Assembly (NCBI GenBank): GCA_964349485.1
Contig: CAYGGE010000001.1
Location: forward strand, 142,212-206,211
DNA from: an uncultured Candidatus Saccharibacteria bacterium
Lineage (GTDB): Bacteria; Patescibacteriota; UBA1384; CAYGGE01
DNA: 64,000 nucleotides
Reading direction: 5' to 3'
Part shown: in pieces, positions 1-64,000 of the stretch
How positions within the stretch are numbered: the stretch's first letter is position 1
How the letters are laid out: the number at the start of each line of letters is the position of its first letter
Made by a program: the position numbers and the translations under genes
The notes under the pieces: model-generated
Told to the model about the DNA's origin: nothing
The model's input: only the letters and a program-made list of their open reading frames with translations
The model's database searches: none

Positions 1-750
1 AATGTAATGAACATCAGTAAGATGACTGGAAGTACCCTGGGGCCAATCAAACTCTCTGTGAATGAGCTCTCGGATAGTCTCTCTTTAGCTACGTTTAGCT
101 TGTTAGAGAATAACAAGGCGATACCAACACCTAGCGGAATAAACAGATAATTCGCGTAGTAGAGCGGTTCTTTAGTAAAGCCGTGAATCCGAGGGAAGCC
201 AAAGACGTCGCTAGTATAACCAGGATCGAGGCCAGTCAACGCTGGCGGAAAACCGGCCATGTCGCCGAAGAACTGGTATAGGGCAATGAGTGACATGAAT
301 CCCCCACCGATCAGGAGGGCGACAACTACTCGGCGTAAAGCATCGCGATCTTGGAGACTATTGATTACCACTAGAAAGATTACAACCATGAGGAGTAGTG
401 AGATGTAAACAGTCACATGACGGAAAAAATTTAAGGCGTGCGAACCGGTGATTAAGAAGCTAAAAAAGAGGCCGGCTAGGGGGATGGCTAGGGGGTTGGG
501 GGCAATCTTATGTCGATTAAATACGATTGCTAGGGCTAGAAACAGAAATGTGAGGATCCCAATCAGGTGATTAATCTTCAAGCTAAACCCAGCAATGTCA
601 AGGTTGGGTAACCGCTCGAAGGGCAAGAAAAAGGCAATCAAGACTACTCCGACGATCGGATCCTTCGCTAGACGAAGGCTTATTAGCAAAGCCAAGGCAC
701 AGGCAATGATAAGGCTTAAGAATATTGTAGGGGTAAGTAATTCGGCCATG
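1..750 (-). CDS. O-antigen ligase/polymerase (Wzy_C)-like polytopic membrane protein, partial; the C-terminus lies beyond the window start
   Basis: ATG at 748-750 on the minus strand immediately follows the stop of the upstream GT1 gene. Manual translation (MAELLTPTIFLSLIIACALALL...) shows many hydrophobic helices and runs open to position 1 with no stop. The architecture is typical of the Wzy/WaaL family. Confidence 0.45.
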
Positions 751-1857
751 TTACTTTCTGACTTTCATGAAACTATCTAATGTTTCTGTCGCCGTCACGC
801 TCCAGGAAAATTGCTTGGCTTGGTCGATAGTCTCATTCTTTAGTTTCTGATAGGTAGCTTCGTCGGTGAGCAAGGTCGTCAGAGCGCTCGAGATGCTATC
901 CGTATCGTTTGGATCGATCAGTAATCCACCTTTATCCACTACTTCGGGGAGGGAGGAGAGATTGCTGGTGATAACTGGCGTACCAGAAGCAAGGGCTTCA
1001 AGTGCCGGTAATCCAAAGCCTTCGTAGAAACTCGGAAAGGCAAAGAGTCTAGCCTGCCGGTAGAGGGTCGCGATATGAGCATCAGGGATACGGCCCAAAA
1101 ACCGAACAGACTCGACTAGCTTGAGTTTCTTGACTGTCTCAAATATTTCATCATAAAACCAGCCTTTTTGACCAGCGATGACTAAGGGGTAAGTTTTCCG
1201 CAGACCTTCAGGCAGGGCGCCATAAGCGGTTATCAACCCAACGATGTTCTTTCGTGGTTCCAAAGTACCAATAAATAAGAGGTAGTTTGTAGCTTGTAAG
1301 CTGTAAGTGGTAAGGATTTCGGCATCTTCAATTGTGGCCACGGGGGTATAGCGTTCGGCGTCGTAGCCTAGGAGCGTCACATCAACTTTTTTGATTGGTA
1401 CACGAAAGATTTTGTGGAGATCGCGCTTCGTACTTTGACTAACTGTGATAACTCGGCTAGCTTTCTTGACAGCCAGACCGAGTAGCAATCGTTCTGCTAG
1501 TAGTGTTTTGAACGATGGCCTGGCATCGGCAGTTATGAACAAGGCTAAGTCATGAACCGTCATAATGGTTGGGATAAGCGACAGGATAATTGGTAAATAA
1601 CCAGTTGGGGCAAACAGTAGGTCGGCCCTTTTGTGTTTGGCGTCAAGGGTAAGCCAGAGCTGTCGCAAACCAGGGAGGCCACCAATTTTGACTTTTTCAA
1701 AATTGGCCGGCAATTCTACAGGAATTGGCTCTTTACTATAAAGATAGTATTGATTATCGTGATCAATCACCGCTAGCGCTTTGACGAGCTCAGTGATATA
1801 GCGACCTTTTCCTGCTAACACTCCTGCCATCTCACGGGCGTCAATCGCGATCTTCAT
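751..1857 (-). CDS. Glycosyltransferase family 1 (GT4, GT-B fold)
   Basis: C-terminal EGFGLPALEALASGTPVITSN motif (E-x7-E GT1 signature). ATG start checked; ATGA overlap with the upstream gene. Confidence 0.85.
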   Translation of the reverse strand: MKIAIDAREMAGVLAGKGRYITELVKALAVIDHDNQYYLYSKEPIPVELPANFEKVKIGGLPGLRQLWLTLDAKHKRADLLFAPTGYLPIILSLIPTIMTVHDLALFITADARPSFKTLLAERLLLGLAVKKASRVITVSQSTKRDLHKIFRVPIKKVDVTLLGYDAERYTPVATIEDAEILTTYSLQATNYLLFIGTLEPRKNIVGLITAYGALPEGLRKTYPLVIAGQKGWFYDEIFETVKKLKLVESVRFLGRIPDAHIATLYRQARLFAFPSFYEGFGLPALEALASGTPVITSNLSSLPEVVDKGGLLIDPNDTDSISSALTTLLTDEATYQKLKNETIDQAKQFSWSVTATETLDSFMKVRK

Positions 1858-2939
1858 AGCTTGTTCCCGGCAACTGATTCATAGATCATAATCGTTTCCT
1901 TAGCACAGCGCTGCCAAGAGAATTTTTTTGCCCGTTTAAGGCCACGTTCTCGCATCAGTTGCCGTTCTTTCGGATTGGTCATTACCAGATAGAGTGCGTC
2001 CGACCAACCGCTCAAGTCAGTTGGCGAGAGGAGGATTCCAGCATCGCCAATCACTTCAGGCATCGATGAGGTATTACTCGAAATGACTGCAGTTCCCGAG
2101 ACCATCGCCTCAAGCGGCGGTAGGCCAAAGCCCTCATAGAGCGAAGGAAAAGCGAAAACGGTTGCGGCATTGTAAAGTGCAGGCAAGTCTTCGTCTTCGA
2201 CATAACCAGTGAAGATCACATCGTCGTCGAGCTTCAAGTCAGAAACCAATTTGAACAGTCCCTCATAGTACCAGCCCTTTTTGCCCGTGATGACTAACTT
2301 TGCCTGAAAGTCTTGGCGATGCTTCGTTTTAGCATAGGCTTTAACTAAGAACTGGAGATTCTTACGAGGTTCAAGGGTTCCGACATGGAGAATAAACGGT
2401 TCCTCGCCGATGCCATATTTTTTCCGAACGGCCTTGAGCGCTACAGGATCTTCGATTACGCGGTATCGCTCGTCGGCGGCTTCGTGGATGACGGTGATCT
2501 TATCTTCAGGAATATTGAGCACTCGCATGGCATCTCGTTTAGTATGTTCCGAGACGGCAATTAAGTGATCGGCAAAACGATAGGTAAATGGCATCCACCG
2601 ACCAAAGAACTGGCGGGACCAAAAGGGGATGTTCTGGCCGAAAAAGACGGAGATCAGATCGTGAATGGTGACGACGACTTTTCCTCGATAAAAGATAGGG
2701 GTGGAAAAGCACGGCTGATGAAGGATGTCGACGCGGGCTTTTTTGGCCAAACCAGGGATGGTTACCTGGTCCCAAAGCCAGCGCTTAGGGGTCGAAAAAT
2801 CTTGATCACTTTCTGGCTGGAAGAAAGTATAGTCGTTGACTTTATCGATTTGCTCCAGATTCTGGGTGAGGTTAGAAACATAAAAGCCGAATCCTGTTTT
2901 TCGGCCAAGAGTTGTCTGTATGTCGATGCCAATGCGCAT
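1854..2939 (-). CDS. Glycosyltransferase family 1 (GT4)
   Basis: EGFGLPPLEAMVSGTAVISSN motif and GT-B architecture. ATG start verified. Confidence 0.85.
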   Translation of the reverse strand: MRIGIDIQTTLGRKTGFGFYVSNLTQNLEQIDKVNDYTFFQPESDQDFSTPKRWLWDQVTIPGLAKKARVDILHQPCFSTPIFYRGKVVVTIHDLISVFFGQNIPFWSRQFFGRWMPFTYRFADHLIAVSEHTKRDAMRVLNIPEDKITVIHEAADERYRVIEDPVALKAVRKKYGIGEEPFILHVGTLEPRKNLQFLVKAYAKTKHRQDFQAKLVITGKKGWYYEGLFKLVSDLKLDDDVIFTGYVEDEDLPALYNAATVFAFPSLYEGFGLPPLEAMVSGTAVISSNTSSMPEVIGDAGILLSPTDLSGWSDALYLVMTNPKERQLMRERGLKRAKKFSWQRCAKETIMIYESVAGNKL

Positions 2940-2947
2940 ATCGTTCC

Positions 2948-4447
2948 TTAAATGTTTGATTCTTCGGGCGTTACGCCCCGGCTGAAAAGCATTGTTAGCA
3001 TATCTTTCGTGAGTGACCCCGTCAAGAACAGGAGAGCGACATAAATAATGCCGCCGATGATCGTCGCGGTAATCACGTCGACGAATGGGCGGATGTAGAA
3101 CAGGGTCAACCCCATCAGTCCGGCGGCGATCCCGGACATGAAGAGGGTTTTAAGCCTGGGGATGAAACGGAGCTTCTGATAGACGATCATCGATGCAAAG
3201 GCGATCACGATTATCTCGGAAACGATGGTGATGACGGCAGCGGCAAGATAGGAGTAAAGGGGAATTAGTAGCAAGTTCAAGCCGACATTAACTGCGACGT
3301 TGATGGTATTACTCATAATCAATAGTCGTTGTGAACCTTGCGCGACGATCGTGCCGACAAAGAAGTTGCCTATAAAGGCGAAGCCGACTGCCACGGCTAG
3401 AATTTGCATCACCACCGGGGCAGTTATCGGTATTCCACTAATCTGGATAGTGGCTAAAGAGAGGAAGTCTGGCTCACCTTTGGTGGTGAAAGCGATAATC
3501 GGCGTAGCCAGGACAATTGCTCCGACAGTCACACCCCAACCAGCGATTGCTAGTAGATCAAATGTTTTTTGAAGGATCCGATTAGTTCGTATGGCGTCTT
3601 TATTGATAACCTGCGCCAGAGTTGGGAAGACAGCACCCATAAACATGGCTGGGAAGGCTAAGAGAATCTCAAGTATCTTGTATGGTGCACCGTATATACC
3701 GACGTCCAAACTGGGTTTCAGTGCAGACAGGATGACCGAGTCGACCTTGAAGTAGATAATTCCGAGGAGCACATTGATGCCTAGGCTCAGATTCTCCTTC
3801 ATGATCTGTCGCCACATGGAAAGATCGAAGCCGAGTCGTATCTTGGTGAATCGGCCGGCGAAGGCATAGTTTAGCAGGAAAATCACTAGACTACCGCAGA
3901 GTGCGGCCAAGACTATCGGTAGCAAACCGAAGCCAGAACGTATGACGATGTAGGTCAGAATGAGGGTCACCGTTCGACCAATGACTTCGTTGACCACAGG
4001 GTAACGCATCTGTTCGTAAGCTTGGAAGACACCGATTAAGGTATTGGAAAGACTGACCCAAACGGTCGAGACAGCCAAGAGGACGATGCCTAATCGAACC
4101 GTTGGATCGTAACGAGGGACGGCATAAGCGGTGGCGGCGCCGATCGCTAAGACGACCAGAGCGAAGATCAAGCGTAATGTGATCACGTTGGCCGTAATTT
4201 TCTCGGCGTTGGCTTTATTTTTGGCAACTTCTCGGACTAAGTACCAAAAAAAGCCAAAATCGGCTATCGCGCCGAAGAAGGTGACATAGGCAAAGATCGT
4301 GACATAGCGACCATAACCAGCTACACCGAGGTGTTCAGCCACTAGTCGGGTAACCGTAATTGCCAAGGCGGCACCGACGATTCGGCCGATGAATTGCACG
4401 ACTGTATTGTAGGCCACCCGTTTGGCCATGCCAGGATTTTGGGCCAT
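2948..4447 (-). CDS. Polysaccharide biosynthesis protein / Wzx-type oligosaccharide flippase (MOP superfamily)
   Basis: 499 aa with about 12-14 predicted TM helices and composition typical of Wzx/MurJ-like flippases. Sits inside a glycosyltransferase cluster. Confidence 0.7.
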   Translation of the reverse strand: MAQNPGMAKRVAYNTVVQFIGRIVGAALAITVTRLVAEHLGVAGYGRYVTIFAYVTFFGAIADFGFFWYLVREVAKNKANAEKITANVITLRLIFALVVLAIGAATAYAVPRYDPTVRLGIVLLAVSTVWVSLSNTLIGVFQAYEQMRYPVVNEVIGRTVTLILTYIVIRSGFGLLPIVLAALCGSLVIFLLNYAFAGRFTKIRLGFDLSMWRQIMKENLSLGINVLLGIIYFKVDSVILSALKPSLDVGIYGAPYKILEILLAFPAMFMGAVFPTLAQVINKDAIRTNRILQKTFDLLAIAGWGVTVGAIVLATPIIAFTTKGEPDFLSLATIQISGIPITAPVVMQILAVAVGFAFIGNFFVGTIVAQGSQRLLIMSNTINVAVNVGLNLLLIPLYSYLAAAVITIVSEIIVIAFASMIVYQKLRFIPRLKTLFMSGIAAGLMGLTLFYIRPFVDVITATIIGGIIYVALLFLTGSLTKDMLTMLFSRGVTPEESNI

Positions 4448-4526
4448 GACGACAATACTCCTTTACATGGGTGTGATGATGACTGAGTATAACAGGTTTA
4501 AACTGCTTAACCAAGAGCAGAAGCTA

Positions 4527-5072
4527 CTATTTGTTCAGCTCAAAGATCGTACTGCCCAGAAAGTCCCAAGCTAATCGGTTTTGATCAACTGTTCTATCGT
4601 GCTGTTTGCTTGAAAGGGTGATTACATAACTAGTCTGTTCGTGTAGGTTGCGTAGGCCATAGCAGACGCCTCTGGGAATTAGGAGTGCTTGAGTTTGGCC
4701 TGCTCCAAGGACTATTCGGTTGGTTTGGCCTTTGGTTGCCGAGGCGTCGCGGCTGTCGTGAAAGATGGCTAAAAGACGGTTTGAAGGTGGTACGAACCAA
4801 ACATCTTCACGATCCAGATTTAGCCCAAATGCGTCGATGGCCTGAGGTAGGAGTTCGGTAAAGCTAATTTGGGCAACTTGCATGGTCGGCAGCCAATCGT
4901 GCTGGCCCTCACTAAGACGAGCTACTTCGATAGCCATCGCGTTGTCAGAGAGTTGGCTGGGAAGTTTGATAAATTCAAGTCCCTCGATGGTCGATTCCAT
5001 ACGCTCATCGATCTTAGCTAGTTTGTCGCGTACCTCATTTGTGAGATCGGCTGTTGATAGCGTTGCTTTCAT
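4527..5072 (-). CDS. RmlC-like cupin (dTDP-sugar 3,5-epimerase / ketoisomerase family)
   Basis: C-terminal LLIPRGVCYGL...YVITL...AWD resembles the RmlC motif IPxGxAHGF...Y...WND. GAAGGGA RBS lies 5' of the ATG. Confidence 0.5.
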   Translation of the reverse strand: MKATLSTADLTNEVRDKLAKIDERMESTIEGLEFIKLPSQLSDNAMAIEVARLSEGQHDWLPTMQVAQISFTELLPQAIDAFGLNLDREDVWFVPPSNRLLAIFHDSRDASATKGQTNRIVLGAGQTQALLIPRGVCYGLRNLHEQTSYVITLSSKQHDRTVDQNRLAWDFLGSTIFELNK

Positions 5073-5199
5073 TGGGTCCCTTCTTTACTATCATAACAGT
5101 CTGAACCTCATGAGACAACGACATAAGTTAAAACATGTTACAATTACTTTTAGCAGTCAACAGCTACTAATTTACAGATCTAAACGATTATTTTTCTTT

Positions 5200-6381
5200 A
5201 TGTTCTTATTCCTAACCAAATTTAAGTCTATTATCCCAATTATTATCTTAGCTATTCTCGGTCTAGTCGCTGGAGGTATTTTTGGGGTTAAGAGCCGTCA
5301 ACAAACGAAGGTTATCTCCAACGTAAGCGCTGGCCCTTCAACTACTGCAGTTGTGCCAACTTCGACGCCTAGGGGACCAATCGTTCACAAGGTGTCTTCA
5401 CCCATGCCAAGAATTAATGCTCAGCCTGTAGCAAGGGTGACTTTAACACCAAGGGCGCCTGTACTTACCAGAAACGGGCCAGTTAATTGGGGGGTAACAA
5501 TTCGTCCATATCTTACCCCGGACCAGGGTTTTAATCGGGCGTTCCTGCCCAAACAGTTCGTACTCATGAAAGAGCTCGGAGTGACCAGCGTTCGAGCTGA
5601 CTATGACTTCACTCATGTCGACATGAATGATCTGATCGTGGCGCAAGCCAGACAACACAAGATGCAACTTATTTTCATCTTGCCAATGGATCAAAACCAG
5701 CTCGCGACGGACAAAAACCTGTCCAGTAATGTCTATAGGCAAGTCTATGACGTAGTAAAAAAGTATAAAGGTCAAGTCGCAGTATGGCAACTTGGTACTG
5801 AAGTCGCGACTGTGGCCATGAAAAAACCGGATATGAATGGTATCGAATTTACAGATTATCCTGAGGAGACTTATCGACCGGTCGCAACCTGGATACAAGC
5901 GGCTTCACGGGCGACGATCGATGCTGATCCGAGAGCCAAACGGCTTCTCAATGATCAATGGATTCATGCTGGATTCTTCAAGAAATTTCTCGCCGAAGGT
6001 GGTCAGTTCGATATTTTAGGTTGGAATTGGTTCTCCGATATGGGTGGCCCTGAGAGGATCGAAGAATTGCACATCAATGATGATCCGAATCGGCCTTTTC
6101 GACTGATGGATACTCTTAAGAGCTATAACAAAGAACTATGGTTTGCCGAAGTAAACCGTCGCGATGGTGATAGTGATGGCAACCCCGAGGCGCAAGCAGA
6201 TTTCATCGCTTCAATTGCACAGTACGCTAACGCCAACCAGCGGGTGAGTACATTTTTGGTCTTTCTATTGATAGGCGAAGCTGGTTACGGCATTGCCGAT
6301 GCTAATTATCAGGGTGGAACTGTATCCGGCGTCAAAAAGGCTTTTACTCGGTATCAACAGATCATTGACCAGTCCCGCTAG
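5200..6381 (+). CDS. Signal-anchored secreted protein with a possible clan GH-A (GH5/GH113-like) TIM-barrel glycoside hydrolase domain
   Basis: The track ORF 4882-6381 overlaps the convergent RmlC-like gene on the other strand and its ATG at 5072; first non-overlapping in-frame ATG is 5110; the real start is taken as the ATG at 5200 (MFLFLTKFKSIIPIIILAILGLVAGG, a signal anchor). WQLGTEV and LWFAEVN are candidate acid/base and nucleophile Glu motifs. The family is uncertain. Confidence 0.35.
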   Translation: MFLFLTKFKSIIPIIILAILGLVAGGIFGVKSRQQTKVISNVSAGPSTTAVVPTSTPRGPIVHKVSSPMPRINAQPVARVTLTPRAPVLTRNGPVNWGVTIRPYLTPDQGFNRAFLPKQFVLMKELGVTSVRADYDFTHVDMNDLIVAQARQHKMQLIFILPMDQNQLATDKNLSSNVYRQVYDVVKKYKGQVAVWQLGTEVATVAMKKPDMNGIEFTDYPEETYRPVATWIQAASRATIDADPRAKRLLNDQWIHAGFFKKFLAEGGQFDILGWNWFSDMGGPERIEELHINDDPNRPFRLMDTLKSYNKELWFAEVNRRDGDSDGNPEAQADFIASIAQYANANQRVSTFLVFLLIGEAGYGIADANYQGGTVSGVKKAFTRYQQIIDQSR

Positions 6382-6392
6382 GGTTATGCGAC

Positions 6393-6421
6393 TTGACAAT
6401 ACTAGCGTTTCCTGGTATTAT
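6393..6421 (+). promoter_or_regulatory. Sigma70-type promoter (TTGACA-17-TATTAT) driving the rnj leader
   Basis: Exact TTGACA at 6393-6398, a 17-nt spacer and TATTAT at 6416-6421. A leader of about 255 nt then runs to the rnj ATG. Confidence 0.5.
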
Positions 6422-6682
6422 AAACAAAGTAAATCGATACATTGTTCTCAAAGTTCTCAACTTGATTAATTCCTATCCCCGATAATTTTTTTTGTACTCT
6501 ATGCGAAATTCCCTTACCGTTAAACGATCTTACATGCGATGGCAATCAAAATCATGTATTGCGCTTGTAGCGATGAGTCTTTTACTATAAAAAATCGAAT
6601 AATATTCAACTCTGTTCTCGAAAAGAACAATTTGCGTTGCGCTTTGATCTAACTTTAACGCAACGTCAACGAAAGGAAACAC

Positions 6683-8887
6683 ATGGCAGACACTCCATCT
6701 GCAAACCCAATCAAAAAGCCGGCTAGTCCCCGAACTGTGCCAGAAAAAACTGCGCCAGTAGAAAAGACTAAAGCCCAAATCGCGACCGATTTTACTCGGT
6801 CAAGCTCCTCGTCAATCGGTGGACGCCGACGACCAACAGCTGATCGAACCGACCGACCGGTCAAACCAGCCATTCCTCGTGCCGGAACGGTCAAGGAAGT
6901 CAGTCGACAAGGCCGAGGCGAGCATATCCAACCGATTACCACCTCGACCTTTGAGGTACCCAAAGAAAAAATGAATGAGCGAACTGCCCATAAAGAACAG
7001 ACCAAAGCTCATCAGGAAGGTGAGACCTTAGTCTTTGAAAAAATCCAAGCTAAAAGTACTCCCGCGTCAATTCGGGCCCGTCGCGATTCGGCGTCTCGTC
7101 ACGATCGCGACGACCGGCGCGATGCGACTCCAGCCCACTTTGCAATGTCCATGAAAGATATGGAAGATACTAGCCGCAATACGCCAGCAACCATGCCCAA
7201 AACTGCCAAAGTTTTGAGTAAAGGGAAAACTGGCTCACTGCGAATCATTCCTTTAGGTGGTCTTGGTGAGATTGGCAAAAATATCATGGCCTACGAAACT
7301 GATAACGATATCATCGTCATCGATGCTGGCATGACTTTCCCTGACGAAACAATGCCAGGGATCGACCTAGTCTTACCTGACATTACCTATCTGACCGAAA
7401 ATCGTAAAAAAGTTCGCGCGTTGGTCATCACCCATGCACATGAAGATCATATCGGAGCAGTACCTTACGTTTGGCCCAAGCTCGGTTGTCCAATCTATGC
7501 TTCGGACCTGACTGCTGGTTTAATCCGGATCAAGATGGAAGAACACGGTCACAATGATGTGCCGATGCATATTCTGAAGTCTGGTGACCGAGTTCGTTTA
7601 GGTGACTTCGAAGTTGAACCGGTGCGAGTCACCCATTCAATTCCCGATGCCTTCGGTTTTGCGATTCGTACGCCGATTGGTCTAATTGCTCACTTTACAG
7701 ACTGGAAGATAGATCACACGCCAATCTCAGGCGAACCATTCGACTTTGTTCGGGTAGCTGAGCTCTCGCGAGAGGGTGTAAAACTGTTCTTGTCAGAGTC
7801 AACTAACGTGGAAACACCTGGTTATACAGTCAGTGAATCAATCCTCTCTGACACTTTCGATAATATCTTCAAAAACTCCAAGGGTCGAATTATCTTCACA
7901 ACCTTCGCTTCCATGATTAACCGGATTCAACAGGCCCTCGACGCCTCGGTGAAGCATGGCCGAAAAGTGGCTATCTCCGGACGAAGTCTTGAGAAATATA
8001 TTGAAGAGGCGATGAAACTTGGCTTCTTGAAAGTTCCCCAAGGCACCATGATCGATATTCGATCGGCAACCCGAACCCCTGACCATCAAATTGTCTACCT
8101 GACAACGGGGAGTCAGGGCGAGGAATATTCAGCCCTATCGCGTATTTCATCGGGCGAACATCGCCACATTCAAGTCAAGCGTGGTGACACGGTGGTTATC
8201 TCAGCTTCGATCATCCCTGGTAATGAATCGAGTGTCTTTGAAGTGGTGAACAACCTCTACAAGCAAGGTGCCCAAGTTATCTACGGCCGCCAAGTCGACA
8301 TCCACGTTTCTGGTCACGCCAACGAGGAAGAATTGAAGATGTTGATGGCCATGATGAAGCCGGAGTATTTCCTGCCAATTCACGGTGAGTTTCGTCACTT
8401 AGTTAAGCACGGCCGTATGGCTGAGAGACTGGGTGTCGACCCTAATAAGATCTTTATCTTAGAAAACGGTGGTGTCTTGCAGTTTGACGAAAACGGCGTT
8501 GGATCTGTCAGTCCTGAACGAGTTCAAGCTGGCCAAGTACTAGTCGACGGTCTTGGCGTCGGTGACGTTGGCAACATTGTGCTGCGTGACCGCCAAGCCA
8601 TGGCTAAAGACGGCATCTTTGTCGTCATCTTAACTGTCGATAAACAGTCTGGTGCCTTGGTCTCGAGCCCTGATATTATCTCCCGTGGCTTTGTCTACAT
8701 GCGAGCGGCTGAAGACTTGATTCATAAGTCGCGTCAAGAAATCAAACGAATGTTTGCCAAGCACAATGGCCGTTACCCCATGAACTACGACTATATCCGC
8801 CGCATGATCCGCGACGAATTGGGCGAATACCTCTTCGAATTCACCCAACGCCGACCGATGGTCATCCCGGTCGTTATTGAAGTCTAG
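6683..8887 (+). CDS. rnj: Ribonuclease J (metallo-beta-lactamase/beta-CASP) with an N-terminal low-complexity extension of about 185 aa
   Basis: LRIIPLGGLGEIGKNIMAYE...HAHEDHIGAVPYVW (HxHxDH) is followed by beta-CASP and C-terminal domains. AAAGGAAA RBS lies upstream of ATG 6683. The first ~185 residues are rich in R/D/T/P/K and lack a globular signature. Confidence 0.9.
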   Translation: MADTPSANPIKKPASPRTVPEKTAPVEKTKAQIATDFTRSSSSSIGGRRRPTADRTDRPVKPAIPRAGTVKEVSRQGRGEHIQPITTSTFEVPKEKMNERTAHKEQTKAHQEGETLVFEKIQAKSTPASIRARRDSASRHDRDDRRDATPAHFAMSMKDMEDTSRNTPATMPKTAKVLSKGKTGSLRIIPLGGLGEIGKNIMAYETDNDIIVIDAGMTFPDETMPGIDLVLPDITYLTENRKKVRALVITHAHEDHIGAVPYVWPKLGCPIYASDLTAGLIRIKMEEHGHNDVPMHILKSGDRVRLGDFEVEPVRVTHSIPDAFGFAIRTPIGLIAHFTDWKIDHTPISGEPFDFVRVAELSREGVKLFLSESTNVETPGYTVSESILSDTFDNIFKNSKGRIIFTTFASMINRIQQALDASVKHGRKVAISGRSLEKYIEEAMKLGFLKVPQGTMIDIRSATRTPDHQIVYLTTGSQGEEYSALSRISSGEHRHIQVKRGDTVVISASIIPGNESSVFEVVNNLYKQGAQVIYGRQVDIHVSGHANEEELKMLMAMMKPEYFLPIHGEFRHLVKHGRMAERLGVDPNKIFILENGGVLQFDENGVGSVSPERVQAGQVLVDGLGVGDVGNIVLRDRQAMAKDGIFVVILTVDKQSGALVSSPDIISRGFVYMRAAEDLIHKSRQEIKRMFAKHNGRYPMNYDYIRRMIRDELGEYLFEFTQRRPMVIPVVIEV

Positions 8888-8955
8888 ATTCAAAACTTGG
8901 AATATCAAAAAGCACCCACTTGTTCGGGTGCTTTTTGATGTTAGCTTTGAAGAGA

Positions 8956-10377
8956 CTATTGATGGATGAATACGGGTGTGTCATTTTCCGCCCAACTATA
9001 GACGAACTCAGAGTCACCGGCGCCGAGGCGAATGCAACCATGGCTGACCGGTGTACCAAGGTGATTAGTCCCTTCTTTAACACCATTGGGCCAGTACGGC
9101 AGACCGTGAATGCCATATCCATCGTAAACTCCTTCTGGTGTCTTGAGGCCCATCCAGTTCGGCATGAAGAGTTCAAAGGGTTTCGACCAAGCGGTGGCGA
9201 TATGGTTTTTTATCCTGAACTCACCGATTGGGGTTGGGGTACTCCATTTCCCAGTCGACACAACAAAGCTTTGCTGGTAACTTTCACCCTCAATCAAGTG
9301 CATTCGTTGAGAAGACAGATCAATCTCGACGTAGCGGCCAGGAAATCTCCCGATTTGGTACTCGGGGGTGACGGTGACGATTTTGCGACTGATCACCCGA
9401 GTTTTGAGAGTGATCGACGATTCGAAATTATTCGTCTGTAAACGCTCAAGTATTTGCTTGGTCGCGTCGGGGACATCTAACTCTCGGCCATCTCGACCTT
9501 CTTCGAGCACAACATCGCCCGGGGTTTGGATTCGTCGCATGATCGGTTTGATATCGACTTTTTTAACTATTTTGGTGACTTCTGAACGAATCTTGTCCTC
9601 ATCGAAGTTGACTACTAACACTCCGTCCTTAACTTGGTAGTAGACAAGGGAATAGATTGTCGTTGGTTCGAGGGTAATCGACACTTCTTCGGCGGTCAAA
9701 ACTAGCGGTTTAGTGAGAAGCTTCTTCAATGTCTCAATGGCTGATGTTGCCTGTTTTGGATCATTGATGGTCGGGGTTTCACTTGTATAACTGAGGGCGA
9801 TAATCGCTGTTTTCCCGGGCTGAACCTGACTTTGTATGTCTTGTCGCAATTGCGCCTTATTTAAAACTAAACCGTCCTCCGCTGGATTGACGATGACCTG
9901 GCCGTCTTGGAAATCAATCGATAAATCCTTTGGAGGCTTGATAGTATCTTTACCAATTTCATTCAGGTAACTATCAAAAACACCTTGGTTGACTTCATAG
10001 CGCAGTGGTGTTTGGCGGCCGCCATAATAGCGAAACACTGACTGGATTACTTCCTTCATTGTCGTGCCTCGTCCCACAGCCAAGGCTTCTTTGGCCATCA
10101 GTTTAGTATCGACTTGATAACCAAGCTCTTGGAGAGTCGGCTCATAACGCTTATCTTTGATTGTCAGGACGACTTTCTCTTCAAGCATGGCTTTATGAAT
10201 TGGCTGCAGGCGATCGATGACCTGGTTTTCAGTCATTCCAGCCAGAGGCTGGCTATCGACCCAAACCCCAGGATAGACCTCTCTAGCGTAGGCACGCTCA
10301 AACCACAAAAACCCCCAGATTAGTGCGTTGGCGGCCGTCAGAAAAACGACAAAAGTAAAGATCAGGCGGTGGGTCAT
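8956..10377 (-). CDS. L,D-transpeptidase (YkuD/ErfK domain) with an N-terminal TM anchor and a YoaR/PG-binding-like region
   Basis: C-terminal YGIHGLPYWPNG...GTPVSHGCIRL catalytic His/Cys motif. N-terminal TM helix MTHRLIFTFVVFLTAANALIWGF. Confidence 0.8.
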   Translation of the reverse strand: MTHRLIFTFVVFLTAANALIWGFLWFERAYAREVYPGVWVDSQPLAGMTENQVIDRLQPIHKAMLEEKVVLTIKDKRYEPTLQELGYQVDTKLMAKEALAVGRGTTMKEVIQSVFRYYGGRQTPLRYEVNQGVFDSYLNEIGKDTIKPPKDLSIDFQDGQVIVNPAEDGLVLNKAQLRQDIQSQVQPGKTAIIALSYTSETPTINDPKQATSAIETLKKLLTKPLVLTAEEVSITLEPTTIYSLVYYQVKDGVLVVNFDEDKIRSEVTKIVKKVDIKPIMRRIQTPGDVVLEEGRDGRELDVPDATKQILERLQTNNFESSITLKTRVISRKIVTVTPEYQIGRFPGRYVEIDLSSQRMHLIEGESYQQSFVVSTGKWSTPTPIGEFRIKNHIATAWSKPFELFMPNWMGLKTPEGVYDGYGIHGLPYWPNGVKEGTNHLGTPVSHGCIRLGAGDSEFVYSWAENDTPVFIHQ

Positions 10378-10454
10378 GGACCTATTATATGAGAATTATC
10401 GTGTGTCGAATAGAGGATGTAGAAGGGTATTAAAGGGAATATAGGGATGATATG

Positions 10455-10483
10455 TTGAGTAACATCATGTTTTCCGGTATAAT
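10455..10483 (+). promoter_or_regulatory. Candidate promoter for tRNA-Ile (TTGAGT-17-TATAAT)
   Basis: TTGAGT at 10455-10460, 17-nt spacer, TATAAT at 10478-10483, about 90 nt upstream of the tRNA. Confidence 0.4.
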
Positions 10484-10573
10484 TGACCTGTTCTTTTGTT
10501 GAATGTGTCTGGTAACTGACAATCGAGTACTGAGAGAAAAGGAAACTTCTCATCCTGTGGTCATCGAAGTAAA

Positions 10574-10649
10574 CGGGGCGTAGCTCAGTGGTTAGAGCAA
10601 ACGGCTTATATCCGTTCGGTCGCCGGTTCGAATCCAGCCGCCCCGACCA
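10574..10649 (+). tRNA. tRNA-Ile with the unusual anticodon UAU; 76 nt, CCA encoded
   Basis: Manual cloverleaf: acceptor CGGGGCG/CGCCCCG, D-arm GCTC-AGTGGTTA-GAGC, anticodon stem AACGG/CCGTT, loop CTTATAT (U33, anticodon TAT at 10607-10609, A37), T-arm GCCGG-TTCGAAT-CCAGC, discriminator A, CCA. Confidence 0.75.
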
Positions 10650-10652
10650 AAA

Positions 10653-10676
10653 ATGACCGATAACGGTCATTTTTTA
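10653..10676. terminator. Bidirectional rho-independent terminator between the tRNA-Ile gene and a convergent CDS
   Basis: ATGACCG-ataa-CGGTCAT hairpin followed by TTTTT on the plus strand and TTTT on the minus strand. Confidence 0.6.
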
Positions 10677-11531
10677 TTTATTAATTTGAGTCGGTAAATC
10701 GAGAACAGTAATGATTTGCTGATATTTCATCAGTGTCGCTTGGAGCTTTGTGCGTAAACCAAGAGTTGAGAATTCGGGGTTGCTTTCATCGCCGACAAGA
10801 ACGATAGCGAGTGGTTCGTGCTTTACCTGTTGAACTGCCGCATCACCCCGTGAATCGACCTCGAACAATTGGCCAAAGCCGTGACCTGTTGCAATACCGA
10901 TGGCGACTTCTAACTCTTTATTCATATATTCGGGGTGATTGCCGTAGTAGCGAACTGAACTTTGAAAGGCTTTTGGCAATCCGAGAACGGCTGGATTAAA
11001 GCGCCCGGTACCATCGACAACGATCGCCCGTGCATCATGAAGGGCGTGACTAGCATCAGGGTTATATGGTGCGTGGGTTGGCTCTAAAACCAAATCAGTA
11101 GCCTCGATTAGACGTTTGGCGACTCGTTGGCCTGCCTGTTCCGGGCTAAGGTTCAGGGCTTGATTGGCATTACAGAATGCGGCACAGGCGCCACAAGGAG
11201 CATCTGTCTCACCGTGATAAGTGACAGTCTTGATTTGGTGTCTTTTTAGTTCAGCCGCAAAATCGTCGAACTCGGTTTTGGACATCAAGATACCGCTACC
11301 GGCTACGCCAATCTTTGGATGCTCGGGATCGTTCGACAAAACTCGCTCATCGATACAGGCTACTACTGTTGGTTTTATAACGAAAGCTGTCCTTAATTTT
11401 TCTAAACCATATACCGTTTCCGGTGACTCATCGGCTAATCGCAGTAGATCTTGATAGGCTGGCTCTTGGTCGCGCCATCGCTCTATAGTCTCATGCTCTA
11501 TATTAACTTTTGTTTCATGTGTCTCTTGCAT
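10674..11531 (-). CDS. Hypothetical protein with CxDxR ... HxxxDxxCGA motifs (beta-carbonic-anhydrase-like zinc-site pattern); paralog of 11720-12529
   Basis: The track ORF was trimmed to the ATG at 11529-11531 (MQETHET...), which has a GGAGGT RBS 7 nt upstream. Motifs are VVACIDERV and YHGETDAPCGACAAF. Local GC is above the flanking DNA. Confidence 0.4.
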   Translation of the reverse strand: MQETHETKVNIEHETIERWRDQEPAYQDLLRLADESPETVYGLEKLRTAFVIKPTVVACIDERVLSNDPEHPKIGVAGSGILMSKTEFDDFAAELKRHQIKTVTYHGETDAPCGACAAFCNANQALNLSPEQAGQRVAKRLIEATDLVLEPTHAPYNPDASHALHDARAIVVDGTGRFNPAVLGLPKAFQSSVRYYGNHPEYMNKELEVAIGIATGHGFGQLFEVDSRGDAAVQQVKHEPLAIVLVGDESNPEFSTLGLRTKLQATLMKYQQIITVLDLPTQINK

Positions 11532-11639
11532 TGTGCTACCTCCACTTTGCTCTGTGTGCATGCCCGGTCCTTTTTTCACATTAACTAGATTAGAAAGTAA
11601 TTGTAGATACATTGTAAGAGTTAAGCAAGCCTTAACGGG

Positions 11640-11668
11640 TTGACAGATCGAAATGTATCGCGTAGAAT
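11640..11668 (+). promoter_or_regulatory. Consensus sigma70 promoter (TTGACA-17-TAGAAT) with a direct repeat AATGTATC x2
   Basis: TTGACA at 11640-11645, 17-nt spacer, TAGAAT at 11663-11668. AATGTATC occurs at 11651-11658 and 11665-11672. An AGAGGA RBS and ATG 11720 lie downstream. Confidence 0.6.
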
Positions 11669-11719
11669 GTATCAAGCTCAGACAGGCTGAGTGTTCTACA
11701 GAAGAACAGAGGATATGGG

Positions 11720-12529
11720 ATGAACGCGAACACACCTGATGTTTTAAGGATCATGGGGACCCAAGAGAGCCTGCCCGAAGACGAGCGTGGAAAGACCGAC
11801 AATGTACACGTTGTCGGTGGTGCTGAGCGGATCATCGACCCATCGGCACGGCCGGCGATATTCGAGCTGATCAATCTCGCCGTTCATGCACACGGGATCA
11901 CGGGGGTCGAGTTACTCGGTCCCTGGCGGTTTGCCGACCCAAGACATGTAAACCCCGAAGTGAGCCAGAAGACGAGGCATGATCATTTCAACCGTTGCCT
12001 TAGACGTTCCAGAGAGATTATTGCCGCTCGGTATCCGGGCCTCATCGTCAGCTTCAAGATGGACGAAGAGGTCTTCGCCGAGACTGATTGGTCAGTTGTC
12101 CCCGACGCTCGGCGGATCGAGATCCACTGCATGGACCCTCGCCTCGACAACCAACTTGTCGAAGCGTTTAACCGGGGGTATGTATTGCGGATTCCGGGCG
12201 GGGCGTCTAGCTTCAACCGGCCGAATTTCCGAGACTTCATGCTCTCTGAACTCGCTCGCATCCAGGAAAAGATGGCGCTAGAAAAGCGGGTAATCGAGTC
12301 GATTGTGCTCTGCGACCACTGGGACTGTGCTGCCCTAGACGGCACCGCTCGGACGAAAGAGATGGAGATCGCCAAGCATCAAGGCAATCTTCTGGATGCG
12401 GCTCAAGTGATCCGCTGCCGTTTCGATCTCTTAGGCTGGCAGATACCGGCACTGGGCGGGAGGATATACCATTTCAACGCCCCAGCACAGATATTTGACG
12501 TTTCACTTCGGGGCGAGAAGTCTGTCTAA
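11720..12529 (+). CDS. Hypothetical beta-carbonic-anhydrase-like protein (CxDxR / HxxC motifs); paralog of the divergent gene
   Basis: IEIHCMDPRLD and LCDHWDCAALDG match the beta-CA zinc-ligand motifs, and the C-terminal LGWQIPALGGRIYHF resembles the beta-CA hGWvYdi segment. This is the GC-richest segment of the window, about 57% GC. Confidence 0.4.
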   Translation: MNANTPDVLRIMGTQESLPEDERGKTDNVHVVGGAERIIDPSARPAIFELINLAVHAHGITGVELLGPWRFADPRHVNPEVSQKTRHDHFNRCLRRSREIIAARYPGLIVSFKMDEEVFAETDWSVVPDARRIEIHCMDPRLDNQLVEAFNRGYVLRIPGGASSFNRPNFRDFMLSELARIQEKMALEKRVIESIVLCDHWDCAALDGTARTKEMEIAKHQGNLLDAAQVIRCRFDLLGWQIPALGGRIYHFNAPAQIFDVSLRGEKSV

Positions 12530-12555
12530 GTCGAAACAACAAAGTAAATAGCGAA

Positions 12556-12590
12556 GAGACCACGGACAGCAGTCGTGGTCTCTTGCATTT
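12556..12590 (+). terminator. Candidate intrinsic terminator after the beta-CA-like gene
   Basis: GAGACCACG-gacagcagt-CGTGGTCTC 9-bp stem followed by a T-rich tract TTGCATTT. Confidence 0.4.
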
Positions 12591-12662
12591 CAAGGAATAA
12601 AGTATTTTCGAAAACGACCGTACAATGTGTAGTTATCCACAGGCTTGTCTCTAAACATGTCA

Positions 12663-12690
12663 TTGACAGCGTATGCGCCTGTGATAGTGT
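12663..12690 (+). promoter_or_regulatory. Candidate promoter (TTGACA-16-TAGTGT) giving a ~245-nt 5' UTR for the LTD surface-protein gene
   Basis: TTGACA at 12663-12668 and TAGTGT at 12685-12690. GGAGG RBS lies upstream of ATG 12938. Confidence 0.35.
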
Positions 12691-12937
12691 AGGTATATGC
12701 GATTCATGGTCTCGAAGCGCTAGTCCGCCGTCTGGTGGGTTAGGGCAACGTAGGGAGCATGGGTACTCTAGACATTTTACGACAGTATGGACTGTCTCGG
12801 GGTGATCATCGTTCTCGATGCGCCTTAACTGCTAAAGAGGGCTAACTGAATGCATAGAAACGGCTATGTACTTGTTTTCTGTGTACCCAAATAGTTCTTA
12901 ACCTATTTATTTACGCGGTTTATTCTGGAGGCTTAAT

Positions 12938-15073
12938 ATGCACGTATTTCGTCAATCGCTCGCCAAATTACTGACCGTTGCTGTCGTGGTTCAAACGGTA
13001 ATCGGTGCTCTATTTCTTTACGCCCCACATGCCGCAGCTTCGGCTCCGGCTAGCTATGTCGTCATCAGTGAGGTCAAAACTAATGGTGCTGGTGACGATG
13101 AGTTTGTCGAGCTTTACAATCCGACCGGATCTGCTGTGACTATGTCAGGCTGGCGTCTCACCCGTATGAATAGCACAGGCACCGAGGCTAATCTGGTTGC
13201 TACTTTGAGTGGTACGATCCCAGCCTATGGTTATTTCCTTATTACCCACCCAACAAGCTACACTGGTGCAACGGCCGCCGATACAGTCTATTCCGCTCCC
13301 TCCAATGCGCTGACTAACAATTACACAGTTCTCTTGTATAGCGATGCTGGCGTGACCCGCGTCGACAAGGTAGGTTTCGGTTCCGCTGTCGATTTTGAGG
13401 GCGCGGCCTTTACGACATCACCAGGCCTCACGGAGAGTATCGAACGCTTGCCCGGAGCGAACTTCCCTTCACAGGGTAATGGTGTCGATACGAATAACAA
13501 TAGCCGCGACTTTGCCACCAGAAATACACCAGAACCTCAAAACAGTACGATGACTGAAAACCCCATGGCACCGGCCGCCGCTATTGGACTTGTGGCGTTG
13601 GATACTCCAAATGATAACGGGGGAAGCCTGACTCTGACATGGACCAAGTCAACTGACGATGGGGCTGGAAAAAATAATGTCACCGCCTACAATATTTGGC
13701 GTTCAGCCGCCGCCGCTGGTCCATTCACCCAGATTGATTCGGTAGCTAATGGCGTTACTACCTACATCGACATGACTGCAACGACCGGTAGTGCGTTCTA
13801 TTATCAAATTGAAGCGATCGACGGTGGCTATTCAACAGCCTCAGCGGTCAGCGCGGCAGCAACGTCCGTTGATAATCTAGGTCCAGTCATCAGTAATCTT
13901 CTGCCAACCGACAATTCGGCAGTAGCAAATCATCTGCCAACGGCAAGCGCGACCATCGCCGATTCCGGAACAGGCATAAACTTAGTCACAACAGTTCTCT
14001 ATCTCGACGACGTTCAGGTCGATGACTATACCGACAGCCTACTTGCATACACTACCCCTGTCGCCCTGACACAAGGTAACCATCGTGTCCGAGTCGTCGC
14101 CTTTGACATGGCTGGCAACATGACCCAGCAGAGCGCAAGCTTCATGGTTGATAACACGGCGCCGACCGCTGCCTTAACGATCGTTAAGTCTGCTCCAATA
14201 ACCACCACTCGAATCGTAAGTATCAGGATCGATGCCAGCGACAGCGGCTCAGGTATCGCTATGATGCGGGTGGGCTTTGACGGTAATGTCGATAACAAAG
14301 CTTGGGTAACCTTCGAGTCGGAATTAACCGGTGAGTTACCTGACTTCGATGGCGATCATGTCGTGGCAATCCAATTGCGCGACAAGGCTGGCAATATGTC
14401 CACCGTAGTTAAGGCTATGACGACGCTCGACCGAAGTTTAGTCAGTGCGCCAAGCGGGATCAATATCAATATGGTGACAGCCGAAGATGGTAAAGGGATT
14501 GCCACCATGACCTGGGACGTTGTTCCTAATGCAACCTATTACGTGATCCGCTACACTGACGGTACGGTCTTGTATGGGCCGTTCATGACCGGTGATCTGG
14601 CTTTTGTGGCCGGTGGACTAGAACAAGGTAAGACTTATACCTTTGAGATTGCTTCAGTTAATCGGGCTGGTACGGTTAGTAGTTTTACTTCTGCTATTGA
14701 CCGAACTGTGGTGATCGTTCCCGCTTCGGTATCTACATCTACCGAGTCACCAGCCCGGGTTGGCCGATTGGTAAACGGACAGCTCGTCTTTGGCGGTCCT
14801 GATGAGCTTGTTGCTCTTGAAGAATCGGCAGTGGTTGGACCACAACTGCGAGCTAAAAAAGCCCCAACGCCCCAAGCGACGATTAGTCCAACCCCAGCAC
14901 CAGAGATTAAGGGTGGCGAAACCAGCAATTCGCGAGACTGGACACGAGTTATCGTTGCCCTCTCTCTGCTGATAATCGCGGCTGGAGTCGCGACTGGTGG
15001 CTGGTATCTCTATCAATGGTGGTCAAGCCGTCCTGTTGATCCGAAAGAAAAAGGTAAGGGCGGTCGCTGGTAA
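12938..15073 (+). CDS. Cell-surface protein: signal peptide, lamin-tail domain (LTD), FN3 and Ig-like domains, Pro-rich linker, C-terminal TM anchor with basic tail
   Basis: YVVISEVKTNGAGDDEFVELYNPTGSAVTMSGWRL is an LTD signature. FN3-like WTKSTDDGAGKNNVTAYNIW...YYQIEAIDGGY follows. The C-terminus is WTRVIVALSLLIIAAGVATGGWYLYQWW + SRPVDPKEKGKGGRW. Confidence 0.75.
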   Translation: MHVFRQSLAKLLTVAVVVQTVIGALFLYAPHAAASAPASYVVISEVKTNGAGDDEFVELYNPTGSAVTMSGWRLTRMNSTGTEANLVATLSGTIPAYGYFLITHPTSYTGATAADTVYSAPSNALTNNYTVLLYSDAGVTRVDKVGFGSAVDFEGAAFTTSPGLTESIERLPGANFPSQGNGVDTNNNSRDFATRNTPEPQNSTMTENPMAPAAAIGLVALDTPNDNGGSLTLTWTKSTDDGAGKNNVTAYNIWRSAAAAGPFTQIDSVANGVTTYIDMTATTGSAFYYQIEAIDGGYSTASAVSAAATSVDNLGPVISNLLPTDNSAVANHLPTASATIADSGTGINLVTTVLYLDDVQVDDYTDSLLAYTTPVALTQGNHRVRVVAFDMAGNMTQQSASFMVDNTAPTAALTIVKSAPITTTRIVSIRIDASDSGSGIAMMRVGFDGNVDNKAWVTFESELTGELPDFDGDHVVAIQLRDKAGNMSTVVKAMTTLDRSLVSAPSGININMVTAEDGKGIATMTWDVVPNATYYVIRYTDGTVLYGPFMTGDLAFVAGGLEQGKTYTFEIASVNRAGTVSSFTSAIDRTVVIVPASVSTSTESPARVGRLVNGQLVFGGPDELVALEESAVVGPQLRAKKAPTPQATISPTPAPEIKGGETSNSRDWTRVIVALSLLIIAAGVATGGWYLYQWWSSRPVDPKEKGKGGRW

Positions 15074-15092
15074 TATCTTAATACATAAAAAA

Positions 15093-15125
15093 GGTCTCAC
15101 CCTTCAAAAAGGTGAGACCTTTTTT
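15093..15125 (+). terminator. Rho-independent terminator
   Basis: GGTCTCACC-cttcaaaaa-GGTGAGACC perfect 9-bp stem followed by TTTTTT. Confidence 0.75.
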
Positions 15126-15165
15126 GATATCTGACGACGCTAGCTTTTCTTGTTATAATAGACCC

Positions 15166-15570
15166 ATGAAGATACCCAGTCGACAGGCCGTAGGACTGTT
15201 TCTCAAAAGAACCACTGAAAAGTTGGTTATCTTATTAATTATTGTCTACATCGGTTTCTCGGTTTCTCGCTCAGTGATGAAGAATTATGAGATTAACCAG
15301 CACATTGCTGATCTTGAAAAGCAGATTCTGGAGCTAAAAGATCAGGAACAGTATCTTCGTAACCTTATTGCCTATTACAAGACCGATACATTTAAAGAGC
15401 TAAAAGCCAGAGAGGATTTGGGTTTTAAAAAACCGGGCGAAACTGTCCTCTCGGTCGCAGTTGATCCGGAAGATGTCCCACTCGGTGGCACCAACCAATT
15501 TAGCCCAAAAAAAGAGCCTAAGAAAGTCATTCCGAACTATCAGAAATGGTACCAGTATTTCTTTAGTTAG
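15166..15570 (+). CDS. ftsB: Septum formation initiator FtsB/DivIC-like (single TM plus coiled coil)
   Basis: The track ORF start at 15112 lies inside the terminator hairpin, so the real start is taken as ATG 15166 (MKIPSRQ). TM helix LVILLIIVYIGFSV, coiled coil EINQHIADLEKQILELKDQEQYLRNL, and KAREDLGFKKPGETV (FtsB/DivIC signature). TATAAT at 15151-15156 sits about 9 nt upstream, so the transcript may be leaderless. Confidence 0.6.
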   Translation: MKIPSRQAVGLFLKRTTEKLVILLIIVYIGFSVSRSVMKNYEINQHIADLEKQILELKDQEQYLRNLIAYYKTDTFKELKAREDLGFKKPGETVLSVAVDPEDVPLGGTNQFSPKKEPKKVIPNYQKWYQYFFS

Positions 15571-15586
15571 CTTCTCACAGCCAATA

Positions 15587-15612
15587 ACGAACACCGGCCT
15601 CCTCTGCCGAGG
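15587..15612. terminator. GC-rich hairpin between convergent ftsB-like and plsC-like genes
   Basis: CCGGCCTCCTC-tgcc-GAGGGGGCCGG is an 11-bp stem with one G·U pair. It is not followed by a strong U-run on either strand. Confidence 0.35.
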
Positions 15613-15628
15613 GGGCCGGTCAGTGTTC

Positions 15629-16309
15629 TTAGGCTACTAACTCGTCTTTCGTGTGGGAAGTAGATGGCTCCTGGTGCGCCAGCTCACAGACAATAGCCTC
15701 AATTCGATTCGCCAGGTCTCTCGACTTTGCGAACTGATCAGGCTTGATCGGACTTCCGAACTCAAGACTGACGAACCCTGGCAACGGGAAGGCGCGACCT
15801 TTGGGCCATACCCAGTAAGTCCCCCGGATGCCAACCGGGATTACCGTTGTGCCGGTTCGTTTTGCCATGACTGCCGCTCCAGGCTTGAACGGCTTAACCT
15901 TGCCGTCAGGGCTTCTAGTCCCTTCGGGTAGTAGCACGAGCGCATCACCAGCTTTCAGATGCGCAATCATGTCGCTTTGCGCTTGACGATTGGTGGCATC
16001 AGTGCCGTCGGTTACGACTGGTACACAGCCGCAACCCTCAAGAACCTTGGCCATAAGTCGGTTTCGGCCCAGACTAGCCCGAGCAGCGAAACAGACGTGG
16101 CGGGAACGGATAAATCCGCCGAGTAACATCACATCGACGTAGGACATATGATTCGCGGCAATGATCACTGCACCCTCAGTCGGAACGTTTTCTAGTCCCC
16201 TAATTCGAATCCCTAAAGGACCGAAGCAGTAGAACCAGCAGAACAGCCTAGCGCCGAAACTCGACCACCAATAGGTGGTTGTAACTGCTGTCACAATCGT
16301 TTTTTCCAT
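15629..16309 (-). CDS. plsC: 1-acyl-sn-glycerol-3-phosphate acyltransferase family (PlsC/LPLAT; OlsA-like)
   Basis: IIAANHMSYVDVM (HX4D motif), LLPEGTRS motif, N-terminal TM. GAGGTG RBS upstream. Confidence 0.8.
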   Translation of the reverse strand: MEKTIVTAVTTTYWWSSFGARLFCWFYCFGPLGIRIRGLENVPTEGAVIIAANHMSYVDVMLLGGFIRSRHVCFAARASLGRNRLMAKVLEGCGCVPVVTDGTDATNRQAQSDMIAHLKAGDALVLLPEGTRSPDGKVKPFKPGAAVMAKRTGTTVIPVGIRGTYWVWPKGRAFPLPGFVSLEFGSPIKPDQFAKSRDLANRIEAIVCELAHQEPSTSHTKDELVA

Positions 16310-16428
16310 GCTGTCACCTCAGTCGAGCGGTCGACCAAAAATGGGCTCATTCGAACCGAGGCAAGTATACCCTACTTTATGTAAAAAGTCATCATCCCGA
16401 TCACTGTTCGGGCGATGTGACCGATTGA

Positions 16429-17454
16429 TTAGTGCGGGTTGGGACGGTCTTGGTCGCTGTCGGCTTTGGTGAGGTAGAAGTCTTGTAGCGGGACGTCGAG
16501 ATCGTAGGCGATGTTAATGACAAATTTGTTATATGACAGCGGGCTGAAGCGGATGGGGAACTGCTCAAAGTCTGTACTCTTCACATTGAAAAAACCAGAT
16601 TCAGTTAATGACTGATGATACTGCCTGTGGGAGAATAGGAAGTCAGCGGCATGGGCACCGTCGGTATGGGCAGATCTTAAAAATGATTGGAGTAAGTGGG
16701 TTTGAGTTCTTTCTGTCGCCACGAAATCGATAATTCGGGCGATGCGGAAGCCGTCAGCCTCCTCGACTCGATAAACGAGATAGCCTGCAAGCTGCTGGGC
16801 ATCGTACACTGCCAGTGTCTCGTAGCTCAAGTGGGGATGGTCCGTAAATCGTGAATTAAGATACTGTTTGCTACGTTCAATAGTGACTTTGTACCGCGAA
16901 CGAATGGTTCGCCAGAACGTGTCAAATTCTAACGAGAAATTATCGATTCTTTTAACAATCAACTGATCTTTGGTAGCTGATGCTGGCTCGCTAGTCGGTA
17001 CTTTGAACTTATACATGAGCGGATGAGGTTTGAGTATGGCGAAGAAGCGAGTCAGATCGCCTGCTTCACGCCAATGTGCACGCACATGGGAATAAAGGCG
17101 CAAGGCGGCATCGTTGTAGCTTAGGACGATGATTGGGTTAGGCGTATAGAACACTGAGCGGGCGAGTAATGGACCGATGCCAGCTAGCCGATATTCTGCG
17201 GCGACGAAGAGGTTCATCACTGCTCGTATGGTTTTGGTCTCAGCGTAAACTTTGTACAAAAAATCTTCGTAGCCGAAAAAACCAACGATCTTATTGTGGT
17301 GCTTGGCCAGCATCAGGACTCCGCTTCCAGTATATTGCCACTTCAGGAAAGCTTCATCGGCTAGAATATACTTCGGGTGAAAGGAGGTCCGAGCAAAACT
17401 GGCAAATGCCGGGTAATCAGCTGGCGTATATGGGCTAATTGTAATACCTTCCAT
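16429..17454 (-). CDS. GNAT-fold N-acyltransferase (FemAB/BioF2/OlsB-like), putative
   Basis: 341 aa in two GNAT-like halves, with composition like FemAB/OlsB-type acyl-ACP-dependent N-acyltransferases. TAATG-coupled to the upstream SDR gene. Confidence 0.4.
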   Translation of the reverse strand: MEGITISPYTPADYPAFASFARTSFHPKYILADEAFLKWQYTGSGVLMLAKHHNKIVGFFGYEDFLYKVYAETKTIRAVMNLFVAAEYRLAGIGPLLARSVFYTPNPIIVLSYNDAALRLYSHVRAHWREAGDLTRFFAILKPHPLMYKFKVPTSEPASATKDQLIVKRIDNFSLEFDTFWRTIRSRYKVTIERSKQYLNSRFTDHPHLSYETLAVYDAQQLAGYLVYRVEEADGFRIARIIDFVATERTQTHLLQSFLRSAHTDGAHAADFLFSHRQYHQSLTESGFFNVKSTDFEQFPIRFSPLSYNKFVINIAYDLDVPLQDFYLTKADSDQDRPNPH

Positions 17455-18122
17455 TAGATGACCACATTCTGGCCGGTTGCTTGGCCTTTAGCGAGATCGA
17501 TAACCGTCGTGGCGACATCTTCTGGCGTGGTAAGCCGACCTAACGGATTGAGGCGGACTTCAAGCTCAGCCATCTTTTCAGGTAGTGGAGCCGAAAACGC
17601 GTTTTGGACGTAGCGGGGCGAGACAGCGTTGACCTTGACGTTGAATCGTTCGAGCTCTTTCGATAGTGCCATGGTAAGGCCAAGCATGGCATATTTGCTT
17701 GTCACATAGTCCGCGAGATTGCTCGGCGGCGTGTCGGTTACGGCAGCGGAGAGGATATTGATAATTTGGCCATTCTGCTTGACTTTCATGCTTGGCAATA
17801 TGAGATTAGCTAGAACTACTCCGGTTTTCAGCTGGACATTGAGCTGATTGGCAAAATCGTCCCAAGTCTTGGTCTCAAAACTACCAGGTTTCAAAGGGGC
17901 ACTAATCGCATTGATTAGGATATCAACTGGACCATGGTCTGCGGTAACCTTGGCATGAAGGGTCTGAGCTTCAGTATCGTTTTGCAAGTCAGCCTGATAG
18001 TCGCCGATATCTAGGCCGTGGGCACAGACGATTGCTCCTTCTTTGGTGAAGGCCGTGCTAATTGCTGTACCGATGTTGCCGGTTCCGCCCAAGATCAAAA
18101 CTACCGCGTCTTTGAGTTTCAT
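17454..18122 (-). CDS. Short-chain dehydrogenase/reductase (FabG-like 3-oxoacyl-ACP reductase family)
   Basis: ILGGTGNIGTAI (TGxxxGxG) and YVTSKYAM (YxxxK). Confidence 0.8.
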   Translation of the reverse strand: MKLKDAVVLILGGTGNIGTAISTAFTKEGAIVCAHGLDIGDYQADLQNDTEAQTLHAKVTADHGPVDILINAISAPLKPGSFETKTWDDFANQLNVQLKTGVVLANLILPSMKVKQNGQIINILSAAVTDTPPSNLADYVTSKYAMLGLTMALSKELERFNVKVNAVSPRYVQNAFSAPLPEKMAELEVRLNPLGRLTTPEDVATTVIDLAKGQATGQNVVI

Positions 18123-18556
18123 TAGACACGCACCTTTACTTTAGCTAAACCGTCGACGATTAATTGCTGGTTATCGTCGACAACTGTAGTTTTTATGTCG
18201 ATCATGCGGGTGGCATCAGATTTGGCCATAACTTCACCTTGGATCTTGATTGATGAACCAAGCGGCAGTGGCCGGCGGAAGCGGAGATCCTGAGAAATAT
18301 AGAGACATTTTTCGCCTGGAATCAACATGCCGACTAAAGTTGAAAAGAGACTACCGAGCAACATGCCATGGACAATTCGACCGTTAAATTCTGTTGTATT
18401 GGCGAAGGCCTCGTCCATGTGCAATGGATTGCGGTCGCCAGTGAGCTCAGCGAATTGTTCGACTATCGACTCGGTAATCTCTCGTTCAAAGGAGAAAATA
18501 TCGCCGATAGTAATCGTTTCGTAAGTATGATGGTTAAGGGTAACTTGACTATTCAT
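18122..18556 (-). CDS. MaoC-like (R)-specific enoyl/hydroxyacyl dehydratase (hotdog fold)
   Basis: NPLHMDEAFANTTEFNGRIVHGMLLGS MaoC signature; 144 aa. Confidence 0.75.
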   Translation of the reverse strand: MNSQVTLNHHTYETITIGDIFSFEREITESIVEQFAELTGDRNPLHMDEAFANTTEFNGRIVHGMLLGSLFSTLVGMLIPGEKCLYISQDLRFRRPLPLGSSIKIQGEVMAKSDATRMIDIKTTVVDDNQQLIVDGLAKVKVRV

Positions 18557-18788
18557 GACCTAGCTCAACTCCATATTTCTTTAAGGCGGCGACAATATCG
18601 CCAACATTTTTAACTGCCATAATGTCGTCAACGGTAAAGCTGACGCCGAAACCTTTTTCTAATTCGGTAACTAGCAACAGTCCGTTAAACGAATCCCAGC
18701 TAGGGACATTTTGGGGACTGGTTTCGGGCGTGATCGCCGCTGGATCAATCGCTAATACGGTAGCCAGTATTTGACGGAGTTTATCCAT
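18549..18788 (-). CDS. acpP: Acyl carrier protein
   Basis: 79 aa, acidic, with the phosphopantetheine-site motif SWDSFNGLLLVTELE (DSx motif). Confidence 0.75.
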   Translation of the reverse strand: MDKLRQILATVLAIDPAAITPETSPQNVPSWDSFNGLLLVTELEKGFGVSFTVDDIMAVKNVGDIVAALKKYGVELGHE

Positions 18789-18790
18789 GC

Positions 18791-20443
18791 TTATCCTTCG
18801 ACAGTGACTTTAATGTATGGTGATTTAGTTGGCTCTTTACCTAGATCGAACTCATAGTTTTGGATCTCCCCTTCTTTATCAATAAGGGTGAAACCGGCGT
18901 CGGGAAGGGCGCTCACCGATGGTTTATTTTTAGTTGTGGGAATGAATTGCGCGGTCACTTTGTCTGCTTTCGCTTGTTTGGCCACGGCGAGAATGTGGTT
19001 GAAAAATGACTCTTCGATTCCCCGACCTAAAACACGGCAACTCATCAGGAAATTGGTTATCTCCCATACTTTACTACCTGGCTTTACCATGGCCACCCCA
19101 ACAATTCCGTAATCACCGAACACATCATGGGCTTCGAGGGTCCAGATTTTTTGGCCTTCTGCCAACAATCCTCTGACCTCTTCGACCGAATAGCGCCTTG
19201 TCATGAGATTAAACTGATTCGTCTTCTGGGTCAATTGGCTAATGCGAGCAATTGCTTCCGGCATGGCCGCTTTGATCGTAATCTCGAGTTTTAATTCTTT
19301 AATAAAGTGGTCAGTCGTTTTGAACTGCTGTTTAAATTCGGTCCGTTCCCGCTCCTTAACGTACATCTCACTCCGTTTCCGATCTTCATCGGTTAGGTGA
19401 AATTTAGTGAAGCCGGTATAATCGATAGCGTAATTTGGATGCAACACGGCGACTTCCGGTAGCGAGCTCCGCATCCGCTCGGCATTCCAATTGTCATCGT
19501 CAAACAAGACAAAGCTATCCAAGCCTAGGTTTAACTCATCGGCAAGTTCGGCAGTGTTGGCATCTTTATCTTGCCAATTGATTCGCCAAGCGGCGAAGTG
19601 GTGTTTTCGTAACAGCTGTTTCGGATGGTTTTCGATCGCTTCCATCGCATCGTCAAAATTGTTCTTACTATTAATCGTCAGGATGACACCAGTCTCGTAT
19701 AGATTTAGTATATGCTGTTGTAGTGGAATATTTGGTTTAATGCCGGTTAAGCCGTCTTCCCCAACCACACCCTCCCAAAGTGTATTGTCTAGGTCGAGGA
19801 GTAGACATTTCTTACTATTGCCCGCGGTAGCCACAGCGTAACCCAGAACTACCTCGGCCAGATCAGGAAAGGCTTGCGGGGCCAGGCGCAAATCACCGAG
19901 CTCTTTGTATTTGGTATACCAGAATTCCTTTATACCGATATTGTTAATAAAGGACACAAAATCTAAGACGTGAACTGACTCTCGGTTTTTGGTTAGGGCT
20001 TGCAGGCTGGCATTTAACTTGTCTGACTCAAAGAAATTAGCGATGACGATCTGGGCTGTTGTCCTGGCAGCTAATTGATCGATCAGTTCAATCATATGAT
20101 CCTCGCTCAGTATATCCGGTCGATCAAGTAGTAGGTAAATGATCTGGGGTATAAATTGATAGAGCTGGCTACTTGGGTTGGTGATCTCTTGGTTGAATTG
20201 GTTATAGGGCGCAGTGTAACATTCAATCGCTAAGTTATGGAAAATGCCTCGTCCTCTGACAGTCTCCGGTAAGCTAGTGATGGTGTAGCTGCTCAAAAAA
20301 GCCGCACGGAGTGTCCGGACATAGGTAGGGAGTTCGTTGATGTGCTGGTTGAGCTCAGTGCCACAAGCTAAATACTCACCGGCTGTGCTTTGCCGGTCAT
20401 TAACTAGTGCCCCAACTTTTTTCTGTAATTCATGAAATGTCAT
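18791..20443 (-). CDS. FkbH-like HAD-superfamily (subfamily IIIC) phosphatase domain protein with a C-terminal GNAT-like domain
   Basis: CLLLDLDNTLWEGVVGEDG (HAD motif I, DxDxT, in FkbH-like context). C-terminal FNLMTRRY...VLGRGIEE has GNAT-like signatures. 550 aa. Confidence 0.65.
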   Translation of the reverse strand: MTFHELQKKVGALVNDRQSTAGEYLACGTELNQHINELPTYVRTLRAAFLSSYTITSLPETVRGRGIFHNLAIECYTAPYNQFNQEITNPSSQLYQFIPQIIYLLLDRPDILSEDHMIELIDQLAARTTAQIVIANFFESDKLNASLQALTKNRESVHVLDFVSFINNIGIKEFWYTKYKELGDLRLAPQAFPDLAEVVLGYAVATAGNSKKCLLLDLDNTLWEGVVGEDGLTGIKPNIPLQQHILNLYETGVILTINSKNNFDDAMEAIENHPKQLLRKHHFAAWRINWQDKDANTAELADELNLGLDSFVLFDDDNWNAERMRSSLPEVAVLHPNYAIDYTGFTKFHLTDEDRKRSEMYVKERERTEFKQQFKTTDHFIKELKLEITIKAAMPEAIARISQLTQKTNQFNLMTRRYSVEEVRGLLAEGQKIWTLEAHDVFGDYGIVGVAMVKPGSKVWEITNFLMSCRVLGRGIEESFFNHILAVAKQAKADKVTAQFIPTTKNKPSVSALPDAGFTLIDKEGEIQNYEFDLGKEPTKSPYIKVTVEG

Positions 20444-20760
20444 GGGATGATCACTATTGCTACTGCTATCTGCTGATTGTGACTAATACTGAGCGTTGCA
20501 TTGTCGATATTGATTTGGGGAGCACCATCGGGCTTGTGACTGATATCGAAGTTGAGCATCTTATCTACTCCTACTTTGCCAGTAGCCTTCATGGCCGCTT
20601 CTTTGGCGGCGAAGTAGCCGGCTAGATGCTCGGCCACGCTACTGTCACGAAAGGCCTCTTGCCACTCGGATTTGGTAAAGACGTGTTTCCAATGCTCGTA
20701 ATCCTCTTGATTAATTGTCTGAAATTTCGTGACGGCGACCAGATCGATCCCAACCTGCAT
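20440..20760 (-). CDS. acpS: Holo-ACP synthase (4'-phosphopantetheinyl transferase, AcpS type)
   Basis: 106 aa beginning MQVGIDLVAV..., the size and motif of AcpS. ATGA-coupled. Confidence 0.7.
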   Translation of the reverse strand: MQVGIDLVAVTKFQTINQEDYEHWKHVFTKSEWQEAFRDSSVAEHLAGYFAAKEAAMKATGKVGVDKMLNFDISHKPDGAPQINIDNATLSISHNQQIAVAIVIIP

Positions 20761-21710
20761 TAGGCCCCCTTAATCGTGTTCAGATAATCACGTAGATCAT
20801 TGGTGTCATAGCGAGGGATAAGATATCGTTCATCGGTCGGTGTTATTGATCGTCGCTCGATTGTCACCGCTGCCTCAAAGCCAAGATCGGGTAGCAGATT
20901 TAGACAGATATTATTAGAACGACCATGCGGATATGACAAGACAGTCGGTCGCTTGCCGATAATTTCAGCCAGTAGTGTTGACGCCGTAGAGAGATCGTGA
21001 CGAAGGAAGTCTGCATCTTTGTGTTCAAGCGGTGAGTGTAGGTGAGTATGATTCTCGACAAAAAAACCGTCAGTGTCTAATTGTTTAATCTGATCATGAT
21101 TCATGAAAAGCTCTTTGTTAATTATCGCTTCGTCTAAATTAAGTTGATCGAATAACCGTCGTAAAAAATGATCACGGACTTCGTCGGGTAGTAGGCTCAT
21201 TGTCTCTTTGAAATTGGCTGGCAGGGTCTCGTCATTCATTCGGCGTGTGGTAATGCGGTGGTCTTTGGGGATCGTGAACTGGGTTAACTGATCTGGATAA
21301 TTTTTTGATAGAAAGTCATTGAAACGATCAATCAGTGCATCGGCTGATAAGCGTGACATGACTTCGTGTGCCTTGTGGGCGTCAGGGACGACACCGGAAA
21401 GAGTATTGGTAATAATAAAGAAAGTGGCGGTTGCACGGTACTTCTTGAGGATTGGCAAGGCGTGGATATATTGATCAAGTAAACCGTCGTCGAATGTTAT
21501 GGCACAAAGTTTCTCCGCTAGCTGATTACGGGCAGCGTCAATAGTTTCTGTTACCGAAACGAATCGGTAACTTTTGGCTATAAAAGCGATCTGTCGATCA
21601 AACTCGGCAACAGCGCATGGATGAATACCTGCCTTATCCGGACGCTTATCCTCGACGTAGTGGTAATTAATGCAGATCTGCTTAGCGGTTGGATCAAAGT
21701 TCATGGGCAT
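20760..21710 (-). CDS. Polysaccharide deacetylase (NodB homology domain, CE4)
   Basis: ITFDDGLLDQYIHALPILKKYRATATFFI (TFDDG motif) ... SYPHGRS. First gene of the operon. A TTGACA-18-TAGTAT promoter and AAAGGA RBS lie upstream on the minus strand. Confidence 0.75.
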   Translation of the reverse strand: MPMNFDPTAKQICINYHYVEDKRPDKAGIHPCAVAEFDRQIAFIAKSYRFVSVTETIDAARNQLAEKLCAITFDDGLLDQYIHALPILKKYRATATFFIITNTLSGVVPDAHKAHEVMSRLSADALIDRFNDFLSKNYPDQLTQFTIPKDHRITTRRMNDETLPANFKETMSLLPDEVRDHFLRRLFDQLNLDEAIINKELFMNHDQIKQLDTDGFFVENHTHLHSPLEHKDADFLRHDLSTASTLLAEIIGKRPTVLSYPHGRSNNICLNLLPDLGFEAAVTIERRSITPTDERYLIPRYDTNDLRDYLNTIKGA

Positions 21711-21924
21711 AGTCCTTTAGTCTTGTGTAACCACATACTACTGGAGCATGCTTGAACCTGTCAAGGATATTTTTACAAGGCATCTATAGTTTTTGAACAA
21801 AGTTTACATATCCAGCCTCCAGGTTGGAAGCGGCCGTTGTGATAGTATGCAGAGTTGTTCTGGTCAAATTTAGGATACCTTAAAAAGACATTATGCCACA
21901 AGACGCAGTACTACATTCAAAACA

Positions 21925-22299
21925 TTAATTGATCGGTTTAATCGTAAAGTCTTTTCTGGTGGTCTGGCCCTTCTTGTCGATCACAATATCTTGGGAAGAA
22001 CCGTCAACGGTCTGATACCACTTATCATCCTTTTGAAAACGGACAGGTAGCCCACCTGTGGCCATGGTCACAATTTCGTACTTGCCGTTGGCAAAGGTTT
22101 TAACGCCTACACCACCGATACTGACTAAGACATTGGCCATCGGCTTACCAGTATCGCTCAGAATCGTACCACTGACTACGGTAAAATCTTTCTGGACTGT
22201 GATGACATCGGCTTTCACATAGCGCTGGTAATAGATGTACGAAGCAGCAGCGATAAGTACCACGAAAGCTAGTGGAATGACGATTGAAGTTCGTTTCAT
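21925..22299 (-). CDS. Small signal-anchored protein with a carboxypeptidase-regulatory-like (CarbopepD_reg) beta-sandwich domain
   Basis: TM MKRTSIVIPLAFVVLIAAASYIYY followed by TILSDTGKPMANVLVSIGGVGVKTFANGKYEI. GGAGG RBS. Lies directly downstream of the 964-aa protein. Confidence 0.4.
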   Translation of the reverse strand: MKRTSIVIPLAFVVLIAAASYIYYQRYVKADVITVQKDFTVVSGTILSDTGKPMANVLVSIGGVGVKTFANGKYEIVTMATGGLPVRFQKDDKWYQTVDGSSQDIVIDKKGQTTRKDFTIKPIN

Positions 22300-22301
22300 G
22301 T

Positions 22302-25196
22302 CTACCTCCCCGCCGGTATTAAGACGGCATCGATAACAATTTTGTTACGACCGGTGATATATACTTGTTGGGTAGAGTTGGCGTAGCCTATCTTCGAGAT
22401 AGTGACAGTATAAGGCCCTGGTTTAAGGTTCTTGAAAGTTGCTTGCGTTCCACTAGCTGACGTTGTGGCCCCGTCTTCGTCGGCAGATGTATCTGCAGGT
22501 CCAGCTTCGACGGCAGTGTTTGCGGTCAACGCTTGCTGGTCGGTGGCAGCAGTCGACAGAATTCGTACAGAAGCCCCAGCAATCTCCTTGCCTAGGGCCG
22601 CTGGGTTAGTTCCCCCAGGCTCAAAGGCCCGGACTGTTGCGGTATATTTGCGACTTGCTGGATCGAATAGATCAGCGTTGCTGGCTAAATTAAGATTAAT
22701 TTCGGCATTATCACCGTAGCCACGAGTGAAAACCGTCTCGACTACATGCTTTTTATTGTAGGCGAAGTTGGTGATGCCGCTATAGGTTGCGTTTCCCCGG
22801 ACTGGCTTAAAGTAGCGGACAAGGTCCTGGGTTGTGGGAAACGCTTCACCTCGCCAAGTATTGTAAAACGAACTGTTAGCAGGGCCCGCAAACTCAATTG
22901 GTAGGTAGCCGATGCCGTTAGCTGGGAAAATAGACTGGCGGGTATTGTTGGGTGAAGCGACTGCTAGTAGCATGCCATCTTGGTTTAAGCCAGCGAAATG
23001 ATAGCGACCTTGGCTGTCTGTAATGTCCACAAACTCCTTAAAACCACTACCTTGGCTTGATCGGGAGAAATTTAAGGCACGCACCGTCACACCGGCTACA
23101 GGTTGATTATTTCGAGTGATTACACCAGTGAGTGTGTTGGCGGGAGCGGTGATCGGTACCGGGTTCACGTCGATACTGAGGTAATTGCCAGAGGAGTAGG
23201 TGTATGTACTAAGCGGTGGGGATGTGATAGTTTTGCTACCACTATGCCAGATGAAATCTCCCGTCGACTTGGCGTTTATAATTATTGGCTTGCTCGTATC
23301 ATTGAGTATAGTAGCGAAAAAAACACCGGCAGAGAATCTATCGGTCTGACTAATCGAATAGGCAACTTCATTAGGGTTGGTAGTGCCGCTACCGAAACTG
23401 ATCATCCGACCATAGCCACCACGTAGGGGTACTGGGGGAAAATCGGTGTCACTCGCATTGTAGATAATCGCTCCGGCAAGTGGTACACGACTTTGGTTAT
23501 TTGAGCCTGCATTGTAAACACGACCATAAAACTCCTGGGTCTCATAATTACGAGTTAACTCTTGCCCAGGTTGAGTAAACTTGATGTACGCAAACTGAGA
23601 TGGCAATGAGCCAGATTGTAACCAGCTTTCTTTGACACCATTATCGAACATTTCATTTTCAATAAAGTATATACGATATGATTCGTTCAAGACTGTTGGT
23701 ATATCGGGAATCGAATATTGGCCTGTCACTGAGTTCGCATAGCCAGTTGCCAGAACAAGTGAATCTTTCTTCAAGATAACGCGAGTATTTTTAGGTCCTG
23801 TGCCACTTATCTTTGATTTGGCGCCTACGTACATCGAAATCGTATCTGCCTGATTGTCGCCGGCCTTCAAACTAGCAAACGAAGTGTAGGTTGACATGTG
23901 AGTTGGTGATCGAAAAATCAGGGTATAGGGCTGACCTTCGGCTGCACCGGTAATCGCGTATGAACCAGTTGCATCGGTTGTTGCCACAAGCTCAAGGGTT
24001 GATTGATAGTGATGATTTAACTGGCGAAAAACCTGGACTCCAGGAAGTGCCGCTTTCGTCAGTCCATCAATCGTTTCACCTTTTATCACCGCGGTTTTAG
24101 GGGCCGTTGAGGGATCGATGTACCGTGTTGTAATATTTAATGAGTTCAGTTTTGTTGGATCGGGAGTGAAATCTGACAAGGCTTGGACTGGTTTGGTGCC
24201 AGGGGGACTATAGTAACCAGGTGCAGGATACCTTACAGACACCGCAGTTGGTTTATTTTTCTCATGACCGATGAAGATATCGTATTTGCCATCAGTGTTG
24301 GTTGTTAATAGATCAACAAGTCCACCTGCATCTAAACTATAGAGCCTTGATGTAACATTGAACTTTGATGTTACTGTTTGAATTGCAGCGCTCGACAGCG
24401 TTCCGCTTTCGTCGGGCAGTAAGACTTTGCCCGATACTCGGCTAATTGCTGAAGCAACTTTCAATACACCAGTGTTAGCCGCAACTGAACTAGTATCAAA
24501 ATTAGCGATTACGAAATCTTTACCAAAGCTCGATCCATCACCAGAACGCCAACGGAAGAAAGCAGTATATTCACCATCCGGCAGATCGGCGACCGAATAG
24601 GTCATTTTATTTTGATTCGGTCTGCTGGCTTGAGCCGAAAAACCAACAAGGCCGTCTGAGCTTTCAATCAGGATGTGTGGCTGCCACTGTTCCATGGCAG
24701 TTACCAATAGGCTGTCACTGTACTCAATCGTTCCTTCTAGATTAATTGGTACACCGGGGTTTAGGCCAATCTCGCCGATATCCTTTAATTGGTCTCTGAC
24801 TGCAAATCCAGTCGGCACAATACTAGCTCGATAATTTGCCCCACCAACTTTGAGATTGGTTCCTGTTGTAAAAGGTATAGAACTACCGGTCTGGAGGATA
24901 GTCACACTAAAGCTAAAATTGCCCTGCGCATCGGCGGTTACGGTCTTAGCGTTGCCATTTGTGTTAGCACCTTCTGGCTGCAAGGTCCCCAATGGACCAG
25001 TTGCTACGTAGCTATACGACTTGCCGTAGGTGACAACTGCGCCGGGGATCGGCTGTCTAGTCGCTGAATTGACCACCCGTCCCTTGAAGCTAAAAACGTT
25101 TCGGCTGGTTGTCTGTTGGGCTACAGTCGATTCAACACCGAGCGAACTTAAACTGAGTACAGTGGCCAGTATGAGCAAGGAAAATTTCTGAATCAT
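22302..25196 (-). CDS. Large secreted cell-surface protein with repeated carboxypeptidase-regulatory-like / Cna-B-like beta-sandwich domains
   Basis: Signal peptide MIQKFSLLILATVLSLSSLG. Repeats like GRVVNSATRQPIPGAVVTYGK and ITGAAEGQPYTLIF. GGAGGGG RBS and a TTGACA-17-TACGAT promoter on the minus strand upstream. Confidence 0.6.
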   Translation of the reverse strand: MIQKFSLLILATVLSLSSLGVESTVAQQTTSRNVFSFKGRVVNSATRQPIPGAVVTYGKSYSYVATGPLGTLQPEGANTNGNAKTVTADAQGNFSFSVTILQTGSSIPFTTGTNLKVGGANYRASIVPTGFAVRDQLKDIGEIGLNPGVPINLEGTIEYSDSLLVTAMEQWQPHILIESSDGLVGFSAQASRPNQNKMTYSVADLPDGEYTAFFRWRSGDGSSFGKDFVIANFDTSSVAANTGVLKVASAISRVSGKVLLPDESGTLSSAAIQTVTSKFNVTSRLYSLDAGGLVDLLTTNTDGKYDIFIGHEKNKPTAVSVRYPAPGYYSPPGTKPVQALSDFTPDPTKLNSLNITTRYIDPSTAPKTAVIKGETIDGLTKAALPGVQVFRQLNHHYQSTLELVATTDATGSYAITGAAEGQPYTLIFRSPTHMSTYTSFASLKAGDNQADTISMYVGAKSKISGTGPKNTRVILKKDSLVLATGYANSVTGQYSIPDIPTVLNESYRIYFIENEMFDNGVKESWLQSGSLPSQFAYIKFTQPGQELTRNYETQEFYGRVYNAGSNNQSRVPLAGAIIYNASDTDFPPVPLRGGYGRMISFGSGTTNPNEVAYSISQTDRFSAGVFFATILNDTSKPIIINAKSTGDFIWHSGSKTITSPPLSTYTYSSGNYLSIDVNPVPITAPANTLTGVITRNNQPVAGVTVRALNFSRSSQGSGFKEFVDITDSQGRYHFAGLNQDGMLLAVASPNNTRQSIFPANGIGYLPIEFAGPANSSFYNTWRGEAFPTTQDLVRYFKPVRGNATYSGITNFAYNKKHVVETVFTRGYGDNAEINLNLASNADLFDPASRKYTATVRAFEPGGTNPAALGKEIAGASVRILSTAATDQQALTANTAVEAGPADTSADEDGATTSASGTQATFKNLKPGPYTVTISKIGYANSTQQVYITGRNKIVIDAVLIPAGR

Positions 25197-25573
25197 GTCC
25201 CCTCCGCTACAATGAATTGTATCTTGATCGTATCTCTTGTTTACCAGGCTGTCAAACGCCGACGATCTCTACTTGGGAATTTATTCGCTTATAATGGCCA
25301 GGCGACAAATTGATTGTATACCTTTGCCAACTCCCTCTCAATTACTTTGTCAGAATAAAAAAATCCCTCTGTAGAGGGCATCTTATTTGGCGCACGATAA
25401 GGAAACTTGTTTACACCCACTACTTGAGGAGATACGTCGCTGGAGAAACTTGCTTTCAACAGAGTATGAAAAGTATAAGTACACAGGTTTAACCTAGTCC
25501 CAAGAGTAACTAACACACGTATCGCCTGCTCTCTAGCGTAGTCATGTATCCTCAAGAGGAGTATAGTTGGTTT

Positions 25574-26134
25574 ATGCAAAAAGAAGGACCTATGGTCGAC
25601 CAAAATACTGAGTTAGAAGCTCAGACGGAACGTATCGTTGTGCCAACGCGCGAACAATACCCCGAAATAGTTGACGTTATTAACTCTGAAGCCGACCTCT
25701 ATCAGGTTGTTTTTACGGCCGATGAGCTCGAATCTTTAGAGGTTGGTGATTTTAGTGTGGAGGAGCTCATTGCAGGAGAAGCAACACGTAACTATCTCAT
25801 CCTAGAAATAGACGGCACTGTGACAGGCTTTAGTTCCTGGTATCAGAAGAACGATAAAGTTGCTTGGTTGAGTATGCTCCATGTTTCGTCGGATCACCAA
25901 GGAAAGGGTGTTGGCACAAAACTTCTCTTGGCCGTTGAAGGCTGCGTAAAGCAACTGGGCCTTTCAGCGCTAGCATTAGAAGCTCAGCGAAAAGCAGAGT
26001 GGGCTGTCGGCTTCTACCTAAAACGCGGCTATAGCATTCTTAATTGGGAGGATCTCAATACTGAGCCTTATATAGGAACTCTTAATAAACTACCAGTTGA
26101 AGCTACGCATGTATTTGGAAAAGTTCTCGAATAA
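25574..26134 (+). CDS. GNAT family N-acetyltransferase
   Basis: LHVSSDHQGKGVGTKLLLAVE (GNAT motif A). The start is ambiguous: ATGs at 25544, 25574 and 25592, with AGAGGAG upstream of 25574. Confidence 0.65.
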   Translation: MQKEGPMVDQNTELEAQTERIVVPTREQYPEIVDVINSEADLYQVVFTADELESLEVGDFSVEELIAGEATRNYLILEIDGTVTGFSSWYQKNDKVAWLSMLHVSSDHQGKGVGTKLLLAVEGCVKQLGLSALALEAQRKAEWAVGFYLKRGYSILNWEDLNTEPYIGTLNKLPVEATHVFGKVLE

Positions 26135-26189
26135 CTAAAAAGTCCGAACTTCGTCTAGGGTAGGCGTCATTCGAACCTGCTAAATTCAT

Positions 26190-26265
26190 TGGCGCGCTTG
26201 GAGGGAGTTGAACCCCCGACCTACTGCTCCGCAAGCAGTCGCTCTATCCACTGAGCTACAAGCGC
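26190..26265 (-). tRNA. tRNA-Arg, anticodon GCG by manual fold; 76 nt, CCA encoded
   Basis: The reverse complement folds as acceptor GCGCTTG/CAAGCGC, D-arm GCTC-AGTGGATA-GAGC (A20), anticodon stem ACTGC/GCAGT, loop TTGCGGA, T-arm GGGGG-TTCAACT-CCCTC, discriminator G, CCA. Confidence 0.7.
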
Positions 26266-26326
26266 ATATATAGAAAATCAAAATCCAACGTGCAATGACA
26301 AAAGTCTGGTGTCCGCCTCGGAGTAT

Positions 26327-26920
26327 CTAGATGCGCAGGAGGCGGTTGAGTTTGTCGGCAATGTCTTCTTCGACGTCGTGAGTTTCGGGGAGGAAGTGTT
26401 CAAGAAAGTCGCGGACTTTGTTGATATCCTGTTGAATTAACGGGATAACGACTGGTGCGCTGAAGCGCTCGGTCTTCTGCAAGTAGAGCCGTTTAACCTC
26501 AGTCTTCTCGAGGATCCAGAAGGTTTTCAGAGCGGAGAAAGGGATCAATTGACCTTTAAACTTGATACCCGTCGCGGTAAAAGTCACTGACGAGACGGCT
26601 GGCTCTTGGTGGGCCAGTCGGTACATGACGATCGCACCCAAGATGACAATTATAGCGACAATGTACTGGCTAGTCAAGAGAAAGATGGTCGTTAAAGCCA
26701 GGGTGACCGCCGCCATAATCGGAAACCACCACGAGTTTTTCTTATAATGCAGAAACTCTGGCGCTTTCCAGGAAAGAATTGTGTGTTCAGACGATTTTTC
26801 AGTCACTTTACCCCGCTTATATGTATTTACCGTAACGTAGTCATTCCAACCTGTCAATGTTGGGCTTCCCAATTTTTTAGAAAGCGTTTTTAATGGTATA
26901 CTCAAATCATGATTAAGCAA
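26327..26920 (-). CDS. Hypothetical two-TM membrane protein (possible bacterial PH-like domain); start uncertain
   Basis: The track ORF begins at a TTG that overlaps the divergent thioredoxin ATG by 12 nt, so the true start may be internal. No family motif was recognised. Confidence 0.3.
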   Translation of the reverse strand: MLNHDLSIPLKTLSKKLGSPTLTGWNDYVTVNTYKRGKVTEKSSEHTILSWKAPEFLHYKKNSWWFPIMAAVTLALTTIFLLTSQYIVAIIVILGAIVMYRLAHQEPAVSSVTFTATGIKFKGQLIPFSALKTFWILEKTEVKRLYLQKTERFSAPVVIPLIQQDINKVRDFLEHFLPETHDVEEDIADKLNRLLRI

Positions 26921-27409
26921 GATCTTGTTAAAAATGGTAAATACATTTTAGGTATTGCTCTTCTTTTGATTGTCTTCGGTTATGTTATGGCGAATAATGG
27001 TGAAAAACCAAGCGAAAGTAACAATACTTCGCCATTACCTACATATACAACAGCTGTCTTGTCTGGTGAAAACGGGACAGAAGCGACAGTGTCAACCAAA
27101 CCCGGTACTTATGTCGCTTACGATGAGGCTTCATTCTTAAAAACCGCCGGCTCGAAAATCTTATTCTTTCATGCGCCATGGTGTCCTCAATGTCGCGCAC
27201 TAGAGGCCAGCATAAACTCTGGGACGATCCCGACAGGAGTCACTATCAGTAAAGTTGACTACGACAGTCACCAAGCGTTACGCAAAAAATATGGTGTCAC
27301 GATTCAGACGACACTGGTACTGTTAGATGACGAAGGGAAGCTAATAAAAAGGTATGTCGCCTACGATGAGCCAACACTTGCCTCAGTAGTAAAAAATCTC
27401 TTACCATGA
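26909..27409 (+). CDS. Membrane-anchored thioredoxin-fold thiol:disulfide oxidoreductase (ResA/TlpA-like)
   Basis: N-terminal TM plus FFHAPWCPQCRAL (WCxxC active site). Confidence 0.75.
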   Translation: MIKQDLVKNGKYILGIALLLIVFGYVMANNGEKPSESNNTSPLPTYTTAVLSGENGTEATVSTKPGTYVAYDEASFLKTAGSKILFFHAPWCPQCRALEASINSGTIPTGVTISKVDYDSHQALRKKYGVTIQTTLVLLDDEGKLIKRYVAYDEPTLASVVKNLLP

Positions 27410-28146
27410 TTCTAATCATTGCCTCACTGTTTGCCGGTATCCTGACTGTCGCCGCACCTTGCATCTTACCTCTCTTGCCTGTAGTGATCGGAGGATCATT
27501 AAGTTCCACTGCTGGTGTCTCAAAACGCGCTGCCTTCACTATCGCTGCCAGTTTGGCTATTTCAATTATCTTTTTTACTCTAATATTGAAGACGACCACT
27601 GTCTTACTCGGGATTTCAACTACCGTCTGGCAGTCAATCTCTGGTCTAATAATAATCCTATTTGGATTACAGTTGCTCTTTCCAAGTCTCTGGGAACAGG
27701 TGAGCGCAAGTTTCAAATTACAGGGGATTTCGGGAAGCTGGTTAAGCCGATCTAGTATATCTAAAGGCTGGTGGCGTGACGTCCTGCTTGGAGCAGCGCT
27801 CGGACCCGTTTTTAATAGTTGTAGCCCGACTTACGCCCTGCTTGTGGCCGCTATTTTGCCAGTTTCGTTTGGCCAAGGTCTTGCCGCTCTTTCAGCCTAT
27901 GCTCTTGGACTTTCCGGAACCTTACTGGCGATCAGTCTATTAGGACAACGGGTACTTCTTCCGCTAAAACTGGCTAGCAATCCGGAGGGTTGGTTTCGCA
28001 GAGGATTAGGGATAGTGCTGATATTGACTGGTCTAATGATTATTTTCGGCCTCGACAAGCAATTACAAGCCTATATCCTTAACCAAGGCTGGTACGATTC
28101 AATCGGCGGTATTGAAAAAGTATTTCTTAATCGGCTTAAAAGTTGA
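27406..28146 (+). CDS. ccdA: Cytochrome c-type biogenesis protein CcdA / DsbD-family transmembrane electron transporter
   Basis: LTVAAPCILPLLPV (first conserved Cys) and FNSCSPTYALL (second Cys), with six TM segments. ATGA-coupled to the thioredoxin gene. Confidence 0.75.
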   Translation: MILIIASLFAGILTVAAPCILPLLPVVIGGSLSSTAGVSKRAAFTIAASLAISIIFFTLILKTTTVLLGISTTVWQSISGLIIILFGLQLLFPSLWEQVSASFKLQGISGSWLSRSSISKGWWRDVLLGAALGPVFNSCSPTYALLVAAILPVSFGQGLAALSAYALGLSGTLLAISLLGQRVLLPLKLASNPEGWFRRGLGIVLILTGLMIIFGLDKQLQAYILNQGWYDSIGGIEKVFLNRLKS

Positions 28147-28210
28147 AGCCATTTGTGAAATTTTACATTCACCAATAAACTTCCACCGATCTGCGGAACG
28201 GTAAAAATTT

Positions 28211-28298
<88 letters not shown>

Positions 28299-28397
28299 AA
28301 TCTGAGGCTATCATACCTGAAAAGGTTTTATTTTTCCAGAGCTTTAGCTTGAATTACTGGTCATTTTTACCTATACTATGAAAGCGAAGGAGCAGTG

Positions 28398-28712
28398 ATG
28401 AAGAGCGGTCAAACAAAGCTTAGCTGGGTTGGATTGGTTGGACTGCTCGTCGTGCTGTTCGTAATTGCACTCATTGGTCTACAGTCTAAAAAAGGCCCTC
28501 TCTTGCCAACCTCCACCTATGCACCGGCCATCCCTGAATCGAATCAGGTCTCAAAAGACTTTATCGATCGAGCATCGGCCAAGGCTGAGGCAGGGGATTT
28601 CCGAGGGGCGGTTACGATCCTCGACCAAGCCATCGCCGATTCACCGGACGACCAAAACTTGAAATTAACCAAAGAATATTACGAAAACGAAGCAGTGCGT
28701 CATGGGCAGTAG
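28398..28712 (+). CDS. Small TM-anchored protein with a TPR-like helix pair, hypothetical
   Basis: ATG 28398 with a GGAG RBS (the track ORF begins at GTG 28395). TM LSWVGLVGLLVVLFVIALIGL. Confidence 0.4.
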   Translation: MKSGQTKLSWVGLVGLLVVLFVIALIGLQSKKGPLLPTSTYAPAIPESNQVSKDFIDRASAKAEAGDFRGAVTILDQAIADSPDDQNLKLTKEYYENEAVRHGQ

Positions 28713-29973
28713 GTTTCTTTGTAGGACTATCAGTATACTTTTGCTGGCGCTTTTTCTAGCCCCGGCCGGGGCTTTGGCCATCAATAAAAACGCGATTATT
28801 AGCCAAGAAGAGACCGCCTACAATAACGTTAAAGCTTCAGATATCCAGGCTTACCTCAATGCGACTGGCTCACAGCTGGCTAGCTATGCCATCCCCGAGT
28901 CGTTTGAAGTGTACTATCCAATTGGCAAGGGGCAGTGGGATAAGGTTGAGGTGCGTCAGGAGTGGCAGTCTAACCTAGAACTTGAAAAATATTATGGCAA
29001 GTCGGTAGCTGAATTGCTTGCCGATTGGGCAGGAACTGATCGTGCTAATCGAAAGCCATCGAGCCCAGGGAAGATGAATCCTTTGATCGCTCTAGCAACC
29101 ATGGATAAAGAGAGTGCTAGTGTCACTGGCTCATATAAAAATATCATTGTGACGGAAAAGCCGATCACTATGAGTTGGCTGATGGGTTACGGCTTCAACG
29201 GCAAGATGGATAGCTGTATAAAGAACGGGGACTGTGATATCAATGCTGATGGCGAATTTAACGATGCCGACAAGGAATACATGCGTCAACGCGCCATATG
29301 GTACGGTGGCCCAGGGATGCAGATCGTTGAAGGTACGGCCGCGCTGAAGCGATGGTCGACCAATCCAGAAGCGAGCAGTACTTGTGAGGGCGGTGGTTGG
29401 GAGCGACTGATCGTTAGCGGTGAGTGTTTGCATCTAGAAAACAGCATTACTCATGCCCTTTATAGGTATACACCCAACTTTTCCGGTAATGAGCTGTTTC
29501 TCAGACTCTATGATAAAATTAAGGGAGCTTTTCCTTTTCCAGCTGTTGCCGAGCCCAATGAAAGCGACAATGACACTGCCGAGTATACACTCGATACGTA
29601 CAATACCAATTTTACGATCACCGGCTATAAGGCACCGAACAACAAGGCCGTTTTCTCTGGCAATGTCTTGGCCGATACTGGAACTACCAACTGGGAGCTG
29701 ACCTTCCAGCCGCGAGTCGGCAAGCACATGTATAGCGTTGACTACCAGCGATCAGATGGCTCGGTCATCAACCATAAATATTTTTACGTCAACAAACGAA
29801 AAGTGGGCGATATCAACAATAGCGGCGGAGTCGATATCCAAGATCTCTCCATCCTGGCTACTTACTGGGGACATACCGATCCACCTGACCCCATGACTAA
29901 CCTTAATCCGAGTGTAGATAATGAGGTCAATATCCTAGATCTCTCGAACTTAGCCGCAAACTTTGAAAAATAA
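28702..29973 (+). CDS. Secreted protein with a C-terminal type-I dockerin domain
   Basis: Signal peptide MGSRFLCRTISILLLALFLAPAGALA. Two dockerin Ca-binding repeats, GDINNSGGVDIQDLSILATYW and VDNEVNILDLSNLAANF. Confidence 0.65.
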   Translation: MGSRFLCRTISILLLALFLAPAGALAINKNAIISQEETAYNNVKASDIQAYLNATGSQLASYAIPESFEVYYPIGKGQWDKVEVRQEWQSNLELEKYYGKSVAELLADWAGTDRANRKPSSPGKMNPLIALATMDKESASVTGSYKNIIVTEKPITMSWLMGYGFNGKMDSCIKNGDCDINADGEFNDADKEYMRQRAIWYGGPGMQIVEGTAALKRWSTNPEASSTCEGGGWERLIVSGECLHLENSITHALYRYTPNFSGNELFLRLYDKIKGAFPFPAVAEPNESDNDTAEYTLDTYNTNFTITGYKAPNNKAVFSGNVLADTGTTNWELTFQPRVGKHMYSVDYQRSDGSVINHKYFYVNKRKVGDINNSGGVDIQDLSILATYWGHTDPPDPMTNLNPSVDNEVNILDLSNLAANFEK

Positions 29974-29996
29974 TCAAGAAAGTAAGGGGTGGGAAC

Positions 29997-31253
29997 GTGA
30001 AATATATTGTAAAACTCTCTCTGGCGTTGGTGATCGCCATGGCGCCGGTTGCAGTAGCTACAGTCGCAGCAGCAGGCATTGGAAGTAGTAACGGTGGCTC
30101 TCGTGTGGTTGGTGAGAAGTTTACCATCACTGTTTCCGCCAGTGGGGCGACTTTTGACAGTCTGCAAGGCACCATTTCGGTTTCTGGCCCCGTCGAAATC
30201 GTCAGTTTTTCTCCCGGGAGCGCCACTTGGCTGCCGGGAAAGTCACCGGCCGATGGTCAACAGTTTGTGGGTATCATTGCCCCTACAACCAGTGCGGTAG
30301 TGGCGAGGATCACTTTAAGAGGGACCAAGGAAGGTTCTGGTTCAGTTAATGTAAGTGGAGTTAAACTTGCCAGTAAGGGCGATATCGTCGGTACTGACGC
30401 CAATGGGTCGGGCTTTAAAATTGGTCGGGCTCCTGTACTGCCAGGCGGTGTTAATGTCAGCTCGGTGACACATCCCAAGCAAGACGAAGCCTATGAAAAC
30501 CGAAGTATCAATCTTTCTTGGGAAAAGGCTGCTGGGGTAAGTGAATTTTCCTACATTCTCGATCAGGCGGCGGACACGACACCAGCCACTTCAAAATCTG
30601 ATGGAGCCGGAACGACGGTAACTTTCGACGGCAAAGATATTGGGACATACTATTTCCATATTCGGGCTAAAAATGGTGACGGCTGGGGTGGCACAACCCA
30701 CTTTAAGATTACAATTAAGGAGCCTGATCCTAAGATTGAATCGACCCTTGCCAAACCTGTCGTCAAAGACATCCGTAAAATGAAGACCTTTTCTACCGAT
30801 CTCGTAGAGGGTACGGCAACCGGAATCGAGCTTTCCGGAACTGGGCAACCTGGTTACAGCATGAACGTAAAATTTAGCCCAACACTCGGCGAGACTGGTG
30901 AACTGGTCACCGTGACAGCCGACGAGAGTGGAGCTTGGGTGCTTTCGCTTGAAAAACCAGTTAAAGCCGGTTTTTACAGTGTGACTGTGCAAGGCCAACA
31001 GGAAAAAGTCCTGACTCCAATGTCAAAACTTAAGTACTTTGAAATCAGTTTAGCCAAGGCTGGCAATGTCGAGTTCATCGACGAAGGCGATGCAGTACCG
31101 ACTCCCGGGCCCAGTCCGACCTCATCGGCCAGCAAGGGCTCAGCGACCGCACTTCGACCACTTCTCTTAGCGCTAGCCGTAGCCATCGTCGGTACAGGTG
31201 CTGTCGCGGGTATCGTTCAGACTCGTCGACGTCGAAAAGCCCGGATGACCTGA
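29997..31253 (+). CDS. Surface-anchored protein with a putative N-terminal cohesin-like domain, an FN3/Ig-like region and a C-terminal TM with RRRRKARM tail
   Basis: GTG start with a strong AAGGGGTGG RBS. Signal peptide. VVGEKFTITVSASGATFDSLQGTISVSGPVEIVSF...ARITLRGTKEGSGSVNVSGVKL is a cohesin-like beta-sandwich. The C-terminus is LLLALAVAIVGTGAVAGIVQTRRRRKARMT. Confidence 0.5.
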   Translation: MKYIVKLSLALVIAMAPVAVATVAAAGIGSSNGGSRVVGEKFTITVSASGATFDSLQGTISVSGPVEIVSFSPGSATWLPGKSPADGQQFVGIIAPTTSAVVARITLRGTKEGSGSVNVSGVKLASKGDIVGTDANGSGFKIGRAPVLPGGVNVSSVTHPKQDEAYENRSINLSWEKAAGVSEFSYILDQAADTTPATSKSDGAGTTVTFDGKDIGTYYFHIRAKNGDGWGGTTHFKITIKEPDPKIESTLAKPVVKDIRKMKTFSTDLVEGTATGIELSGTGQPGYSMNVKFSPTLGETGELVTVTADESGAWVLSLEKPVKAGFYSVTVQGQQEKVLTPMSKLKYFEISLAKAGNVEFIDEGDAVPTPGPSPTSSASKGSATALRPLLLALAVAIVGTGAVAGIVQTRRRRKARMT

Positions 31254-31371
31254 CGTCACAGGCCCTCAGGTAAGCTATCAGGTTGTTTACTCATTTTAGA
31301 ATATACGGTACTATGGGTTACGAAGTGCTCTCGAAGCCTTCTTCTTTTTCGCAGGTAACAATTGGAGCATT

Positions 31372-32328
31372 ATGCGCATACTCATCGCCGGTGGGGCTGG
31401 TTTCTTAGGTTCTCATCTTGCCGACCGTTACGCCGAAAACTACGACGTGGTAATTGTCGATAATTTGTCGACCAGTCGGAGTGATACTATTGACCATCTG
31501 ACGAGCAATCCGAAAGTTACGTTTGTGAAAGCAGATATTACGAAACCATTGCCTGCATCGGTAACCGATCTCCACTACGATGTCATTGCGAACTTGGCGT
31601 CACCTGCCAGTCCACCAGCTTATCAACGGTTAGCGATACCGACGCTTCACGTCGGCTCAATCGGGGTGGAACAGCTCCTCGAATTGGCTAGGAAAAATAG
31701 CGCCCGTTTTTTTCATGCCTCAACCAGTGAAGTCTATGGTGATCCCTTAGTTCATCCGCAAAAAGAGAATTATAATGGTAATACTAACTGTTACGGCCCG
31801 CGGGCCATGTACGACGAGAGCAAACGCTACGGCGAGGCGCTGATTTACGTCTATCGGCAACAATATCAGATGAACACGGGTATCATCCGTATCTTCAATA
31901 CCTATGGTCCACGCATGGACCCTAAGGATGGTCGCGTGGTCTCTAATTTTATCGTTCAGGCCCTTGAAGGCAAATCACTCACCGTGTATGGCGATGGTCA
32001 GCAGACACGGAGTTTTTGCTATGTTAGCGACCTGATCGACGGCATGGTGCGGTTTATCGATTCAAACGAAGAAGGGCCGATGAATCTTGGCAATCCAACC
32101 GAGTTTACGATCAGTGAGTTAGCTGAAAAAGTGAGAACCTTAGTCGGTACCAAACTACCGATCGTCCGTCAGCCGATGCCGGTCGATGATCCTTTACAAC
32201 GTAAACCGGATATTAGCTTAGCTAAAGAGCGTTTAGATTGGGAACCACAGATTCCGCTTGAGGAAGGGCTGGCGAAAACGATAGATTATTTCCGTCATCA
32301 GTTGACACTGACGAAAGGTGAACAATGA
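31372..32328 (+). CDS. uxs: UDP-glucuronate decarboxylase (UDP-xylose synthase, UXS family SDR)
   Basis: MRILIAGGAGFLGSHL (Rossmann), NTNCYGPRAMYDESKRYGE (UXS-type YxxxK region). GGAG RBS. Confidence 0.8.
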   Translation: MRILIAGGAGFLGSHLADRYAENYDVVIVDNLSTSRSDTIDHLTSNPKVTFVKADITKPLPASVTDLHYDVIANLASPASPPAYQRLAIPTLHVGSIGVEQLLELARKNSARFFHASTSEVYGDPLVHPQKENYNGNTNCYGPRAMYDESKRYGEALIYVYRQQYQMNTGIIRIFNTYGPRMDPKDGRVVSNFIVQALEGKSLTVYGDGQQTRSFCYVSDLIDGMVRFIDSNEEGPMNLGNPTEFTISELAEKVRTLVGTKLPIVRQPMPVDDPLQRKPDISLAKERLDWEPQIPLEEGLAKTIDYFRHQLTLTKGEQ

Positions 32329-33629
32329 AAATTACCATGATTGGTGGAGTTGGATATGTCGGTCTAGTGAGTGGGGCTTGTTTGGCCGACCTTGGTAACG
32401 ATGTGATCTGCACCGGCCGCGACCAACAGAAGATTGATGGCCTGAAACTCGGCAAGAGCCCGATCTATGAACCAGGCTTGGAAGATGTCCTTGAGCGCAA
32501 TATTAAGGCCGGTCGACTTAAATTTACGACCAACAATACAGAAGCTATCCAAGCATCGGATATCATTTTCTTGACCGTCGGTACGCCGTCAGCCGCCGAT
32601 GGCTCGGCTGATCTGTCGCAGATCGACACCGCTGCTATGGAAATAGCGGAGGCTTTAAAGGCAGAGCAAACCCAGCGTTACCGAGTTATTGTCAACAAGA
32701 GTACCGTACCGATCGGCACTGGTGAGCGTGTTCGCAAGATTATCGCCGACATCTACGACGGCCCTTTTGACGTGACATCGAACCCAGAATTTTTACGTGA
32801 AGGTTCAGCCGTCCAGGATTTTTCTGTACCTGACCGAGTAGTGATTGGGGTAGAAAGTGAACAAGCCAAACAGATCCTCAATGAGCTTTACATTCCACAA
32901 AACGCACCAATTCTTTTCACCAACTTAAAGACCGCTGAGATGATTAAGTATGCCGCTAACTCTTATCTGGCGACTTCAATTTCGTTCATGAACGGGTTGG
33001 CCCAACTTTGTGAAGTAGTTGGAGCCGACGTAACCAAAGTGGCGCAAGGGATGCGTTACGATCAACGAATCGGTCAGAAAGCTTTTCTCGATGCTGGTAT
33101 AGGTTACGGTGGGGCTTGTTTTCCGAAGGACGTCAAAGCCTTAAAGCATATCAGCGAAGAGCATGGTGCGCCCCTAGCATTACTTGAAGTGGTTGAGGCA
33201 GTTAATAAGCGCCAGAAGATCGCTCTGGTGCCAAAAATTGAGACAGCGCTCAATGGGCTTTCGGGTAAAACAATCGCTGTCTGGGGTCTAGCCTTCAAGC
33301 CTAATACCGACGACATGCGTGAGGCGCCAAGTGTCGCGTTGATCAATGCCTTGCAAACTAAAGGGGCAAAAATCAATGCCTATGACCCAGTGGCGATGGA
33401 TAACGCCCGTCAGTATCTCCCTGACATCAACTATTCGACTAGTCCACTCGAGGCCACTAGTGGGGCTGATGCGCTGGTTATCGTCACTGATTGGTCAGAA
33501 TTCAAGGCAATTGAACTAACCTCGATCAAGCAATCACTAAGTCGACCGCTGGTCTTTGATGGACGCAATATGTACGATCCAGCGACCGTCAAAGAGGCGG
33601 GTTTTGATTACATCTCGATTGGTCGATAG
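32325..33629 (+). CDS. ugd: UDP-glucose 6-dehydrogenase
   Basis: MKITMIGGVGYVGLVSGACLADLG...GGACFPKDV (catalytic Cys). 434 aa. Confidence 0.85.
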   Translation: MKITMIGGVGYVGLVSGACLADLGNDVICTGRDQQKIDGLKLGKSPIYEPGLEDVLERNIKAGRLKFTTNNTEAIQASDIIFLTVGTPSAADGSADLSQIDTAAMEIAEALKAEQTQRYRVIVNKSTVPIGTGERVRKIIADIYDGPFDVTSNPEFLREGSAVQDFSVPDRVVIGVESEQAKQILNELYIPQNAPILFTNLKTAEMIKYAANSYLATSISFMNGLAQLCEVVGADVTKVAQGMRYDQRIGQKAFLDAGIGYGGACFPKDVKALKHISEEHGAPLALLEVVEAVNKRQKIALVPKIETALNGLSGKTIAVWGLAFKPNTDDMREAPSVALINALQTKGAKINAYDPVAMDNARQYLPDINYSTSPLEATSGADALVIVTDWSEFKAIELTSIKQSLSRPLVFDGRNMYDPATVKEAGFDYISIGR

Positions 33630-33654
33630 AACGATAGCACTCACAACAAGAAAT

Positions 33655-33686
33655 CTGTTGAGCTTCGTCTCCAGCTTGCTATAATA
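33655..33686 (+). promoter_or_regulatory. Candidate promoter (TTGAGC-16-TATAAT), about 7 nt upstream of ATG 33694
   Basis: TATAAT at 33681-33686. The gap to the start codon suggests a leaderless mRNA. Confidence 0.4.
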
Positions 33687-33693
33687 AGACTAT

Positions 33694-35100
33694 ATGAAAA
33701 TGCTACAGCAAAAAGGAGTCCTGTTTTGGTTTGTTCAAATCATTTTTTTTAGTGTCTTAGCTTATCTGGCGTTCCACTATCGGCGCTTAACCGACTTCCC
33801 AATCGGTGACGACCCGGCGGCCCACATCCAAACGATTAAAGATTTTTCCTATACTGGCCTATTGCAGACCAGTTATCCACTGCCATTACTCGTCTTTAAA
33901 TTTTTTCATGACCTGACACGCTTACCTCACTACGAGGTTTTTGTCTCACTAATCTCAACTTTCCTGCTGGCTGCTGCTTGCATGCTCTATGCTTTTATCT
34001 GGCGAGTCACTGGTGATTGGCGAACCGGTGCAGTTGCCGCAGTGCTGTTTGTGGTCGCTCGGTGGGTTAACGATGGCTTACGAATGGGCTTGCTAGCTGA
34101 AGTTTTTGGCTGGTCGGTGCTTTTTGCCGCTCTGTTTGCTTTTAGCATGAAGCATAAGTGGCTGACTATCGCCACGAGTGGCTTGCTACTCATCTCTCAT
34201 CCTTTTGGCTTCACGATCTTTGCCCTGATAGTCTTAATGTCCGGTTTGGTCAGTCTTTATAGGGGGAGCGAGGATGAACGTCAATTCGTCATCCAACTAT
34301 TTAAGATCTATGGTGTGCTGTTCCTCCTCGGGATCGTGGTTCGGCCGGGACTATTTGTCGGGGTTTTGAATTTTGCGCCCGGTGACCCAACAGACTGGGG
34401 CAACCGGACCCTTTGGCAGATTATTGCCGGAGATGATATGAGGCGTGCTCTGGTGCCGTTCCTGGCATTGGTTGGACTGTTCGTCGCGCTCAAAGATTGG
34501 GAGAAACCATATATTAGAGCCTCATTTTTCTTACTGGTGATCGGTCTATTCTTGTCCTTAAATCATATCCTTGGTATTGGCTTTATCTCTTTTCGGTTTT
34601 ATGTCTATCTTGAGATGGGCATCGCTATCTTTGCCGCCTTAGCGTTAGTCGAATCAGTTCGACTGCTCCGACTGCCTGTGCTGGTTAGCGGTGCAATCCT
34701 TTTGGTATTGACTGCCATGTTGGTCTTGCCAAACTATAAGGTCAATCAGGAGATCGGACATTGGCAGGCGACCAATCCCGATGCCAAAGCGGTCATGTTG
34801 CCGACCGATCGTGCGGCCCTTGACTGGATAAAAGCCAGCACTAAAGAGAACGATGTGATTATTGTTCCAGCGCGCTACATGCTTTGGGTTATCGCTTATG
34901 CTGATCGACGCCATGTGATCACCAGGCCCGAAGTTTACGATAACGATGACTATACCCGTCACTTAGCCGAGCGGACTGAGTCACCGATCCAAGGTGATTA
35001 CATCTATTATGGCCAAGGGCAGAGTGAGCCATACCAGCTAGCTGAACACCATCGTTTGGTATATACCAAAGGCGGGGTTCGTATCTGGAGGAAAGAATGA
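33694..35100 (+). CDS. Polytopic integral membrane protein, hypothetical (possible polymerase or GT-C-like)
   Basis: 468 aa with 12 or more hydrophobic helices and no soluble catalytic motif recognised. Sits inside the glycan locus. Confidence 0.4.
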   Translation: MKMLQQKGVLFWFVQIIFFSVLAYLAFHYRRLTDFPIGDDPAAHIQTIKDFSYTGLLQTSYPLPLLVFKFFHDLTRLPHYEVFVSLISTFLLAAACMLYAFIWRVTGDWRTGAVAAVLFVVARWVNDGLRMGLLAEVFGWSVLFAALFAFSMKHKWLTIATSGLLLISHPFGFTIFALIVLMSGLVSLYRGSEDERQFVIQLFKIYGVLFLLGIVVRPGLFVGVLNFAPGDPTDWGNRTLWQIIAGDDMRRALVPFLALVGLFVALKDWEKPYIRASFFLLVIGLFLSLNHILGIGFISFRFYVYLEMGIAIFAALALVESVRLLRLPVLVSGAILLVLTAMLVLPNYKVNQEIGHWQATNPDAKAVMLPTDRAALDWIKASTKENDVIIVPARYMLWVIAYADRRHVITRPEVYDNDDYTRHLAERTESPIQGDYIYYGQGQSEPYQLAEHHRLVYTKGGVRIWRKE

Positions 35101-35462
35101 TTGAGATTAGGAAAAGTTTGATTGCTACGCTCTTTATTGCTAGCACCTTAATGATCTATGTCATGCCAGAATTGCTGCAATTATCAGTTATTCTTGCGTA
35201 CATATCGGTTGGTATTACTTTGGTTCTTGAACCAAAAAGTGCTTATCGAGCAGCCCTATTGGTTATCGGAGCGTTATATGTCTGTATTGTGTTTGTTGGT
35301 CAGATCAGTCCATATCCCTGGCTTATTGATCAGCGAGTGGCCTTTCCTGTCGCCGTTGCACTGACACTAGCTCTACTTTTTGGGACAATTGGACTCATTC
35401 TCTTTCTACCGTATCTTGTTCAGCGACTAGTCGCCAAGTTTAGGTCCGTGCGGAGAAAGTAG
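35097..35462 (+). CDS. Small 3-4 TM membrane protein, hypothetical
   Basis: 121 aa, hydrophobic, with a C-terminal KFRSVRRK tail. ATGA-coupled. Confidence 0.35.
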   Translation: MIEIRKSLIATLFIASTLMIYVMPELLQLSVILAYISVGITLVLEPKSAYRAALLVIGALYVCIVFVGQISPYPWLIDQRVAFPVAVALTLALLFGTIGLILFLPYLVQRLVAKFRSVRRK

Positions 35463-35572
35463 TCGACCATATCGCTGGTATACATCATTGTTTTTGACCT
35501 GTAAGATCGGTATACTGCTGATTAGCGATAACTAACGAATAATCGTGTTTAATCAGTATCAGAGGATGATCG

Positions 35573-36691
35573 TTGAAGATATTAATGATAGTCCCGTATT
35601 TTGCGGAGTCTGATCGCTGGATGATCTCCGGTCAGAAGACCGCCCATGCCCTTTCGAAAGAGCACCAAGTGACCGTCCTCACTACGGGGAGAGAGCCTGG
35701 CGTACGGCAGTTGGGCCCGAACCTCACCGTTCATCGATTGAAGGATATTTTTCTTCCTGATCCAATCAATTATTCACTTATTCCGGGACTATTTAAGGCC
35801 GTTCGGTCGATTGTCAAGTCGCAGAAACCCAATATCTGTCTGATAAATAAGCACATGTTTCAAACAGCTTGGACGGTTTGGACCGTGAAGCGCCTGGGTG
35901 TGCCGGTTTTGGTCCAGACTGACACATTCCCTGGAATTAGTTGGTTCCCCAGACGCAAGTTTGTCCGTCTAGTCATGTGGCTATACGCCCGCCTGATCGG
36001 TGTGCCAATACTACGGGCGGCCGATAAAGTGATCCTTCTCCATGAAGGTCTGGTAGCGACGGCTAAACAACTTGGTCTGAATTACCAAGTAATTCATAAC
36101 GGTATTGATCTCGATCATCTGGCTACGTTAAAGGCTCCACGCGATCTAGTTAAGCCGAAAGATGAGGTTTGGGTCGGCTATGTTGGCCGGCTTGAGTCGA
36201 TCAAAGGTTGGTACGATTTGGCGGCTGTTGCCAAAGAGCTTGCTGACCAGTATCCTAAAGTAAGGTGGTTATTCGTTGGTCAAAATAAAGTGGCGTCAAC
36301 TCGAATAAATGCCGAATTTAATCATCCAAATTTGATATTCTTAGGTCAGCGGACCGATGCGCTTGGTATCTATCAACTTCTCGATGTCTTTGTTTTACCC
36401 TCTTATTCTGAGGGCTTACCTAACGCCTTGATGGAAGCGATGGCCAGTGGCCGATGTTGCCTGTCGTCAGCTGTTGGTGGAGTAAAGTATCTGTTAAAAG
36501 ATGAGCAGTCCGGTTTGTTGTTCCAGCCGGGTAATCGTCAGCAATTGACTAAACAACTGAAGCGAGTTCTGTCTGACACTCAGTTACGCGCTAAGCTTGG
36601 CAGTCAGGCCAGAAAAACGATCGAACAGGACTATAATCTTAGTAAGACTACCGATCAACTTAATCAACTATTGGCGGAATATGTCTCTTAG
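35573..36691 (+). CDS. Glycosyltransferase family 1 (GT4)
   Basis: SEGLPNALMEAMASGRCCLSSAVGG motif. Probable TTG start with an AGAGGA RBS 6 nt upstream; the alternative ATG is at 35585. Confidence 0.8.
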   Translation: MKILMIVPYFAESDRWMISGQKTAHALSKEHQVTVLTTGREPGVRQLGPNLTVHRLKDIFLPDPINYSLIPGLFKAVRSIVKSQKPNICLINKHMFQTAWTVWTVKRLGVPVLVQTDTFPGISWFPRRKFVRLVMWLYARLIGVPILRAADKVILLHEGLVATAKQLGLNYQVIHNGIDLDHLATLKAPRDLVKPKDEVWVGYVGRLESIKGWYDLAAVAKELADQYPKVRWLFVGQNKVASTRINAEFNHPNLIFLGQRTDALGIYQLLDVFVLPSYSEGLPNALMEAMASGRCCLSSAVGGVKYLLKDEQSGLLFQPGNRQQLTKQLKRVLSDTQLRAKLGSQARKTIEQDYNLSKTTDQLNQLLAEYVS

Positions 36692-38873
36692 CATCGCAAC
36701 TATTACAAAGAGCTATAGACAACTCACTCTGCGATACCAGTGGTTAGCTTATTATCTTCTCTTCAGTCTACTGGCCGCAGGTCTCTTCGTTCTCAGCTTG
36801 AGGCTGGCTACCAATGGTTTTCCGTACCTTCTTCACTTGGTAGGCCTGGTAGTATTTTTTATTCCTGGGCTGACCATTACACTTGCGGTTGAGCAGTTAG
36901 TTGGTGCCCCGCAGTCCTTATTTCGACTATTTCTCTGGGGCTTTATTTGCTCTCTGACCTTCAATCCGACAGCCATTTTTATCCTCGGGCAACAGTTGGA
37001 TCGCCCGGCCATGACAAACGTGCTTTTTCTGTTTTCGATCTGGTGGCTCGCTGTTTTAGGCATCCTCACAATATTCTATATGATCAAAGCGAGTCCAACC
37101 GGTCTCACTTTTCCACGTTTCCCGACCTATTCTCGAAGCGTCTTATGGGTAATGCTGGTCAGTTTGGGTGTGTTAGCGATTCACTTTATCCTATATCCTT
37201 ATATTCCTGAGGTAGATGGTTATGCCAACATCTTATCGGTTGAACGACTTAATGATTTTCCCAAGGAACTGAACTCTGAACCAAGATTTCTCTACCTATT
37301 GCTTACCCAGATCCTCTCCGTACTTTCGGCGATTTCACCATACTGGCTGTATAAATTGGTTCTCCCGCTATTCAATCTAGTTCCCCTACTCGTCTTACTT
37401 CGGATAAGCCAACCAATTAAAATAGCTTGGCTACGTTGGCTATTAGTCCTATCCTTGTTTTCGGCTCCTGTTGTAGTAGAGGAGATGGTGATTACTCGTC
37501 CGCAGTCAATCTTCTTTCTGACTCTTCTACCAATTTGCTATCTTTTAGGAAAATACTCACTCGAGCGTCGTCCGGCAAGTAATATTTTCTGGCTGGTCAC
37601 TCTAGCCGCGGTGGTTGTCTTAGGTAGTGGTATCCACGGCATGTTCATCCTAGTCGCCAGCCTTATTCCATGTGCCATATTGGTCTATTACTGGCAAAGC
37701 ATTAAACGATCTCCACTCGATGCAGTCATCGTTGGCCTAGCGGTACTCATCGCTATCTATCCTTGGTTAGCTAAGCTTGATTTTCTTGGCTTTATCATGG
37801 GGACCGGTCAATTAGTCATCAATATCATCCGGGAATCACATTTTGAGTTTTGGTTTATCGACAACTATACAAATGTCGATGGTAATTCGATCGGTTGGCC
37901 TGGCTGGTCAAGTTTATACTACTACGGCTATAATACCGGACTGTTTTTACCTGTCGGTATAGGTGTAGCGCTTTGGCTAGCAGTTAGAGTGCGGAATATT
38001 TCGCCTAGACCTTGGGTTCTTTCTTGGCCAATCATTGGTGCCTTGCTAATCTTTTTTGCTGTAGCTGAGATATTCCCCCGTTTTGGATTTGCCTATTTAC
38101 CTGATCGTGCTTGGCTATTCATTAGTGCTTTGACGCCGATAGTTTTAATGTTCGTCTACCAGTTTATAGGCAGTGAACAGTTGACACGTCAGGTTCGTAT
38201 CCTACTGATCGGCAGTCTGGTGCTGTCGATCGTGGGTGGGTGGTTGACTACCTACTTAAAACAGGGTTGGGTTAACCGCAATGAATATAAGACACTGCCG
38301 TTTATCCAAAAGGAATTGCCTGAAAATTCGTTGATTCTTACTCAGTCAGGTAACAGAGTCTTGATTAAGTATTTTGCTCGGCGCTACTTCCTGGCTCCAC
38401 CAGGAGAAGTATTCTACGACACGGATATATCAAGTCTTGACACCTTTGTTCGTGATACGTTGTCGGAAGATCCGACACAGAAAATTGAGCAATCACCGGC
38501 CGATATCGAATCCAAGCGTCGGGATAGTCGACAGTCGATCAACGAGCTCCTCTCTAGTTTTTATGTCACTACGGATGCAAACTCAAGCCTTGAAGTGATT
38601 AAGCAATTAGAGGATCGACTTAAAGAATATAGCAAACTAGTAATCAAGGTTGATCAAAACGACGCTAACCAATCAGTAAAGATTGAGAAGGAGCGAGATT
38701 ATAAGACCCCAATCTATCTGCTTTACTCATTTAATCGCTTTAATGGGCTATATGGTATGCGCGATTGGTGGTTAAAGTCGAACTTTCAGGGTGCTAACCT
38801 CGATAAGTTTACCGAGAATTACCCCCTTATCTATGATCAAGATGGGGTGATGATCTGGGAGATTCGAAAGTAA
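36681..38873 (+). CDS. Large GT-C-fold-like membrane protein (YfhO/ArnT/PMT-like architecture), putative polyprenyl-P-sugar-dependent extracytoplasmic glycosyltransferase
   Basis: Start taken at ATG 36681 (MSLSIATIT), overlapping the preceding stop. About 13 or more TM helices plus a roughly 250-aa C-terminal soluble domain. No WWDYG oligosaccharyltransferase motif. Confidence 0.4.
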   Translation: MSLSIATITKSYRQLTLRYQWLAYYLLFSLLAAGLFVLSLRLATNGFPYLLHLVGLVVFFIPGLTITLAVEQLVGAPQSLFRLFLWGFICSLTFNPTAIFILGQQLDRPAMTNVLFLFSIWWLAVLGILTIFYMIKASPTGLTFPRFPTYSRSVLWVMLVSLGVLAIHFILYPYIPEVDGYANILSVERLNDFPKELNSEPRFLYLLLTQILSVLSAISPYWLYKLVLPLFNLVPLLVLLRISQPIKIAWLRWLLVLSLFSAPVVVEEMVITRPQSIFFLTLLPICYLLGKYSLERRPASNIFWLVTLAAVVVLGSGIHGMFILVASLIPCAILVYYWQSIKRSPLDAVIVGLAVLIAIYPWLAKLDFLGFIMGTGQLVINIIRESHFEFWFIDNYTNVDGNSIGWPGWSSLYYYGYNTGLFLPVGIGVALWLAVRVRNISPRPWVLSWPIIGALLIFFAVAEIFPRFGFAYLPDRAWLFISALTPIVLMFVYQFIGSEQLTRQVRILLIGSLVLSIVGGWLTTYLKQGWVNRNEYKTLPFIQKELPENSLILTQSGNRVLIKYFARRYFLAPPGEVFYDTDISSLDTFVRDTLSEDPTQKIEQSPADIESKRRDSRQSINELLSSFYVTTDANSSLEVIKQLEDRLKEYSKLVIKVDQNDANQSVKIEKERDYKTPIYLLYSFNRFNGLYGMRDWWLKSNFQGANLDKFTENYPLIYDQDGVMIWEIRK

Positions 38874-40762
38874 TGTGTGGGATTGCTGGTAAAGTCTATT
38901 TTAATGAACAAACTGTCGCAGAGTCTGATCTCGATGCGATGGGTGAGGCAATAAAACATCGTGGTCCAGATGATTCTGGGACTTATCTCTCCGCCAATAA
39001 ATCCGTCGGACTGGCTTTCCGTCGATTAGCCATTATCGATCTCTCGGCCAAAGGTCATCAACCGATGAGCTATAAAGATCGTTACTGGATTGTCTTTAAT
39101 GGGGAGATCTATAACTTTGAAACCGAACGCGAGGCGCTCATTAAACTCGGTCACCGGTTTAATTCCAAGACTGATACTGAAGTTATTTTGGCCCTCTACG
39201 ATCAATATAAGGAACGCTGTCTAGATCACTTACGAGGAATGTTCGCCTTTACCATCTACGACGAACAAGAACAGAAGCTCTTTTGTGCTCGGGATAGGGT
39301 TGGTAAGAAGCCGTTCAAGTTTTATTATAATGACCAAGTTTTTATGTTCGCCTCTGAATTGAAAGCCATTTTGACTCAACCTGACTACAAGAAGGAGATC
39401 GATTACACGGCGATTCATCATTATTTGACCTATCAATATGTCCCGGCCCCGCGAACTGGCTTCTTGGGAATTGAGAAGTTATTACCCGGTCATTATCTGA
39501 CTATTGATGTAAAGACAGGTACAGTCACTAAGAAACAGTATTGGCGGCTTGATTATCGAACCAAGCTTGAACTTGACGAAGCAACATGGCAGCGACGGAT
39601 TATGGAGAAGCTCGAAGAATCGGTCAGGTTGCGGATGATAGCCGATGTACCACTTGGTGCCTTCTTGTCCGGAGGGATAGATTCTAGTGCTGTGGTGGCA
39701 CTCATGAGTAGGCACAGTTCAACGCCGGTTAAGACCTTTTCAATCGGTTTCAATGAACGAAAGTATAGTGAGCTAAAATATGCCAAGCAAATTGCTGATC
39801 AGTTCAAAACTGATCATACCGAATTCATTGTCGAACCGAGCGCCGTTGAGGTCTTACCATTACTTGTTCAGCATTATGAAGAACCGTACGCTGACTCGAG
39901 TGCTCTGCCCAGTTATTATTTGAGCAAGCTGACCAGGGAACATGTCACCGTGGCGTTGAACGGTGACGGAGGGGATGAAAATTTTGCTGGCTATTCGCGT
40001 TACAGTGTCCAAAAATTTGCTCTGGCGTATGATCGGTTTCGCCTAGTTCACCGCTTAATTGGTAAACCGGCCGCCGCCGCCTTTTACGCCTTAGTACGCA
40101 ACACTTTCGCCGAACGTGCTAATCGTTTCGCAACGACCATGGCCAAGGATTATCCGGCTCGTTATGTAAACTACATCTGTTATTTTACGAATCAAGAGAA
40201 GGCCCGGCTTTATACTGACCAATTTGCAGCCAAAACCCACGACATCAATAGTGAGGATGTGGTGGCTCTGCAATTTGCCAGAGCGAAAACCCCGGACAAA
40301 CTTGATCAAACGCTTTACGCTGACTTTGCTAGTTATCTACCCGATGATTTGCTGGTTAAGATGGATATTGCCACTATGGCTGTCTCGCTTGAAGCTCGTT
40401 CACCGTTTCTGGATTACGAGTTACTCGAGCTGACCGCTAAATTGCCCGTTGATTTAAAGCTTAAGGGTCGGGATGATAAAAAGTATATACTCAAAGAAGC
40501 CCTTCGGGGAGTTATTCCTGATGATGTAATGTTCCGGCCGAAAATGGGTTTTGGCGTGCCGATTGAACAGTGGTTTAGAGGCGACCTTGATGCTTATATT
40601 CGATCGATCCTTCTCTCGAAACGTTTAACTGATCGTGGTCTATTTAAGCCTGAGGTGATTGAGCAGATTCTCAACCAACATCAACAGACTAAAGTTAACT
40701 ACGCCAGACAAATATGGGCGCTCTTAACCCTTGAACTGTGGTTTAGAGAATACTTTGATTAG
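38873..40762 (+). CDS. asnB: Asparagine synthetase B-type glutamine amidotransferase (WbpS-like, likely uronic-acid amidation in this context)
   Basis: MCGIAGKV (N-terminal Cys nucleophile) and SGGIDSS (PP-loop). 629 aa. Confidence 0.85.
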   Translation: MCGIAGKVYFNEQTVAESDLDAMGEAIKHRGPDDSGTYLSANKSVGLAFRRLAIIDLSAKGHQPMSYKDRYWIVFNGEIYNFETEREALIKLGHRFNSKTDTEVILALYDQYKERCLDHLRGMFAFTIYDEQEQKLFCARDRVGKKPFKFYYNDQVFMFASELKAILTQPDYKKEIDYTAIHHYLTYQYVPAPRTGFLGIEKLLPGHYLTIDVKTGTVTKKQYWRLDYRTKLELDEATWQRRIMEKLEESVRLRMIADVPLGAFLSGGIDSSAVVALMSRHSSTPVKTFSIGFNERKYSELKYAKQIADQFKTDHTEFIVEPSAVEVLPLLVQHYEEPYADSSALPSYYLSKLTREHVTVALNGDGGDENFAGYSRYSVQKFALAYDRFRLVHRLIGKPAAAAFYALVRNTFAERANRFATTMAKDYPARYVNYICYFTNQEKARLYTDQFAAKTHDINSEDVVALQFARAKTPDKLDQTLYADFASYLPDDLLVKMDIATMAVSLEARSPFLDYELLELTAKLPVDLKLKGRDDKKYILKEALRGVIPDDVMFRPKMGFGVPIEQWFRGDLDAYIRSILLSKRLTDRGLFKPEVIEQILNQHQQTKVNYARQIWALLTLELWFREYFD

Positions 40763-40765
40763 CCT

Positions 40766-41881
40766 ATGAACCCTAAAAGACGGATCGTCCACCTCATTAT
40801 CTCGTTAAATAGTGGTGGTTGTGAGAATATGCTGCTTCGAACCTTGCCGCATCTTACCACCGACTTTGTGATAACCGTGGTTACTCTTAAAGAGCCAGGT
40901 CAGCTGGCACAGTCTATGATCGGGCAGGGCATTGAAGTGGTCAATGTCAATTGGCAAGGCTTTTTTGATTTTGCTGGGCTTCGTAGGTTAAAATTGATTA
41001 TTCAAGAGCTGAAGCCAACCCTCATTATCACCTATCTCTTCCACGCTGACATGATTGGCCGACTTTACTTGCAATCACGACTGGCGGTGCCGATCATGCC
41101 ATTTTTGCGAACTACCCACAATTATCCTCGCTATTGGCCTGCTTTGGTTTTAGAGTGGCTGACCAAGGGAACCGTACGGCACTATCTGGCCTGCTCGGAG
41201 GCGGTGAAGCAATATTACCACCAGGTGATTGGCGTGCCAGAACGAAAGATTACGGTTATCCATAATGGAATTGACGCTGACCGATTTGAGACAGCTAATG
41301 GTCAAGTGGTGCTACAGGAGCTTCAGCTACCAAGCAAGCGCTTGGTCTTTACCTGCGTCGCTAACCTGGCTCGTAATAAGGGACACCGCTATCTTTTTGA
41401 GGCTTTTGAGTCGACATTTGCTGGGCATCCCGAAGCGATTCTGCTAGTTGTGGGTGCAGGTCGTCAGGAGTCTAATCTAAAAGCTCAAGTGAGCAAGTAT
41501 CAGTCACGTGATAATATATACTTTTTGGGTAGGCGTGATGATATACCGAAACTGCTGGCGATAACTGACATTTTTGTCTTACCTACTCTATTTGAGGGTA
41601 TGTCGAATGCCCTCTTAGAGGCACTGGCGGCTAAACTCGCAGTGATTACAACTGACATTCCTCAAAATAAGACTGTGATTACCGATGGTCAAACCGGATT
41701 ACTTGTACCAGTTCGAGATGCCAAAAAATTGGCGTCAGCGATGCTCGCTTTAGCTAACGATCCAAATCGGCGTAAAGATTTTAGTCAAAACGCCTCGAAG
41801 CTTGTCAGAACTGATTTTGATCTAGATACTATTGTTAAACAATGGAAAGAGGTACTTAATCGTTATGCCAAGAAGTCATGA
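40766..41881 (+). CDS. Glycosyltransferase family 1 (GT4)
   Basis: FEGMSNALLEALAAKLAVITTDI motif. Confidence 0.8.
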   Translation: MNPKRRIVHLIISLNSGGCENMLLRTLPHLTTDFVITVVTLKEPGQLAQSMIGQGIEVVNVNWQGFFDFAGLRRLKLIIQELKPTLIITYLFHADMIGRLYLQSRLAVPIMPFLRTTHNYPRYWPALVLEWLTKGTVRHYLACSEAVKQYYHQVIGVPERKITVIHNGIDADRFETANGQVVLQELQLPSKRLVFTCVANLARNKGHRYLFEAFESTFAGHPEAILLVVGAGRQESNLKAQVSKYQSRDNIYFLGRRDDIPKLLAITDIFVLPTLFEGMSNALLEALAAKLAVITTDIPQNKTVITDGQTGLLVPVRDAKKLASAMLALANDPNRRKDFSQNASKLVRTDFDLDTIVKQWKEVLNRYAKKS

Positions 41882-42713
41882 ATTATATGAGTCAGTCTAC
41901 CACCAACCTAACCGCTTCAGTTTTGGTAGAAACTGGCAGGATTATTTAAATTCACTTACTCCATCGCGAATCAAAGCCGCCGAAGCCTCACTTGTTGATT
42001 GGCTAGGTAGCGGACTAAAGGGGAAGACTTTTGTCGATATCGGCTGTGGGAGTGGACTGTTTTCGCTTGCCGCCTATCGCCTTGGGGCAAAGTCTGTGGT
42101 GAGTGTCGATGTTGATCAGTTCTCGCTCGATTGTGCCCGTGAACTTCGCCAACGTGAAGGAGCGCCAGCTCATTGGGAAGTGAGCGCCGGCTCAGCGCTC
42201 GACCCGAAATTTCTTAAGACCCTTGGTAAATTTGATATAGTTTACTCATGGGGTGTGCTACATCACACTGGAGACATGGACCAAGCCTTAACCAACGTCT
42301 CAAAACTAGTTGGCAAGGATGGTCAGTTATTTATCGCCCTATATAACGATAACCACCGAGTGCTTGAGGGCACATCAGCTTTCTGGCTACGGGCTAAGCA
42401 GTTCTACAATAGTGGAAGTAATTGGCGTAAAAGGGCCATCGAGGCAGTATATACTGTTTACTATATTATTGGCCTCGTCTTTAATGGTATCAACCCTGTT
42501 AACTACATCAAAAACTACGATAGTTTACGAGGAATGAGTTTCTTCATCGATATTCGAGACTGGCTCGGTGGTTTGCCCTATGAATATGCAACTACCCAAT
42601 CGATCATCGATTTTTTCGCCGCCCGGGGCTTTGACAGCCAGAAAGTTGTGAAGGCCAGAAGTATTGGCTGTAATGAATTTCTATTTAGAAGACATAGAGA
42701 TCATCATGAATAA
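41865..42713 (+). CDS. Class I SAM-dependent methyltransferase
   Basis: FVDIGCGSGLFSLAA (motif I). Start taken at ATG 41865 (MPRSHELY). Confidence 0.7.
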   Translation: MPRSHELYESVYHQPNRFSFGRNWQDYLNSLTPSRIKAAEASLVDWLGSGLKGKTFVDIGCGSGLFSLAAYRLGAKSVVSVDVDQFSLDCARELRQREGAPAHWEVSAGSALDPKFLKTLGKFDIVYSWGVLHHTGDMDQALTNVSKLVGKDGQLFIALYNDNHRVLEGTSAFWLRAKQFYNSGSNWRKRAIEAVYTVYYIIGLVFNGINPVNYIKNYDSLRGMSFFIDIRDWLGGLPYEYATTQSIIDFFAARGFDSQKVVKARSIGCNEFLFRRHRDHHE

Positions 42714-43503
42714 GCCTACAGTCAGTATCTTACTCTCAGTTTACAATGGGAGAGAAACGCTTGCTCGGTGTCTGCACTCAATCGAGCAGCAGACTTATCG
42801 ATCCTGGCAAATTATTGCTATCGATGACGCATCAGACGATGGTAGTCACTCGATTCTTAAAGAGTGGCAATTACGTCTGGGCCAAGATCGACTAGTAATT
42901 GTCACTAATCAGACCAATTTAGGACTAACCAAGTCATTGAACAATGGTCTCAAGGTTATCGATACACCGCTTACGGCCCGAATAGATGCAGATGACTGGT
43001 GGGACTCGGAAAAACTAACCAAACAAGTTGAATTCCTACGGTTACACATCGATTGCGGCGTCGTTGGATGTCAATATATAAACATCTATGGATCGAAGGA
43101 ACTTAGAAGTAAACTGCCGGTTGATGACCGAGCGATTAGAGCCCGTATCTTCATGGGTAATCCATTTGCTCATAGCTGTGTGCTATTTCGGACCGATCTA
43201 GTCAAGAAACTTGGTGGTTACGATGAGACGATCCGTTATGGCCAGGATTATGATTTATGGCTAAGGGCCTATGGTGTGACCCAGTTCCACAATTTACCAG
43301 AGTATCTCTGCTTTCGGTCAGTCGAAAGCGGGATATCGGTTGATAATCAGAGTCGACAGATGCGTCAAGGCATGAAGACCCAATTGAAATACCTCAAGCG
43401 GTACCATCGACCGTTGCATCAATACCTCTCCTTGATCAGTCTGTGGATTATTAGCTTGGCTCCTCGTTGGGTATCGAAACTACGTCGGCAATTATCGAGG
43501 TAA
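42706..43503 (+). CDS. Glycosyltransferase family 2
   Basis: MNKPTVSILLSVYNGRETL, IDDASDDGS and DADDWWD (DxD). Start at ATG 42706. Confidence 0.8.
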   Translation: MNKPTVSILLSVYNGRETLARCLHSIEQQTYRSWQIIAIDDASDDGSHSILKEWQLRLGQDRLVIVTNQTNLGLTKSLNNGLKVIDTPLTARIDADDWWDSEKLTKQVEFLRLHIDCGVVGCQYINIYGSKELRSKLPVDDRAIRARIFMGNPFAHSCVLFRTDLVKKLGGYDETIRYGQDYDLWLRAYGVTQFHNLPEYLCFRSVESGISVDNQSRQMRQGMKTQLKYLKRYHRPLHQYLSLISLWIISLAPRWVSKLRRQLSR

Positions 43504-43508
43504 AAATA

Positions 43509-45047
43509 ATGTCATTGCTATCGATTAAACTACCGCAATTATTCCGGCCTTACAGCCTCTTCTTTTTGGCAGTTTGTGTCCGGCTACTCTACCTCAACTA
43601 CTTTGGGGCCCCAGAAGGAGTTGACTCAGGTTTTTATCAGGAGAATGCAACAATCCTTATTAACGCTGGATATAATCCGTTAGCATTATTGGCCTATAAA
43701 GTCCCACCTTACTATTGGCTATATTCAATGGTGATAGCTCTCCTAGCTAATAATCTGTACGCAGTCATTGGTTTACAGATTTTTTTAGCGGGTCTATCAA
43801 GCGTCCTAGTATATAGTATAGCCAAATCTGTTTTCAGTGAAAATGCAGGTATCTTGAGTGGTCTGTTTTACGTCTTCCTCTTCGAACTGTTCCAATGGGA
43901 TACGTATATTCTTACTGACTCGTTATTCGTATTCATCTTAGTACTTGCGACCTATGTGGTGGTGAGGCGTGAAGATTGGAAACGGTTGAATTGGCTTATC
44001 TTGCTTAGTTTGCTTTTACTCGCGATTATTATGCTTCGCCCGACAGCGTTCCCTTTTCTGGCCGCCCTGGCGCTGTTTTGGCTCTCCCAGGTTACACCAA
44101 GTAAACGGCGCATCATTGTCTCTTTTCTCCTCATCGTTCTCGGGATGGTTGGCCTTGGTGCATATGCTATGGGCTTGTTCAGCCAAGGTGAAGGACTGAA
44201 TATCGCTCACTATTTACGCTATTATATTGATAATTTTCGCCAAGGAATCGTGATTCGAGATCGATTGGCCTATAGTCTACCGGTCCAGTGGGATCCGGGA
44301 TTGACTGTATCGAACTTAGTCCTAGCCATCTCCATTTTCATCCACCGTATAGCAGCATTCTGGTTCATTACGGTCAAGGAATTCTCACTTTGGCATAAGG
44401 TATTTAATCTATTTACCCTGACCCCCCTCTTTTTATTCGCTTTAGTCGGCTATTTTCGTAAGAAGCGAGAGGTGATCAGGCCAGCCTACATTACCTTATT
44501 CAGATACTTGATCGGAGTCTTTGTTCTTTTCCAGGCGATGACCGAAGTCGATTATGATTTTCGCTATCGGGTGCCAGTGCTACCATTTGTCATACTGTTT
44601 GCAGGTTATGGCCTGACGATTATCAAGCCGACGAAACTATTCCCCAGAGCTAGACTATTCGAGCTAGTTCGTTACATAAGTGTTGGTTCACTTCTTGCAT
44701 TGACCGATTTTGTGCTATTTGGTGTGCTAAACTATTTGCATGTCAATATATACTTAGCCGCTCTATTGGATTTTGTGGTAGGGATGATCATTGGCTACCT
44801 CTTGCATAGTCGCTTTACGTTTAGATATGACACCACTGGCAAGCAGATACAAAAATTTTCCCAGCTCATTGTCGTGGGTCTCGGTGGACTTATTATCACT
44901 TGGCTGATACTCTATTGGGTAGCTGATGGAATGGGCATACATCCTGCGTTAGCCAAGTTTATTGCCATGTGTCTGTCCTTCATCTGGGCCTATTCCATGA
45001 ATCGTTGGTGGGTATTTCGCCGGTCATCAGACAGCCCAATTGTTTGA
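43509..45047 (+). CDS. Fusion membrane protein: N-terminal ArnT/PMT-like (GT-C-type) polytopic domain plus C-terminal GtrA-like domain
   Basis: Start at ATG 43509 (MSLLSIKLPQ). C-terminal RYISVGSLLALTDFVLFGVLNYL...CLSFIWAYSMNRWWVF is characteristic of GtrA-family small flippase-like proteins. Confidence 0.55.
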   Translation: MSLLSIKLPQLFRPYSLFFLAVCVRLLYLNYFGAPEGVDSGFYQENATILINAGYNPLALLAYKVPPYYWLYSMVIALLANNLYAVIGLQIFLAGLSSVLVYSIAKSVFSENAGILSGLFYVFLFELFQWDTYILTDSLFVFILVLATYVVVRREDWKRLNWLILLSLLLLAIIMLRPTAFPFLAALALFWLSQVTPSKRRIIVSFLLIVLGMVGLGAYAMGLFSQGEGLNIAHYLRYYIDNFRQGIVIRDRLAYSLPVQWDPGLTVSNLVLAISIFIHRIAAFWFITVKEFSLWHKVFNLFTLTPLFLFALVGYFRKKREVIRPAYITLFRYLIGVFVLFQAMTEVDYDFRYRVPVLPFVILFAGYGLTIIKPTKLFPRARLFELVRYISVGSLLALTDFVLFGVLNYLHVNIYLAALLDFVVGMIIGYLLHSRFTFRYDTTGKQIQKFSQLIVVGLGGLIITWLILYWVADGMGIHPALAKFIAMCLSFIWAYSMNRWWVFRRSSDSPIV

Positions 45048-45055
45048 AAGGAACA

Positions 45056-46045
45056 ATGAAAGTAATCATACCTTTTACTATCCATGGTGTCGGTGGGACG
45101 TCAACTTTTGCTACAAAGTTTTCGGATGCACTGCGACACGTCAATATCAAGGTTACCAACCGGTTTGCTTTCGATGCTGACTGTCTCTTTATCATAGTTG
45201 ACTGTGCTTTGTGGTTGGCGTTTTTGGCGAAGATTTCAGGTATCAGAGTTGTTCAACGTCTCGATGGCGTCTATCATCCAGCGACTCCGTACGGAGCCTG
45301 GTATTGGTTATACAATATCAAGATGAAGATAATTCATAACTACCTGGCCGATTTTGTGGTTTATCAAAGTGAATTTAGTGCGCAATCCTGCCGTAAGTTT
45401 CTTGGTGTTCCTCACAAGCAGTCGACGCTTATCTATAACGGTGTGGCGATTCCCTCACCTGTTGCCTCAAAGCGACGAACGGACACGATTAAGCCAATCC
45501 GGTTAGTGACTTTTGCAAAATTTCGTCGTCAGGACCAGATAGAGCCGATTATTCGGGCCGTGGCGTTACTCGATCCAAGGGAATATACTTTAGACATATA
45601 CGGTAGCTATACTCAGTCACTCGAACAGCTTTTTACCACATTACCGTCTCATATAAGTGCTAAAGGCGAGCTGCCTAACCGGAAGCTGTTAGCTAGGCTT
45701 CACGATTACGATATGTTCCTGTTTGCCGATCAGTCGGCCTGCCCCAACGCGGTGATCGAGGCCTTGGCGGCCGGCTTGCCGGTCGTCGGCTATGATCGGG
45801 GGAGTATTAGTGAGTTAGTTAGCAATGGCCGAAGTGGCGAGATCGTTCGTCTCAAGCATCACGATCCGTTTGTTACATCATATCCATACACCGAGGATGA
45901 CTATCAGTTGATGAGTCAAGCGATAGAGAAAGTGAGAAAAAAACTTGAAACGTATCGCCGTGAGGCCAGACAGAGCGCAGTTGAGCACTTTGACATTGAG
46001 CCCATGATGAATCAATATCTCAAGGTTATCAGCGACCATGCATAA
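45056..46045 (+). CDS. Glycosyltransferase family 1-like (GT-B)
   Basis: Start at ATG 45056 (MKVIIPFTIHG). C-terminal CPNAVIEALAAGLPVVGYDRGSISELV. Confidence 0.65.
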   Translation: MKVIIPFTIHGVGGTSTFATKFSDALRHVNIKVTNRFAFDADCLFIIVDCALWLAFLAKISGIRVVQRLDGVYHPATPYGAWYWLYNIKMKIIHNYLADFVVYQSEFSAQSCRKFLGVPHKQSTLIYNGVAIPSPVASKRRTDTIKPIRLVTFAKFRRQDQIEPIIRAVALLDPREYTLDIYGSYTQSLEQLFTTLPSHISAKGELPNRKLLARLHDYDMFLFADQSACPNAVIEALAAGLPVVGYDRGSISELVSNGRSGEIVRLKHHDPFVTSYPYTEDDYQLMSQAIEKVRKKLETYRREARQSAVEHFDIEPMMNQYLKVISDHA

Positions 46046-47129
46046 ACCAAGAATCCTGATTGTTTCGTATCTCGCCCATCCTTTGTTCGCCGAATCCTCA
46101 GGTGTGGTTCATGGTGGGTCTGAACTGGCAATGTACAATTTAGCCAAATATACTAATAAAGACGAGTTCGAGGTACATTGTTTGGTTGGTGACTTCAGCC
46201 AGCCCGCTAATCAACTTATCGATCAGATCCATGTACATAAAGGACCGAAGGTCGAAAGAGTCGGGATCTTGAAGGGCATGCTAAATGTCCTGAATCTTTT
46301 TCGTAAAGTTAAACAGATTAATCCCGATGTTATGGTTTCCTCTTCAGCTGGTTGGTTAACTATTGAGCTTATTTTGATCAAGATACTTCTTGGGAAAAGG
46401 TATATTTTCCGCAGTTCTCACCGACGCAATATCGATGGTAGTCTGGACTCAAAGGGCTATGGCTGGCTCTATCGGCGACTCATGAACCGAATCGATTGCT
46501 TCGTGATCCAAAATGCTGAGGACGAGTTGGTTCTTCGGACAACCTACAGTTACGTTGGCAAGGTCGTCTGCATTAAGAATCTTCAGGATATACCACCAAA
46601 AATCGATGACAGTTACCGACAACGTGAGTATATACTTTGGGTCGGCCGATCAGAGGCCATAAAACAGCCCGAGCTCTTTCTCGAATTAGCCAGAAAACTA
46701 CCCAAACATCAATTCAAAATGCTAATGCCCAAGACGAATGAAGCAATATACGCGAAGATAACCGAAGAAGCGAAGCTTATCCCTAATCTGACGATCCTGG
46801 ATTGGATCGACCACGAGGCGATTGCGCAACTTTACCAATCTGCTCGATTTTTGGTTAGCACCTCTGCTGGTGAGGGGTTGCCAAACGTTGTCCTTGAAGC
46901 AATGAAGTATGGTTGTCCTATTCTCTCTTATCAACTGGATTATGATGGTATGATAGAAAACAGCTGTGGTTTAGTCGCAGGCGGTGACATGATAAAACTC
47001 GTCGAATTTATTGACTCTTGTCAGGAACAGACTTGGCAGAAGTTGTCCGATGCCTGCTTTGACTACGCAACCGCTAATTTTTCTGCACCAAAAAATATTA
47101 AAGCCTATGAAGCAATCCTTAGGGGTTAA
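46038..47129 (+). CDS. Glycosyltransferase family 1 (GT4)
   Basis: GEGLPNVVLEAMKYGCPILS motif. Confidence 0.8.
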   Translation: MHKPRILIVSYLAHPLFAESSGVVHGGSELAMYNLAKYTNKDEFEVHCLVGDFSQPANQLIDQIHVHKGPKVERVGILKGMLNVLNLFRKVKQINPDVMVSSSAGWLTIELILIKILLGKRYIFRSSHRRNIDGSLDSKGYGWLYRRLMNRIDCFVIQNAEDELVLRTTYSYVGKVVCIKNLQDIPPKIDDSYRQREYILWVGRSEAIKQPELFLELARKLPKHQFKMLMPKTNEAIYAKITEEAKLIPNLTILDWIDHEAIAQLYQSARFLVSTSAGEGLPNVVLEAMKYGCPILSYQLDYDGMIENSCGLVAGGDMIKLVEFIDSCQEQTWQKLSDACFDYATANFSAPKNIKAYEAILRG

Positions 47130-47130
47130 C

Positions 47131-48096
47131 ATGCCAACAGATTTACCAGTGAAGTGGAAAGTTTTGAGCACGATGGATATCAGCCACTGTCCACAGGCTT
47201 TCGATCTACTCAAAGAACAGACCGACTTCACCTATATGACTGCCGATCAAGAAAAACTCAAGGAGGTTATTAACGATTACGATATCTATATCTCTACTCT
47301 CGGTGTTCGGGTGACCAAAGAGATGCTTGATCGCCAAGGTCGTCTCAAGGTAATCGCTACTCCTTCAACGGGGACTGACCACATCGATTGCGCCGCTGCT
47401 GAGGCAAATGGGATTACAGTCCTATCCTTAAAAAAAGAGACCAAATTCCTTGATCGGATCACCGCCACAGCTGAGTTGACCTGGGGACTATTACTATCGG
47501 TTGTCCGTAATATCCCTACTGCCTTCGAAGCAGCTAAACAGGGCAGGTGGGCCCGTGATGAATTTCGAGGTCGTCAATTGTCTGGCAAGACCTTAGGGAT
47601 TCTCGGTTATGGTCGTTTAGGTCGGATCGTCGCAGACTATGGGCAGGCATTTCGGATGAAAGTCTTGGTCAACGATGTCAAATCGATCAACTCTAGTCCT
47701 GGCATAGAGGTCGTTGATCTTGATACCTTACTTAAGGAATCAGATGTCCTCTCAATTCATATCCATCTCACTGATGAAAATAAACAATTCATTAATGCTA
47801 CCGCTTTCCAAAAAATGAAAAAAAGTGCTGTACTAATCAACACCAGTCGCGGTGGTATTGTTGATGAGCAGGCACTTATTGAAGCTCTCAGCTCAGGTCA
47901 ATTGGCCGGAGCGGGCGTTGACGTTATCGATGGTGAATGGGACACTGATCTAGCTAATCACCCAATGATCCGTTACGCGAAGGATCACAACAATTTAATT
48001 ATCACCCCGCATATCGGCGGTGTTGCTCATGAGGCGCAGAGCATGGTCTTTGAATTTCTAGCTGAAAAGATTATGGAACATATTACAAAGAGCTAA
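47131..48096 (+). CDS. D-isomer-specific 2-hydroxyacid dehydrogenase family (NAD-binding)
   Basis: Start ATG 47131 with an AGGGG RBS. GILGYGRLGRIVA (GxGxxG), INTSRGG and HIGG motifs. Confidence 0.8.
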   Translation: MPTDLPVKWKVLSTMDISHCPQAFDLLKEQTDFTYMTADQEKLKEVINDYDIYISTLGVRVTKEMLDRQGRLKVIATPSTGTDHIDCAAAEANGITVLSLKKETKFLDRITATAELTWGLLLSVVRNIPTAFEAAKQGRWARDEFRGRQLSGKTLGILGYGRLGRIVADYGQAFRMKVLVNDVKSINSSPGIEVVDLDTLLKESDVLSIHIHLTDENKQFINATAFQKMKKSAVLINTSRGGIVDEQALIEALSSGQLAGAGVDVIDGEWDTDLANHPMIRYAKDHNNLIITPHIGGVAHEAQSMVFEFLAEKIMEHITKS

Positions 48097-48812
48097 AGGT
48101 AGAGCCCTTTTTCGCGGAACTTACGTAGCATATACTCAGCTGTCACCCAGTCGAATTCGGTGTCGATATCGACGTATCGCTCTTGGGGGACGATGTGGCC
48201 CACAATATGGTTGCCGAATAGTTTGTTCTCTTTCATAAACAGGTCGCGTTTCATGACATAAACATGTCCACTGCGTCGATAGGCTGGAGGGAGGTCTTGT
48301 CGTCTACGGCCTTCAGGTTCATCCATGAAGTAGGGCAGGACATTTTGCCCATCTAGTCGCTTAGCTTTCATGGGGTGTTTACCACTTTCGATTTCAACGA
48401 TGGATACTGCACTATCAGCATCCGTTTTTTCGATCAAGGCGATCGTCTCATCGATATCTTCAACCAAGCGAAATGGTGAAGTTGGCTGGAGGATGACTAT
48501 ATAGTCGTAAGTGTAGCCCCTAGCATTCTCCATATGAGTGATAGCGTGCTGGACTACTGGCAGATGTGGGGTATTATCTTGGGCGAGTTCGGCAGGACGA
48601 ATGAAAGGAATCTCGACACCAAGCTTTCCGGCAATCTCGGCAATCTCCTGATCGTCGGTCGAAACAATCAGATCGGTGATCGCCTTACTCCGTTTCGCTA
48701 TATCGATGGTGTAGGCGATAAGTGGCTTGCCCCCAAAATCTTTAACATTTTTTCGAGGCACCCCTTTTGAACCACCTCGGGCCGTAATGATCGCTAAAAC
48801 TCTCTTATCCAT
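48093..48812 (-). CDS. neuA: CMP-nonulosonic acid (N-acylneuraminate) cytidylyltransferase
   Basis: LAIITARGGSKGVPRKNV cytidylyltransferase signature. 239 aa. GGTGG RBS. Confidence 0.8.
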   Translation of the reverse strand: MDKRVLAIITARGGSKGVPRKNVKDFGGKPLIAYTIDIAKRSKAITDLIVSTDDQEIAEIAGKLGVEIPFIRPAELAQDNTPHLPVVQHAITHMENARGYTYDYIVILQPTSPFRLVEDIDETIALIEKTDADSAVSIVEIESGKHPMKAKRLDGQNVLPYFMDEPEGRRRQDLPPAYRRSGHVYVMKRDLFMKENKLFGNHIVGHIVPQERYVDIDTEFDWVTAEYMLRKFREKGLYL

Positions 48813-48844
48813 AATCCACCTTTGTAATCTATACTAACTTGAGT

Positions 48845-50023
48845 TTACTCAACAAATCTTTTCTGAGTGTAAAGCTCAGTCGTGGCGACGGTTTCGGCGA
48901 TCGCTTGGCTGGTACCGTCCTCTGCGTAGAGCGCGGAAGAGGGATATCGACCAACTTCAAGCTGTTTTGCAATTGCGGCCGTTATCTCATCACTCTCATT
49001 GCCAGACGACAAGACGTTGTCAGCGACCAGTCGATTGCTCTGGCGTTTGCCTACATTGACTACAGGTATACCAAGAAACGAGCATTCTTTAATCCCGGCT
49101 GATGAGTTGCCGATCAGACATCTCGTATTAACAAGTAGAGAGAGAAAATCTTTGGGTGGCAGATAACGTAAGAAACGGATGCGACTATCGGCTACTTTGT
49201 TCTTAAAGACACGTAGCTCGTGAGATATATACTCTGCCCCTGCGTCGAAGTTGGGCCAGAACCAAATTGTTTGAAGCCCTGTCCTGTGGATCGCTTCTAG
49301 CAGTTTCTTGGTATTTTCGGCGATTGAGCCAAGATCTGTACTGACTGGATGATACATGACCATCAGGTAAGGCTCATTTGGCTGAAAGCTCACCCCACTA
49401 CCAAATTGATCGACAGCAATGGTTCTTATGTCGTGCCCTTTATGCTGCATGGCCCTCACGACCTCAATATCGGGACTACCAAAGTTGTAGACGTGCTCCG
49501 GCCGTTCCCCCATCTTCAGAATACGTTGTTTAGCCGGTTCGTTAGTGGCGAAGTGTACGTGGGCCAGCTTAGTGATGGCGTGTCGGACTGATTCGTCGAG
49601 AGTTCCGCTGATATCACCACCTTCAATATGAGCAACGGTAATATTCATGTAAACCGCAGCGATAGTGGCAGCTAAAACCTCGAATCGATCGCCGCGAACG
49701 ATCACGATATCGGGGTTCATGGCGTGAAAGATCGATGAAAATTCGACGATACCTAATCCAACAGTTTTTGATTTGACGATATAATTGTCACCATCGAGGT
49801 TGAAATAGGCTTCGTGAATGTTCGCATAACCTTCGTCCTCGAGAATGCTCTTTATATTAAAGTTATGAGAGGCATAACGTTCAAGGAGCACAACTCCCCC
49901 GAGTATGATGTGGAGCTCCACGTCATCGCGCTTCCGTAGCTCTTCAAGAATCAAGAAGTTGCGACTGTAGTGGATGTAGCTGGTGATGATAAAACAGACT
50001 TTTCGCTTCGGGGTGTCGTTCAT
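48845..50023 (-). CDS. neuC: UDP-N-acetylglucosamine 2-epimerase (hydrolysing), NeuC family
   Basis: DIVIVRGDRFEVLAATIAAVYMNITVAHIEGGDISGTLDESVRHAITKLAHVHF aligns with E. coli NeuC GDRYE...HIHGGE...HSITK. Confidence 0.8.
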   Translation of the reverse strand: MNDTPKRKVCFIITSYIHYSRNFLILEELRKRDDVELHIILGGVVLLERYASHNFNIKSILEDEGYANIHEAYFNLDGDNYIVKSKTVGLGIVEFSSIFHAMNPDIVIVRGDRFEVLAATIAAVYMNITVAHIEGGDISGTLDESVRHAITKLAHVHFATNEPAKQRILKMGERPEHVYNFGSPDIEVVRAMQHKGHDIRTIAVDQFGSGVSFQPNEPYLMVMYHPVSTDLGSIAENTKKLLEAIHRTGLQTIWFWPNFDAGAEYISHELRVFKNKVADSRIRFLRYLPPKDFLSLLVNTRCLIGNSSAGIKECSFLGIPVVNVGKRQSNRLVADNVLSSGNESDEITAAIAKQLEVGRYPSSALYAEDGTSQAIAETVATTELYTQKRFVE

Positions 50024-51108
50024 GGTTGCTCCAATACTTCTGCTGTAATCGGCTCATATTTGCTGAGATGTTTAGTCACTTTCCGGCCAAGAACTGATTC
50101 GTAGTCCTCAGAAGGTAGTCCACCTGCGTACGCTTGCGGTCGCATGGCGTAGATCAATTCAGGCGAAAGGGTAGTCCCAGGAGCAACGTCGGCGCCTGCC
50201 ATGAGCGACTTGCGAAATAGCGGTCGAAACTTGGCTTCTTCCTCCTGAAGGAGCTTCGTCTCTTCACCGTAGTCGGCCAAATTAACCGGCTTTTTATGTC
50301 GTAGACTATCAACCATTGCCTTAAACTCATCTGGCATTAGCGATACTTTGTGATCAGAACCCCAGAGTTCACGACTCCAAGAGAAATGTTTTTCGATGAC
50401 AACTGCACCCATTGCCGCGGCGGCTAAGGTTGCATCGGCTTCGAGCGAGTGATCTGAAAAACCGATCGGGATTTCGTATCGCTTCTGGAAAAATTCAATT
50501 GTCTTTAAGTTAAAATCTTTTGGATCAGTCACCGGGTATTGGGAGACGCAGTGCAAAAGAACCAGTTTGTCAGTTCTTTTTTTGAGAAAAGCTACTGCCT
50601 TATCAACTTCTTCCAGTGTACTCATCCCTGAAGAAACAATAATCGGCTTACCGGTTTGGGTCAGATAGTCGAGTAACACAAAATCGAGTAGATCACCTGA
50701 TCCAACTTTCCAGATTGGTGGATCGATTGCCTCAAGCTTTTGGGCGGCTCCACGGCTCATTGGGGTAGAAAAGAAGATAATATCGAGCTCGTCGCTATAG
50801 GTCTTTAAGGCCTGCCAGAATTCAGGTGGCGTAGCTTCGGTATTACGTTTGACCCAGCTGTAACGATCGCTACCAGAGAAATGCGGAGCGGTCACGTCAA
50901 TATTGAGTTGCTCATCGCGGTAATCATGGGTCTGTAGTTTCACCGCATCAGCACCAGCAGCCTTGGCGGCCTTAATGAGAGATTTTGCGTTTTCAATATA
51001 TACTTCGACAGACTGGTCTTCTTTTGTTTGGATAAAATTTTTCCCGATTTCAGCAATCGTGAAAATATCCTTCTTAATATATTCCATGAGATCAGGCTTA
51101 GGCATCAT
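50020..51108 (-). CDS. neuB: N-acylneuraminate (nonulosonate) synthase, NeuB family (PEP-dependent TIM barrel plus SAF domain)
   Basis: IAEIG, FSTP, KVGSGD, IVSSGM, LLHCVSQYP, GFSDHS and IEKHFS motifs in NeuB order, with a C-terminal SAF-like region. Confidence 0.75.
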   Translation of the reverse strand: MMPKPDLMEYIKKDIFTIAEIGKNFIQTKEDQSVEVYIENAKSLIKAAKAAGADAVKLQTHDYRDEQLNIDVTAPHFSGSDRYSWVKRNTEATPPEFWQALKTYSDELDIIFFSTPMSRGAAQKLEAIDPPIWKVGSGDLLDFVLLDYLTQTGKPIIVSSGMSTLEEVDKAVAFLKKRTDKLVLLHCVSQYPVTDPKDFNLKTIEFFQKRYEIPIGFSDHSLEADATLAAAAMGAVVIEKHFSWSRELWGSDHKVSLMPDEFKAMVDSLRHKKPVNLADYGEETKLLQEEEAKFRPLFRKSLMAGADVAPGTTLSPELIYAMRPQAYAGGLPSEDYESVLGRKVTKHLSKYEPITAEVLEQP

Positions 51109-52480
51109 TCCTTTCAGTGGTCTTGATTGACAGATAGTCTATTATAAAACGAGCGGCTCTCATCCCGGACTGACCGTCGGTCTGCCAACACTGTTGTCGG
51201 ACAATTCTTGCTCGTTCTTTCGCTTCAAGTCTGGGATCATTATAGTACGCATTTATAGAGTTGAGCAAGTCAAGTTCGTCGCGTACGACTCGGATCCCAC
51301 CAGTTTTTACCAGCTTGCCGTAGTGCTCGCTCTCAAAGTACATATTACTATTTGGCTGGATAGTGTCGTACTTGGCAAACTTGATGTTAATAATTGGTTT
51401 ATCGAAGACTGCCGCATCGATCGATATTGAAGAGGGCGGGCAGATTAAAATCGAGGTATAGTAGAGCGTATCGAAGAGGTTCTGTATATCTTTAGCGTTC
51501 ATATCCCAATCGATACCTCTTTCTTTGGTGAAACGAATACCTGGGCGTTGAATGATTATTCGCTCCGGGTGCTCTAGCCCTTCTAGATCAACGTCATCGT
51601 TGGGAGGAAAACGGACCAGGATCTGAAAATCATCGGATATTTGTTGCTTCAATTGAAATTCCACCAAAATATTTAAATATGTTGCGTCAAGTTTGCAGTA
51701 GGTTGCACCCATTGGACAGAAGAGAATGATCTTCTTGTCGGGGTCTAAACCAATTGATTGGAAAAACAGCTCTTTTCTGGTGGGTCGGCCACGGAAGAAG
51801 ATGTCGTAGTGAGGGATGCCAATAATCGTGACATCTTTCGCCTTGATATCCAAGTACTTTACCGCCTCGTCTCGAACTAACTCATTATGGACTAGTAGTT
51901 TGTCAGGCAATACCCAAGCCATACCACGAGAAGTGATCTTGTCCCAAGAGTTGATTAGACCAATAGTTTTAATGCCGCGACGCTTGGCCTCTCTTAGCAG
52001 TGTCGCTTCTGCCTCACCAAAAATATGGGCGCTAAGAATCAATGTGGGCTTGTACTTGGCTAGTAGCTCGCTATAGGCCCGACTTTTAATAAACGGCGAA
52101 CGAAAACTCCGGGCCAAAGCTCGACCGATTCGATTAGCGAATAATCGACTGAATAAGAGCTCGGTGAAGTATTTACCATAATTCTTGTCCACGGTTAAGG
52201 CATTGTTTCGCTTAAGGTTGAGTGTATGGGTTAGGACTAAGTTTTTCTTAAGAAATGAGTATAAAGTATCTAGGGCTGAATGGCTTGGTTCATTAATTAT
52301 TTCAAAGACTACATTGGTTGCTGTAAATTCTTTTTCGAAGTAGGTTTTTTTCTGCTCATTGGGTACTAACAGCACGATCAAGAGTTGCTGTTCGGACTGA
52401 AGGGTGGTAAAAAAGTCGTTACGTAACAAATTTTTTGCCTCGGAACCCTGTAAGATTGGGATAAATATCGTTTGCTTCAC
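51098..52480 (-). CDS. TagB/TagF- or KpsS-like GT-B glycosyl/glycerophospho-transferase family protein (paralog 1); a nonulosonate transferase is the speculative role
   Basis: 460 aa. GIPHYD motif resembling the GYPRND motif of the CDP-glycerol glycerophosphotransferase family. Probable GTG start with a GGGGGT RBS. Paralogous to 53838-55232. Confidence 0.4.
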   Translation of the reverse strand: MKQTIFIPILQGSEAKNLLRNDFFTTLQSEQQLLIVLLVPNEQKKTYFEKEFTATNVVFEIINEPSHSALDTLYSFLKKNLVLTHTLNLKRNNALTVDKNYGKYFTELLFSRLFANRIGRALARSFRSPFIKSRAYSELLAKYKPTLILSAHIFGEAEATLLREAKRRGIKTIGLINSWDKITSRGMAWVLPDKLLVHNELVRDEAVKYLDIKAKDVTIIGIPHYDIFFRGRPTRKELFFQSIGLDPDKKIILFCPMGATYCKLDATYLNILVEFQLKQQISDDFQILVRFPPNDDVDLEGLEHPERIIIQRPGIRFTKERGIDWDMNAKDIQNLFDTLYYTSILICPPSSISIDAAVFDKPIINIKFAKYDTIQPNSNMYFESEHYGKLVKTGGIRVVRDELDLLNSINAYYNDPRLEAKERARIVRQQCWQTDGQSGMRAARFIIDYLSIKTTERNDA

Positions 52481-52482
52481 TT

Positions 52483-53847
52483 TTAACCCCCAAACTTACT
52501 ACGTAAAGTGACTAGTGTGCGATTAAAGAGTAACTTGTCATACTCATCAAAGATTAGCAGGCTCTTGAAGCTAAGTCGAAAATTTGGTTTTTCTTTCAGC
52601 AGGAAATAGTAGGCGGCGAGGGTCATGAGCAACTGAGTTAGAAAAAACTCAAGTGCGATGCCGTAGAGCTGAAGCGTTGGGGTGAGGATTAAGTTAAAGA
52701 AGATAATCGAACCGGCGCCAATTACTGGAATAAAAAACAACTCTTTTTGCCGTCGAACTGAATAGAGTATTTGACCAATTATCGATTGGACGCCAAAGAA
52801 GAGCATCGAAGCCAACACGATGAAAAAGTACGGTAAGGATGGACTGTATTTTGGTAAGATCCAATTAACGAGGATCGGCACGACTGTTGCACCAAATAAA
52901 AAGATGCCAAAGAATGCGTAAGTAACGTAACGACCGCCTCGGATGTAAAGATCTTTGAGTTTTTCCTCATTGTCGAGCTGTCGAGGTAAGAAAATTTTTA
53001 TCGAGTTAAAGGAGATCAAACCCTTCAAGGCTCCGAGGAAATTCAGCGCAACGCTGAAGATAGCGACACCTTCGACTCCGACAAAGTATTTTACTACCCA
53101 GGGCCGGACGTTTTGTGTGAAGTTCAACAAGTAGTAGCGAGCGACTGCCCAAGGACCATATTTCTTGATCAGACGTGCAAGTAGTGATTCCGTCGCTTGT
53201 AGTGTAGCCTTGTCGGTCGATTTACCCATCAAATCTGGAAGTATCTTTGGTAGCAAGAAGGGTATGATAAGGAGATGTGTGGCGACACTTAAGATGAGCA
53301 TTGTCTGAACGTTGAGCGTCGTATATTTAAAGACCACCACGATAAGCACCAGCTTGATAACCTCGTAAAAGAAATCGTAGCTTGCTGAGAGCAAGAAATT
53401 TGTTCGGTATTCAAGGGCAAGGGTGACTAACGCCTTAGTATTTTCTATTATAAACAGGAAGGCAATCACTCTTATCCAACTACCGGCGTCGGGACCGTAA
53501 TAGAGACCTATTCGGTCGGCTAGACCATAAACCGCTAGAGTTAAGACGAGACCGACAATGATTTTGAATATGGAGTATTCTCTCAAGATACTTCGAGCTC
53601 GTTCGGGCTGTTTCTGACCATTGTAGATATTCATTTCATTCAATACTAAGGTGTCGAGAAAATTTATCGAGAAACCAGAAACAATCGATTGAAACGATAG
53701 AACGAGATTATACAGACCAAAATCTCTTAGACTTAAGAATTTTAACAACACGAAACCGTTGACTAAAGTGAGCGGTTTTGTGGCGGCAATAAACAAACTG
53801 TTAATTCCTTCGCCACGGATAATCTTTTTATAGAATTCTATTTCCAT
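52483..53847 (-). CDS. Wzx-type oligosaccharide flippase / polysaccharide biosynthesis protein
   Basis: 454 aa, 12 or more TM helices, MOP-superfamily-like composition. Confidence 0.7.
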   Translation of the reverse strand: MEIEFYKKIIRGEGINSLFIAATKPLTLVNGFVLLKFLSLRDFGLYNLVLSFQSIVSGFSINFLDTLVLNEMNIYNGQKQPERARSILREYSIFKIIVGLVLTLAVYGLADRIGLYYGPDAGSWIRVIAFLFIIENTKALVTLALEYRTNFLLSASYDFFYEVIKLVLIVVVFKYTTLNVQTMLILSVATHLLIIPFLLPKILPDLMGKSTDKATLQATESLLARLIKKYGPWAVARYYLLNFTQNVRPWVVKYFVGVEGVAIFSVALNFLGALKGLISFNSIKIFLPRQLDNEEKLKDLYIRGGRYVTYAFFGIFLFGATVVPILVNWILPKYSPSLPYFFIVLASMLFFGVQSIIGQILYSVRRQKELFFIPVIGAGSIIFFNLILTPTLQLYGIALEFFLTQLLMTLAAYYFLLKEKPNFRLSFKSLLIFDEYDKLLFNRTLVTLRSKFGG

Positions 53848-55232
53848 GTTTGGTCTTCCAACGCTTTAGATAGAAGTGTGACGAGACGTTTCGAAGCGTT
53901 ACCATCGAGTTTGTAACATTGTTCGTTAATGAGACGTTCCCGCTCCTTTTTACGGATGTCAGGATTGTCGATAATTTCTTTAATCGCGTCTACCAACTCT
54001 TGCTGGTTCTTTGCCAGAGCGACAGCTCCACTTTTCATAATGTTGAGATAATGCTCTCTGCCGTAATAACGACTAATCGAGTCGGGCTCTGGAACCGTCG
54101 CATAGCCGTCAAAGGCCAAGCAGATTGCGGGTCGACCGACCACGGCTGCATCGATCGACATAGTCGAAGCGACATTGATCGTGACGATAGAATGATAGAG
54201 TGAATTGTACCAGTGTTTAACATCGTCGTCCTCAAAGACCCAATCACGTGTTCCTTCTGTAAGGTAAGTAAATGGCTGCTCAACGGTAACATGTTTTAGT
54301 GCCTCAACGCCCGTGAAGCTACTATGAAACTTAGGATGACTGCGAACCTGAATATGGATATCCGCTGGTAGTGAACCATCGGTGATCGCTTTATCCAAGA
54401 TGAACAAATAGTCTCGATCATTGGGGCTTAAAAGATCACCCGAGGCAGAGAATAGCACGACCTTTTTTTTCGGATCGATGCCAAGTTTCGCGTAGAAAAC
54501 GTCACGCGGCTCAATTAACTCGGCTTTGTGGGCATTTAAGTAGTCAAATTGTGGGATACCAGTCACCATTACTCGATCGGCAGGCATATCGTCAAGCTCG
54601 ATCGCTTCTTGTTTCATGAGCTCATTGTGGGTAACCAGCAAATCAGGCAAGATCGCCATAAAGGTTTTGGTCGTCAAGTTGTCCCAACTTTTGAGCATCT
54701 GGACACAAGGGATACCGAGTTGGCTCGCTTGTTGGACAAGCTTATAGTCACTTGGTGTAATCGAGGGGACAAAGATGAGATCTGGCTTAAGTTCATGGAT
54801 CAGGGTATTGCCGTATGTGGCACGATCGAACGTTCGGTAAAGATATCGGATGAAGTTACGCCAGGCCTTGAACTGACCCAGGTGCCATAAAATTCGGAAA
54901 CCGAGATAGATCGGCAAGGAGATCTTGTTATGACCATAGATTCCATTAAGACTGTAATACTCAATATCGGCGATCGTCTGAGTATGGATATTGTGTTTGA
55001 GTATTAGGTTAAATAGAGCATCGATCCGGCTTATCTTGTATGGCAGATAGTGAACACTGACCATATCGGAGGCGTGGTTCTTCTGAAGATAGGAAAAGTA
55101 GGGTTTATTGGAACAGACGATATGAACCCTGACTCCAGTGGCCAGGAGTAGAGAAAAAAAGTCGGTCTTCAGCAAATTGCGTTCAACCATGCCGTCAGAG
55201 ATGGAAAGTAAGATAGACTTAGGCATGCTCAT
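53838..55232 (-). CDS. TagB/TagF- or KpsS-like GT-B transferase family protein (paralog 2)
   Basis: 464 aa with the same architecture as paralog 1 and a TGIPQFD motif. ATGA-coupled. Confidence 0.4.
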   Translation of the reverse strand: MSMPKSILLSISDGMVERNLLKTDFFSLLLATGVRVHIVCSNKPYFSYLQKNHASDMVSVHYLPYKISRIDALFNLILKHNIHTQTIADIEYYSLNGIYGHNKISLPIYLGFRILWHLGQFKAWRNFIRYLYRTFDRATYGNTLIHELKPDLIFVPSITPSDYKLVQQASQLGIPCVQMLKSWDNLTTKTFMAILPDLLVTHNELMKQEAIELDDMPADRVMVTGIPQFDYLNAHKAELIEPRDVFYAKLGIDPKKKVVLFSASGDLLSPNDRDYLFILDKAITDGSLPADIHIQVRSHPKFHSSFTGVEALKHVTVEQPFTYLTEGTRDWVFEDDDVKHWYNSLYHSIVTINVASTMSIDAAVVGRPAICLAFDGYATVPEPDSISRYYGREHYLNIMKSGAVALAKNQQELVDAIKEIIDNPDIRKKERERLINEQCYKLDGNASKRLVTLLSKALEDQTWK

Positions 55233-56452
55233 ACCTTAATCGCTTTCGATTGACCAATTGCCTCAAGAAAGACTGACTCATACTGTTTTCCAAGTAGCTC
55301 GGCGTCAAATTTCTGTTTGTAGATTTGTAGCGATTGACTAGAGAATTTATTGACCAGCGACGGACGATCGAGAAACTGTTTGATTGACCGATAGACAAAG
55401 TCCTCAACCGGTTTAAACTTACCTTGTTCCTGAAATTTGAAAAAACTATGATAAAAATCTTTTTGATGATGATACTGACCATGGAGTTTGTAAGTTTTCG
55501 GATCGTAATCTTTCATCGGGTGATCGGGAAAGATGAAGCCGTTCGAATCATGGGTAACCATCTCACTAGTGGCAAATTGGTCGGTGGTAATTATTGGCAG
55601 ACCATAGGCCAGGGCTTCTATCAGAACTAGTCCAAACCCTTCACGATAGGTTGGTAGAACGAAGACGTCGTGCTTCTGGTATAGCGAGGCTATCGCCACT
55701 TCGTCAAGATCGGCATTGAGTAGGGTTAGCCCTGGCAGGGCCTTGAGATAGGCTCGATGGTGGTCGTAGAGCATGTCAAGATCGGTAACGATCGTTAAAC
55801 TGAGGTTTGTGTATTGCTTGCGGAGTCGTTCATATGCGTGAGCAACCTCGACTCCTCCCTTAATGTAGTAAGTTCCTAGAAAGAGGAGACGCAGATGGCC
55901 ATCAAACTTCTTTTGGACAATTTGTTTTGGTTTAGCGATTGGGATGGGGTAGATCACGCTACTTTTTGCCATCATGACTTCACGAACTGGCTTAGGATAA
56001 TCAACGGTCGCGTAGAAACTCTTTTTTGCCGCCTCGCTCATGAAGATCAGTTGCTTGCAGTTTTTTCGGGTAGTCAAGAGACCAACGAGCCAACGGGCCA
56101 AGGGCCGTTTGGCGACTAAAGCGTCATAATTGTAGAGGGCTAGACCGGTTTCAATGTAAGTGCAGTAAGGCTTGGTGCTGACTAAAAGGCAAGCATAGGT
56201 AAAATAAAGGTCGCCAGCTTGGTCAAAACGAATCCGGATATTGGGTATACCGACTAGACGTCGGAGCCTCGAAAGTCCACTATCCTTTTTGCGAGTTATT
56301 TCTTTGGCAAAAACTGACACATCGGGATTGCGCAGTTTCGGTTTGGCTGGTGTAACGGTTGATTGAAAGTTTATCTGATCAAGGTATTGGCCAAGGTTGA
56401 AAATGAAACGACGGAGGTATCGTTGAAACAGGATCACTGTAAATGGTTTCAT
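55229..56452 (-). CDS. Glycosyltransferase family 1 (GT4)
   Basis: REGFGLVLIEALAYGLPIITTD motif. Confidence 0.8.
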   Translation of the reverse strand: MKPFTVILFQRYLRRFIFNLGQYLDQINFQSTVTPAKPKLRNPDVSVFAKEITRKKDSGLSRLRRLVGIPNIRIRFDQAGDLYFTYACLLVSTKPYCTYIETGLALYNYDALVAKRPLARWLVGLLTTRKNCKQLIFMSEAAKKSFYATVDYPKPVREVMMAKSSVIYPIPIAKPKQIVQKKFDGHLRLLFLGTYYIKGGVEVAHAYERLRKQYTNLSLTIVTDLDMLYDHHRAYLKALPGLTLLNADLDEVAIASLYQKHDVFVLPTYREGFGLVLIEALAYGLPIITTDQFATSEMVTHDSNGFIFPDHPMKDYDPKTYKLHGQYHHQKDFYHSFFKFQEQGKFKPVEDFVYRSIKQFLDRPSLVNKFSSQSLQIYKQKFDAELLGKQYESVFLEAIGQSKAIKV

Positions 56453-56483
56453 GAGTATCGTTCCTTCACAATAATGGGATCAC

Positions 56484-57770
56484 CTAGAGGGTCGTATAGA
56501 TGACAGTAGGATCAGTTCGCAGAGATGAGAAATGACTTTTTACATCGAATACGACTGGCCTTTTAGGCATGAGGGCAAGAACGTCACGTAGGGAGATCGG
56601 GTGAGCCTTGTGGACAGATGCAATGATCACCGCATCGAATTTGCCTTCGAGTGAAGCAATTGAGTCGATGTCAAAACCTCGACGTATTTCTTGTTTAGTG
56701 AGCATCGGATCATAACCTTTGACCGTCACACCAAGTGCTCGCAGTCGATCGATCGTGACGGCAATTCGTGAGTTACGAGTGTCTTTAACATCTTCTTTAA
56801 AGGTCAAACCAATCACCAAGACTTTACTCGATTGAATATTTTTTCTGGCGCCAATCAGACCCTTAATCGTTTCGTCGGCCACAAATTCTGGCATGGAGTC
56901 GTTGACTCGGCGACCGGCTGCAATTACTTCGGGGTGATAACCTAATTCCTGGGCCTTATAAACCAAGTAATAAGGATCTACTCCAATGCAGTGGCCGCCG
57001 ACTAATCCGGGCGAAAACTTTAAGAAATTCCATTTTGTTCCTGCCGCGGCCAATACGTCCTGGGTATTGATCCCCATACGGTGAAATATGAGAGAAAGTT
57101 CGTTAATAAGTGCAATATTCAAGTCGCGTTGAGTATTTTCAATCACTTTGGCCGCTTCGGCGGTCTTGATATTGGGGGCGATATGGACACCAGCTTCACA
57201 GACCGCAAGATAGGTGTCGGCAACAATTTTGGTCGTTTTCTGATCTTCGCCGGAAACAACCTTAACAATTCGCTCAAGAGTGTGCTCCTTGTCACCTGGA
57301 TTTATTCGCTCTGGCGAATAACCCAATTTGAAATCGTGGCCCTGTTTCAACCCAGAAACTTTTTCAAGTATGGGGCCGCAAAATTCTTCGGTGACACCTG
57401 GATATACAGTTGACTCATAGACGACGACCGAACCTTTTTGCATCTGTCGACCAATGATCTGACTGGCACTATCGAGTAACCAAAGATCAGGTTGATTAGC
57501 TTTATTGATTGGTGTTGGAACAGCGACAATGAAGAAATCGGCGGCCTTGAGATCATCTTCATTGTCCGTGTAGATCAGTTTGCTTGACTGAATCTCTTCA
57601 GCTGTCAGTTCACCACTACTATCGATGCCCGATTTAAGATCGCGCACCCGTTGTTTATTGATATCAAAGCCAATCGTTTTAATAGCTGTCCGGCCAAAAG
57701 CTAGCGCAAGAGGTAGTCCGACGTAGCCAAGGCCCACAACTGCAACAGTTCGATCTGAATGTTTAGACAT
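56484..57770 (-). CDS. UDP-N-acetyl-D-hexosamine (ManNAc/GlcNAc) 6-dehydrogenase family (WecC/WbpA/Cap5O-like nucleotide-sugar dehydrogenase)
   Basis: Start at ATG 57770 (MSKHSDRTVAVVGLGYVGLPLA), with an ATGTCTAA overlap of the upstream stop. The N-terminal 80 aa of the track ORF is spurious. GxGYVG Rossmann fold and UDPG_MGDP_dh architecture. Confidence 0.8.
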   Translation of the reverse strand: MSKHSDRTVAVVGLGYVGLPLALAFGRTAIKTIGFDINKQRVRDLKSGIDSSGELTAEEIQSSKLIYTDNEDDLKAADFFIVAVPTPINKANQPDLWLLDSASQIIGRQMQKGSVVVYESTVYPGVTEEFCGPILEKVSGLKQGHDFKLGYSPERINPGDKEHTLERIVKVVSGEDQKTTKIVADTYLAVCEAGVHIAPNIKTAEAAKVIENTQRDLNIALINELSLIFHRMGINTQDVLAAAGTKWNFLKFSPGLVGGHCIGVDPYYLVYKAQELGYHPEVIAAGRRVNDSMPEFVADETIKGLIGARKNIQSSKVLVIGLTFKEDVKDTRNSRIAVTIDRLRALGVTVKGYDPMLTKQEIRRGFDIDSIASLEGKFDAVIIASVHKAHPISLRDVLALMPKRPVVFDVKSHFSSLRTDPTVIYTTL

Positions 57771-58725
57771 TATAATACTCCTTGTACCATTCCCAGAATT
57801 TCGGGATGCCGGTACTAATCGTATATTTTGGTTGGTAATCAAGTAAACGTGTAGCCTTACTGACATCTGCTGATGTTGCTTCAACTTCACCTGGAGGCAT
57901 GGGGAGCAACTCTTTCTTCGCTTGCTTGCCAGTGACTTTTTCAATGGTTTCAACGAATTGCCCGAGGGTGACCGTATTGCTGGCGCCGAGGTTGATAATT
58001 TCGTAATCAAACGGTCGATCGAGACTAGCGATTACCCCATCAACAATATCGTCAATGAACGTGAAATCGCGTTTCATATTGCCAAAGTTATTGAGTTTGA
58101 TTGGTGTACCGGCTAGGATTTGACCGGTCAATATAAACAGAGCCATATCCGGTCGACCCCAAGGTCCATAGACTGTAAAGAAGCGCAAGCCGGTCGATTT
58201 CAGGCCGTAAAGGTTATTGTAGTAATAGGCCTGAAGCTCATTGGCCCGTTTTGATAAAGCGTAGGGGGCCATCGGTTGATCGACTCGATCCTCTTCGGAA
58301 AAAGGCAGTTTCTTGTTTGCGCCGTAAACAGATGATGATGAGGCATAGACGACATGAGGGATATGGTATTTGACGGCCATATCAAATATGTGGCGGGTGC
58401 CTACAATGTTGACTGATTCGTACATTTCCGGACGGGCGATCGAGGTTTTAACTCCGGCCCAGGCGCCTAGGTGGCAGATGTGATCAAAGGATCGTTCGCT
58501 AAAGAGCTTATCTAGCGCCTCTTTGTCTCGCATGTCGAGCTCGATCACTGGAATATTGTGGGGTTCGAGTAGATTTTTGACTCGGTCACGCTTTAACTGA
58601 CTAGGATAAAGTCCATCATTGAAGTCGTCAATTACCACGACCGAATCACCTCGTTTGGCCAAACGCAGGGCCGTCTGTGAGCCAATAAAACCGGCTCCGC
58701 CTGTAACAAGATAATTTTTACTCAT
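57763..58725 (-). CDS. NAD-dependent nucleotide-sugar epimerase (UDP-glucuronate / UDP-GlcNAcA 4-epimerase-like SDR)
   Basis: MSKNYLVTGGAGFIGS, YASSSSVYG and PYALSKRANE (YxxxK). GGAAA RBS. Confidence 0.8.
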   Translation of the reverse strand: MSKNYLVTGGAGFIGSQTALRLAKRGDSVVVIDDFNDGLYPSQLKRDRVKNLLEPHNIPVIELDMRDKEALDKLFSERSFDHICHLGAWAGVKTSIARPEMYESVNIVGTRHIFDMAVKYHIPHVVYASSSSVYGANKKLPFSEEDRVDQPMAPYALSKRANELQAYYYNNLYGLKSTGLRFFTVYGPWGRPDMALFILTGQILAGTPIKLNNFGNMKRDFTFIDDIVDGVIASLDRPFDYEIINLGASNTVTLGQFVETIEKVTGKQAKKELLPMPPGEVEATSADVSKATRLLDYQPKYTISTGIPKFWEWYKEYYNV

Positions 58726-59075
58726 TTAGTTTCCTTAGAGCTTACTTTTGTATCAGTCAGTGCCTGGGCGCGAATTAGTTCAGTTAATAACCGTTCCAAC
58801 CTAGCCGCTTTGATGTAGGTTCGATAGACAATGTAGAGTAAGAAGATAAAGGCGAAACTGGTCATGGAACCGATCGTCAGACTATTATCTTTAGTGTATT
58901 GGCTAAACCATTCAATCAAAACCGGATAGGCAACTAAGATGGTAGAACCGACCCAAACCAAGGTCCAGAAGATGAAGACTATGAATGGCTCATATTTCCG
59001 ACGGTAGTCTAAATAACTTTTCGCTACGGCAATAAGACCTAGGAGCACCGCCGCAATTTTGAAGATAATAATCAT
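58722..59075 (-). CDS. DUF2304-like small membrane protein (common partner of polyprenyl-phosphate GT2 enzymes)
   Basis: 117 aa with 3-4 TM helices. ATGA-coupled to the upstream GT2. Confidence 0.5.
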   Translation of the reverse strand: MIIIFKIAAVLLGLIAVAKSYLDYRRKYEPFIVFIFWTLVWVGSTILVAYPVLIEWFSQYTKDNSLTIGSMTSFAFIFLLYIVYRTYIKAARLERLLTELIRAQALTDTKVSSKETK

Positions 59076-59755
59076 CGGATATTCCTTGTGAGTAAACCTA
59101 GAAAGATGTTAATGGCATTGAGTGGATGCTGACCCTTACGTTTGGAATAGGAGCTGTAGATCGTGGTGATTGGCACCTCCAGGTAACGAAGACGATGTCG
59201 TTTAACCTCGCCGACTACTTCCGAGCAAAACTCATAGCCATTAGACGAAAGTTCGATCGTTGCCAAGGCCTGTTTGGAGAAGGCCTTAAAGCCACTCTGC
59301 GAGTCAGTGACCCAGATGTGAAAAAACAGATAGGTGACTAGGTTAAGTAGAAAGTTACCAACTTTTTTGTAGGCCGGCATCGCCTTACTTTTCTCAATTA
59401 GCCGAGAGCCGAGGACGAAGTCAACTTCATGGCGGACGATTGGCTTTATGACGTCAGCGATATCGGCTGGATCGTGCTGACCGTCGGCATCAAGCGTCAC
59501 GACTATATCGGCGTTAAGCCGTTTGGCTGCTTCAATACCTGTAAGTGTGGCTCCACCTGCTCCTAGGTTAAGGTTGTGACGAAAGGTACGGGCACCGACT
59601 TTCTCGGCGATCTTTCTGGTCTCGTCGGCCGAATGATCATCTACAACAATAGTTGTTATCTTATCAATCCCGGGTAAAGACTTGGGAATTGATTTAATAA
59701 CGTGCTTTATCGACTGCGCCTCATTGTGAGCAGGAATAACAATTACTAGTTGCAT
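59072..59755 (-). CDS. GT2 polyprenyl-phosphate glycosyltransferase (DPM1/GtrB/ArnC-like)
   Basis: MQLVIVIPAHNEAQSI, VVDDHSADET and TLDADGQHDP (DxD). 227 aa. First gene of a roughly 12-gene minus-strand operon. Confidence 0.8.
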   Translation of the reverse strand: MQLVIVIPAHNEAQSIKHVIKSIPKSLPGIDKITTIVVDDHSADETRKIAEKVGARTFRHNLNLGAGGATLTGIEAAKRLNADIVVTLDADGQHDPADIADVIKPIVRHEVDFVLGSRLIEKSKAMPAYKKVGNFLLNLVTYLFFHIWVTDSQSGFKAFSKQALATIELSSNGYEFCSEVVGEVKRHRLRYLEVPITTIYSSYSKRKGQHPLNAINIFLGLLTRNIR

Positions 59756-59850
59756 AGATCTCTTTAGGCCATCATATCAGTTCTAATAGGTTTGTAAATA
59801 TGAAATTGTCGTCCTTGCCACCTTGGTATCGGCCCACTTTTGTCGGTATG

Positions 59851-59887
59851 TTAAATATTTCTATACAGAAAGTTTAGAAATATTTAA
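59851..59887. promoter_or_regulatory. Perfect 13-bp inverted repeat TTAAATATTTCTA-N11-TAGAAATATTTAA in a divergent intergenic region (candidate operator)
   Basis: Left arm 59851-59863 and right arm 59875-59887 are exact reverse complements. Confidence 0.4.
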
Positions 59888-59982
59888 TCTCGAATGGTTT
59901 ATCATGTTTGTGGGTGCTGATGTATGTTAGTTCGAGCGATGGTTAATTGGTCGACCTCGAGTGGCTATGGTATAGTATTTCC

Positions 59983-60756
59983 ATGGCTCCAGAGTTTAAG
60001 AAAAAAGCAATTAAACCTACCAAAACGGTCGGTCAGCGTATTAAAGAGGCTCGGCTACTACGAAAATTGACCCTCGAGTCAATTGAAGAGCAGACCAATG
60101 TGAGGCTCAAGTATCTACGGGCGATTGAGCGTGACCAGCACCATATTTTGCCGACCGAGGTATATACGCTTGGTTTCGTACGCTGTTTTGGTGAGGCAGT
60201 TGGCCTCAATCCAAAAAAACTAGTTGATCAATACCGCCTCGAGCAGGAGGCGGTCAAGACAGCGAAGGGCGATGTGGTCACTTCGCTCTCTCCAACTGGC
60301 AGCTTGAAGCAAGCTACAGTACTTATCACTCCGAGGATTCTGTTTTTTTTCGGGTCAGGTCTAGTGGTTTTGGCGCTTATCAGCTACATCGCTAGTGGCG
60401 TTCGCTCTTTTCTCGCCCCGCCTTTACTAGTTATCAAGCAACCGGCCTCGGAGAGCCGAACCATGAGCAGTCAGATTGAGGTGGTTGGCCAAAGCGACCC
60501 AGCAGTTAGTCTGACTGTCAACGGTGAGTTGATTAGTGTCGAGCCCACTGGTTATTTTAAGCAACAGGTCGCAGTGATTCCTGGTCTTAATACCCTTGAG
60601 TTTGCAGCGATTAATCGAGTTGGTAAAGAAACCAAACGGACGATCAAAGTCCTTTCGGAATATGTGGTGAACTCTCCTACGCCTGCTCCAGCACCATCTA
60701 CATCGTCTGCCACTACCCCCTCGCCTTTGCCTACGGCGAGTCCCAAAACAAACTAA
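59983..60756 (+). CDS. rodZ: RodZ-like cytoskeletal protein (XRE-type HTH, TM, Pro/Ser/Thr-rich C-terminus)
   Basis: Start at ATG 59983. [59 protein letters not shown], and a [19 protein letters not shown] tail. Confidence 0.6.
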
Positions 60757-60770
60757 TAATAGGAGTAACC

Positions 60771-61832
60771 ATGTCTACAAGTGGAAAACAGCAAGCTCTA
60801 GAAATGGCCCTTGGTCAGATCGAAAAGCAGTTCGGCAAAGGGTCAATAATGCGGATGGGTGAATCGACGATCTTGGCTATCGAGACTATCCCAACTGGTT
60901 CACTAGCCCTTGACATCGCTCTTGGTGCTGGTGGGGTGCCCCGGGGTCGAATCGTGGAGATATATGGTCCAGAGTCGTCGGGGAAAACGACCCTAGCAAT
61001 TCATATTATGCGCGAAGCCCAGAAGAAAGGTGGCATGGCGGCGATTGTAGATGCTGAACATGCCTTTGACCCAGAATATGCCAAACGGATAGGGGTCAAT
61101 ATCGATGAATTATTGATTTCTCAGCCAGATACTGGCGAGCAAGCGCTCGAGATTGTCGAAACATTAGTGCGTAGTAACGCTCTCGACGTGATTGTTATCG
61201 ACTCAGTGGCCGCCCTAGTGCCTCGTGCCGAGATCGAAGGTGAGATGGGCGATGCTATGGTGGGTGTTCAGGCCCGATTAATGAGTCAGGCCTTACGTAA
61301 ATTGACGGGGGCGATCAGTAAAAGTCGAACCGTGGTGGTCTTCATCAACCAAATCCGCATGAAGATTGGGGTGATGTTTGGCAACCCAGAAACGACCTCT
61401 GGTGGTAACGCTTTGAAATTCTACGCTTCGGTGCGCATGGATATTCGACGTAAAGAACAGATTAAAGTTGGTGAAGAAACGGTCGGAATTCATGTCGCAG
61501 TCAAAGTGGTAAAAAACAAAATCGCCCCACCATTCAAGGTCGGTGAATTTGATCTCATGTATGACGGTGGTATCTCATACGAAGGTGATCTGATCGAACT
61601 TGGCGTAAAATACGAGATTATTACCAAAAGTGGTTCTTGGTATCAATACGGTGAGGAAAAACTCGGCCAAGGCAAAGAAGGTGCTCGAGCCTATCTTAAA
61701 GATCACCAGAAAGTAGCGACTGAAATCGCTGAGGCAATCTATGCGGCTGTTGCGCCGAAAAAAGAGGAACTGGTGGTCACTATGCCTGAAACCGCCGAGC
61801 TTCCGACTCCCTCTGCCATTGATGTTCCCTAG
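60771..61832 (+). CDS. recA: Recombinase A
   Basis: [13 protein letters not shown] Walker A and full-length conservation. AGGAG RBS. Confidence 0.95.
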
Positions 61833-61834
61833 CC

Positions 61835-62287
61835 ATGAATCCGTTACACATTGCTTTGCGTTATCTTGAACGTCGTGCCAGAACGGAGAAAGAGCTTCGC
61901 CAGAAACTGGCTGATAGGTACGTTGTGCCTCAAGAAGTAGAAGCGGTATTAGGCAAACTAAAAGATCTTGGTTACATTAATGATCAAAAATTTGCGCTAG
62001 ACTTCCAACGGTCGCACGATGACTACAAGCCCGTCGGCAAACAGCGGTTGAAGATGGATCTGACCATGAAAGGTGTACCCAAAGAGATTATTGCGACCAT
62101 TACGACCGATAAAGAAAAAGAATATACTCTCGCCTTACGGGCGGCTCAGACTAGATTGCGACAGTACGCTAATCTTGATTCCCAGATCTTCTATCGTCGC
62201 ATGTCCGGTTTCCTCGCCAGACGTGGCTTTGACTATGGAACAATTAAGCGAGTAATCGAAGACGTGAGAACTAAGCCGCAGCCTTAA
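61835..62287 (+). CDS. recX: Regulatory protein RecX
   Basis: 150 aa helical-repeat protein immediately downstream of recA with RecX-like composition ([19 protein letters not shown]). Confidence 0.8.
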
Positions 62288-63413
62288 ATAGGTCGACGAG
62301 GTTTAGTCTCTCCCATGGGAGATCGAGATCGGATCGACCGAAGTGACCGTAAGTTGCCGTTTGGCGGTAAATTGGTCGACGCAAGTTAAAACGTTCGATA
62401 ATCCCGAGTGGTGTAAGGTCGACATTTTTCTGAATGATCGATGCGATTAAACTGTCGTCGATTGTCCCTGTACCTTCTGTATTAACGTTAACCGACACTG
62501 GATCAGCCACGCCAATCGCGTAGGCCAGTTGGACTAGACACTTATCGGCTAGACCGGCGGCAACGATATTTTTCGCTAAATGTCTTGCGGCATAGGCGGC
62601 GGAACGGTCGACTTTTGACGGATCTTTACCAGAGAAGGCACCGCCACCGTGTGGGGCACGGCCACCATAAGTATCGACGATGATTTTTCGACCGGTCAAG
62701 CCTGCATCACCATGCGGTCCACCGATCTCGAATTTGCCAGTGGGATTGACGTGGTAGATGACTTTGTCTGTAAGCATCTCGGCTGGAATAACCTTACTGA
62801 CGACATGCTCGACTACATCGTGCTTAATTTGATCTTGGCTCACTCCTGGATCATGTTGGGTTGAAACGACAACTGTGTGCACTCGGACGGCTTTCTTGCC
62901 GTCGTACTCAATTGTCACCTGACATTTGGCGTCCGGTCGTAGATAAGGCATAAGTTCGCTCTGGTTTTTGCGAATATCGGCTAATCGTCTAACGATCCGA
63001 TGTGAGAACATCAAAGGCATTGGCATATATTCTGGCGTTTCACTGGTGGCATAGCCGAACATCATTCCTTGATCGCCGGCCCCGCCAGTATTGACGCCTT
63101 GGGCGATATCTGGGGATTGTTGATGAATGGCTGAAAGGACCGAACAAGAATCGGCATCAAAGCGGTATTCGGCCTTGGTATAGCCGATCTCGCGGATGAC
63201 TTCTCGGGCGACTTCTTGGAGCTCAACATAACCCTTAGTGGTAACTTCGCCACCGATAATGACTAATCCAGTAGTCACAAAGGTTTCACAGCCTACGCGC
63301 GACAAAGGATCCTGGGCAAGAAAAGCGTCTAAGATGGCGTCGGAAATCTGGTCAGCCACCTTATCCGGGTGACCTTCCGAGACTGATTCGGAGGTAAAAA
63401 GTTGGTTTTCCAT
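62271..63413 (-). CDS. metK: S-adenosylmethionine synthetase
   Basis: [34 protein letters not shown] and GHPDKV motifs, full length. AAAGGA RBS. Confidence 0.95.
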
Positions 63414-63431
63414 ATTGATCCTTTCAGATTT

Positions 63432-63580
63432 AAAAAAACTCTCCTAAGGGAGAGTTTTTTTGTCTACGCTAGGTAGACCACATCTCCCATGCCTTCCAGC
63501 ACTGGATCGGTTTGAGCACCCGGCCAAACCGGGTTGCTGGGTAGTCAATGAGCCGAAACTCTCCTACCGCTCTTGATGTA
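63432..63580 (-). promoter_or_regulatory. SAM-I (S-box) riboswitch with intrinsic terminator in the metK leader
   Basis: Minus-strand RNA CAUCAAGAGCGGUAGGAGAGUUUCGGCUCAUUGACUACCCAGCAACCCGGUUUGGCCGGGUGCUCAAACCGAUCCAGUGCUGGAAGGCAUGGGAGAUG matches the SAM-I consensus blocks (AUCAAGAG-GG-GGAG, UGA, CC-GCAACC, GGUGCU-AA, GAGAU). The terminator AAAAAAACUCUCC-cuua-GGAGAGUUUUUUU at 63432-63461 sits just upstream of the RBS. Confidence 0.75.
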
Positions 63581-63689
63581 TGTATTATTTGCAGTCTAGC
63601 AGATTTCAATGAAAGATCAAGATCGATCGGTTGCTTCAATCTACCATCATATGGTATGCTCCTGGCAGTAATATGAGGAAGAGGCCGAC

Positions 63690-64000
63690 ATGTCCACTGT
63701 TTTTACTGGATCTATCGCTTACGATTATTTGATGACCTATCCCGGTCATTTTGTTGATTCGTTTCAAGGTGAAAAGCTCGAGGCTTTAAGTGTCAGTTTT
63801 CTAGCTGATAGCCTGGTTAGGCAACGTGGAGGAGTCGCTGCAAATGTTGCCTATACCCATGCCTTACTTGGTGGGAAGGGGGCGATTGTGGCCGCCGCTG
63901 GTGGCCTGGACTTTGCTCCCTACAAGCAGTGGCTTGATAGCCAAGATATCGATACCAATTCAATCCAGATCGTACCCGATACTTTCACGGCTTCTTTTTT
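63690..64000 (+). CDS. PfkB-family carbohydrate/nucleoside kinase (ribokinase-like), N-terminal part; runs off the window end
   Basis: ATG 63690 with a GAGGAAGAGG RBS. GGVAANVA matches the PfkB GG-x-x-N motif. No stop codon before position 64000. Confidence 0.5.
   Translation, partial: MSTVFTGSIAYDYLMTYPGHFVDSFQGEKLEALSVSFLADSLVRQRGGVAANVAYTHALLGGKGAIVAAAGGLDFAPYKQWLDSQDIDTNSIQIVPDTFTASF

Follow-up and report, generated by a model that had tools for sequence, protein, structure and literature searches.

A Secreted Dockerin-Bearing Protein and a Membrane-Anchored Cohesin-Like Protein as a Putative Non-Cellulosomal Display Pair in Patescibacteria

Gene Organization

Two adjacent genes on the plus strand of the window (the whole 64-kb stretch of DNA that was analysed) encode a secreted protein ending in a dockerin (protein A) and a membrane-anchored protein beginning with a cohesin-like domain (protein B), and both open reading frames (ORFs) lie where the initial annotation had placed them. 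The layout of the unit is as follows.

28349..28377, plus strand: promoter-like TTGAAT-17-TATACT upstream of the three-gene unit (consensus scan only, weak)
28395..28712, plus strand: small membrane protein of 105 aa with one TM helix and a TPR-like C-terminal half (ORF)
28702..29973, plus strand: gene A, secreted dockerin-bearing cargo protein of 423 aa, ATG start (ORF, Pfam, AF2)
29984..29993, plus strand: SD-like sequence AAGGGGTGGG, 3 nt 5' of the GTG of gene B (read from the sequence)
29997..31253, plus strand: gene B, membrane-anchored cohesin-like putative display protein of 418 aa, GTG start (ORF, homologs)

The promoter-like sequence falls within the 250-nt gap that precedes the small gene, the 3' end of which overlaps the start of gene A by 11 nt. 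The 105-aa product has a hydrophobic segment at about residues 5–37 and weak Pfam matches to TPR_9 and TPR_19. Homologs of this protein are encoded upstream of A in other loci (L007 and L004/L021), and small TPR_19 proteins are found repeatedly upstream in further loci; it is a possible third component of the A–B system.

Protein A: Signal Peptide, Spacer, and Dockerin

Protein A consists of a signal peptide, a large N-terminal body, an Ig-like spacer, and a C-terminal dockerin.

28702..28779, plus strand: signal peptide, residues 1–26, predicted cleavage ALA/INK (sequence reading, hydropathy scan)
28783..29550, plus strand: body, residues 28–283 (256 aa), putative extracellular enzyme (homolog conservation)
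29557..29790, plus strand: Ig-like/Fn3-like spacer module, residues 286–363 (AF2 model, Foldseek)
29791..29970, plus strand: dockerin, residues 364–423 (Pfam, PDB sequence match, family profile, AF2)
29809–29844, plus strand: dockerin Ca loop 1, residues 370–381 (sequence)
29899–29940, plus strand: dockerin Ca loop 2, residues 400–413 (sequence)

The hydrophobic N-terminal sequence seen in the hydropathy scan agrees with the earlier proposal that A is secreted. In the AF2 model of A (pLDDT 93.9), the spacer forms β strands at residues 295–365 and matches the Fn3-like modules of CbhA from C. thermocellum in Foldseek (3pe9, E 1.6e-4), and it is missing from a subset of A homologs.

Type I dockerins contain two segments, each with an EF-hand-like loop of the pattern D-x-N-x-D-G-x-x-D/N-x-x-D followed by a helix. 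The C-terminus of A, which reads GDINNSGGVDIQDLSIL...NLNPSVDNEVNILDLSNL, has this layout of two tandem EF-hand-like Ca2+ loops, each followed by a helix, and the helices predicted by AF2 at residues 379–387 and 411–419 are those expected for a dockerin. Loop 1 is formed by D370-N372-S374-D378-D381, with Ser replacing the usual Asp, and leads into the first helix. The second segment, NLNPSVDNEVNILD, leads into the other helix, and its loop is atypical: it may have 12 residues and depart from the canonical pattern at position 3, or it may contain two extra residues compared with relatives, which carry the canonical DLNSDGTVDILD. Dockerin_1 (PF00404) matches residues 369–418 over model positions 2–53 of 57 (E 3.8e-4) at 21.0 bits, just below the Pfam gathering cut-off of 22.9 bits, and the best PDB sequence match is the dockerin of C. 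cellulolyticum Cel5A (2vn6_B, E 0.013). The family gives a stronger signal: Dockerin_1 is found at E ≤ 1 in 29 of the 30 A homologs (best 4.5e-10), 14 of these 30 have PF00404 among their precomputed annotations, and the family profile matches the solved dockerins 2y3n_B (E 5.4e-7) and 4fl4_A (E 8.8e-7). The dockerin assignment, made from sequence, is accordingly solid at the family level. In the earlier description as a canonical duplicated type-I dockerin, the word canonical has to be qualified for A, given the Ser in loop 1 and the atypical loop 2. No other dockerin is encoded in the window.

Protein A: The N-Terminal Body

The body belongs to a very large family, comprising 3189 representative clusters (50% identity) at E ≤ 1e-3. 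Glu137, located in the motif ...NPLIALATMDKESAS..., is invariant together with Q207, T257, and P258 across 80 sequences, and a set of 83 longer homologs shows no variation at E, Q, Y, Y, T, and P. In two homologs of the body, a DD-carboxypeptidase domain is fused to it. Sequence profiles of the body matched nothing in Pfam, NCBIfam, PHROG, or PDB, and neither tblastn against phages and plasmids nor the genomic context of a body homolog in a 3-Mb genome led to an identification. A Foldseek search of the A structure against PDB and BFVD likewise gave no lysozyme-like or other match to the body, the query being the full-length model, in which the Ig-like module dominated the search.

The lysozyme-like/lytic transglycosylase superfamily, defined by a lysozyme-like fold with a catalytic Glu at a helix C-terminus, was considered as a candidate for the body. 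Glu137, the single invariant Glu of the family and located near a helix end, would act as the catalytic acid/base, which is the weakest step of the proposed mechanism. Judging from the conservation pattern and the gene neighbourhood, the body is probably an enzyme that acts on cell-envelope glycan.

Protein B: Stalk and Anchor

Protein B begins with a signal peptide, which is followed by the N-terminal domain (N-domain) reading GEKFTITVSASGATFDSLQG... and by two further modules, a linker, and a membrane anchor.

30072..30446, plus strand: N-terminal cohesin-like β-sandwich, residues 26–150 (125 aa) (AF2, Foldseek)
30447..30731, plus strand: FN3-like module, residues 151–245 (weak fn3 and Y_Y_Y matches)
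30732..31046, plus strand: Ig-like module, residues 246–350 (weak Big_13/Big_6 matches at residues 273–333; conserved across the family)
31047..31157, plus strand: Pro/Ser/Thr-rich linker, residues 351–387 (sequence)
31158..31250, plus strand: TM helix, about residues 388–408, and cytoplasmic basic tail TRRRRKARMT, residues 409–418 (hydropathy scan, sequence)

The FN3-like module carries the signature SSxHPDQ...YFHIRAxNxDGWG, and PF00041 is precomputed in several B homologs. The weak fn3 and Big_13 matches bear out the FN3/Ig-like modules that had been proposed to follow the N-domain, and the proposed C-terminal TM helix with an RRRRKARM tail was likewise recovered. More than 197 homologs of B of about 410–470 aa were found, all from Patescibacteria MAGs, and the TM helix and basic tail are kept in homologs. 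The C-terminus reads ...SATALRPLLLALAVAIVGTGAVAGIVQTRRRRKARMT and contains neither LPXTG in its sequence nor an SLH match in Pfam; sortase anchoring is ruled out by the absence of LPXTG, which points to a plain type-I membrane anchor. The signal peptides of A and B are of the Sec type. With its signal peptide, single TM helix, and basic cytoplasmic tail, B would be a type-I membrane protein.

Protein B: The N-Terminal Domain

The AF2 model of residues 26–150, built from 55 fairly similar sequences with a mean column identity of 67%, is all-β (pLDDT 93.4, pTM 0.82), and all five models have a pLDDT of at least 90. The predicted structure has the characteristics of the cohesin fold, i.e., a β-sandwich jelly roll of about nine strands and 125–150 residues. 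When this model was compared with the PDB by Foldseek, ranks 1–11 were all cohesins, among them the archaeal one and members of types I to III, and ranks 13, 14, 30, 31, 34, and 43 were cohesins too. The best match is the non-cellulosomal cohesin of A. fulgidus (2xdh, E 7.4e-7, TMq 0.69), and further cohesin matches include 5n5p, 6kgf, 5aoz, and 5m2o. The resemblance of the first approximately 130 residues to a cohesin, as initially annotated, is thus upheld by the predicted fold. β-Sandwiches are common to many families, and TM scores of 0.6–0.7 at 11–18% identity are no proof that the binding face is conserved.

The Cohesin HMM check suggested with the initial annotation failed, as PF00963 did not match B at E ≤ 1 and matched none of 55 homologous N-domains even at E ≤ 10; profile searches of the N-domain against PDB sequences returned nanobody noise only. 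Because sequence detection failed, membership in the Pfam Cohesin family was dropped and the designation "cohesin-like fold" was kept. The N-domain is the only domain of its type in the window.

Two distant relatives of the gene pair were found, one in a Patescibacteria MAG (L048) and one on a Ca. Kerfeldbacteria chromosome (L049, CP181398.1). As in the A–B locus, a dockerin gene (Dockerin_1, 34.4 and 32.4 bits) is followed by genes for TM-anchored proteins in the order N-domain, FN3-like module of the B type (HPDQ...YFHIRAxNxDGWG), and TM helix. Unlike the N-domain of B, one N-domain of these relatives passes Pfam Cohesin, at 27.6 bits against a gathering threshold of 24.1. The two loci also differ from A–B in having two cohesin proteins each and, as dockerin-bearing cargo, a small protein of Ig repeats that lacks an A-type body. 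The likeness to B is 37% identity over 150 residues, the same identity being found between the FN3-like module of B and the L048 cohesin proteins. In BLASTP, B and the L048 proteins gave HSPs with E values of 1e-6 and 2e-23 that start at B residue 102 or 105 and span the last third of the N-domain into the FN3-like module, from which most of the score derives; in one L048 target, the HSP is aligned with the part that Pfam Cohesin matches. An hhalign comparison of the B N-domains with four Patescibacteria N-domains, one of them above the Pfam Cohesin threshold, another below it, and two with no match, was not significant (probability 7.3%, E 0.0049).

Conservation of the Gene Pair

A full B homolog is present in 41 species-representative loci, and in every one of them it is directly preceded, on its own strand, by a dockerin gene; within these loci, of about 10 kb each, a dockerin was seen only next to the B homolog. 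The distance from the dockerin end to the cohesin-domain start is 81–575 nt, about 75 nt of which encode the B signal peptide. The adjacency persists down to about 37–45% sequence identity and through replacement of the cargo: the body gives way to Peptidase_C39_2 + He_PIG + Dockerin_1 proteins in one locus (L019) and to a 1,105-aa protein in another (L012), both retaining the same Ig and dockerin tail. The invariant neighbour of B is therefore the dockerin and not the cargo body, as a docking interaction predicts.

Co-variation of the two domains was assessed on approximately 40–60 pairs by a mirror-tree test and by a contingency test of loop classes, both of which are confounded by shared phylogeny. 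The distance matrices of the dockerin and the cohesin-like domain correlate with r 0.587, above the values of the cohesin-like domain with its own FN3 (r 0.267) and Ig (r 0.386) modules. A partial r of 0.43 was obtained (permutation p ~5e-4), again subject to phylogeny, and the dockerin also correlates with the B Ig module (partial r 0.35). Loop-length classes co-vary as well (18/5 versus 5/15), with the same confounding.

Among 136 flanking genes, 20 Polysacc_synt, 17 Wzy_C, 12 GT2, and 9 GT1 members were counted. The A–B pair mostly sits inside Wzx/Wzy polysaccharide loci, and its neighbours are biosynthetic rather than degradative.

Comparison with Known Cohesin–Dockerin Systems

Non-cellulosomal cohesin–dockerin pairs are the subject of a review by Peer et al. 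(2009), and binding was demonstrated for archaeal pairs (Haimovitz 2008), both as cited in PMC9012536. The Archaeoglobus fulgidus pair resembles A–B in combining a single cohesin with a single dockerin in an organism without cellulolytic machinery, and it supplies the best structural match of the B N-domain. In contrast to pairs of this type, the N-domain of B is too divergent for PF00963 and would cap a TM-anchored FN3/Ig stalk, its putative partner is encoded directly upstream in every locus examined, and the lineage is Patescibacteria.

The anchoring scaffoldins of cellulosomes (C. thermocellum OlpB/SdbA, R. flavefaciens ScaB/ScaE, and C. acetobutylicum CipA CohA2) likewise offer a cell-bound cohesin for secreted, dockerin-tagged, interchangeable cargo, and the resemblance of the A spacer to the CbhA modules adds to the likeness. 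However, B has one cohesin-like domain instead of an array and a C-terminal TM helix instead of SLH or sortase anchoring, and A–B has neither CBM nor cellulases and lies among genes for surface-polysaccharide biosynthesis. With one cohesin-like domain, one dockerin, no CBM in the 64 kb, and a cargo without GH/CAZy-type Pfam matches, the locus does not qualify as a cellulosome. The expression "one-enzyme cellulosome", used in the initial annotation, holds as an analogy only, because nothing ties the pair to cellulose.

In Clostridium perfringens NagH/NagJ (2ozn, 2jnk), cohesin–dockerin assembly likewise serves glycan-active extracellular enzymes unrelated to cellulose, and 2jnk_A is among the dockerin matches of the A profile (E 0.013 and, in a second search, 0.001). 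Those pairs differ from A–B in that soluble enzymes are joined to each other through a FIVAR-dockerin, without a membrane anchor or a conserved gene pair. Southlakia SEML1_0315 was considered as an ortholog of A and rejected; it is a 927-aa protein of Ig repeats only, encoded beside a tRNA gene with no adjacent cohesin gene, and therefore belongs to a different system.

Proposed Docking Model and Alternatives

We propose that A and B form a non-cellulosomal cohesin–dockerin pair for display at the cell surface of a Berkelbacteria-like Patescibacterium, a reading to which a probability of roughly 0.7 is assigned. The earlier proposal of adjacent genes for a secreted dockerin protein and a membrane-tethered cohesin-like protein is supported by four independent lines, namely the predicted fold of the N-domain, the adjacency in 41 of 41 loci, the relatives with Pfam-recognised cohesins, and the exchange of cargo. 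In the proposed mechanism, the Ig-like and FN3-like modules of B would serve as a stalk with the cohesin-like domain at its far end. Following secretion, A could be captured non-covalently through Ca2+-dependent binding of its dockerin to this domain, and docking would hold the N-terminal body of A at a constant distance from the membrane and prevent its diffusion. The anchor would be generic and the cargo exchangeable: an A-type body in most genomes, with C39-like peptidases or a different large protein in some. The substrate of the body could be the surface polysaccharide made by the neighbouring Wzx/Wzy locus, or peptidoglycan.

Alternatively, A and B may be co-transcribed and serve the same envelope process with no cohesin–dockerin contact, the N-domain of B being a generic Ig-like or adhesin β-sandwich and the dockerin a module stabilised by Ca2+ whose ligand might be a surface glycan, the S-layer, or a further protein. 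Such an arrangement would agree with the absence of a sequence-level cohesin signal in the N-domain, the weak Big_7 matches of 27 of the 55 N-domains, and the co-variation of the dockerin with the Ig module of B, and many dockerins of organisms that make no cellulosome have no cohesin that can be identified (Peer et al. 2009, as summarised in PMC9012536). We nevertheless consider it unlikely, as the top structural matches are cohesins specifically rather than Big or CARDB domains, the equivalent domain of the distant relatives is a Pfam Cohesin, and the constant neighbour of B is the dockerin. It appears highly improbable that the predicted fold is spurious and that the genes are neighbours through mere operon hitch-hiking, with no specific relationship between the proteins; the structure does come from a single AF2 model of rather similar sequences, yet the high pLDDT is common to all five models, and the adjacency is unbroken at low identity and despite cargo replacement.

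The pair could also belong to an apparatus by which an episymbiont attacks or attaches to its host, with B as an adhesin, A as a host-wall-degrading enzyme at the contact site, and docking optional. Cultivated Patescibacteria are epibionts, C39-like peptidases occur among the alternative cargoes, the DD-carboxypeptidase fusions of the A body would suit such a role, and Southlakia epibionticum has an essential envelope protein with a dockerin domain for which its authors speculate a host-glycan target (PMC10633639). The Southlakia protein, however, is not a homolog of A and has no adjacent cohesin gene, and the consistent neighbourhood is one of own surface polysaccharide biosynthesis, which points to self-envelope maintenance; we consider a host-attack apparatus improbable.

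Implications

Cohesin–dockerin docking is best known from cellulosomes. To our knowledge, its roles outside cellulosomes have received little study, and an identified partner is lacking for most "orphan" dockerins. The recovery, by predicted fold and strict adjacency, of a putative partner missed by HMMs suggests that many orphan dockerins of Patescibacteria, and perhaps of other organisms, have cryptic cohesins. The present pair links such domains to surface-polysaccharide loci, and the extracellular domain family of the A body, which is very large and uncharacterised, emerges as a probable enzyme family.

A bolder reading, possible but tentative, would make the A body the founder of a new extracellular glycan-cleaving family, held at a fixed height on a cryptic cohesin stalk and remodelling the polymer made by its own Wzx/Wzy system or breaching a host wall. 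If this were true, genomes with two anchor–cargo pairs would use orthogonal cohesin–dockerin specificities, and ultra-small bacteria would possess a minimal programmable surface-display system. Divergent and possibly orthogonal cohesin–dockerin pairs would be useful for synthetic protein scaffolds, and the docking pair proposed here supplies two concrete small domains, of 60 aa and 125 aa, from a lineage whose surface biology is almost entirely uncharacterised.

Gene pair and operon

Genes A and B, which encode a secreted dockerin-bearing cargo protein and a membrane-anchored protein, respectively, were confirmed by ORF calling at the coordinates assigned to them in the initial annotation. The features of the pair and its surroundings are as follows.

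28349-28377: promoter-like site, consensus-level match
28395-28712, + strand: small protein gene, 105 aa ORF, one TM helix, TPR-like half
28702-29973, + strand: gene A, 423 aa ORF
29997-31253, + strand: gene B, 418 aa ORF with a GTG start
31372-48096, + strand: long co-directional cluster 3' of B

The end of the 105-aa gene overlaps the start of A by 11 nt and therefore, as judged from the sequence, the 105-aa gene, A, and B look like a single transcription unit. An SD-like AAGGGGTGGG is read in front of the start of B. Homologs of the small protein or analogous small TPR proteins are encoded upstream of the dockerin gene in loci L004, L007, and L015, and the TM- and TPR-containing 105-aa protein possibly belongs to the A-B system as a third component. 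The GC content of the window is 45-50%. A and B are "hypothetical" proteins, which the homolog searches placed exclusively in MAGs labelled Patescibacteria, Berkelbacteria, or unclassified "bacterium". B has more than 197 homologs, and there are hundreds of A-type proteins.

Directly upstream (26909-28146, + strand), a secreted thioredoxin-like protein with a WCPQC motif and a translationally coupled multi-TM protein are encoded, which together look like an extracytoplasmic thiol-disulfide system. A itself possesses an invariant cysteine (C178) with further cysteines close by.

Dockerin of A

Residues 369-418 of A match Pfam Dockerin_1 (model positions 2-53 of 57, E 3.8e-4) with 21.0 bits, which falls below the gathering score of 22.9 bits, and the best PDB sequence match of A is the dockerin of C. 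cellulolyticum Cel5A. Dockerin_1 is detected at E<=1 in 29 of 30 A homologs (best 4.5e-10), 14 of the 30 carry a precomputed PF00404 annotation, and a profile of the A family recovers the solved dockerins 2y3n_B, 4fl4_A, and 2vn6_B with E values of 5e-7 to 3e-5. In the AF2 model of A, two short helices (379-387 and 411-419) occupy the expected dockerin-helix sites. The assignment is secure at the family level. The first calcium loop consists of D370-N372-S374-D378-D381; the second segment, which reads NLNPSVDNEVNILD, is atypical, and the alignment shows a canonical DLNSDGTVDILD there in several relatives. The initial description of the A segment as canonical needs qualifying in this respect.

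Cohesin-like domain of B

The N-terminal domain of B (residues 26-150) had been proposed to resemble a cohesin, a proposal that failed at the level of HMMs and held at the level of fold. The Pfam scan gave no PF00963 match in B at E<=1 and none in 55 homologous N-domains even at E<=10, approximately half of the 55 weakly matched Big_7, and PDB-sequence profile searches with the N-domain returned nanobody noise alone and no cohesin. In contrast, the all-beta AF2 model built from 55 homologs (pLDDT 93.4, pTM 0.82; at least 90 pLDDT in all five models) retrieved cohesins at ranks 1-11 of a Foldseek search against the PDB, including the non-cellulosomal cohesin 2xdh of A. fulgidus (E 7.4e-7, TMq 0.69), the ScaB cohesins of R. 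flavefaciens, and CohA2 of C. acetobutylicum, with type II cohesins lower in the list. Our interpretation is a cohesin homolog that has diverged strongly; taken strictly, the finding is a cohesin-like fold in the place that a cohesin holds within a conserved architecture.

Two distant relatives from the genome scan, one in a Patescibacteria MAG (L048) and the other in a Ca. Kerfeldbacteria chromosome (L049), may link the domain to accepted cohesins. In both, a dockerin gene above the Dockerin_1 threshold (34.4 and 32.4 bits, respectively) is followed by two TM-anchored proteins, the second module of which is the FN3-like unit of B (SSxHPDQ...YFHIRAxNxDGWG). One N-domain of this group exceeds the Pfam Cohesin cut-off (27.6 bits, GA 24.1) over model positions 8-137 of 139, and another scores 18.9 bits. 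BLASTP aligns B with these proteins over residues 105-246 (E 2e-23, 37% identity) and, in a second HSP, 102-245 (E 1e-6), so that the HSPs begin within the last third of the N-domain; in one target, the aligned part falls in a stretch assigned to Cohesin by Pfam. The N-domain profiles alone were aligned end to end by hhalign, without significance (probability 7%, E 0.005).

Upstream of the dockerin gene, these loci encode one or two secreted paralogs of ~310-345 aa that end in a TM anchor (L048:2347-3384, L049:1616-3572); the one that was scanned gave no significant Pfam match. The arrangement suggests a larger surface-structure operon in Kerfeldbacteria-type loci. The second cohesin-like protein (L048:5406-7820, L049:5617-8154) has no PF00963 match and ends, past a multi-TM region, in CarboxypepD_reg domains. 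Repeated CarboxypepD_reg domains also occur in a 964-aa secreted protein encoded 3.5 kb upstream of the A-B pair (22302-25196, - strand), and these envelope proteins may be related.

Gene linkage, cargo exchange, and co-variation

HMMs were built for the A body, Ig module, dockerin, and N-domain, and 43 loci came from a scan in which each GTDB species was represented by a single genome. Every one of the 41 loci that contain a full B homolog has a dockerin ORF as its immediate upstream neighbour in the same orientation, 81-575 nt separating the dockerin end from the cohesin-domain start (~75 nt being the B signal peptide), and the HMM scan found no dockerin elsewhere within these loci of ~10 kb each. 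The arrangement was seen again in independent metagenome contigs. The cargo varies: L019 has two genes ahead of B for proteins that combine Peptidase_C39_2, He_PIG/Big_9, and Dockerin_1 (L019:30-4739), the 1,105-aa protein upstream of B in L012 (L012:1672-4989) lacks the A-type body and keeps the Ig and dockerin tail, and L028 possesses two tandem A-type genes. An unchanging anchor beside exchangeable cargo with a dockerin tag is what characterises a docking system.

Across 39 A-B pairs, the distance matrices of the dockerin and the cohesin-like domain correlate with r 0.587, against 0.267 and 0.386 between the cohesin-like domain and the FN3 and Ig modules of B itself, and the partial r controlled for FN3, Ig, and the A body is 0.43 (permutation p ~5e-4). 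By hand tally from the alignment, N-domains with a long "TWLPGK" loop tend to be paired with a 14-residue second dockerin loop and those with a short loop with the canonical 12-residue loop (18/5 versus 5/15), although phylogeny confounds this count as well as the distance correlation. The dockerin also tracks the Ig-like third module of B (partial r 0.35, p ~5e-4; 39 pairs), a correlation outside the docking model for which phylogeny or a second contact may account.

Topology and docking model

Both proteins bear Sec-type signal peptides. The proposed tether of B was corroborated by a hydrophobic helix at residues ~388-408 followed by the tail TRRRRKARMT, and neither an LPXTG nor an SLH element was found in B by Pfam scan and sequence reading. 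B would be a type-I membrane protein, the PST-rich linker and the Ig-like and FN3-like modules of which may lift the cohesin-like domain off the membrane, and A would be exported and then held through dockerin-cohesin binding. The reading of A and B as a dockerin/cohesin-like pair is supported by the fold, the 41/41 adjacency, the L048/L049 bridge, and the exchange of cargo, and we estimate the probability that the two modules dock at roughly 70%.

Cargo body and polysaccharide setting

The body of A (residues 28-283, encoded by 28783-29550) has homologs in 3,189 representative clusters (50% identity) at E<=1e-3 and in 749 at E<=1e-10, with no covering match in Pfam, NCBIfam, PHROG, PDB sequence, Foldseek-PDB, or BFVD. 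The family shares the motif INPxVILxTLQKE[QS]SLI, with E137, Q207, T257, and P258 invariant and K136, Y163, G203, Y254, and Y256 nearly so; E, Q, Y, Y, T, and P are also invariant in 83 longer homologs. Ig-like, NPCBM_assoc, FG-GAP, ChW, and CBM53 domains are joined to the body in homologs, and Peptidase_S11 (a DD-carboxypeptidase domain) is fused to it in two. Across 40 loci, the pair sits inside Wzx/Wzy-type polysaccharide loci; genes for Wzx-type flippases (20), for Wzy_C (17), and for glycosyltransferases prevail among the 136 flanking genes. The first genes after B encode epimerase/dehydratase-family and UDP-glucose/GDP-mannose dehydrogenase-family enzymes, and a GT4 follows past two unannotated genes. 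Because a single invariant Glu lies near a helix end in the AF2 model, in an extracellular domain that is encoded within envelope-glycan loci, a glycan-cleaving enzyme is tentatively suggested, with rather low confidence; such an activity would possibly be lysozyme- or transglycosylase-like.

Comparison with known systems

Non-cellulosomal cohesin and dockerin modules occur in all three domains of life (Peer 2009, as cited in PMC9012536), and archaeal cohesin-dockerin pairs bind (Haimovitz 2008, as cited in the same article). No published cohesin-dockerin pair in Patescibacteria was found in the literature searched. The nearest report concerns an essential envelope protein with a dockerin domain in Southlakia (PMC10633639), which is a different protein without an adjacent cohesin gene and was rejected as the same system. 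By analogy, the A-B system would work like a one-socket anchoring scaffoldin. In contrast to anchoring scaffoldins, the cohesin-like domain of B is cryptic to HMMs, its anchor is a TM helix, A and B are strictly paired as genes, the cargo of A is of an uncharacterised family, and the setting is polysaccharide biosynthesis. In each of two MAGs, a pair of anchor-cargo sets is encoded (L012 with L044, and L017 with L019), and the specificities of the two sets could be orthogonal.

Follow-up and report, generated by a model that had tools for sequence, protein, structure and literature searches.

The GacI/GacJ/GacL system of Streptococcus pyogenes (together with GacK) and the PpgS/Rv3632/Rv3779 system of Mycobacterium tuberculosis share a short soluble GT2 glycosyltransferase and a three-helix DUF2304 activator. 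The GacI/GacJ-type pair makes a polyprenyl-monophosphate HexNAc, whose sugar a GT-C enzyme then attaches, outside the membrane, to a wall polysaccharide; the DUF2304 proteins GacJ and Rv3632 activate their partner polyprenyl-phosphate-sugar synthases (10.1101/180810). The GtrA/GtrB/Gtr(type) systems of phage and enterobacterial O-antigen glucosylation and the GtcA/CsbB(GtlA)/YfhO(GtlB) systems of Listeria and Bacillus cover the same three functions with a triad of a lipid-sugar synthase, a small four-helix protein of the GtrA family and a GT-C (PMC11127046, PMC7389260). ArnC/ArnE-ArnF/ArnT, which modify lipid A with aminoarabinose, form a related arrangement. In the Dol-P-Man synthase of Pyrococcus furiosus (5mlz), a GtrA-like four-helix domain is joined to a GT2; as this structure shows, the domain functions as a membrane and lipid-carrier module when covalently attached.

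Here we compare these systems with a locus from an uncultured Candidatus Saccharibacteria bacterium, using a stretch of 64,000 nucleotides (the window). The window is a large surface-glycan biosynthesis locus of a deeply divergent bacterium that is presumably monoderm. It contains at least nine GT4/GT2 genes, two TagF-like genes, two UDP-sugar dehydrogenases, one Wzx and a sialic-acid-type NeuB/NeuC/CMP-transferase set. All open reading frames (ORFs) named in a preliminary description of this DNA were present at their positions, including those of two surface proteins, an LTD protein (12938-15073) and a CarboxypepD_reg protein (22302-25196, minus strand). The interpretation given in that description held in large part, though some of its claims had to be narrowed. 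We consider it likely that the locus encodes the parts of an extracytoplasmic glycosylation route that depends on polyprenyl-monophosphate sugars, namely a synthase pair, a lipid-sugar translocation function and two GT-C enzymes. The route would be a known one with a rare architecture, a single protein uniting a membrane GT-C with a presumed lipid-sugar flippase. The parts are scattered over approximately 23 kb on both strands. A compact gtrA-gtrB-gtr(type) cassette in one operon was not found in the window, and the cassette form was seen in relatives only.

The synthase pair is encoded on the minus strand. Its GT2 (59072-59755, 227 aa) falls into the GacI/PpgS/AglJ class. The best NCBIfam match was PpgS with 144 bits, covering positions 3-223 of the 226-position profile, followed by AglJ with 120 bits; as both scores are below the equivalog cut-offs (370 for PpgS, 325 for AglJ), they assign the class and do not fix the exact sugar. 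We regard this GT2 as a candidate polyprenyl-phosphate-HexNAc/hexose synthase. Its gene overlaps by 4 nt with the co-oriented gene of a 117-aa GacJ/Rv3632-like protein (58722-59075, minus strand), which matches DUF2304 with 42.2 bits (cut-off 25.5), has three hydrophobic membrane segments and, by analogy, is presumed to activate the adjoining GT2. The full-length match with PpgS as best hit bears out the earlier assignment of the pair to the polyprenyl-phosphate-sugar synthases and is a likeness to the Gac and PpgS systems. It differs from them in lying apart from both GT-C genes, 14-20 kb away and on the opposite strand, and in its PpgS score below the equivalog cut-off. The pair also differs from the synthase of the Gtr and Gtc systems, being of GacI/PpgS type with a DUF2304 partner, whereas GtrB has two membrane helices of its own. 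A hydrophobic-segment scan found the C-terminal membrane helices of GtrB proper neither in this GT2 nor in a second one encoded at 42706-43503.

This second GT2 (plus strand, 265 aa) had likewise been counted as part of the triad, a claim that has to be dropped. The protein is a soluble GT2 of EpsE/TuaG/WcaA type (PF00535, 91.9 bits; best NCBIfam match EpsE, 118 bits), contains no membrane helix, is not GtrB-type and was not matched by the PpgS-like HMM. Judged by its sequence, it is an ordinary cytoplasmic repeat-unit glycosyltransferase and not a polyprenyl-phosphate-sugar synthase. A pair of a GT2 of 264-266 aa and a GT4 recurs in two relative loci (L002, L008) without an intervening GT-C. 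The GT2 at 59072-59755 is the only PpgS-like/GtrB-class synthase within the window. It counts against the reading as one glycosylation system that this sole synthase is distant and on the opposite strand, and that the GT2 adjoining the fusion gene is of the wrong class.

The most unusual component is a 512-aa protein encoded by one continuous ORF (43509-45047, plus strand). It had been described as an ArnT/PMT-like N-terminus fused to a GtrA-like C-terminus, and both HMM searches and fold confirmed this. PMT_2 (PF13231) matches residues 66-214 with 39.8 bits and GtrA_DPMS_TM (PF04138) residues 388-503 with 70.8 bits, each above the Pfam curated cut-off of 26.1. The GT-C module (aa 1-372; 43509-44624), recognised by PMT_2, conserved residues, AF2 fold and context, shows D39, E126/W130, LTD135-137, LRPT176-179 and D348/D350/R352/Y353/R354 as invariant columns in 15 homologs. 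D39 (codon 43623-43625) belongs to a GxDSxFY motif directly behind helix 1, and the charge bias suggests that it lies outside the membrane. A basic linker of about 10 residues (approximately aa 373-379, KPTKLFP...; 44625-44645) leads from the last GT-C helix to the first GtrA helix; the AF2 pLDDT drops below 50 at residues 375-377, and the loop is rich in K/R throughout the GT-C family of the fusion. The GtrA module (aa 380-512 and the stop codon; 44646-45047) comprises four helices in the AF2 model (380-409, 414-436, 446-474 and 479-500). It can be aligned with free-standing GtrAs of relative loci (L009, L014, L040) and shares 40% identity with a free-standing GtrA (130 aa) from Candidatus Andersenbacteria.

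The AF2 model of the fusion has a pLDDT of 84.4. Its best 19 Foldseek matches in the PDB are all GT-C enzymes (ArnT, STT3, PglB, ALG9, DPY19, Pmt4) with a probability of 1.00, E values of 6e-3 to 9e-2 and modest TM scores of 0.31-0.44, normalised to the whole fusion. Structurally the GT-C module comes closest to ArnT (5ezm, 5f15), which has no sequence-level match with the fusion; the GT-C core of the fusion is much smaller (~372 aa) and has no periplasmic C-terminal domain. The tail matches, by sequence and by fold, the membrane domain of the Pyrococcus Dol-P-Man synthase and, among solved structures, no other. In that protein the domain sits on a cytoplasmic synthase, which performs the first step, whereas in the window it sits on an extracytoplasmic transferase, which would perform the last. 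The positive-inside charge pattern of 15 homologs suggests a cytoplasmic location for the linker and for the two ends of the GtrA module. These charge statistics, on which the proposed direction of the topology is based, fit a GT-C core with about 10 membrane crossings. The AF2 model contains 11 membrane-length helices ahead of the GtrA module, which would be inverted if every one of these helices spanned the membrane.

A fused ORF may arise when an assembly or frameshift error unites two neighbouring genes, and some relatives (L014, L040) indeed carry a free-standing gtrA adjoining the GT-C gene. However, in these loci gtrA lies upstream of the GT-C gene, whereas the GtrA module is C-terminal in the fusion. 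The ORF runs without interruption, and none of the eight fused sequences shows a stop and a new start between its domains. Since an identical 512-aa protein is recorded on at least five contigs from independent assemblies (NCBI, Logan, ENA), and since the same two-domain fusion occurs in seven homologs (34-48% identity) from different samples and two clades, we give the artefact next to no credence. Unfused homologs (P0008, P0010-14) terminate at the linker, that is at the domain boundary of the fused proteins. The closest fused relative is found in Candidatus Andersenbacteria of the candidate phyla radiation (CPR). Among 185,579 GTDB species genomes, 37 loci of the GT-C module were found and one of them has the fused architecture, which is thus uncommon, as had been supposed.

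In 26 of the 36 other GTDB loci, the gene immediately upstream of the GT-C gene encodes a GtrB-type GT2. The GT2s abutting distant GT-C relatives carry two C-terminal helices, at approximately residues 275 and 308, and in L014 and L040 the free-standing gtrA is immediately upstream of the GT-C. Because of these neighbours, the GT-C module of the fusion probably uses a polyprenyl-phosphate sugar as its donor. Distant relatives of this module resemble the Gtr and Gtc systems in having the triad as separate genes; the window differs in that GtrA is attached covalently to the C-terminus of the GT-C and that the genes are dispersed. In place of GtrA, unfused CPR relatives have, together with a GT2, a small ~125-aa membrane protein that weakly resembles EamA (below the Pfam cut-off) and recalls ArnE/F. 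In Ca. Andersenbacteria the GT2-DUF2304 pair, a member of the family of a second GT-C-fold protein (the 730-aa protein discussed below) and the fusion all lie within 10 kb. Gene neighbourhoods in relatives thus link the parts of the pathway, in agreement with the preliminary description.

The GtrA module is presumed to be a lipid-sugar flippase, even though biochemical flippase activity has never been demonstrated for any GtrA (PMC7389260, PMC11127046). It is also possible, if rather doubtful, that the module binds the lipid carrier or acts as a scaffold, keeping polyprenyl phosphate or its sugar near the GT-C or nucleating a complex, and that another protein translocates the lipid, for example the Wzx-type protein (2948-4447) or an unannotated polytopic protein (52483-53847). 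A scaffold would predict just such a permanent covalent link to the GT-C, and in the Pyrococcus synthase the domain that matches the fusion tail forms the membrane and Dol-P-binding part. Moreover, Rv3789 has been proposed as an anchor recruiting the GT-C AftA (PMC7389260), a GtrA-like protein of P. aeruginosa as a hub interacting with the GT-C TfpW (10.1101/2020.04.19.049825), and the GacI/GacJ product of S. pyogenes is thought to be flipped by the Wzx-like GacK. Yet the flippase ArnE/F is able to substitute for GtrA-like proteins, and the exchange of GtrA for a small, weakly EamA-like membrane protein in the unfused relatives looks like the replacement of a transport function, which would be somewhat more in keeping with a flippase.

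The second GT-C comes from a family lacking a database model. The 730-aa protein (36681-38873, plus strand) was assigned to the GT-C fold by its AF2 model, conserved motifs and synteny. It had been described as a GT-C resembling YfhO, ArnT and PMT, with about 13 transmembrane helices and an extracytoplasmic domain. The GT-C fold stood, whereas the resemblance was not borne out by HMMs: searches against Pfam and NCBIfam, including YfhO (PF09586) and PMT_2, gave zero matches even at E<=10, and in the family weak matches appeared for PMT_2 in 3 of 44 members (best 2.7e-5) and for a TMEM260-like model in 1 of 44. Neither GT-C of the window matches YfhO, in contrast to the Listeria and Bacillus systems. 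The protein is indeed polytopic with a soluble tail (residues 527-730, an alpha/beta domain of ~200 aa), whereas the helix number needs correction, as the model predicts more than 13, including four additional N-terminal helices ahead of the GT-C core. These helices, and the lack of HMM-level similarity to named GT-C families, appear to distinguish it from the GT-C enzymes of the Gac and PpgS systems. The AF2 model is of moderate confidence (pLDDT 69, pTM 0.73). Each of the first 21 structures that it matches in the PDB is a GT-C enzyme (E 4e-4 to 0.7), and for both GT-C proteins of the window the fold matches are modest (TM 0.3-0.44), with best E values of 4e-4 for the 730-aa protein and 6e-3 for the fusion.

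The family of the 730-aa protein comprises ~400 sequence clusters, with 426 representatives found. Conserved columns are P176-E-x-D179-x-Y, RPQ273-275, H319, GWPG405-408, E463, PR466-467 and R476. D179 (codon 37215-37217), in an acidic motif behind a membrane helix, is invariant in 44 sequences. In hhalign, PExDxY aligns with GxDSxFY of the fusion family, so that D179 falls on D39 (E 6.4e-4, though with a probability of only 28%). Orthologs of the GT2 at 59072-59755 adjoin this family in L006, L009 and L010, where the family is syntenic with GT2-DUF2304. The gene order is GT2-DUF2304-GT4-[730 family](-GtrA) in L009 and L010 and GT2-DUF2304-[661-aa homolog of the 730-aa protein] in Andersenbacteria, so that a GT-C-fold gene follows the pair in relatives as in the Gac and PpgS systems. 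Model and synteny together support the view of the 730-aa protein as a GT-C linked to the synthase pair.

The best folds of the 730-aa model are the oligosaccharyltransferases STT3 and PglB (E 4e-4 to 3e-3), with a faint match to the C-terminal domain of PglB, and the donor might thus be a diphosphate-linked oligosaccharide. The protein, and perhaps the fusion too, could be an oligosaccharyltransferase, a ligase or a polymerase, transferring en bloc a glycan already assembled on a lipid carrier rather than decorating with single sugars. The GT4 that always stands between GT2-DUF2304 and the 730-family gene in L009 and L010 could lengthen a lipid-linked sugar; archaeal AglJ ranks second among the matches of the window's synthase, and large secreted repeat proteins are encoded close by. 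Nevertheless, we consider such a transfer improbable. A Foldseek rank at TM ~0.35 cannot separate GT-C families, and HMMs for Wzy_C, O-antigen ligase and STT3 gave no match. A WWDxG-type motif was not found in the protein; its lone WW (696-697, in RxWWxxxN) has no D-x-G and lies outside the invariant or near-invariant columns of the 44 members. Moreover, the family is syntenic with a synthase pair of the GacI/GacJ monophosphate-sugar type, whose known partners transfer single sugars.

In the euryarchaeal polyprenyl-monophosphate glycan pathway, an AglJ-like GT2 primes polyprenyl monophosphate and a GT4 extends a short glycan. GT2-DUF2304-GT4-[730 family] might be its bacterial counterpart, in which an STT3-like GT-C would move the glycan en bloc to surface proteins (LTD, CarboxypepD_reg) and the GT-C-GtrA fusion would be a single-polypeptide 'flip-and-transfer' machine. 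This combination strikes us as very unlikely. If true, it would mean an unrecognised protein-glycosylation system in CPR bacteria and a natural Rosetta-stone fusion informing on the role of GtrA.

Under the likelier reading as a monophosphate-sugar pathway, the GT2 at 59072-59755, aided by its DUF2304 partner as in GacI/GacJ and PpgS/Rv3632, would transfer the sugar of a nucleotide sugar onto polyprenyl phosphate at the cytoplasmic face. The lipid-linked sugar would then cross to the outer face, where the GT-C enzymes would pass the sugar to an acceptor outside the membrane. We infer that D39 of the fusion and D179 of the 730-aa protein, as acidic residues of the first outer loop, are catalytic. 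The fusion may couple two steps directly, GtrA delivering or holding the lipid-linked donor and the GT-C consuming it. Because the genes lie within a polysaccharide locus, a glycopolymer is at least as likely an acceptor as the LTD and CarboxypepD_reg proteins put forward earlier, and we take it to be the likelier of the two.

Upstream, a pair of genes (33694-35462, plus strand) possibly forms a third GT-C-like module, as suggested by a topology sketch. It encodes a polytopic protein of 468 aa with an FPIGDDPAAH loop behind helix 1 and a soluble tail, and a small membrane protein of 121 aa. HMMs of Pfam and NCBIfam matched neither protein, and profile comparison with the two GT-C families was not significant. 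Conservation of the pair extends to L009 (35% identity) and, weakly, to L005.

A single GT2 would, as we see it, feed both GT-Cs. The synthase pair, the 730-aa protein and the fusion may instead serve separate glycans and co-occur simply in a crowded glycan island, as could be expected where glycan genes (GT4/GT2, TagF-like, Neu, dehydrogenase and Wzx genes) are so numerous, the synthase is so remote and the fusion and 730 families are found apart in many loci. We judge this unlikely: the window offers one synthase of the needed class for two or three GT-C candidates, and the three parts stand together in Ca. Andersenbacteria.

The remaining genes around the two GT-Cs are co-oriented with them on the plus strand. 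A GT4 (35573-36691; Glycos_transf_1, 106 bits) ends within the start of the 730-aa gene, the overlap being 11 nt; in L009 and L010 the equivalent position is taken by a GT4 with only generic similarity to it (23-28% identity). Between the 730-aa gene and the second GT2 lie a further GT4 (40766-41881; Glycos_transf_1, 127 bits), a SAM-dependent methyltransferase (41832-42713, true start uncertain; Methyltransf_31, _12 and _11, ~52 bits) and an AsnB-like glutamine amidotransferase (38873-40762; Asn_synthase, 353 bits). An AsnB-like gene also adjoins the 730 family or the fusion family in L002, L006 and L008.

We report here two features of a dense surface-glycan locus that spans 28-60 kb of the window. 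One is a GT-C protein with a C-terminal GtrA module, an architecture which is rare in its own family and so far restricted to a few CPR lineages. The other is a GT-C-fold family without any domain model that is tied to GacI/GacJ-like genes. All ORFs named in the preliminary description are in place. On the plus strand, genes for an epimerase and a UDP-glucose-type dehydrogenase (31372-33629) are followed by those for two membrane proteins of 468 and 121 aa without HMM match (33694-35462), a GT4 (35573-36691), a 730-aa membrane protein (36681-38873), an AsnB-like amidotransferase (38873-40762), a GT4 (40766-41881), a methyltransferase (41832-42713), a GT2 (42706-43503), the 512-aa fusion (43509-45047) and, in this order, two further GT4s and a 2-hydroxyacid dehydrogenase. 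The minus strand encodes, within 48093-55232, a CMP-sugar cytidylyltransferase, a NeuC-like 2-epimerase and NeuB, which adjoin two TagF-like Glyphos_transf proteins, one on each side of a 454-aa polytopic protein without HMM match (52483-53847). The sialic-acid-type set, the TagF-like proteins and the 454-aa protein suggest a nonulosonic-acid-containing polymer in the source lineage. The minus-strand set further comprises a GT4, a second sugar dehydrogenase and an epimerase, listed before a DUF2304 protein of 117 aa (58722-59075) and a GT2 of 227 aa (59072-59755). RecA, RecX and MetK come after the glycan locus.

The fusion ORF is uninterrupted over 512 aa. PMT_2 matches residues 66-214 (39.8 bits, Pfam cut-off 26.1) and GtrA_DPMS_TM residues 388-503 (70.8 bits, cut-off 26.1). 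At least five contigs, from NCBI, Logan and ENA assemblies, encode exactly this protein. Seven more proteins, among them OGY37299.1 of Candidatus Andersenbacteria, carry both domains at 34-48% identity to the fusion, while seven other homologs of 376-437 aa consist of the GT-C part only and terminate exactly where the linker of the fused proteins starts. This rules out an assembly artefact with a stop and a new start between the domains, and the fusion stands as one gene, as had been proposed. In a neighbour-joining tree of the GT-C module, whose deeper nodes are unresolved, the fused proteins form two clades (bootstrap 97 and 99), the second of them sister to unfused proteins (bootstrap 91). 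Judged from this tree, the fusion state has changed, by gain or loss, at least twice in this GT-C family. The architecture had been called uncommon, and it is: among 185,579 GTDB species genomes, which do not include the genome of the window, 37 loci hold a relative of the GT-C module, and only the Andersenbacteria locus has it fused. Existing database entries of the fused proteins already show both Pfam domains. No described GT-C-GtrA fusion was found in the literature searched, a search that was not exhaustive. A free-standing 130-aa GtrA of Andersenbacteria, the one match in a search with this domain alone that was limited by a word index, shares 40% identity with the GtrA module, which can also be aligned with the free-standing GtrAs adjoining relatives of the fusion.

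The AlphaFold model of the fusion (15-sequence alignment; pLDDT 84.4, pTM 0.74) assigns both modules to known folds. Its best 19 PDB matches in Foldseek are GT-C enzymes throughout, led by ArnT (5ezm and 5f15) and followed by STT3, PglB, ALG9, DPY19 and Pmt4, with a probability of 1.00 but E values of 6e-3 or worse and TM scores of 0.31-0.44 over the whole fusion. Next in rank comes the Pyrococcus Dol-P-Man synthase (5mlz), with an alignment of about 145 residues that corresponds to the C-terminal module. Sequence searches agree: when the fusion and its profile were compared with PDB sequences, the GtrA tail matched 5mlz and nothing else was found. Across the 15 homologs, D39 and Y43 straight after helix 1, E126, W130, L135-T-D137, L176-R-P-T179, and D348, D350, R352, Y353 and R354 are invariant, residues that would fit a GT-C active site. 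In the same homologs the N-terminus, loops 153-158, 194-198 and 317-325, the linker (372-381), loop 437-445 and the C-tail are rich in K/R and poor in acids; conserved acids sit in the other loops (33-82, 221-266 and 346-357). From this charge pattern, D39 and the TEVDYDFRYR loop are predicted to lie outside the membrane, and the linker and both GtrA ends inside, which would be the canonical GtrA orientation. Such a topology requires ten crossings in the GT-C module, but the model shows eleven membrane-length helices there; for the prediction to hold, helix 267-284 or 294-316 must not span the membrane.

Gene neighbourhoods of relatives were examined by running locally built HMMs on all ORFs of the fetched loci. 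At 26 of the 36 unfused loci, mostly from Sphingomonadales, the gene immediately before the GT-C (gap of at most 8 nt or overlap) encodes a PpgS/GtrB-like GT2 that has two hydrophobic helices at its C-terminus. In L014 and L040 the GT2 is found 2 kb upstream; here the gene directly before the GT-C encodes a free-standing GtrA of 139-141 aa, which scores 69-76 bits with the Pfam model. With these GT2 and GtrA neighbours, the family to which the fusion's GT-C belongs supplies the GT-C component of classical three-component systems. The unfused CPR loci L001, L002 and L049 encode a GT2 of 313-357 aa and then a membrane protein of about 125 aa (9076-9447, 5605-5982 and 3438-3815, respectively). 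Of the GT2s of L001 and L002, the two that were classified, only the L001 enzyme is AglJ/PpgS-like; that of L002 best matches a rhamnosyltransferase model. The three small proteins are mutually homologous and weakly similar to EamA, below the Pfam cut-off (best E 3.3e-4). ArnE/F-type proteins have been reported to be able to replace GtrA-like proteins (10.1101/2020.04.19.049825). By analogy, the small protein may be a non-orthologous stand-in for GtrA, and it looks as if in these unfused relatives one function has been taken over by an unrelated small membrane protein.

The 730-aa protein had been described as resembling YfhO, ArnT and PMT. No Pfam or NCBIfam model matches it, YfhO included, even at E<=10, so the HMMs do not bear out the YfhO/PMT assignment. 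A profile of nine homologs retrieved 426 representatives among 1.84 billion, 345 of them at E<=1e-30, nearly all 650-730 aa long and matched over their full length. The family is compact and sharply bounded, comprises about 400 clusters, has no Pfam or NCBIfam model of its own and deserves a model and a name. Among 44 members, weak PMT_2 matches were seen in three, a TMEM260-like match in one and DUF6798 in eight. The GT-C assignment comes from structure: the first 21 PDB matches of the AlphaFold model (pLDDT 69, pTM 0.73) are GT-C enzymes only, with STT3 and PglB on top (E 4e-4 to 3e-3), then DPY19, ArnT, ALG9 and Pmt4. Against PDB sequences the protein had no match and its family profile gave noise, and the WWDxG motif is absent. 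All 44 sequences share D179, which sits in P-E-x-D-x-Y behind the fifth helix, and likewise Y415, E463, P466, R467 and R476. Profile-profile alignment places D179 onto D39 of the fusion family (E 6.4e-4, probability 28%). A cryptic GtrA in the four extra N-terminal helices was rejected at sequence level (hhalign probability 0.3%).

The gene order around the 730 family links it to a synthase pair. L009 and L010 read GT2 (229-230 aa)-DUF2304-GT4-730 family, with a free-standing GtrA after the 730-family gene in L009, and Andersenbacteria have GT2-DUF2304, a 661-aa homolog (E 6e-15) and GT4, later followed by AsnB and the fusion. L008 keeps the order dehydrogenase-730 family-AsnB of the window. 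The GT4 5' of the 730-aa gene keeps its position in relatives, but its similarity to theirs is only generic for GT4 (23-28% identity) and does not establish orthology. About 6 kb upstream in L008 there are five T4SS_pilin (PF18895) genes in a row (1-2021, -).

As had been recognised, the GT2 at 59072-59755 adjoins a DUF2304 partner. Its first match, covering the full profile, is PpgS (144 bits), and its second is AglJ (120 bits); both fall below the equivalog cut-offs, and the orthologs of this GT2 in L006 and L009 score alike. The GT2 has no membrane helix and its DUF2304 neighbour has three hydrophobic ones, read qualitatively since hydropathy segments overlapped. This is the arrangement of GacI/GacJ and PpgS/Rv3632. 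In such pairs the small protein associates with the GT2 and makes it more active, and the GlcNAc-P-undecaprenol product is consumed by a GT-C, GacL (10.1101/180810). The second GT2 (42706-43503) was rejected as a lipid-sugar synthase: it is EpsE/TuaG/WcaA-like, has no membrane helices and is missed by the PpgS-like HMM. L002 and L008 have this pair of GT2 and GT4 as well, there without an intervening GT-C gene. This GT2 probably belongs to the ordinary repeat-unit enzymes, and the fusion gene would have been inserted into its neighbourhood.

Starting from the domain identities, folds, neighbourhoods and conservation of the fusion, which are established, we consider the following scheme likely. 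The GT2/DUF2304 pair would make a polyprenyl-monophosphate sugar, which would be translocated. The 730-aa protein and the fusion would each pass the sugar to an extracytoplasmic acceptor, via D179 and D39, respectively, and the covalently attached GtrA would deliver or hold the donor for its GT-C. Flipping of lipid-linked sugars by the GtrA family has been assumed without biochemical proof, and the literature is divided between flipping and scaffolding (PMC7389260, PMC11127046); for Rv3789, a rival model proposes an anchor that recruits a GT-C (PMC7389260). Within the scheme, a GtrA module that scaffolds instead of flipping is a less likely yet realistic alternative. A natural, conserved fusion argues that GtrA and GT-C act in physical contact, and it offers a single 512-aa polypeptide for structural or proteoliposome work on the role of GtrA. 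A glycopolymer is, in our view, a likelier acceptor than the LTD and CarboxypepD_reg proteins put forward in the preliminary description, because the surrounding genes are of polysaccharide type (GT4s, amidotransferase, dehydrogenases, sialic-acid-type, TagF-like and Wzx). A protein acceptor is less likely but conceivable, given the STT3/PglB-like fold modelled for the 730-aa protein. None of these findings alters how three-component extracytoplasmic glycosylation is understood to work.

Further observations concern the neighbouring genes. The 468-aa protein consists of a helix, a loop with FPIGDDPAAH, about nine further helices and a soluble tail of about 118 aa, and its gene overlaps that of the 121-aa protein by 4 nt. 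L009 has a counterpart of the pair (463 aa at 35% identity, and 121 aa), and L005 a weakly similar one (482 aa, E 4e-5, and 125 aa). Profile comparisons of the 468-aa protein with GT-C were insignificant (probability 3-20%); the pair may be a third GT-C-like module. An HTH_25 (RodZ-like) and Glucodextran_B-like protein (59947-60756, +) lies between the glycan locus and recA. RecA (60771-61832), MetK (62271-63413), RNase J (6683-8887), AsnB and a sugar dehydrogenase are each alone in their 90%-identity clusters among about 15 billion proteins; the source lineage is sparsely sampled. A SAM-I/IV riboswitch match (63446-63584, -) lies a short way 5' of metK (62271-63413, -) and scores 41.7 bits, barely above the Rfam gathering score of 41.1. 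In most bacteria AUA is read by a lysidine-modified CAU tRNA, so the tRNA-Ile with anticodon TAT (UAU) at 10574-10649 (+) is unusual. Sizeable ORFs without Pfam or NCBIfam match lie at 4882-6381 (+), 10674-12529 and 29997-31253 (+). They include a 499-aa single-pass protein and a 418-aa protein. The latter has a signal-like N-terminal helix, and the helix and basic tail at its C-terminus resemble a sortase- or exosortase-type anchor.

What the first reader, a model, noticed from the sequence alone, without database searches (positions are those of the whole stretch)
48093..56452. Sialic-acid-type (nonulosonate) neuA-neuC-neuB module next to two paralogous TagF/KpsS-like GT-B proteins flanking a Wzx flippase
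NeuC (hydrolysing UDP-GlcNAc 2-epimerase), NeuB (PEP condensing synthase) and NeuA (CMP-activating enzyme) are all recognisable. No DegT-type aminotransferase or PglF-type dehydratase is present, which argues for Neu5Ac/KDN-type chemistry rather than legionaminic or pseudaminic acid. Immediately upstream are two paralogous proteins of about 460 aa (51098-52480 and 53838-55232) with G-I-P-x-x-D motifs like the CDP-glycerol glycerophosphotransferase (TagB/TagF) and KpsC/KpsS folds, which use CMP- or CDP-activated donors. They bracket a Wzx flippase. They are good candidates for the CMP-nonulosonate transferases or a priming/extension pair. This would be an uncharacterised route for adding sialic-like sugars to a surface polymer in this lineage.
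Basis: partly seen in the sequence, partly recalled or inferred. Interest (0 to 1): 0.75.

Follow-up and report, generated by a model that had tools for sequence, protein, structure and literature searches.

The report
Sialic-acid-like sugar operon, candidate transferases
A probable Patescibacteria (candidate phyla radiation) bacterium carries an operon that makes an activated sialic-acid-like sugar next to two teichoic-acid-polymerase-like proteins that most likely attach it to a surface glycan; this pairing recurs across the phylum but has never been tested biochemically.

Summary
On the minus strand, 59755-48093 is one tightly packed 11-gene operon. It includes NeuC, NeuB, NeuA, two full-length paralogs (27% identity) that hit Pfam Glyphos_transf, and a very divergent MOP flippase between them.

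The window is probably from a Patescibacteria genome. Among 80 species-level Patescibacteria loci that carry an ortholog of paralog A, 51 have NeuA and 43 have NeuB within 10 kb. Only 5 have a DegT aminotransferase. CDP-polyol supply genes are almost always absent. The only plasmid homolog, in Rhizobium, also sits directly after neuB-neuC-neuA.

Both paralogs model as confident GT-B folds. They align to TarL/TagF (98.9% probability), but the TagF catalytic QxWH histidine is missing and an invariant SWD is present instead. The KpsS/KpsC resemblance is not supported.

Best reading (about 0.55): they are CMP-nonulosonate glycosyltransferases, as shown genetically for TagB-like proteins of Tannerella forsythia, although they score far below that family's threshold.

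Gene content favours a Neu5Ac-type sugar. However, NeuB forms its own clade and NeuA scores nearest PseF, so the sugar's identity stays open.

This is a new variant of a known kind, of moderate interest.

The parts
48093..48812 (-). NeuA-like CMP-nonulosonate synthetase (cytidylyltransferase), 239 aa
   Evidence: PF02348 at 83.5 bits. The best NCBIfam hit is PseF at 192 bits, just below its 205.7 cut-off. The best solved relatives are CMP-Neu5Ac synthetases 6ifd and 9ftb.
48845..50023 (-). NeuC, hydrolysing UDP-GlcNAc-type 2-epimerase, 392 aa
   Evidence: TIGR03568 NeuC_NnaA at 324.1 bits, above its 235.9 cut-off. The non-hydrolysing wecB model scores only 55.7 bits. In the PDB it is equally close to LegG-type NeuC (5xvs) and to human GNE (4zht), at 184.5 bits each.
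50020..51108 (-). NeuB-family PEP-condensing nonulosonate synthase with a C-terminal SAF domain, 362 aa
   Evidence: PF03102 at 226 bits and PF08666. NeuB_NnaB scores 243 bits and PseI 236 bits, both below their cut-offs. It belongs to a Patescibacteria-only clade of 25 sequences with 200/200 bootstraps, outside the PseI and NmNeuB reference groups.
51098..52480 (-). Paralog A: TagF-fold GT-B protein, candidate CMP-nonulosonate transferase, 460 aa, GTG start. Key residues: S178-W179-D180, G221-x-P223-x-x-D226, R290, S350-S351, D355, H386.
52483..53847 (-). Divergent MOP/Wzx-type flippase, 454 aa
   Evidence: It has no direct Pfam or NCBIfam hit. Fifteen of 20 orthologs hit PF01943 Polysacc_synt, with a best E-value of 3.8e-15. 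It has about 12 hydrophobic segments and is 25-55% identical to those orthologs over its full length.
53838..55232 (-). Paralog B: TagF-fold GT-B protein, second candidate transferase, 464 aa. Key residues: S182-W183-D184, G225-x-P227-x-x-D230, R297, H299-P300, H394.
55229..56452 (-). GT4-family glycosyltransferase, 407 aa
   Evidence: PF13692 and PF00534 at about 70 bits. Its stop overlaps the start of paralog B by 4 nt.
56484..57770 (-). TviB-like UDP-GlcNAc 6-dehydrogenase, 428 aa. The longer ORF running to 58010 overcalls the start.
   Evidence: NF011729 TviB at 427.6 bits and TIGR03026 at 380 bits, above its cut-off. The gene call in L001 supports the shorter start.
57763..58725 (-). SDR-family sugar-nucleotide epimerase/dehydratase (GalE/TviC-like), 320 aa
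   Evidence: PF01370 at 176.6 bits. No NCBIfam equivalog reaches its cut-off.
58722..59075 (-). DUF2304 small membrane protein, 117 aa
   Evidence: PF10066 at 42.2 bits.
59072..59755 (-). GT2 glycosyltransferase, first gene of the operon, 227 aa
   Evidence: PF00535 at 87.4 bits. The best promoter-like site, 59798-59771, lies just upstream, but promoter-like sites are no more frequent here than expected by chance.
47131..48096 (+). D-2-hydroxyacid dehydrogenase, 321 aa, convergent with NeuA. It is co-conserved with the nonulosonate module; its role is unknown.
   Evidence: PF02826 at 184.8 bits. PGDH-like at 224 bits, below its 454 cut-off. It is present in 35 of 80 related loci and in 18 of 38 with full flanks, usually directly after NeuA or NeuB on the same strand.

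Best explanation
Window 59755-48093 (minus strand) is a single glycan-assembly operon, probably from a Patescibacteria genome.

Shown by sequence:
- NeuC releases a 2-acetamido-mannose-type sugar from a nucleotide sugar.
- NeuB condenses that sugar with PEP to give a nine-carbon nonulosonic acid.
- NeuA activates the acid as a CMP-sugar.

Inferred:
- The two TagF-fold GT-B paralogs use this CMP-sugar as donor. They transfer the nonulosonate onto a lipid-linked oligosaccharide built by the neighbouring GT2 and GT4 enzymes from UDP-GlcNAc/GalNAc-uronic acid precursors (the TviB-like and SDR genes).
- The two paralogs have different acceptors or linkages.
- The divergent MOP flippase between them exports the finished unit.

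Proposed mechanism (inferred): the C-terminal Rossmann domain keeps the CMP-binding scaffold of TagF/TarL. This includes the S-S loop, the D355/D361 ribose-binding acid and R290/R297, plus an H-P motif in paralog B. The phosphotransferase catalytic histidine is gone. The invariant Asp of the SWD motif would then act as general base on the acceptor hydroxyl, as Asp does in GT-B sialyltransferases.

The sugar is most simply a Neu5Ac-type 5-acetamido nonulosonate, possibly further modified. Its identity is not settled.
For: Operon structure: the 11 genes are separated by -11 to +32 nt.

Enzyme identities.

Paralogy.

Fold:
- Both paralogs give confident GT-B models (pLDDT 93.5 and 91.2).
- Profile-profile alignment to seven canonical TagF/TarL/TarF proteins gives 98.9% probability, E 3.4e-17.

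Active site:
- All seven canonical proteins have WH(G/A), and three were also aligned to show an invariant Q-x-W-H; TarL H300 is the residue mutated in PDB 8va1.
- The window family has no His there under either alignment register.
- It instead has W-D conserved at 90% or more in all six paralog groups (183 sequences) and in the Rhizobium homolog.

Gene neighbourhood:
- Of 80 species-representative loci, 51 have NeuA, 43 NeuB and 49 NeuC within 10 kb, and 5 have DegT.
- Of 38 loci with full flanks, 31 have at least one Neu gene.
- The order 'Wzx, 1-4 TagF-like genes, NeuC/NeuB/NeuA' recurs on one strand.
- The only hit among 72,556 plasmids is a Rhizobium protein directly after neuB-family, neuC and neuA-family genes.

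Contrast with canonical TagF genes:
- On plasmids they sit beside tarI/tarJ/tagD.
- Such genes are absent from the window. Three of the 85 related loci searched have a clear TagD-like hit, and one more has a weak TarI-like hit.

Precedent: TagB-domain proteins next to Pse/Leg genes are needed for the terminal nonulosonate in T. forsythia (PMC5420450). Both paralogs hit that family's NCBIfam model weakly across both domains.
Against: - No activity data exist for any member of this family.
- The scores against the T. forsythia family model NF046086 are 47-48 bits against a cut-off of 200.
- The equivalence of D180 with the TagF catalytic His rests on topology and motif reasoning. hhalign prefers another register, and no superposition could be made.
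- Seven of the 38 full-flank loci have no Neu gene within 10 kb.
- Paralog A lacks the His of the H-P motif that paralog B keeps.
Confidence: 0.55

Rival explanations
1. The paralogs are true TagF/TarL-type phosphotransferases. They would polymerise or prime a polyol-phosphate or sugar-phosphate (teichoic-acid-like) chain from a CDP-activated donor made elsewhere in the genome. The nonulosonate would be added by another enzyme in the cluster.
For: - Both paralogs pass the Pfam PF04464 gathering score.
- The C-domain aligns to TarL with 98.9% probability, and paralog B keeps the TarL H433 / 'MHP' histidine.
- Patescibacteria are thought to be monoderm, so a teichoic-like polymer is plausible (general knowledge).
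Against: - The catalytic QxWH histidine is absent in all 183 family members examined.
- No tagD, tarI or tarJ gene lies in the 64-kb window. Three of the 85 related loci searched have a clear TagD-like hit, and one more has a weak TarI-like hit. Canonical TagF genes, by contrast, sit next to these genes.
- The family is instead linked to NeuA and NeuB in most loci, and again in Rhizobium.
- No other candidate CMP-sugar transferase is visible in the operon.
Confidence: 0.15
2. The transferase reading is right, but the sugar is not Neu5Ac-type. It would be a 5,7-diamino nonulosonate (legionaminic-acid-like) whose dehydratase, aminotransferase and acetyltransferase genes lie outside the window. 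Alternatively, it is a new derivative made with the co-conserved D-2-hydroxyacid dehydrogenase.
For: - NeuC is as close to LegG-type NeuC (5xvs) as to human GNE.
- NeuA scores nearest PseF at 192 bits, just under its cut-off.
- NeuB is slightly closer to C. jejuni PseI than to N. meningitidis NeuB (147 against 130 bits), and it belongs to none of the typed clades.
- The dehydrogenase accompanies the module in 35 of 80 loci.
- A few related loci do carry DegT genes (L006, L038, L042, L048, L078, L086).
Against: - No DegT or PglF/PseB homolog is in the 64-kb window.
- Only 5 of 80 related loci, and 2 of 38 with full flanks, have DegT within 10 kb. Known Leg/Pse clusters usually keep these genes together (general knowledge).
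- The Pse pathway uses PseG rather than a NeuC-type epimerase (established pathway knowledge).
Confidence: 0.2
3. The paralogs are not transferases. They would be nucleotide-sugar-processing enzymes of the 2-epimerase/hydrolase type, or one of them would be a non-catalytic partner.
For: - The Rhizobium homolog and at least one family member show faint PF02350 hits.
- The N-domain motif 'PDLVFLAH...' resembles the epimerase 'PDxVLVHGD' segment (from memory, not tested).
- The paralogs differ at candidate active-site positions. Paralog A lacks the H-P His. Paralog B has no His where paralog A has the nearly invariant H152 (read from the translation and the alignment).
Against: - The significant sequence relationship is to Glyphos_transf, not Epimerase_2.
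- Two to four diverged paralogs per locus in a conserved order, together with a flippase, is the pattern of linkage-specific transferases.
- A dedicated NeuC is already present.
- Tandem two-module fusion proteins exist.
Confidence: 0.07

Closest known systems
Tannerella forsythia Tanf_01245 / TFUB4_00887 / BFO_1060 (NCBIfam NF046086 'BFO_1060 family glycosyltransferase'), the TagB-domain Pse/Leg-derivative transferases (Tomek et al. 2017, PMC5420450)
   Same: - About 445-460 aa, with a GT-B/TagB-like domain.
- Encoded next to CMP-nonulosonate biosynthesis genes.
- The NCBIfam model matches both window paralogs across both domains (A 137-450, E 2e-12; B E 8e-13).
- The proposed donor is a CMP-nonulosonate.
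   Different: - Scores of 47-48 bits against a cut-off of 200, so the window proteins are not members.
- Different phylum.
- Two to four paralogs per locus, with a flippase.
- The neighbouring pathway lacks the Pse/Leg aminotransferase steps.
- The T. forsythia evidence is genetic (knock-outs); none exists here.
TagF / TarL / TarF CDP-glycerol and CDP-ribitol phosphotransferases (Pfam PF04464; PDB 3l7i, 8va1)
   Same: - Pfam family hit above threshold.
- GT-B fold.
- C-domain motifs align: G-x-P-x-x-D, the S-S loop, an acidic ribose binder and K/R-P.
- CMP would be the leaving group in both reactions.
   Different: - The catalytic QxWH histidine is replaced; an invariant SWD is present instead.
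- Paralog A also lacks the second His, TarL H433.
- No CDP-polyol supply genes are nearby.
- There is no N-terminal membrane-targeting extension like that of TarL/TagF.
GT-B bacterial sialyltransferases (CAZy GT38 polysialyltransferase, GT52, GT80)
   Same: - GT-B fold and a CMP-sugar donor.
- Catalytic logic of an N-domain carboxylate base plus a C-domain His-Pro motif (Freiberger 2007, as cited in PMC5420450). Paralog B has D184 and H299-P300.
   Different: - No sequence-family hit.
- Paralog A has no H-P motif.
Bacillus subtilis SpsB (TagB/SpsB family) in the sps legionaminic acid operon (Dubois et al. 2020, PMC7439481)
   Same: A TagB-domain protein encoded beside nonulosonate biosynthesis genes, and proposed for the same reason to be the transferase.
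   Different: The spsB deletion did not reduce Leg on spores, so gene adjacency alone did not predict function there. Its relation to the window family was not tested.
Classical neuC-neuB-neuA sialic acid modules (E. coli K1, N. meningitidis sia, B. cereus bps)
   Same: The same three-enzyme logic, with no aminotransferase. NeuC passes the curated equivalog cut-off.
   Different: - NeuB is only 30-31% identical to N. meningitidis NeuB and to BpsE. It forms a separate, fully supported clade.
- NeuA is nearer to PseF.
- The partner transferases are TagF-like rather than GT38/42/52/80.
- A D-2-hydroxyacid dehydrogenase is co-conserved.

Membership tests
TagF/TarL-type CDP-polyol phosphotransferase (Pfam PF04464 Glyphos_transf) | Match to PF04464 above the gathering score (22.1 bits) | tested here: met
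   Paralog A scores 49.2 bits (residues 193-447) and paralog B 33.0 bits (residues 391-454). hhalign to 7 canonical members gives 98.9% probability.
TagF/TarL-type CDP-polyol phosphotransferase (Pfam PF04464 Glyphos_transf) | Catalytic histidine in the Q-x-W-H-(G/A) motif (TagF H444, TarL H300) | tested here: not met
   All seven canonical sequences have WH(G/A). Under the hhalign register TarL H300 aligns to A165; under the topological register it aligns to D180. Neither is a His. W-D is conserved at 90% or more in six paralog groups. Which register is correct is not settled.
TagF/TarL-type CDP-polyol phosphotransferase (Pfam PF04464 Glyphos_transf) | Second active-site histidine (TagF H584 by my recollection; TarL H433 in 'K-M-H-P') | tested here: inconclusive
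   Paralog A has R290-F-P-P with no His. Paralog B has R297-S-H299-P300 and keeps the His.
TagF/TarL-type CDP-polyol phosphotransferase (Pfam PF04464 Glyphos_transf) | Genomic coupling to CDP-glycerol or CDP-ribitol synthesis (tagD, tarI, tarJ) | tested here: not met
   tblastn with TagD, TarI and TarJ found nothing in the window. Three of the 85 related loci searched have a clear TagD-like hit (L079, L081, L082), and L013 has a weak TarI-like hit. Canonical genes sit beside these genes.
TagF/TarL-type CDP-polyol phosphotransferase (Pfam PF04464 Glyphos_transf) | Phosphodiester-forming activity with a CDP-polyol donor | not testable with these tools
   Needs an enzyme assay.
BFO_1060 family glycosyltransferase (NCBIfam NF046086; T. 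forsythia nonulosonate transferases) | HMM score at or above the curated cut-off (200 bits) | tested here: not met
   Paralog A scores 46.9 bits and paralog B 48.3 bits.
BFO_1060 family glycosyltransferase (NCBIfam NF046086; T. forsythia nonulosonate transferases) | Encoded next to CMP-nonulosonate biosynthesis genes | tested here: met
   Paralog A overlaps NeuB by 11 nt. NeuA lies within 10 kb in 51 of 80 related loci.
BFO_1060 family glycosyltransferase (NCBIfam NF046086; T. forsythia nonulosonate transferases) | Loss of the terminal nonulosonate on gene deletion | not testable with these tools
   Genetic evidence exists only for T. forsythia (PMC5420450).
KpsS/KpsC-type transferases (Pfam PF05159 Capsule_synth) | Match to PF05159, or a KpsC/KpsS-like fold as closest structure | tested here: not met
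Known bacterial sialyltransferase families (CAZy GT38, GT42, GT52, GT80) | Sequence-family match, or closest fold match | tested here: not met
Neu5Ac-type nonulosonate pathway (NeuC, NeuB, NeuA) | Hydrolysing 2-epimerase equivalog (TIGR03568) | tested here: met
   324.1 bits against a cut-off of 235.9.
Neu5Ac-type nonulosonate pathway (NeuC, NeuB, NeuA) | N-acetylneuraminate synthase equivalog (TIGR03569), or clustering with a verified Neu5Ac synthase | tested here: not met
   243.2 bits against a cut-off of 399.65. NeuB falls in a separate clade from N. meningitidis NeuB with 200/200 bootstraps. Pfam NeuB family membership is met.
Pseudaminic / legionaminic acid pathways | PseI (TIGR03586) and PseF (TIGR03584) equivalogs | tested here: not met
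   PseI scores 236.0 against a cut-off of 340.25, and PseF 192.0 against 205.7. NeuB lies outside the PseI reference clade, which is supported by 197/200 bootstraps.
Pseudaminic / legionaminic acid pathways | 4,6-dehydratase, DegT-type aminotransferase and N-acetyltransferase in the locus | tested here: not met
   tblastn of the whole window found no DegT, PseB/FnlA-type dehydratase, GNAT or hexapeptide acetyltransferase homolog. The rest of the genome is unseen.
MOP/Wzx flippase (Pfam PF01943 Polysacc_synt) | Match to PF01943 and a multi-pass membrane topology | tested here: inconclusive
   The window copy has no hit even at E 1 or better. Fifteen of 20 full-length orthologs hit PF01943. It has about 12 hydrophobic segments.

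The most novel reading that the evidence does not exclude
Patescibacteria broadly decorate their surface with a sialic-acid-like sugar, using a previously unrecognised glycosyltransferase family.

This family would descend from the TagF teichoic-acid polymerase scaffold, with the phosphotransferase histidine replaced by an aspartate (SWD). That change would turn a CDP-polyol phosphotransferase into a CMP-nonulosonate glycosyltransferase.

The two to four ordered paralogs per locus, and the tandem fusion proteins, would build oligo- or poly-nonulosonate structures.

The co-conserved D-2-hydroxyacid dehydrogenase and the private NeuB clade would mean that the sugar itself is a new nonulosonate variant.
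Probability: 0.3. Interest if true: 0.75.

Novelty: new variant of a known kind. Interest (0 to 1): 0.55.

Why it matters
Transferases for bacterial nonulosonic acids are poorly known. The TagB-like class has only genetic support in one species, and there is one contrary case.

This locus belongs to a large untested family: 1,800 representatives of 50%-identity clusters at E 1e-30 or better. The family has a clear sequence signature and a strong, phylogenetically independent link to CMP-nonulosonate synthesis. That makes it a concrete target for defining a new CMP-sugar glycosyltransferase family, and for asking how a phosphotransferase scaffold can be converted to glycosyl transfer.

It also predicts that the ultra-small, mostly episymbiotic Patescibacteria carry sialic-acid-like sugars on their surface. 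This bears on how they attach to or evade host cells. I found no paper on it in the searchable library.

The Rhizobium sp. WL3 homolog offers a cultivable test system.

Tried and rejected
- Foldseek against the PDB gave only generic GT-B matches (MshA, 2-epimerases, TagF) with TM-scores of 0.3-0.6. It did not discriminate.
- The afdb50 library was not available.
- Single-sequence phmmer against the PDB was nearly empty for both paralogs. A 53-sequence profile reached TarL only weakly.
- Profile-profile alignment of the N-domain alone was not significant. The richer alignment gave a register in the beta4-beta5 region that conflicts with strand topology. The D180 = catalytic-His equivalence therefore stays an inference, because model coordinates could not be superposed.
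- The KpsS/KpsC, CgeB and known sialyltransferase readings were rejected. The searches that were run returned no such family or fold hits; CAZy itself was not searched.
- Typing NeuB with HMM cut-offs, PDB scores and a bootstrapped NJ tree, using PseI, N. meningitidis NeuB, BpsE and two PGAP-named neuB references, did not assign a sugar type.
- Literature searches for Patescibacteria or CPR together with nonulosonic, sialic or pseudaminic acid found nothing relevant. Searches for later work on TagB-like transferases found only the two papers cited.
- An automated 'next ORF after T9' count was unreliable because of nested ORFs and was discarded.
- The promoter/terminator scan was not above chance.

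Full report
**What is there**

The minus strand from 59755 to 48093 carries eleven ORFs separated by -11 to +32 nt. In order they are:
- GT2
- DUF2304
- an SDR epimerase/dehydratase
- a TviB-like UDP-GlcNAc 6-dehydrogenase (true start near 57770)
- GT4
- paralog B (53838-55232)
- a 454-aa membrane protein (52483-53847)
- paralog A (51098-52480)
- NeuB (50020-51108)
- NeuC (48845-50023)
- NeuA (48093-48812)

- NeuC passes the curated hydrolysing-epimerase equivalog (324 bits against 236).
- NeuB and NeuA are clear Pfam members but fall below every curated subtype cut-off. NeuB_NnaB scores 243 against 400, PseI 236 against 340, and PseF 192 against 206.

A and B are full-length paralogs: 27% identity, E 3e-57. 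Both exceed the PF04464 Glyphos_transf threshold.

The GTG start of paralog A at 52480 is supported by the conserved N-terminus of homologs and by an upstream GGGGG. Public gene calls truncate it to 443 aa.

The membrane protein has no family hit of its own. However, 15 of 20 orthologs hit PF01943, and it has about 12 hydrophobic segments. It is therefore a very divergent MOP/Wzx-type flippase.

**Where it comes from and how general it is**

Homologs of paralog A are nearly all from Patescibacteria, Parcubacteria or Paceibacterota MAGs. A scan of one genome per GTDB species returned 80 loci. Nearly all carry Patescibacteria-group labels, a few are labelled only 'bacterium', and two are labelled Bdellovibrionales, which I doubt.

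Within 10 kb of the ortholog, tblastn finds:
- NeuA in 51 of 80 loci
- NeuC in 49 (38 of these at 35% identity or more to the window's hydrolysing NeuC)
- a NeuB in 43
- a D-2-hydroxyacid dehydrogenase in 35
- DegT in only 5

Among the 38 loci with complete flanks, 31 have at least one Neu gene, 17 have all three, and 2 have DegT.

Gene order is conserved on one strand: 'Wzx, 1-4 TagF-like genes, NeuC/NeuB/NeuA, dehydrogenase'.

The TagF-like proteins fall into ordered ortholog groups.
- Paralog A belongs to the dominant group T9, which usually lies directly before the Neu genes.
- Paralog B belongs to a rare group T5. It is found upstream of the flippase only in the window and in L004, L009 and L010.

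A profile search of 1.84 billion cluster representatives finds 1,800 members at E 1e-30 or better. These include tandem two-module fusions of about 900 aa.

Outside the phylum, the only hit among 72,556 plasmids is a hypothetical protein of Rhizobium sp. WL3 (22% identity, 96% coverage). It lies immediately after neuB-family, kpsF, neuC and neuA-family genes. This is an independent recurrence of the same linkage.

**What the paralogs are**

AlphaFold models are confident: pLDDT 93.5 and 91.2. Both show a GT-B fold with a helical insertion in the N-domain.

I took seven canonical TagF/TarL/TarF genes from plasmids. A profile-profile alignment with 183 family members gives 98.9% probability and E 3.4e-17, over A 116-449 and TarL 256-562.

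The C-domain motifs correspond:
- G-x-P-x-x-D
- the S-S loop
- an acidic residue (D355 in A, D361 in B) at the position of the TarL 'YE' glutamate
- K/R-P

Two active-site positions differ.

First, all seven canonical proteins have W-H-(G/A), and the three aligned share an invariant Q-x-W-H. TarL H300 is the residue mutated in PDB 8va1. The window family has no histidine there.
- hhalign pairs TarL H300 with A165, with low to moderate posterior probability.
- Strand topology (beta5, loop, beta6, helix, beta7, G-x-P-x-x-D) pairs it with the invariant S-W-D (D180 in A, D184 in B).
- W-D is conserved at 90% or more in all six paralog groups and in the Rhizobium protein.

Second, TarL K-M-H433-P corresponds to R-F-P-P in paralog A but to R-S-H299-P300 in paralog B.

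**Why a CMP-nonulosonate transferase is the best reading**

TagF-type enzymes and sialyltransferases both release CMP. The retained C-domain scaffold would bind CMP.

GT-B sialyltransferases use an N-domain carboxylate as base and a C-domain His-Pro motif at the phosphate (Freiberger 2007, as summarised in PMC5420450). The SWD aspartate, plus H-P in paralog B, would fit that pattern. This step is inference.

The genomic evidence is stronger.
- Canonical TagF genes sit beside their donor-supply genes: tarI/tarJ in S. epidermidis, tagD in Pontibacillus, an IspD/TarI gene in Streptomyces, and a zinc-binding dehydrogenase in Leuconostoc that may be tarJ-like.
- This family instead sits beside NeuA, NeuB and NeuC. 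A clear TagD-like gene is nearby in only three of the 85 related loci searched, one more has a weak TarI-like hit, and the window has none.

There is a direct precedent. TagB-domain proteins encoded beside the Pse/Leg genes of Tannerella forsythia are required for the terminal nonulosonate of its O-glycan (PMC5420450). The NCBIfam model built on them (NF046086) matches both paralogs across both domains.

That match is only 47-48 bits against a cut-off of 200, so the paralogs work like that family but are not members of it.

A caution is B. subtilis SpsB. It has a similar domain and a similar neighbourhood, yet it is not needed for legionaminic acid transfer (PMC7439481).

**Which sugar**

Gene content points to a Neu5Ac-type 5-acetamido nonulosonate. 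A curated hydrolysing NeuC is present, no aminotransferase, dehydratase or acetyltransferase is in the window, and DegT is rare across related loci.

Sequence does not confirm this.
- NeuB is 30-38% identical to every typed reference. It sits in a Patescibacteria-only clade of 25 sequences (200/200 bootstraps).
- That clade is separate from the PseI references (197/200) and from N. meningitidis NeuB plus BpsE.
- NeuC is equidistant from LegG-type NeuC and human GNE.
- NeuA is nearest PseF.

Only 64 kb of the genome can be seen. No verified LegI reference could be included, and positive assignment to Neu5Ac is not achieved either.

The co-conserved D-2-hydroxyacid dehydrogenase (47131-48096) is PGDH/glyoxylate-reductase-like and falls below all cut-offs. 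It hints at an extra, unknown modification.

**Rivals**

1. Genuine polyol-phosphate transferases with a donor made elsewhere (0.15). Pfam membership and paralog B's retained His favour this. The missing catalytic His and the gene neighbourhood argue against it.
2. The transferase reading is right but the sugar is diamino or novel (0.2).

**Comparison and novelty**

The kind of system is known: a nonulosonate biosynthesis module coupled to TagB/TagF-like candidate transferases. This case differs in several ways:
- a different phylum, for which I found no report of nonulosonic acids
- a family that fails the only curated model for such transferases
- a defined signature: SWD instead of QxWH, with the H-P motif kept in some paralog groups and lost in others
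- arrays of 2-4 ordered paralogs with a private flippase
- a private NeuB clade
- a co-conserved dehydrogenase

I rate it a new variant of a known kind, with interest 0.55. Nothing here is experimentally shown. The decisive tests are structural superposition, product mass spectrometry of NeuC/NeuB/NeuA, CMP-release assays with D180/D184/H299 mutants, and a knock-out in Rhizobium sp. WL3.

Noticed in passing
window 47131-48096 (+); related loci L014, L022, L026, L035, L056, L060, L069, L087 and others: A D-2-hydroxyacid dehydrogenase (PGDH/glyoxylate-reductase-like, below all NCBIfam cut-offs) is co-conserved with the NeuC/NeuB/NeuA module. It occurs in 35 of 80 Patescibacteria loci and in 18 of 38 with full flanks, usually as the gene directly after NeuA or NeuB. 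No known nonulosonate pathway that I can name uses such an enzyme.
   Followed up: partly
window 751-4447 (-): A second, separate glycan cluster: two GT4 glycosyltransferases and a canonical Polysacc_synt (PF01943, 103 bits) flippase. The window therefore encodes two MOP flippases, one ordinary and one highly divergent.
   Followed up: no
window 31372-47129 (+): A convergent plus-strand glycan operon. It contains a UXS/ArnA-like SDR, a TuaD-like UDP-glucose 6-dehydrogenase, five GT4-type genes and one GT2, a methyltransferase, a PMT_2+GtrA fusion (43467-45047, 13 hydrophobic segments) and an AsnB-like amidotransferase (38873-40762; TIGR03108 at 628 bits, below its 817 cut-off) that may amidate uronic acids. 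Three ORFs have no family hit: 33694-35100, 35097-35462 and 36597-38873.
   Followed up: partly
L004, L007, L008/L019, L009, L010, L083; L063, L078, L079, L081, L085: Patescibacteria NeuB homologs fall into several deep clades. One is a short SAF-less form called at about 277-279 aa, usually beside a CMAS-like methyltransferase. Another is a form of about 520 aa. In L079 and L081 that long form is preceded by a TagD-like cytidylyltransferase. Several loci carry two NeuB+NeuA sets, which suggests two different nonulosonates per locus.
   Followed up: partly
L089 (Rhizobium sp. WL3 plasmid NZ_CP042825, 620582-645943): A cultivable alphaproteobacterium carries neuB-family, kpsF, neuC and neuA-family genes followed by a 464-aa homolog of the window paralogs with the SWD motif. 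The same cluster holds a Capsule_synth (KpsS-like) protein and several hypothetical GT-B-like proteins of 450-510 aa. It is a possible experimental surrogate.
   Followed up: partly
proteins P0121, P0133, P0138, P0142, P0145; P0029: Some family members are tandem fusions of about 900 aa with two TagF-like modules. P0029 (779 aa) is fused to a PF01522 polysaccharide deacetylase domain. Both observations are consistent with paired or multi-step action.
   Followed up: no
L009 and L010 (CAYMZY010000009.1, CAZJZN010000002.1): The two MAGs with the closest synteny to the window (B, Wzx, A, methyltransferase, NeuB, NeuC, NeuA) are labelled 'uncultured Bdellovibrionales'. All other relatives are Patescibacteria, so the label looks doubtful.
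   Followed up: no
window 12938-15073 (+), 22302-25196 (-), 28702-31253 (+): Large, probably secreted or surface proteins. One has Lamin-tail, Big_13 and fn3 domains. One is a 964-aa protein with repeated CarboxypepD_reg domains. One has a weak dockerin-like hit. They are possible carriers of the glycan, but this was not examined.
   Followed up: no
window 51098-52480 and 56484-58010: There are start-codon problems. Public gene calls shorten paralog A to 443 aa and lose the conserved first beta-strand. The longest ORF for the TviB-like dehydrogenase (508 aa) overcalls its start by about 80 codons and overlaps the SDR gene.
   Followed up: yes
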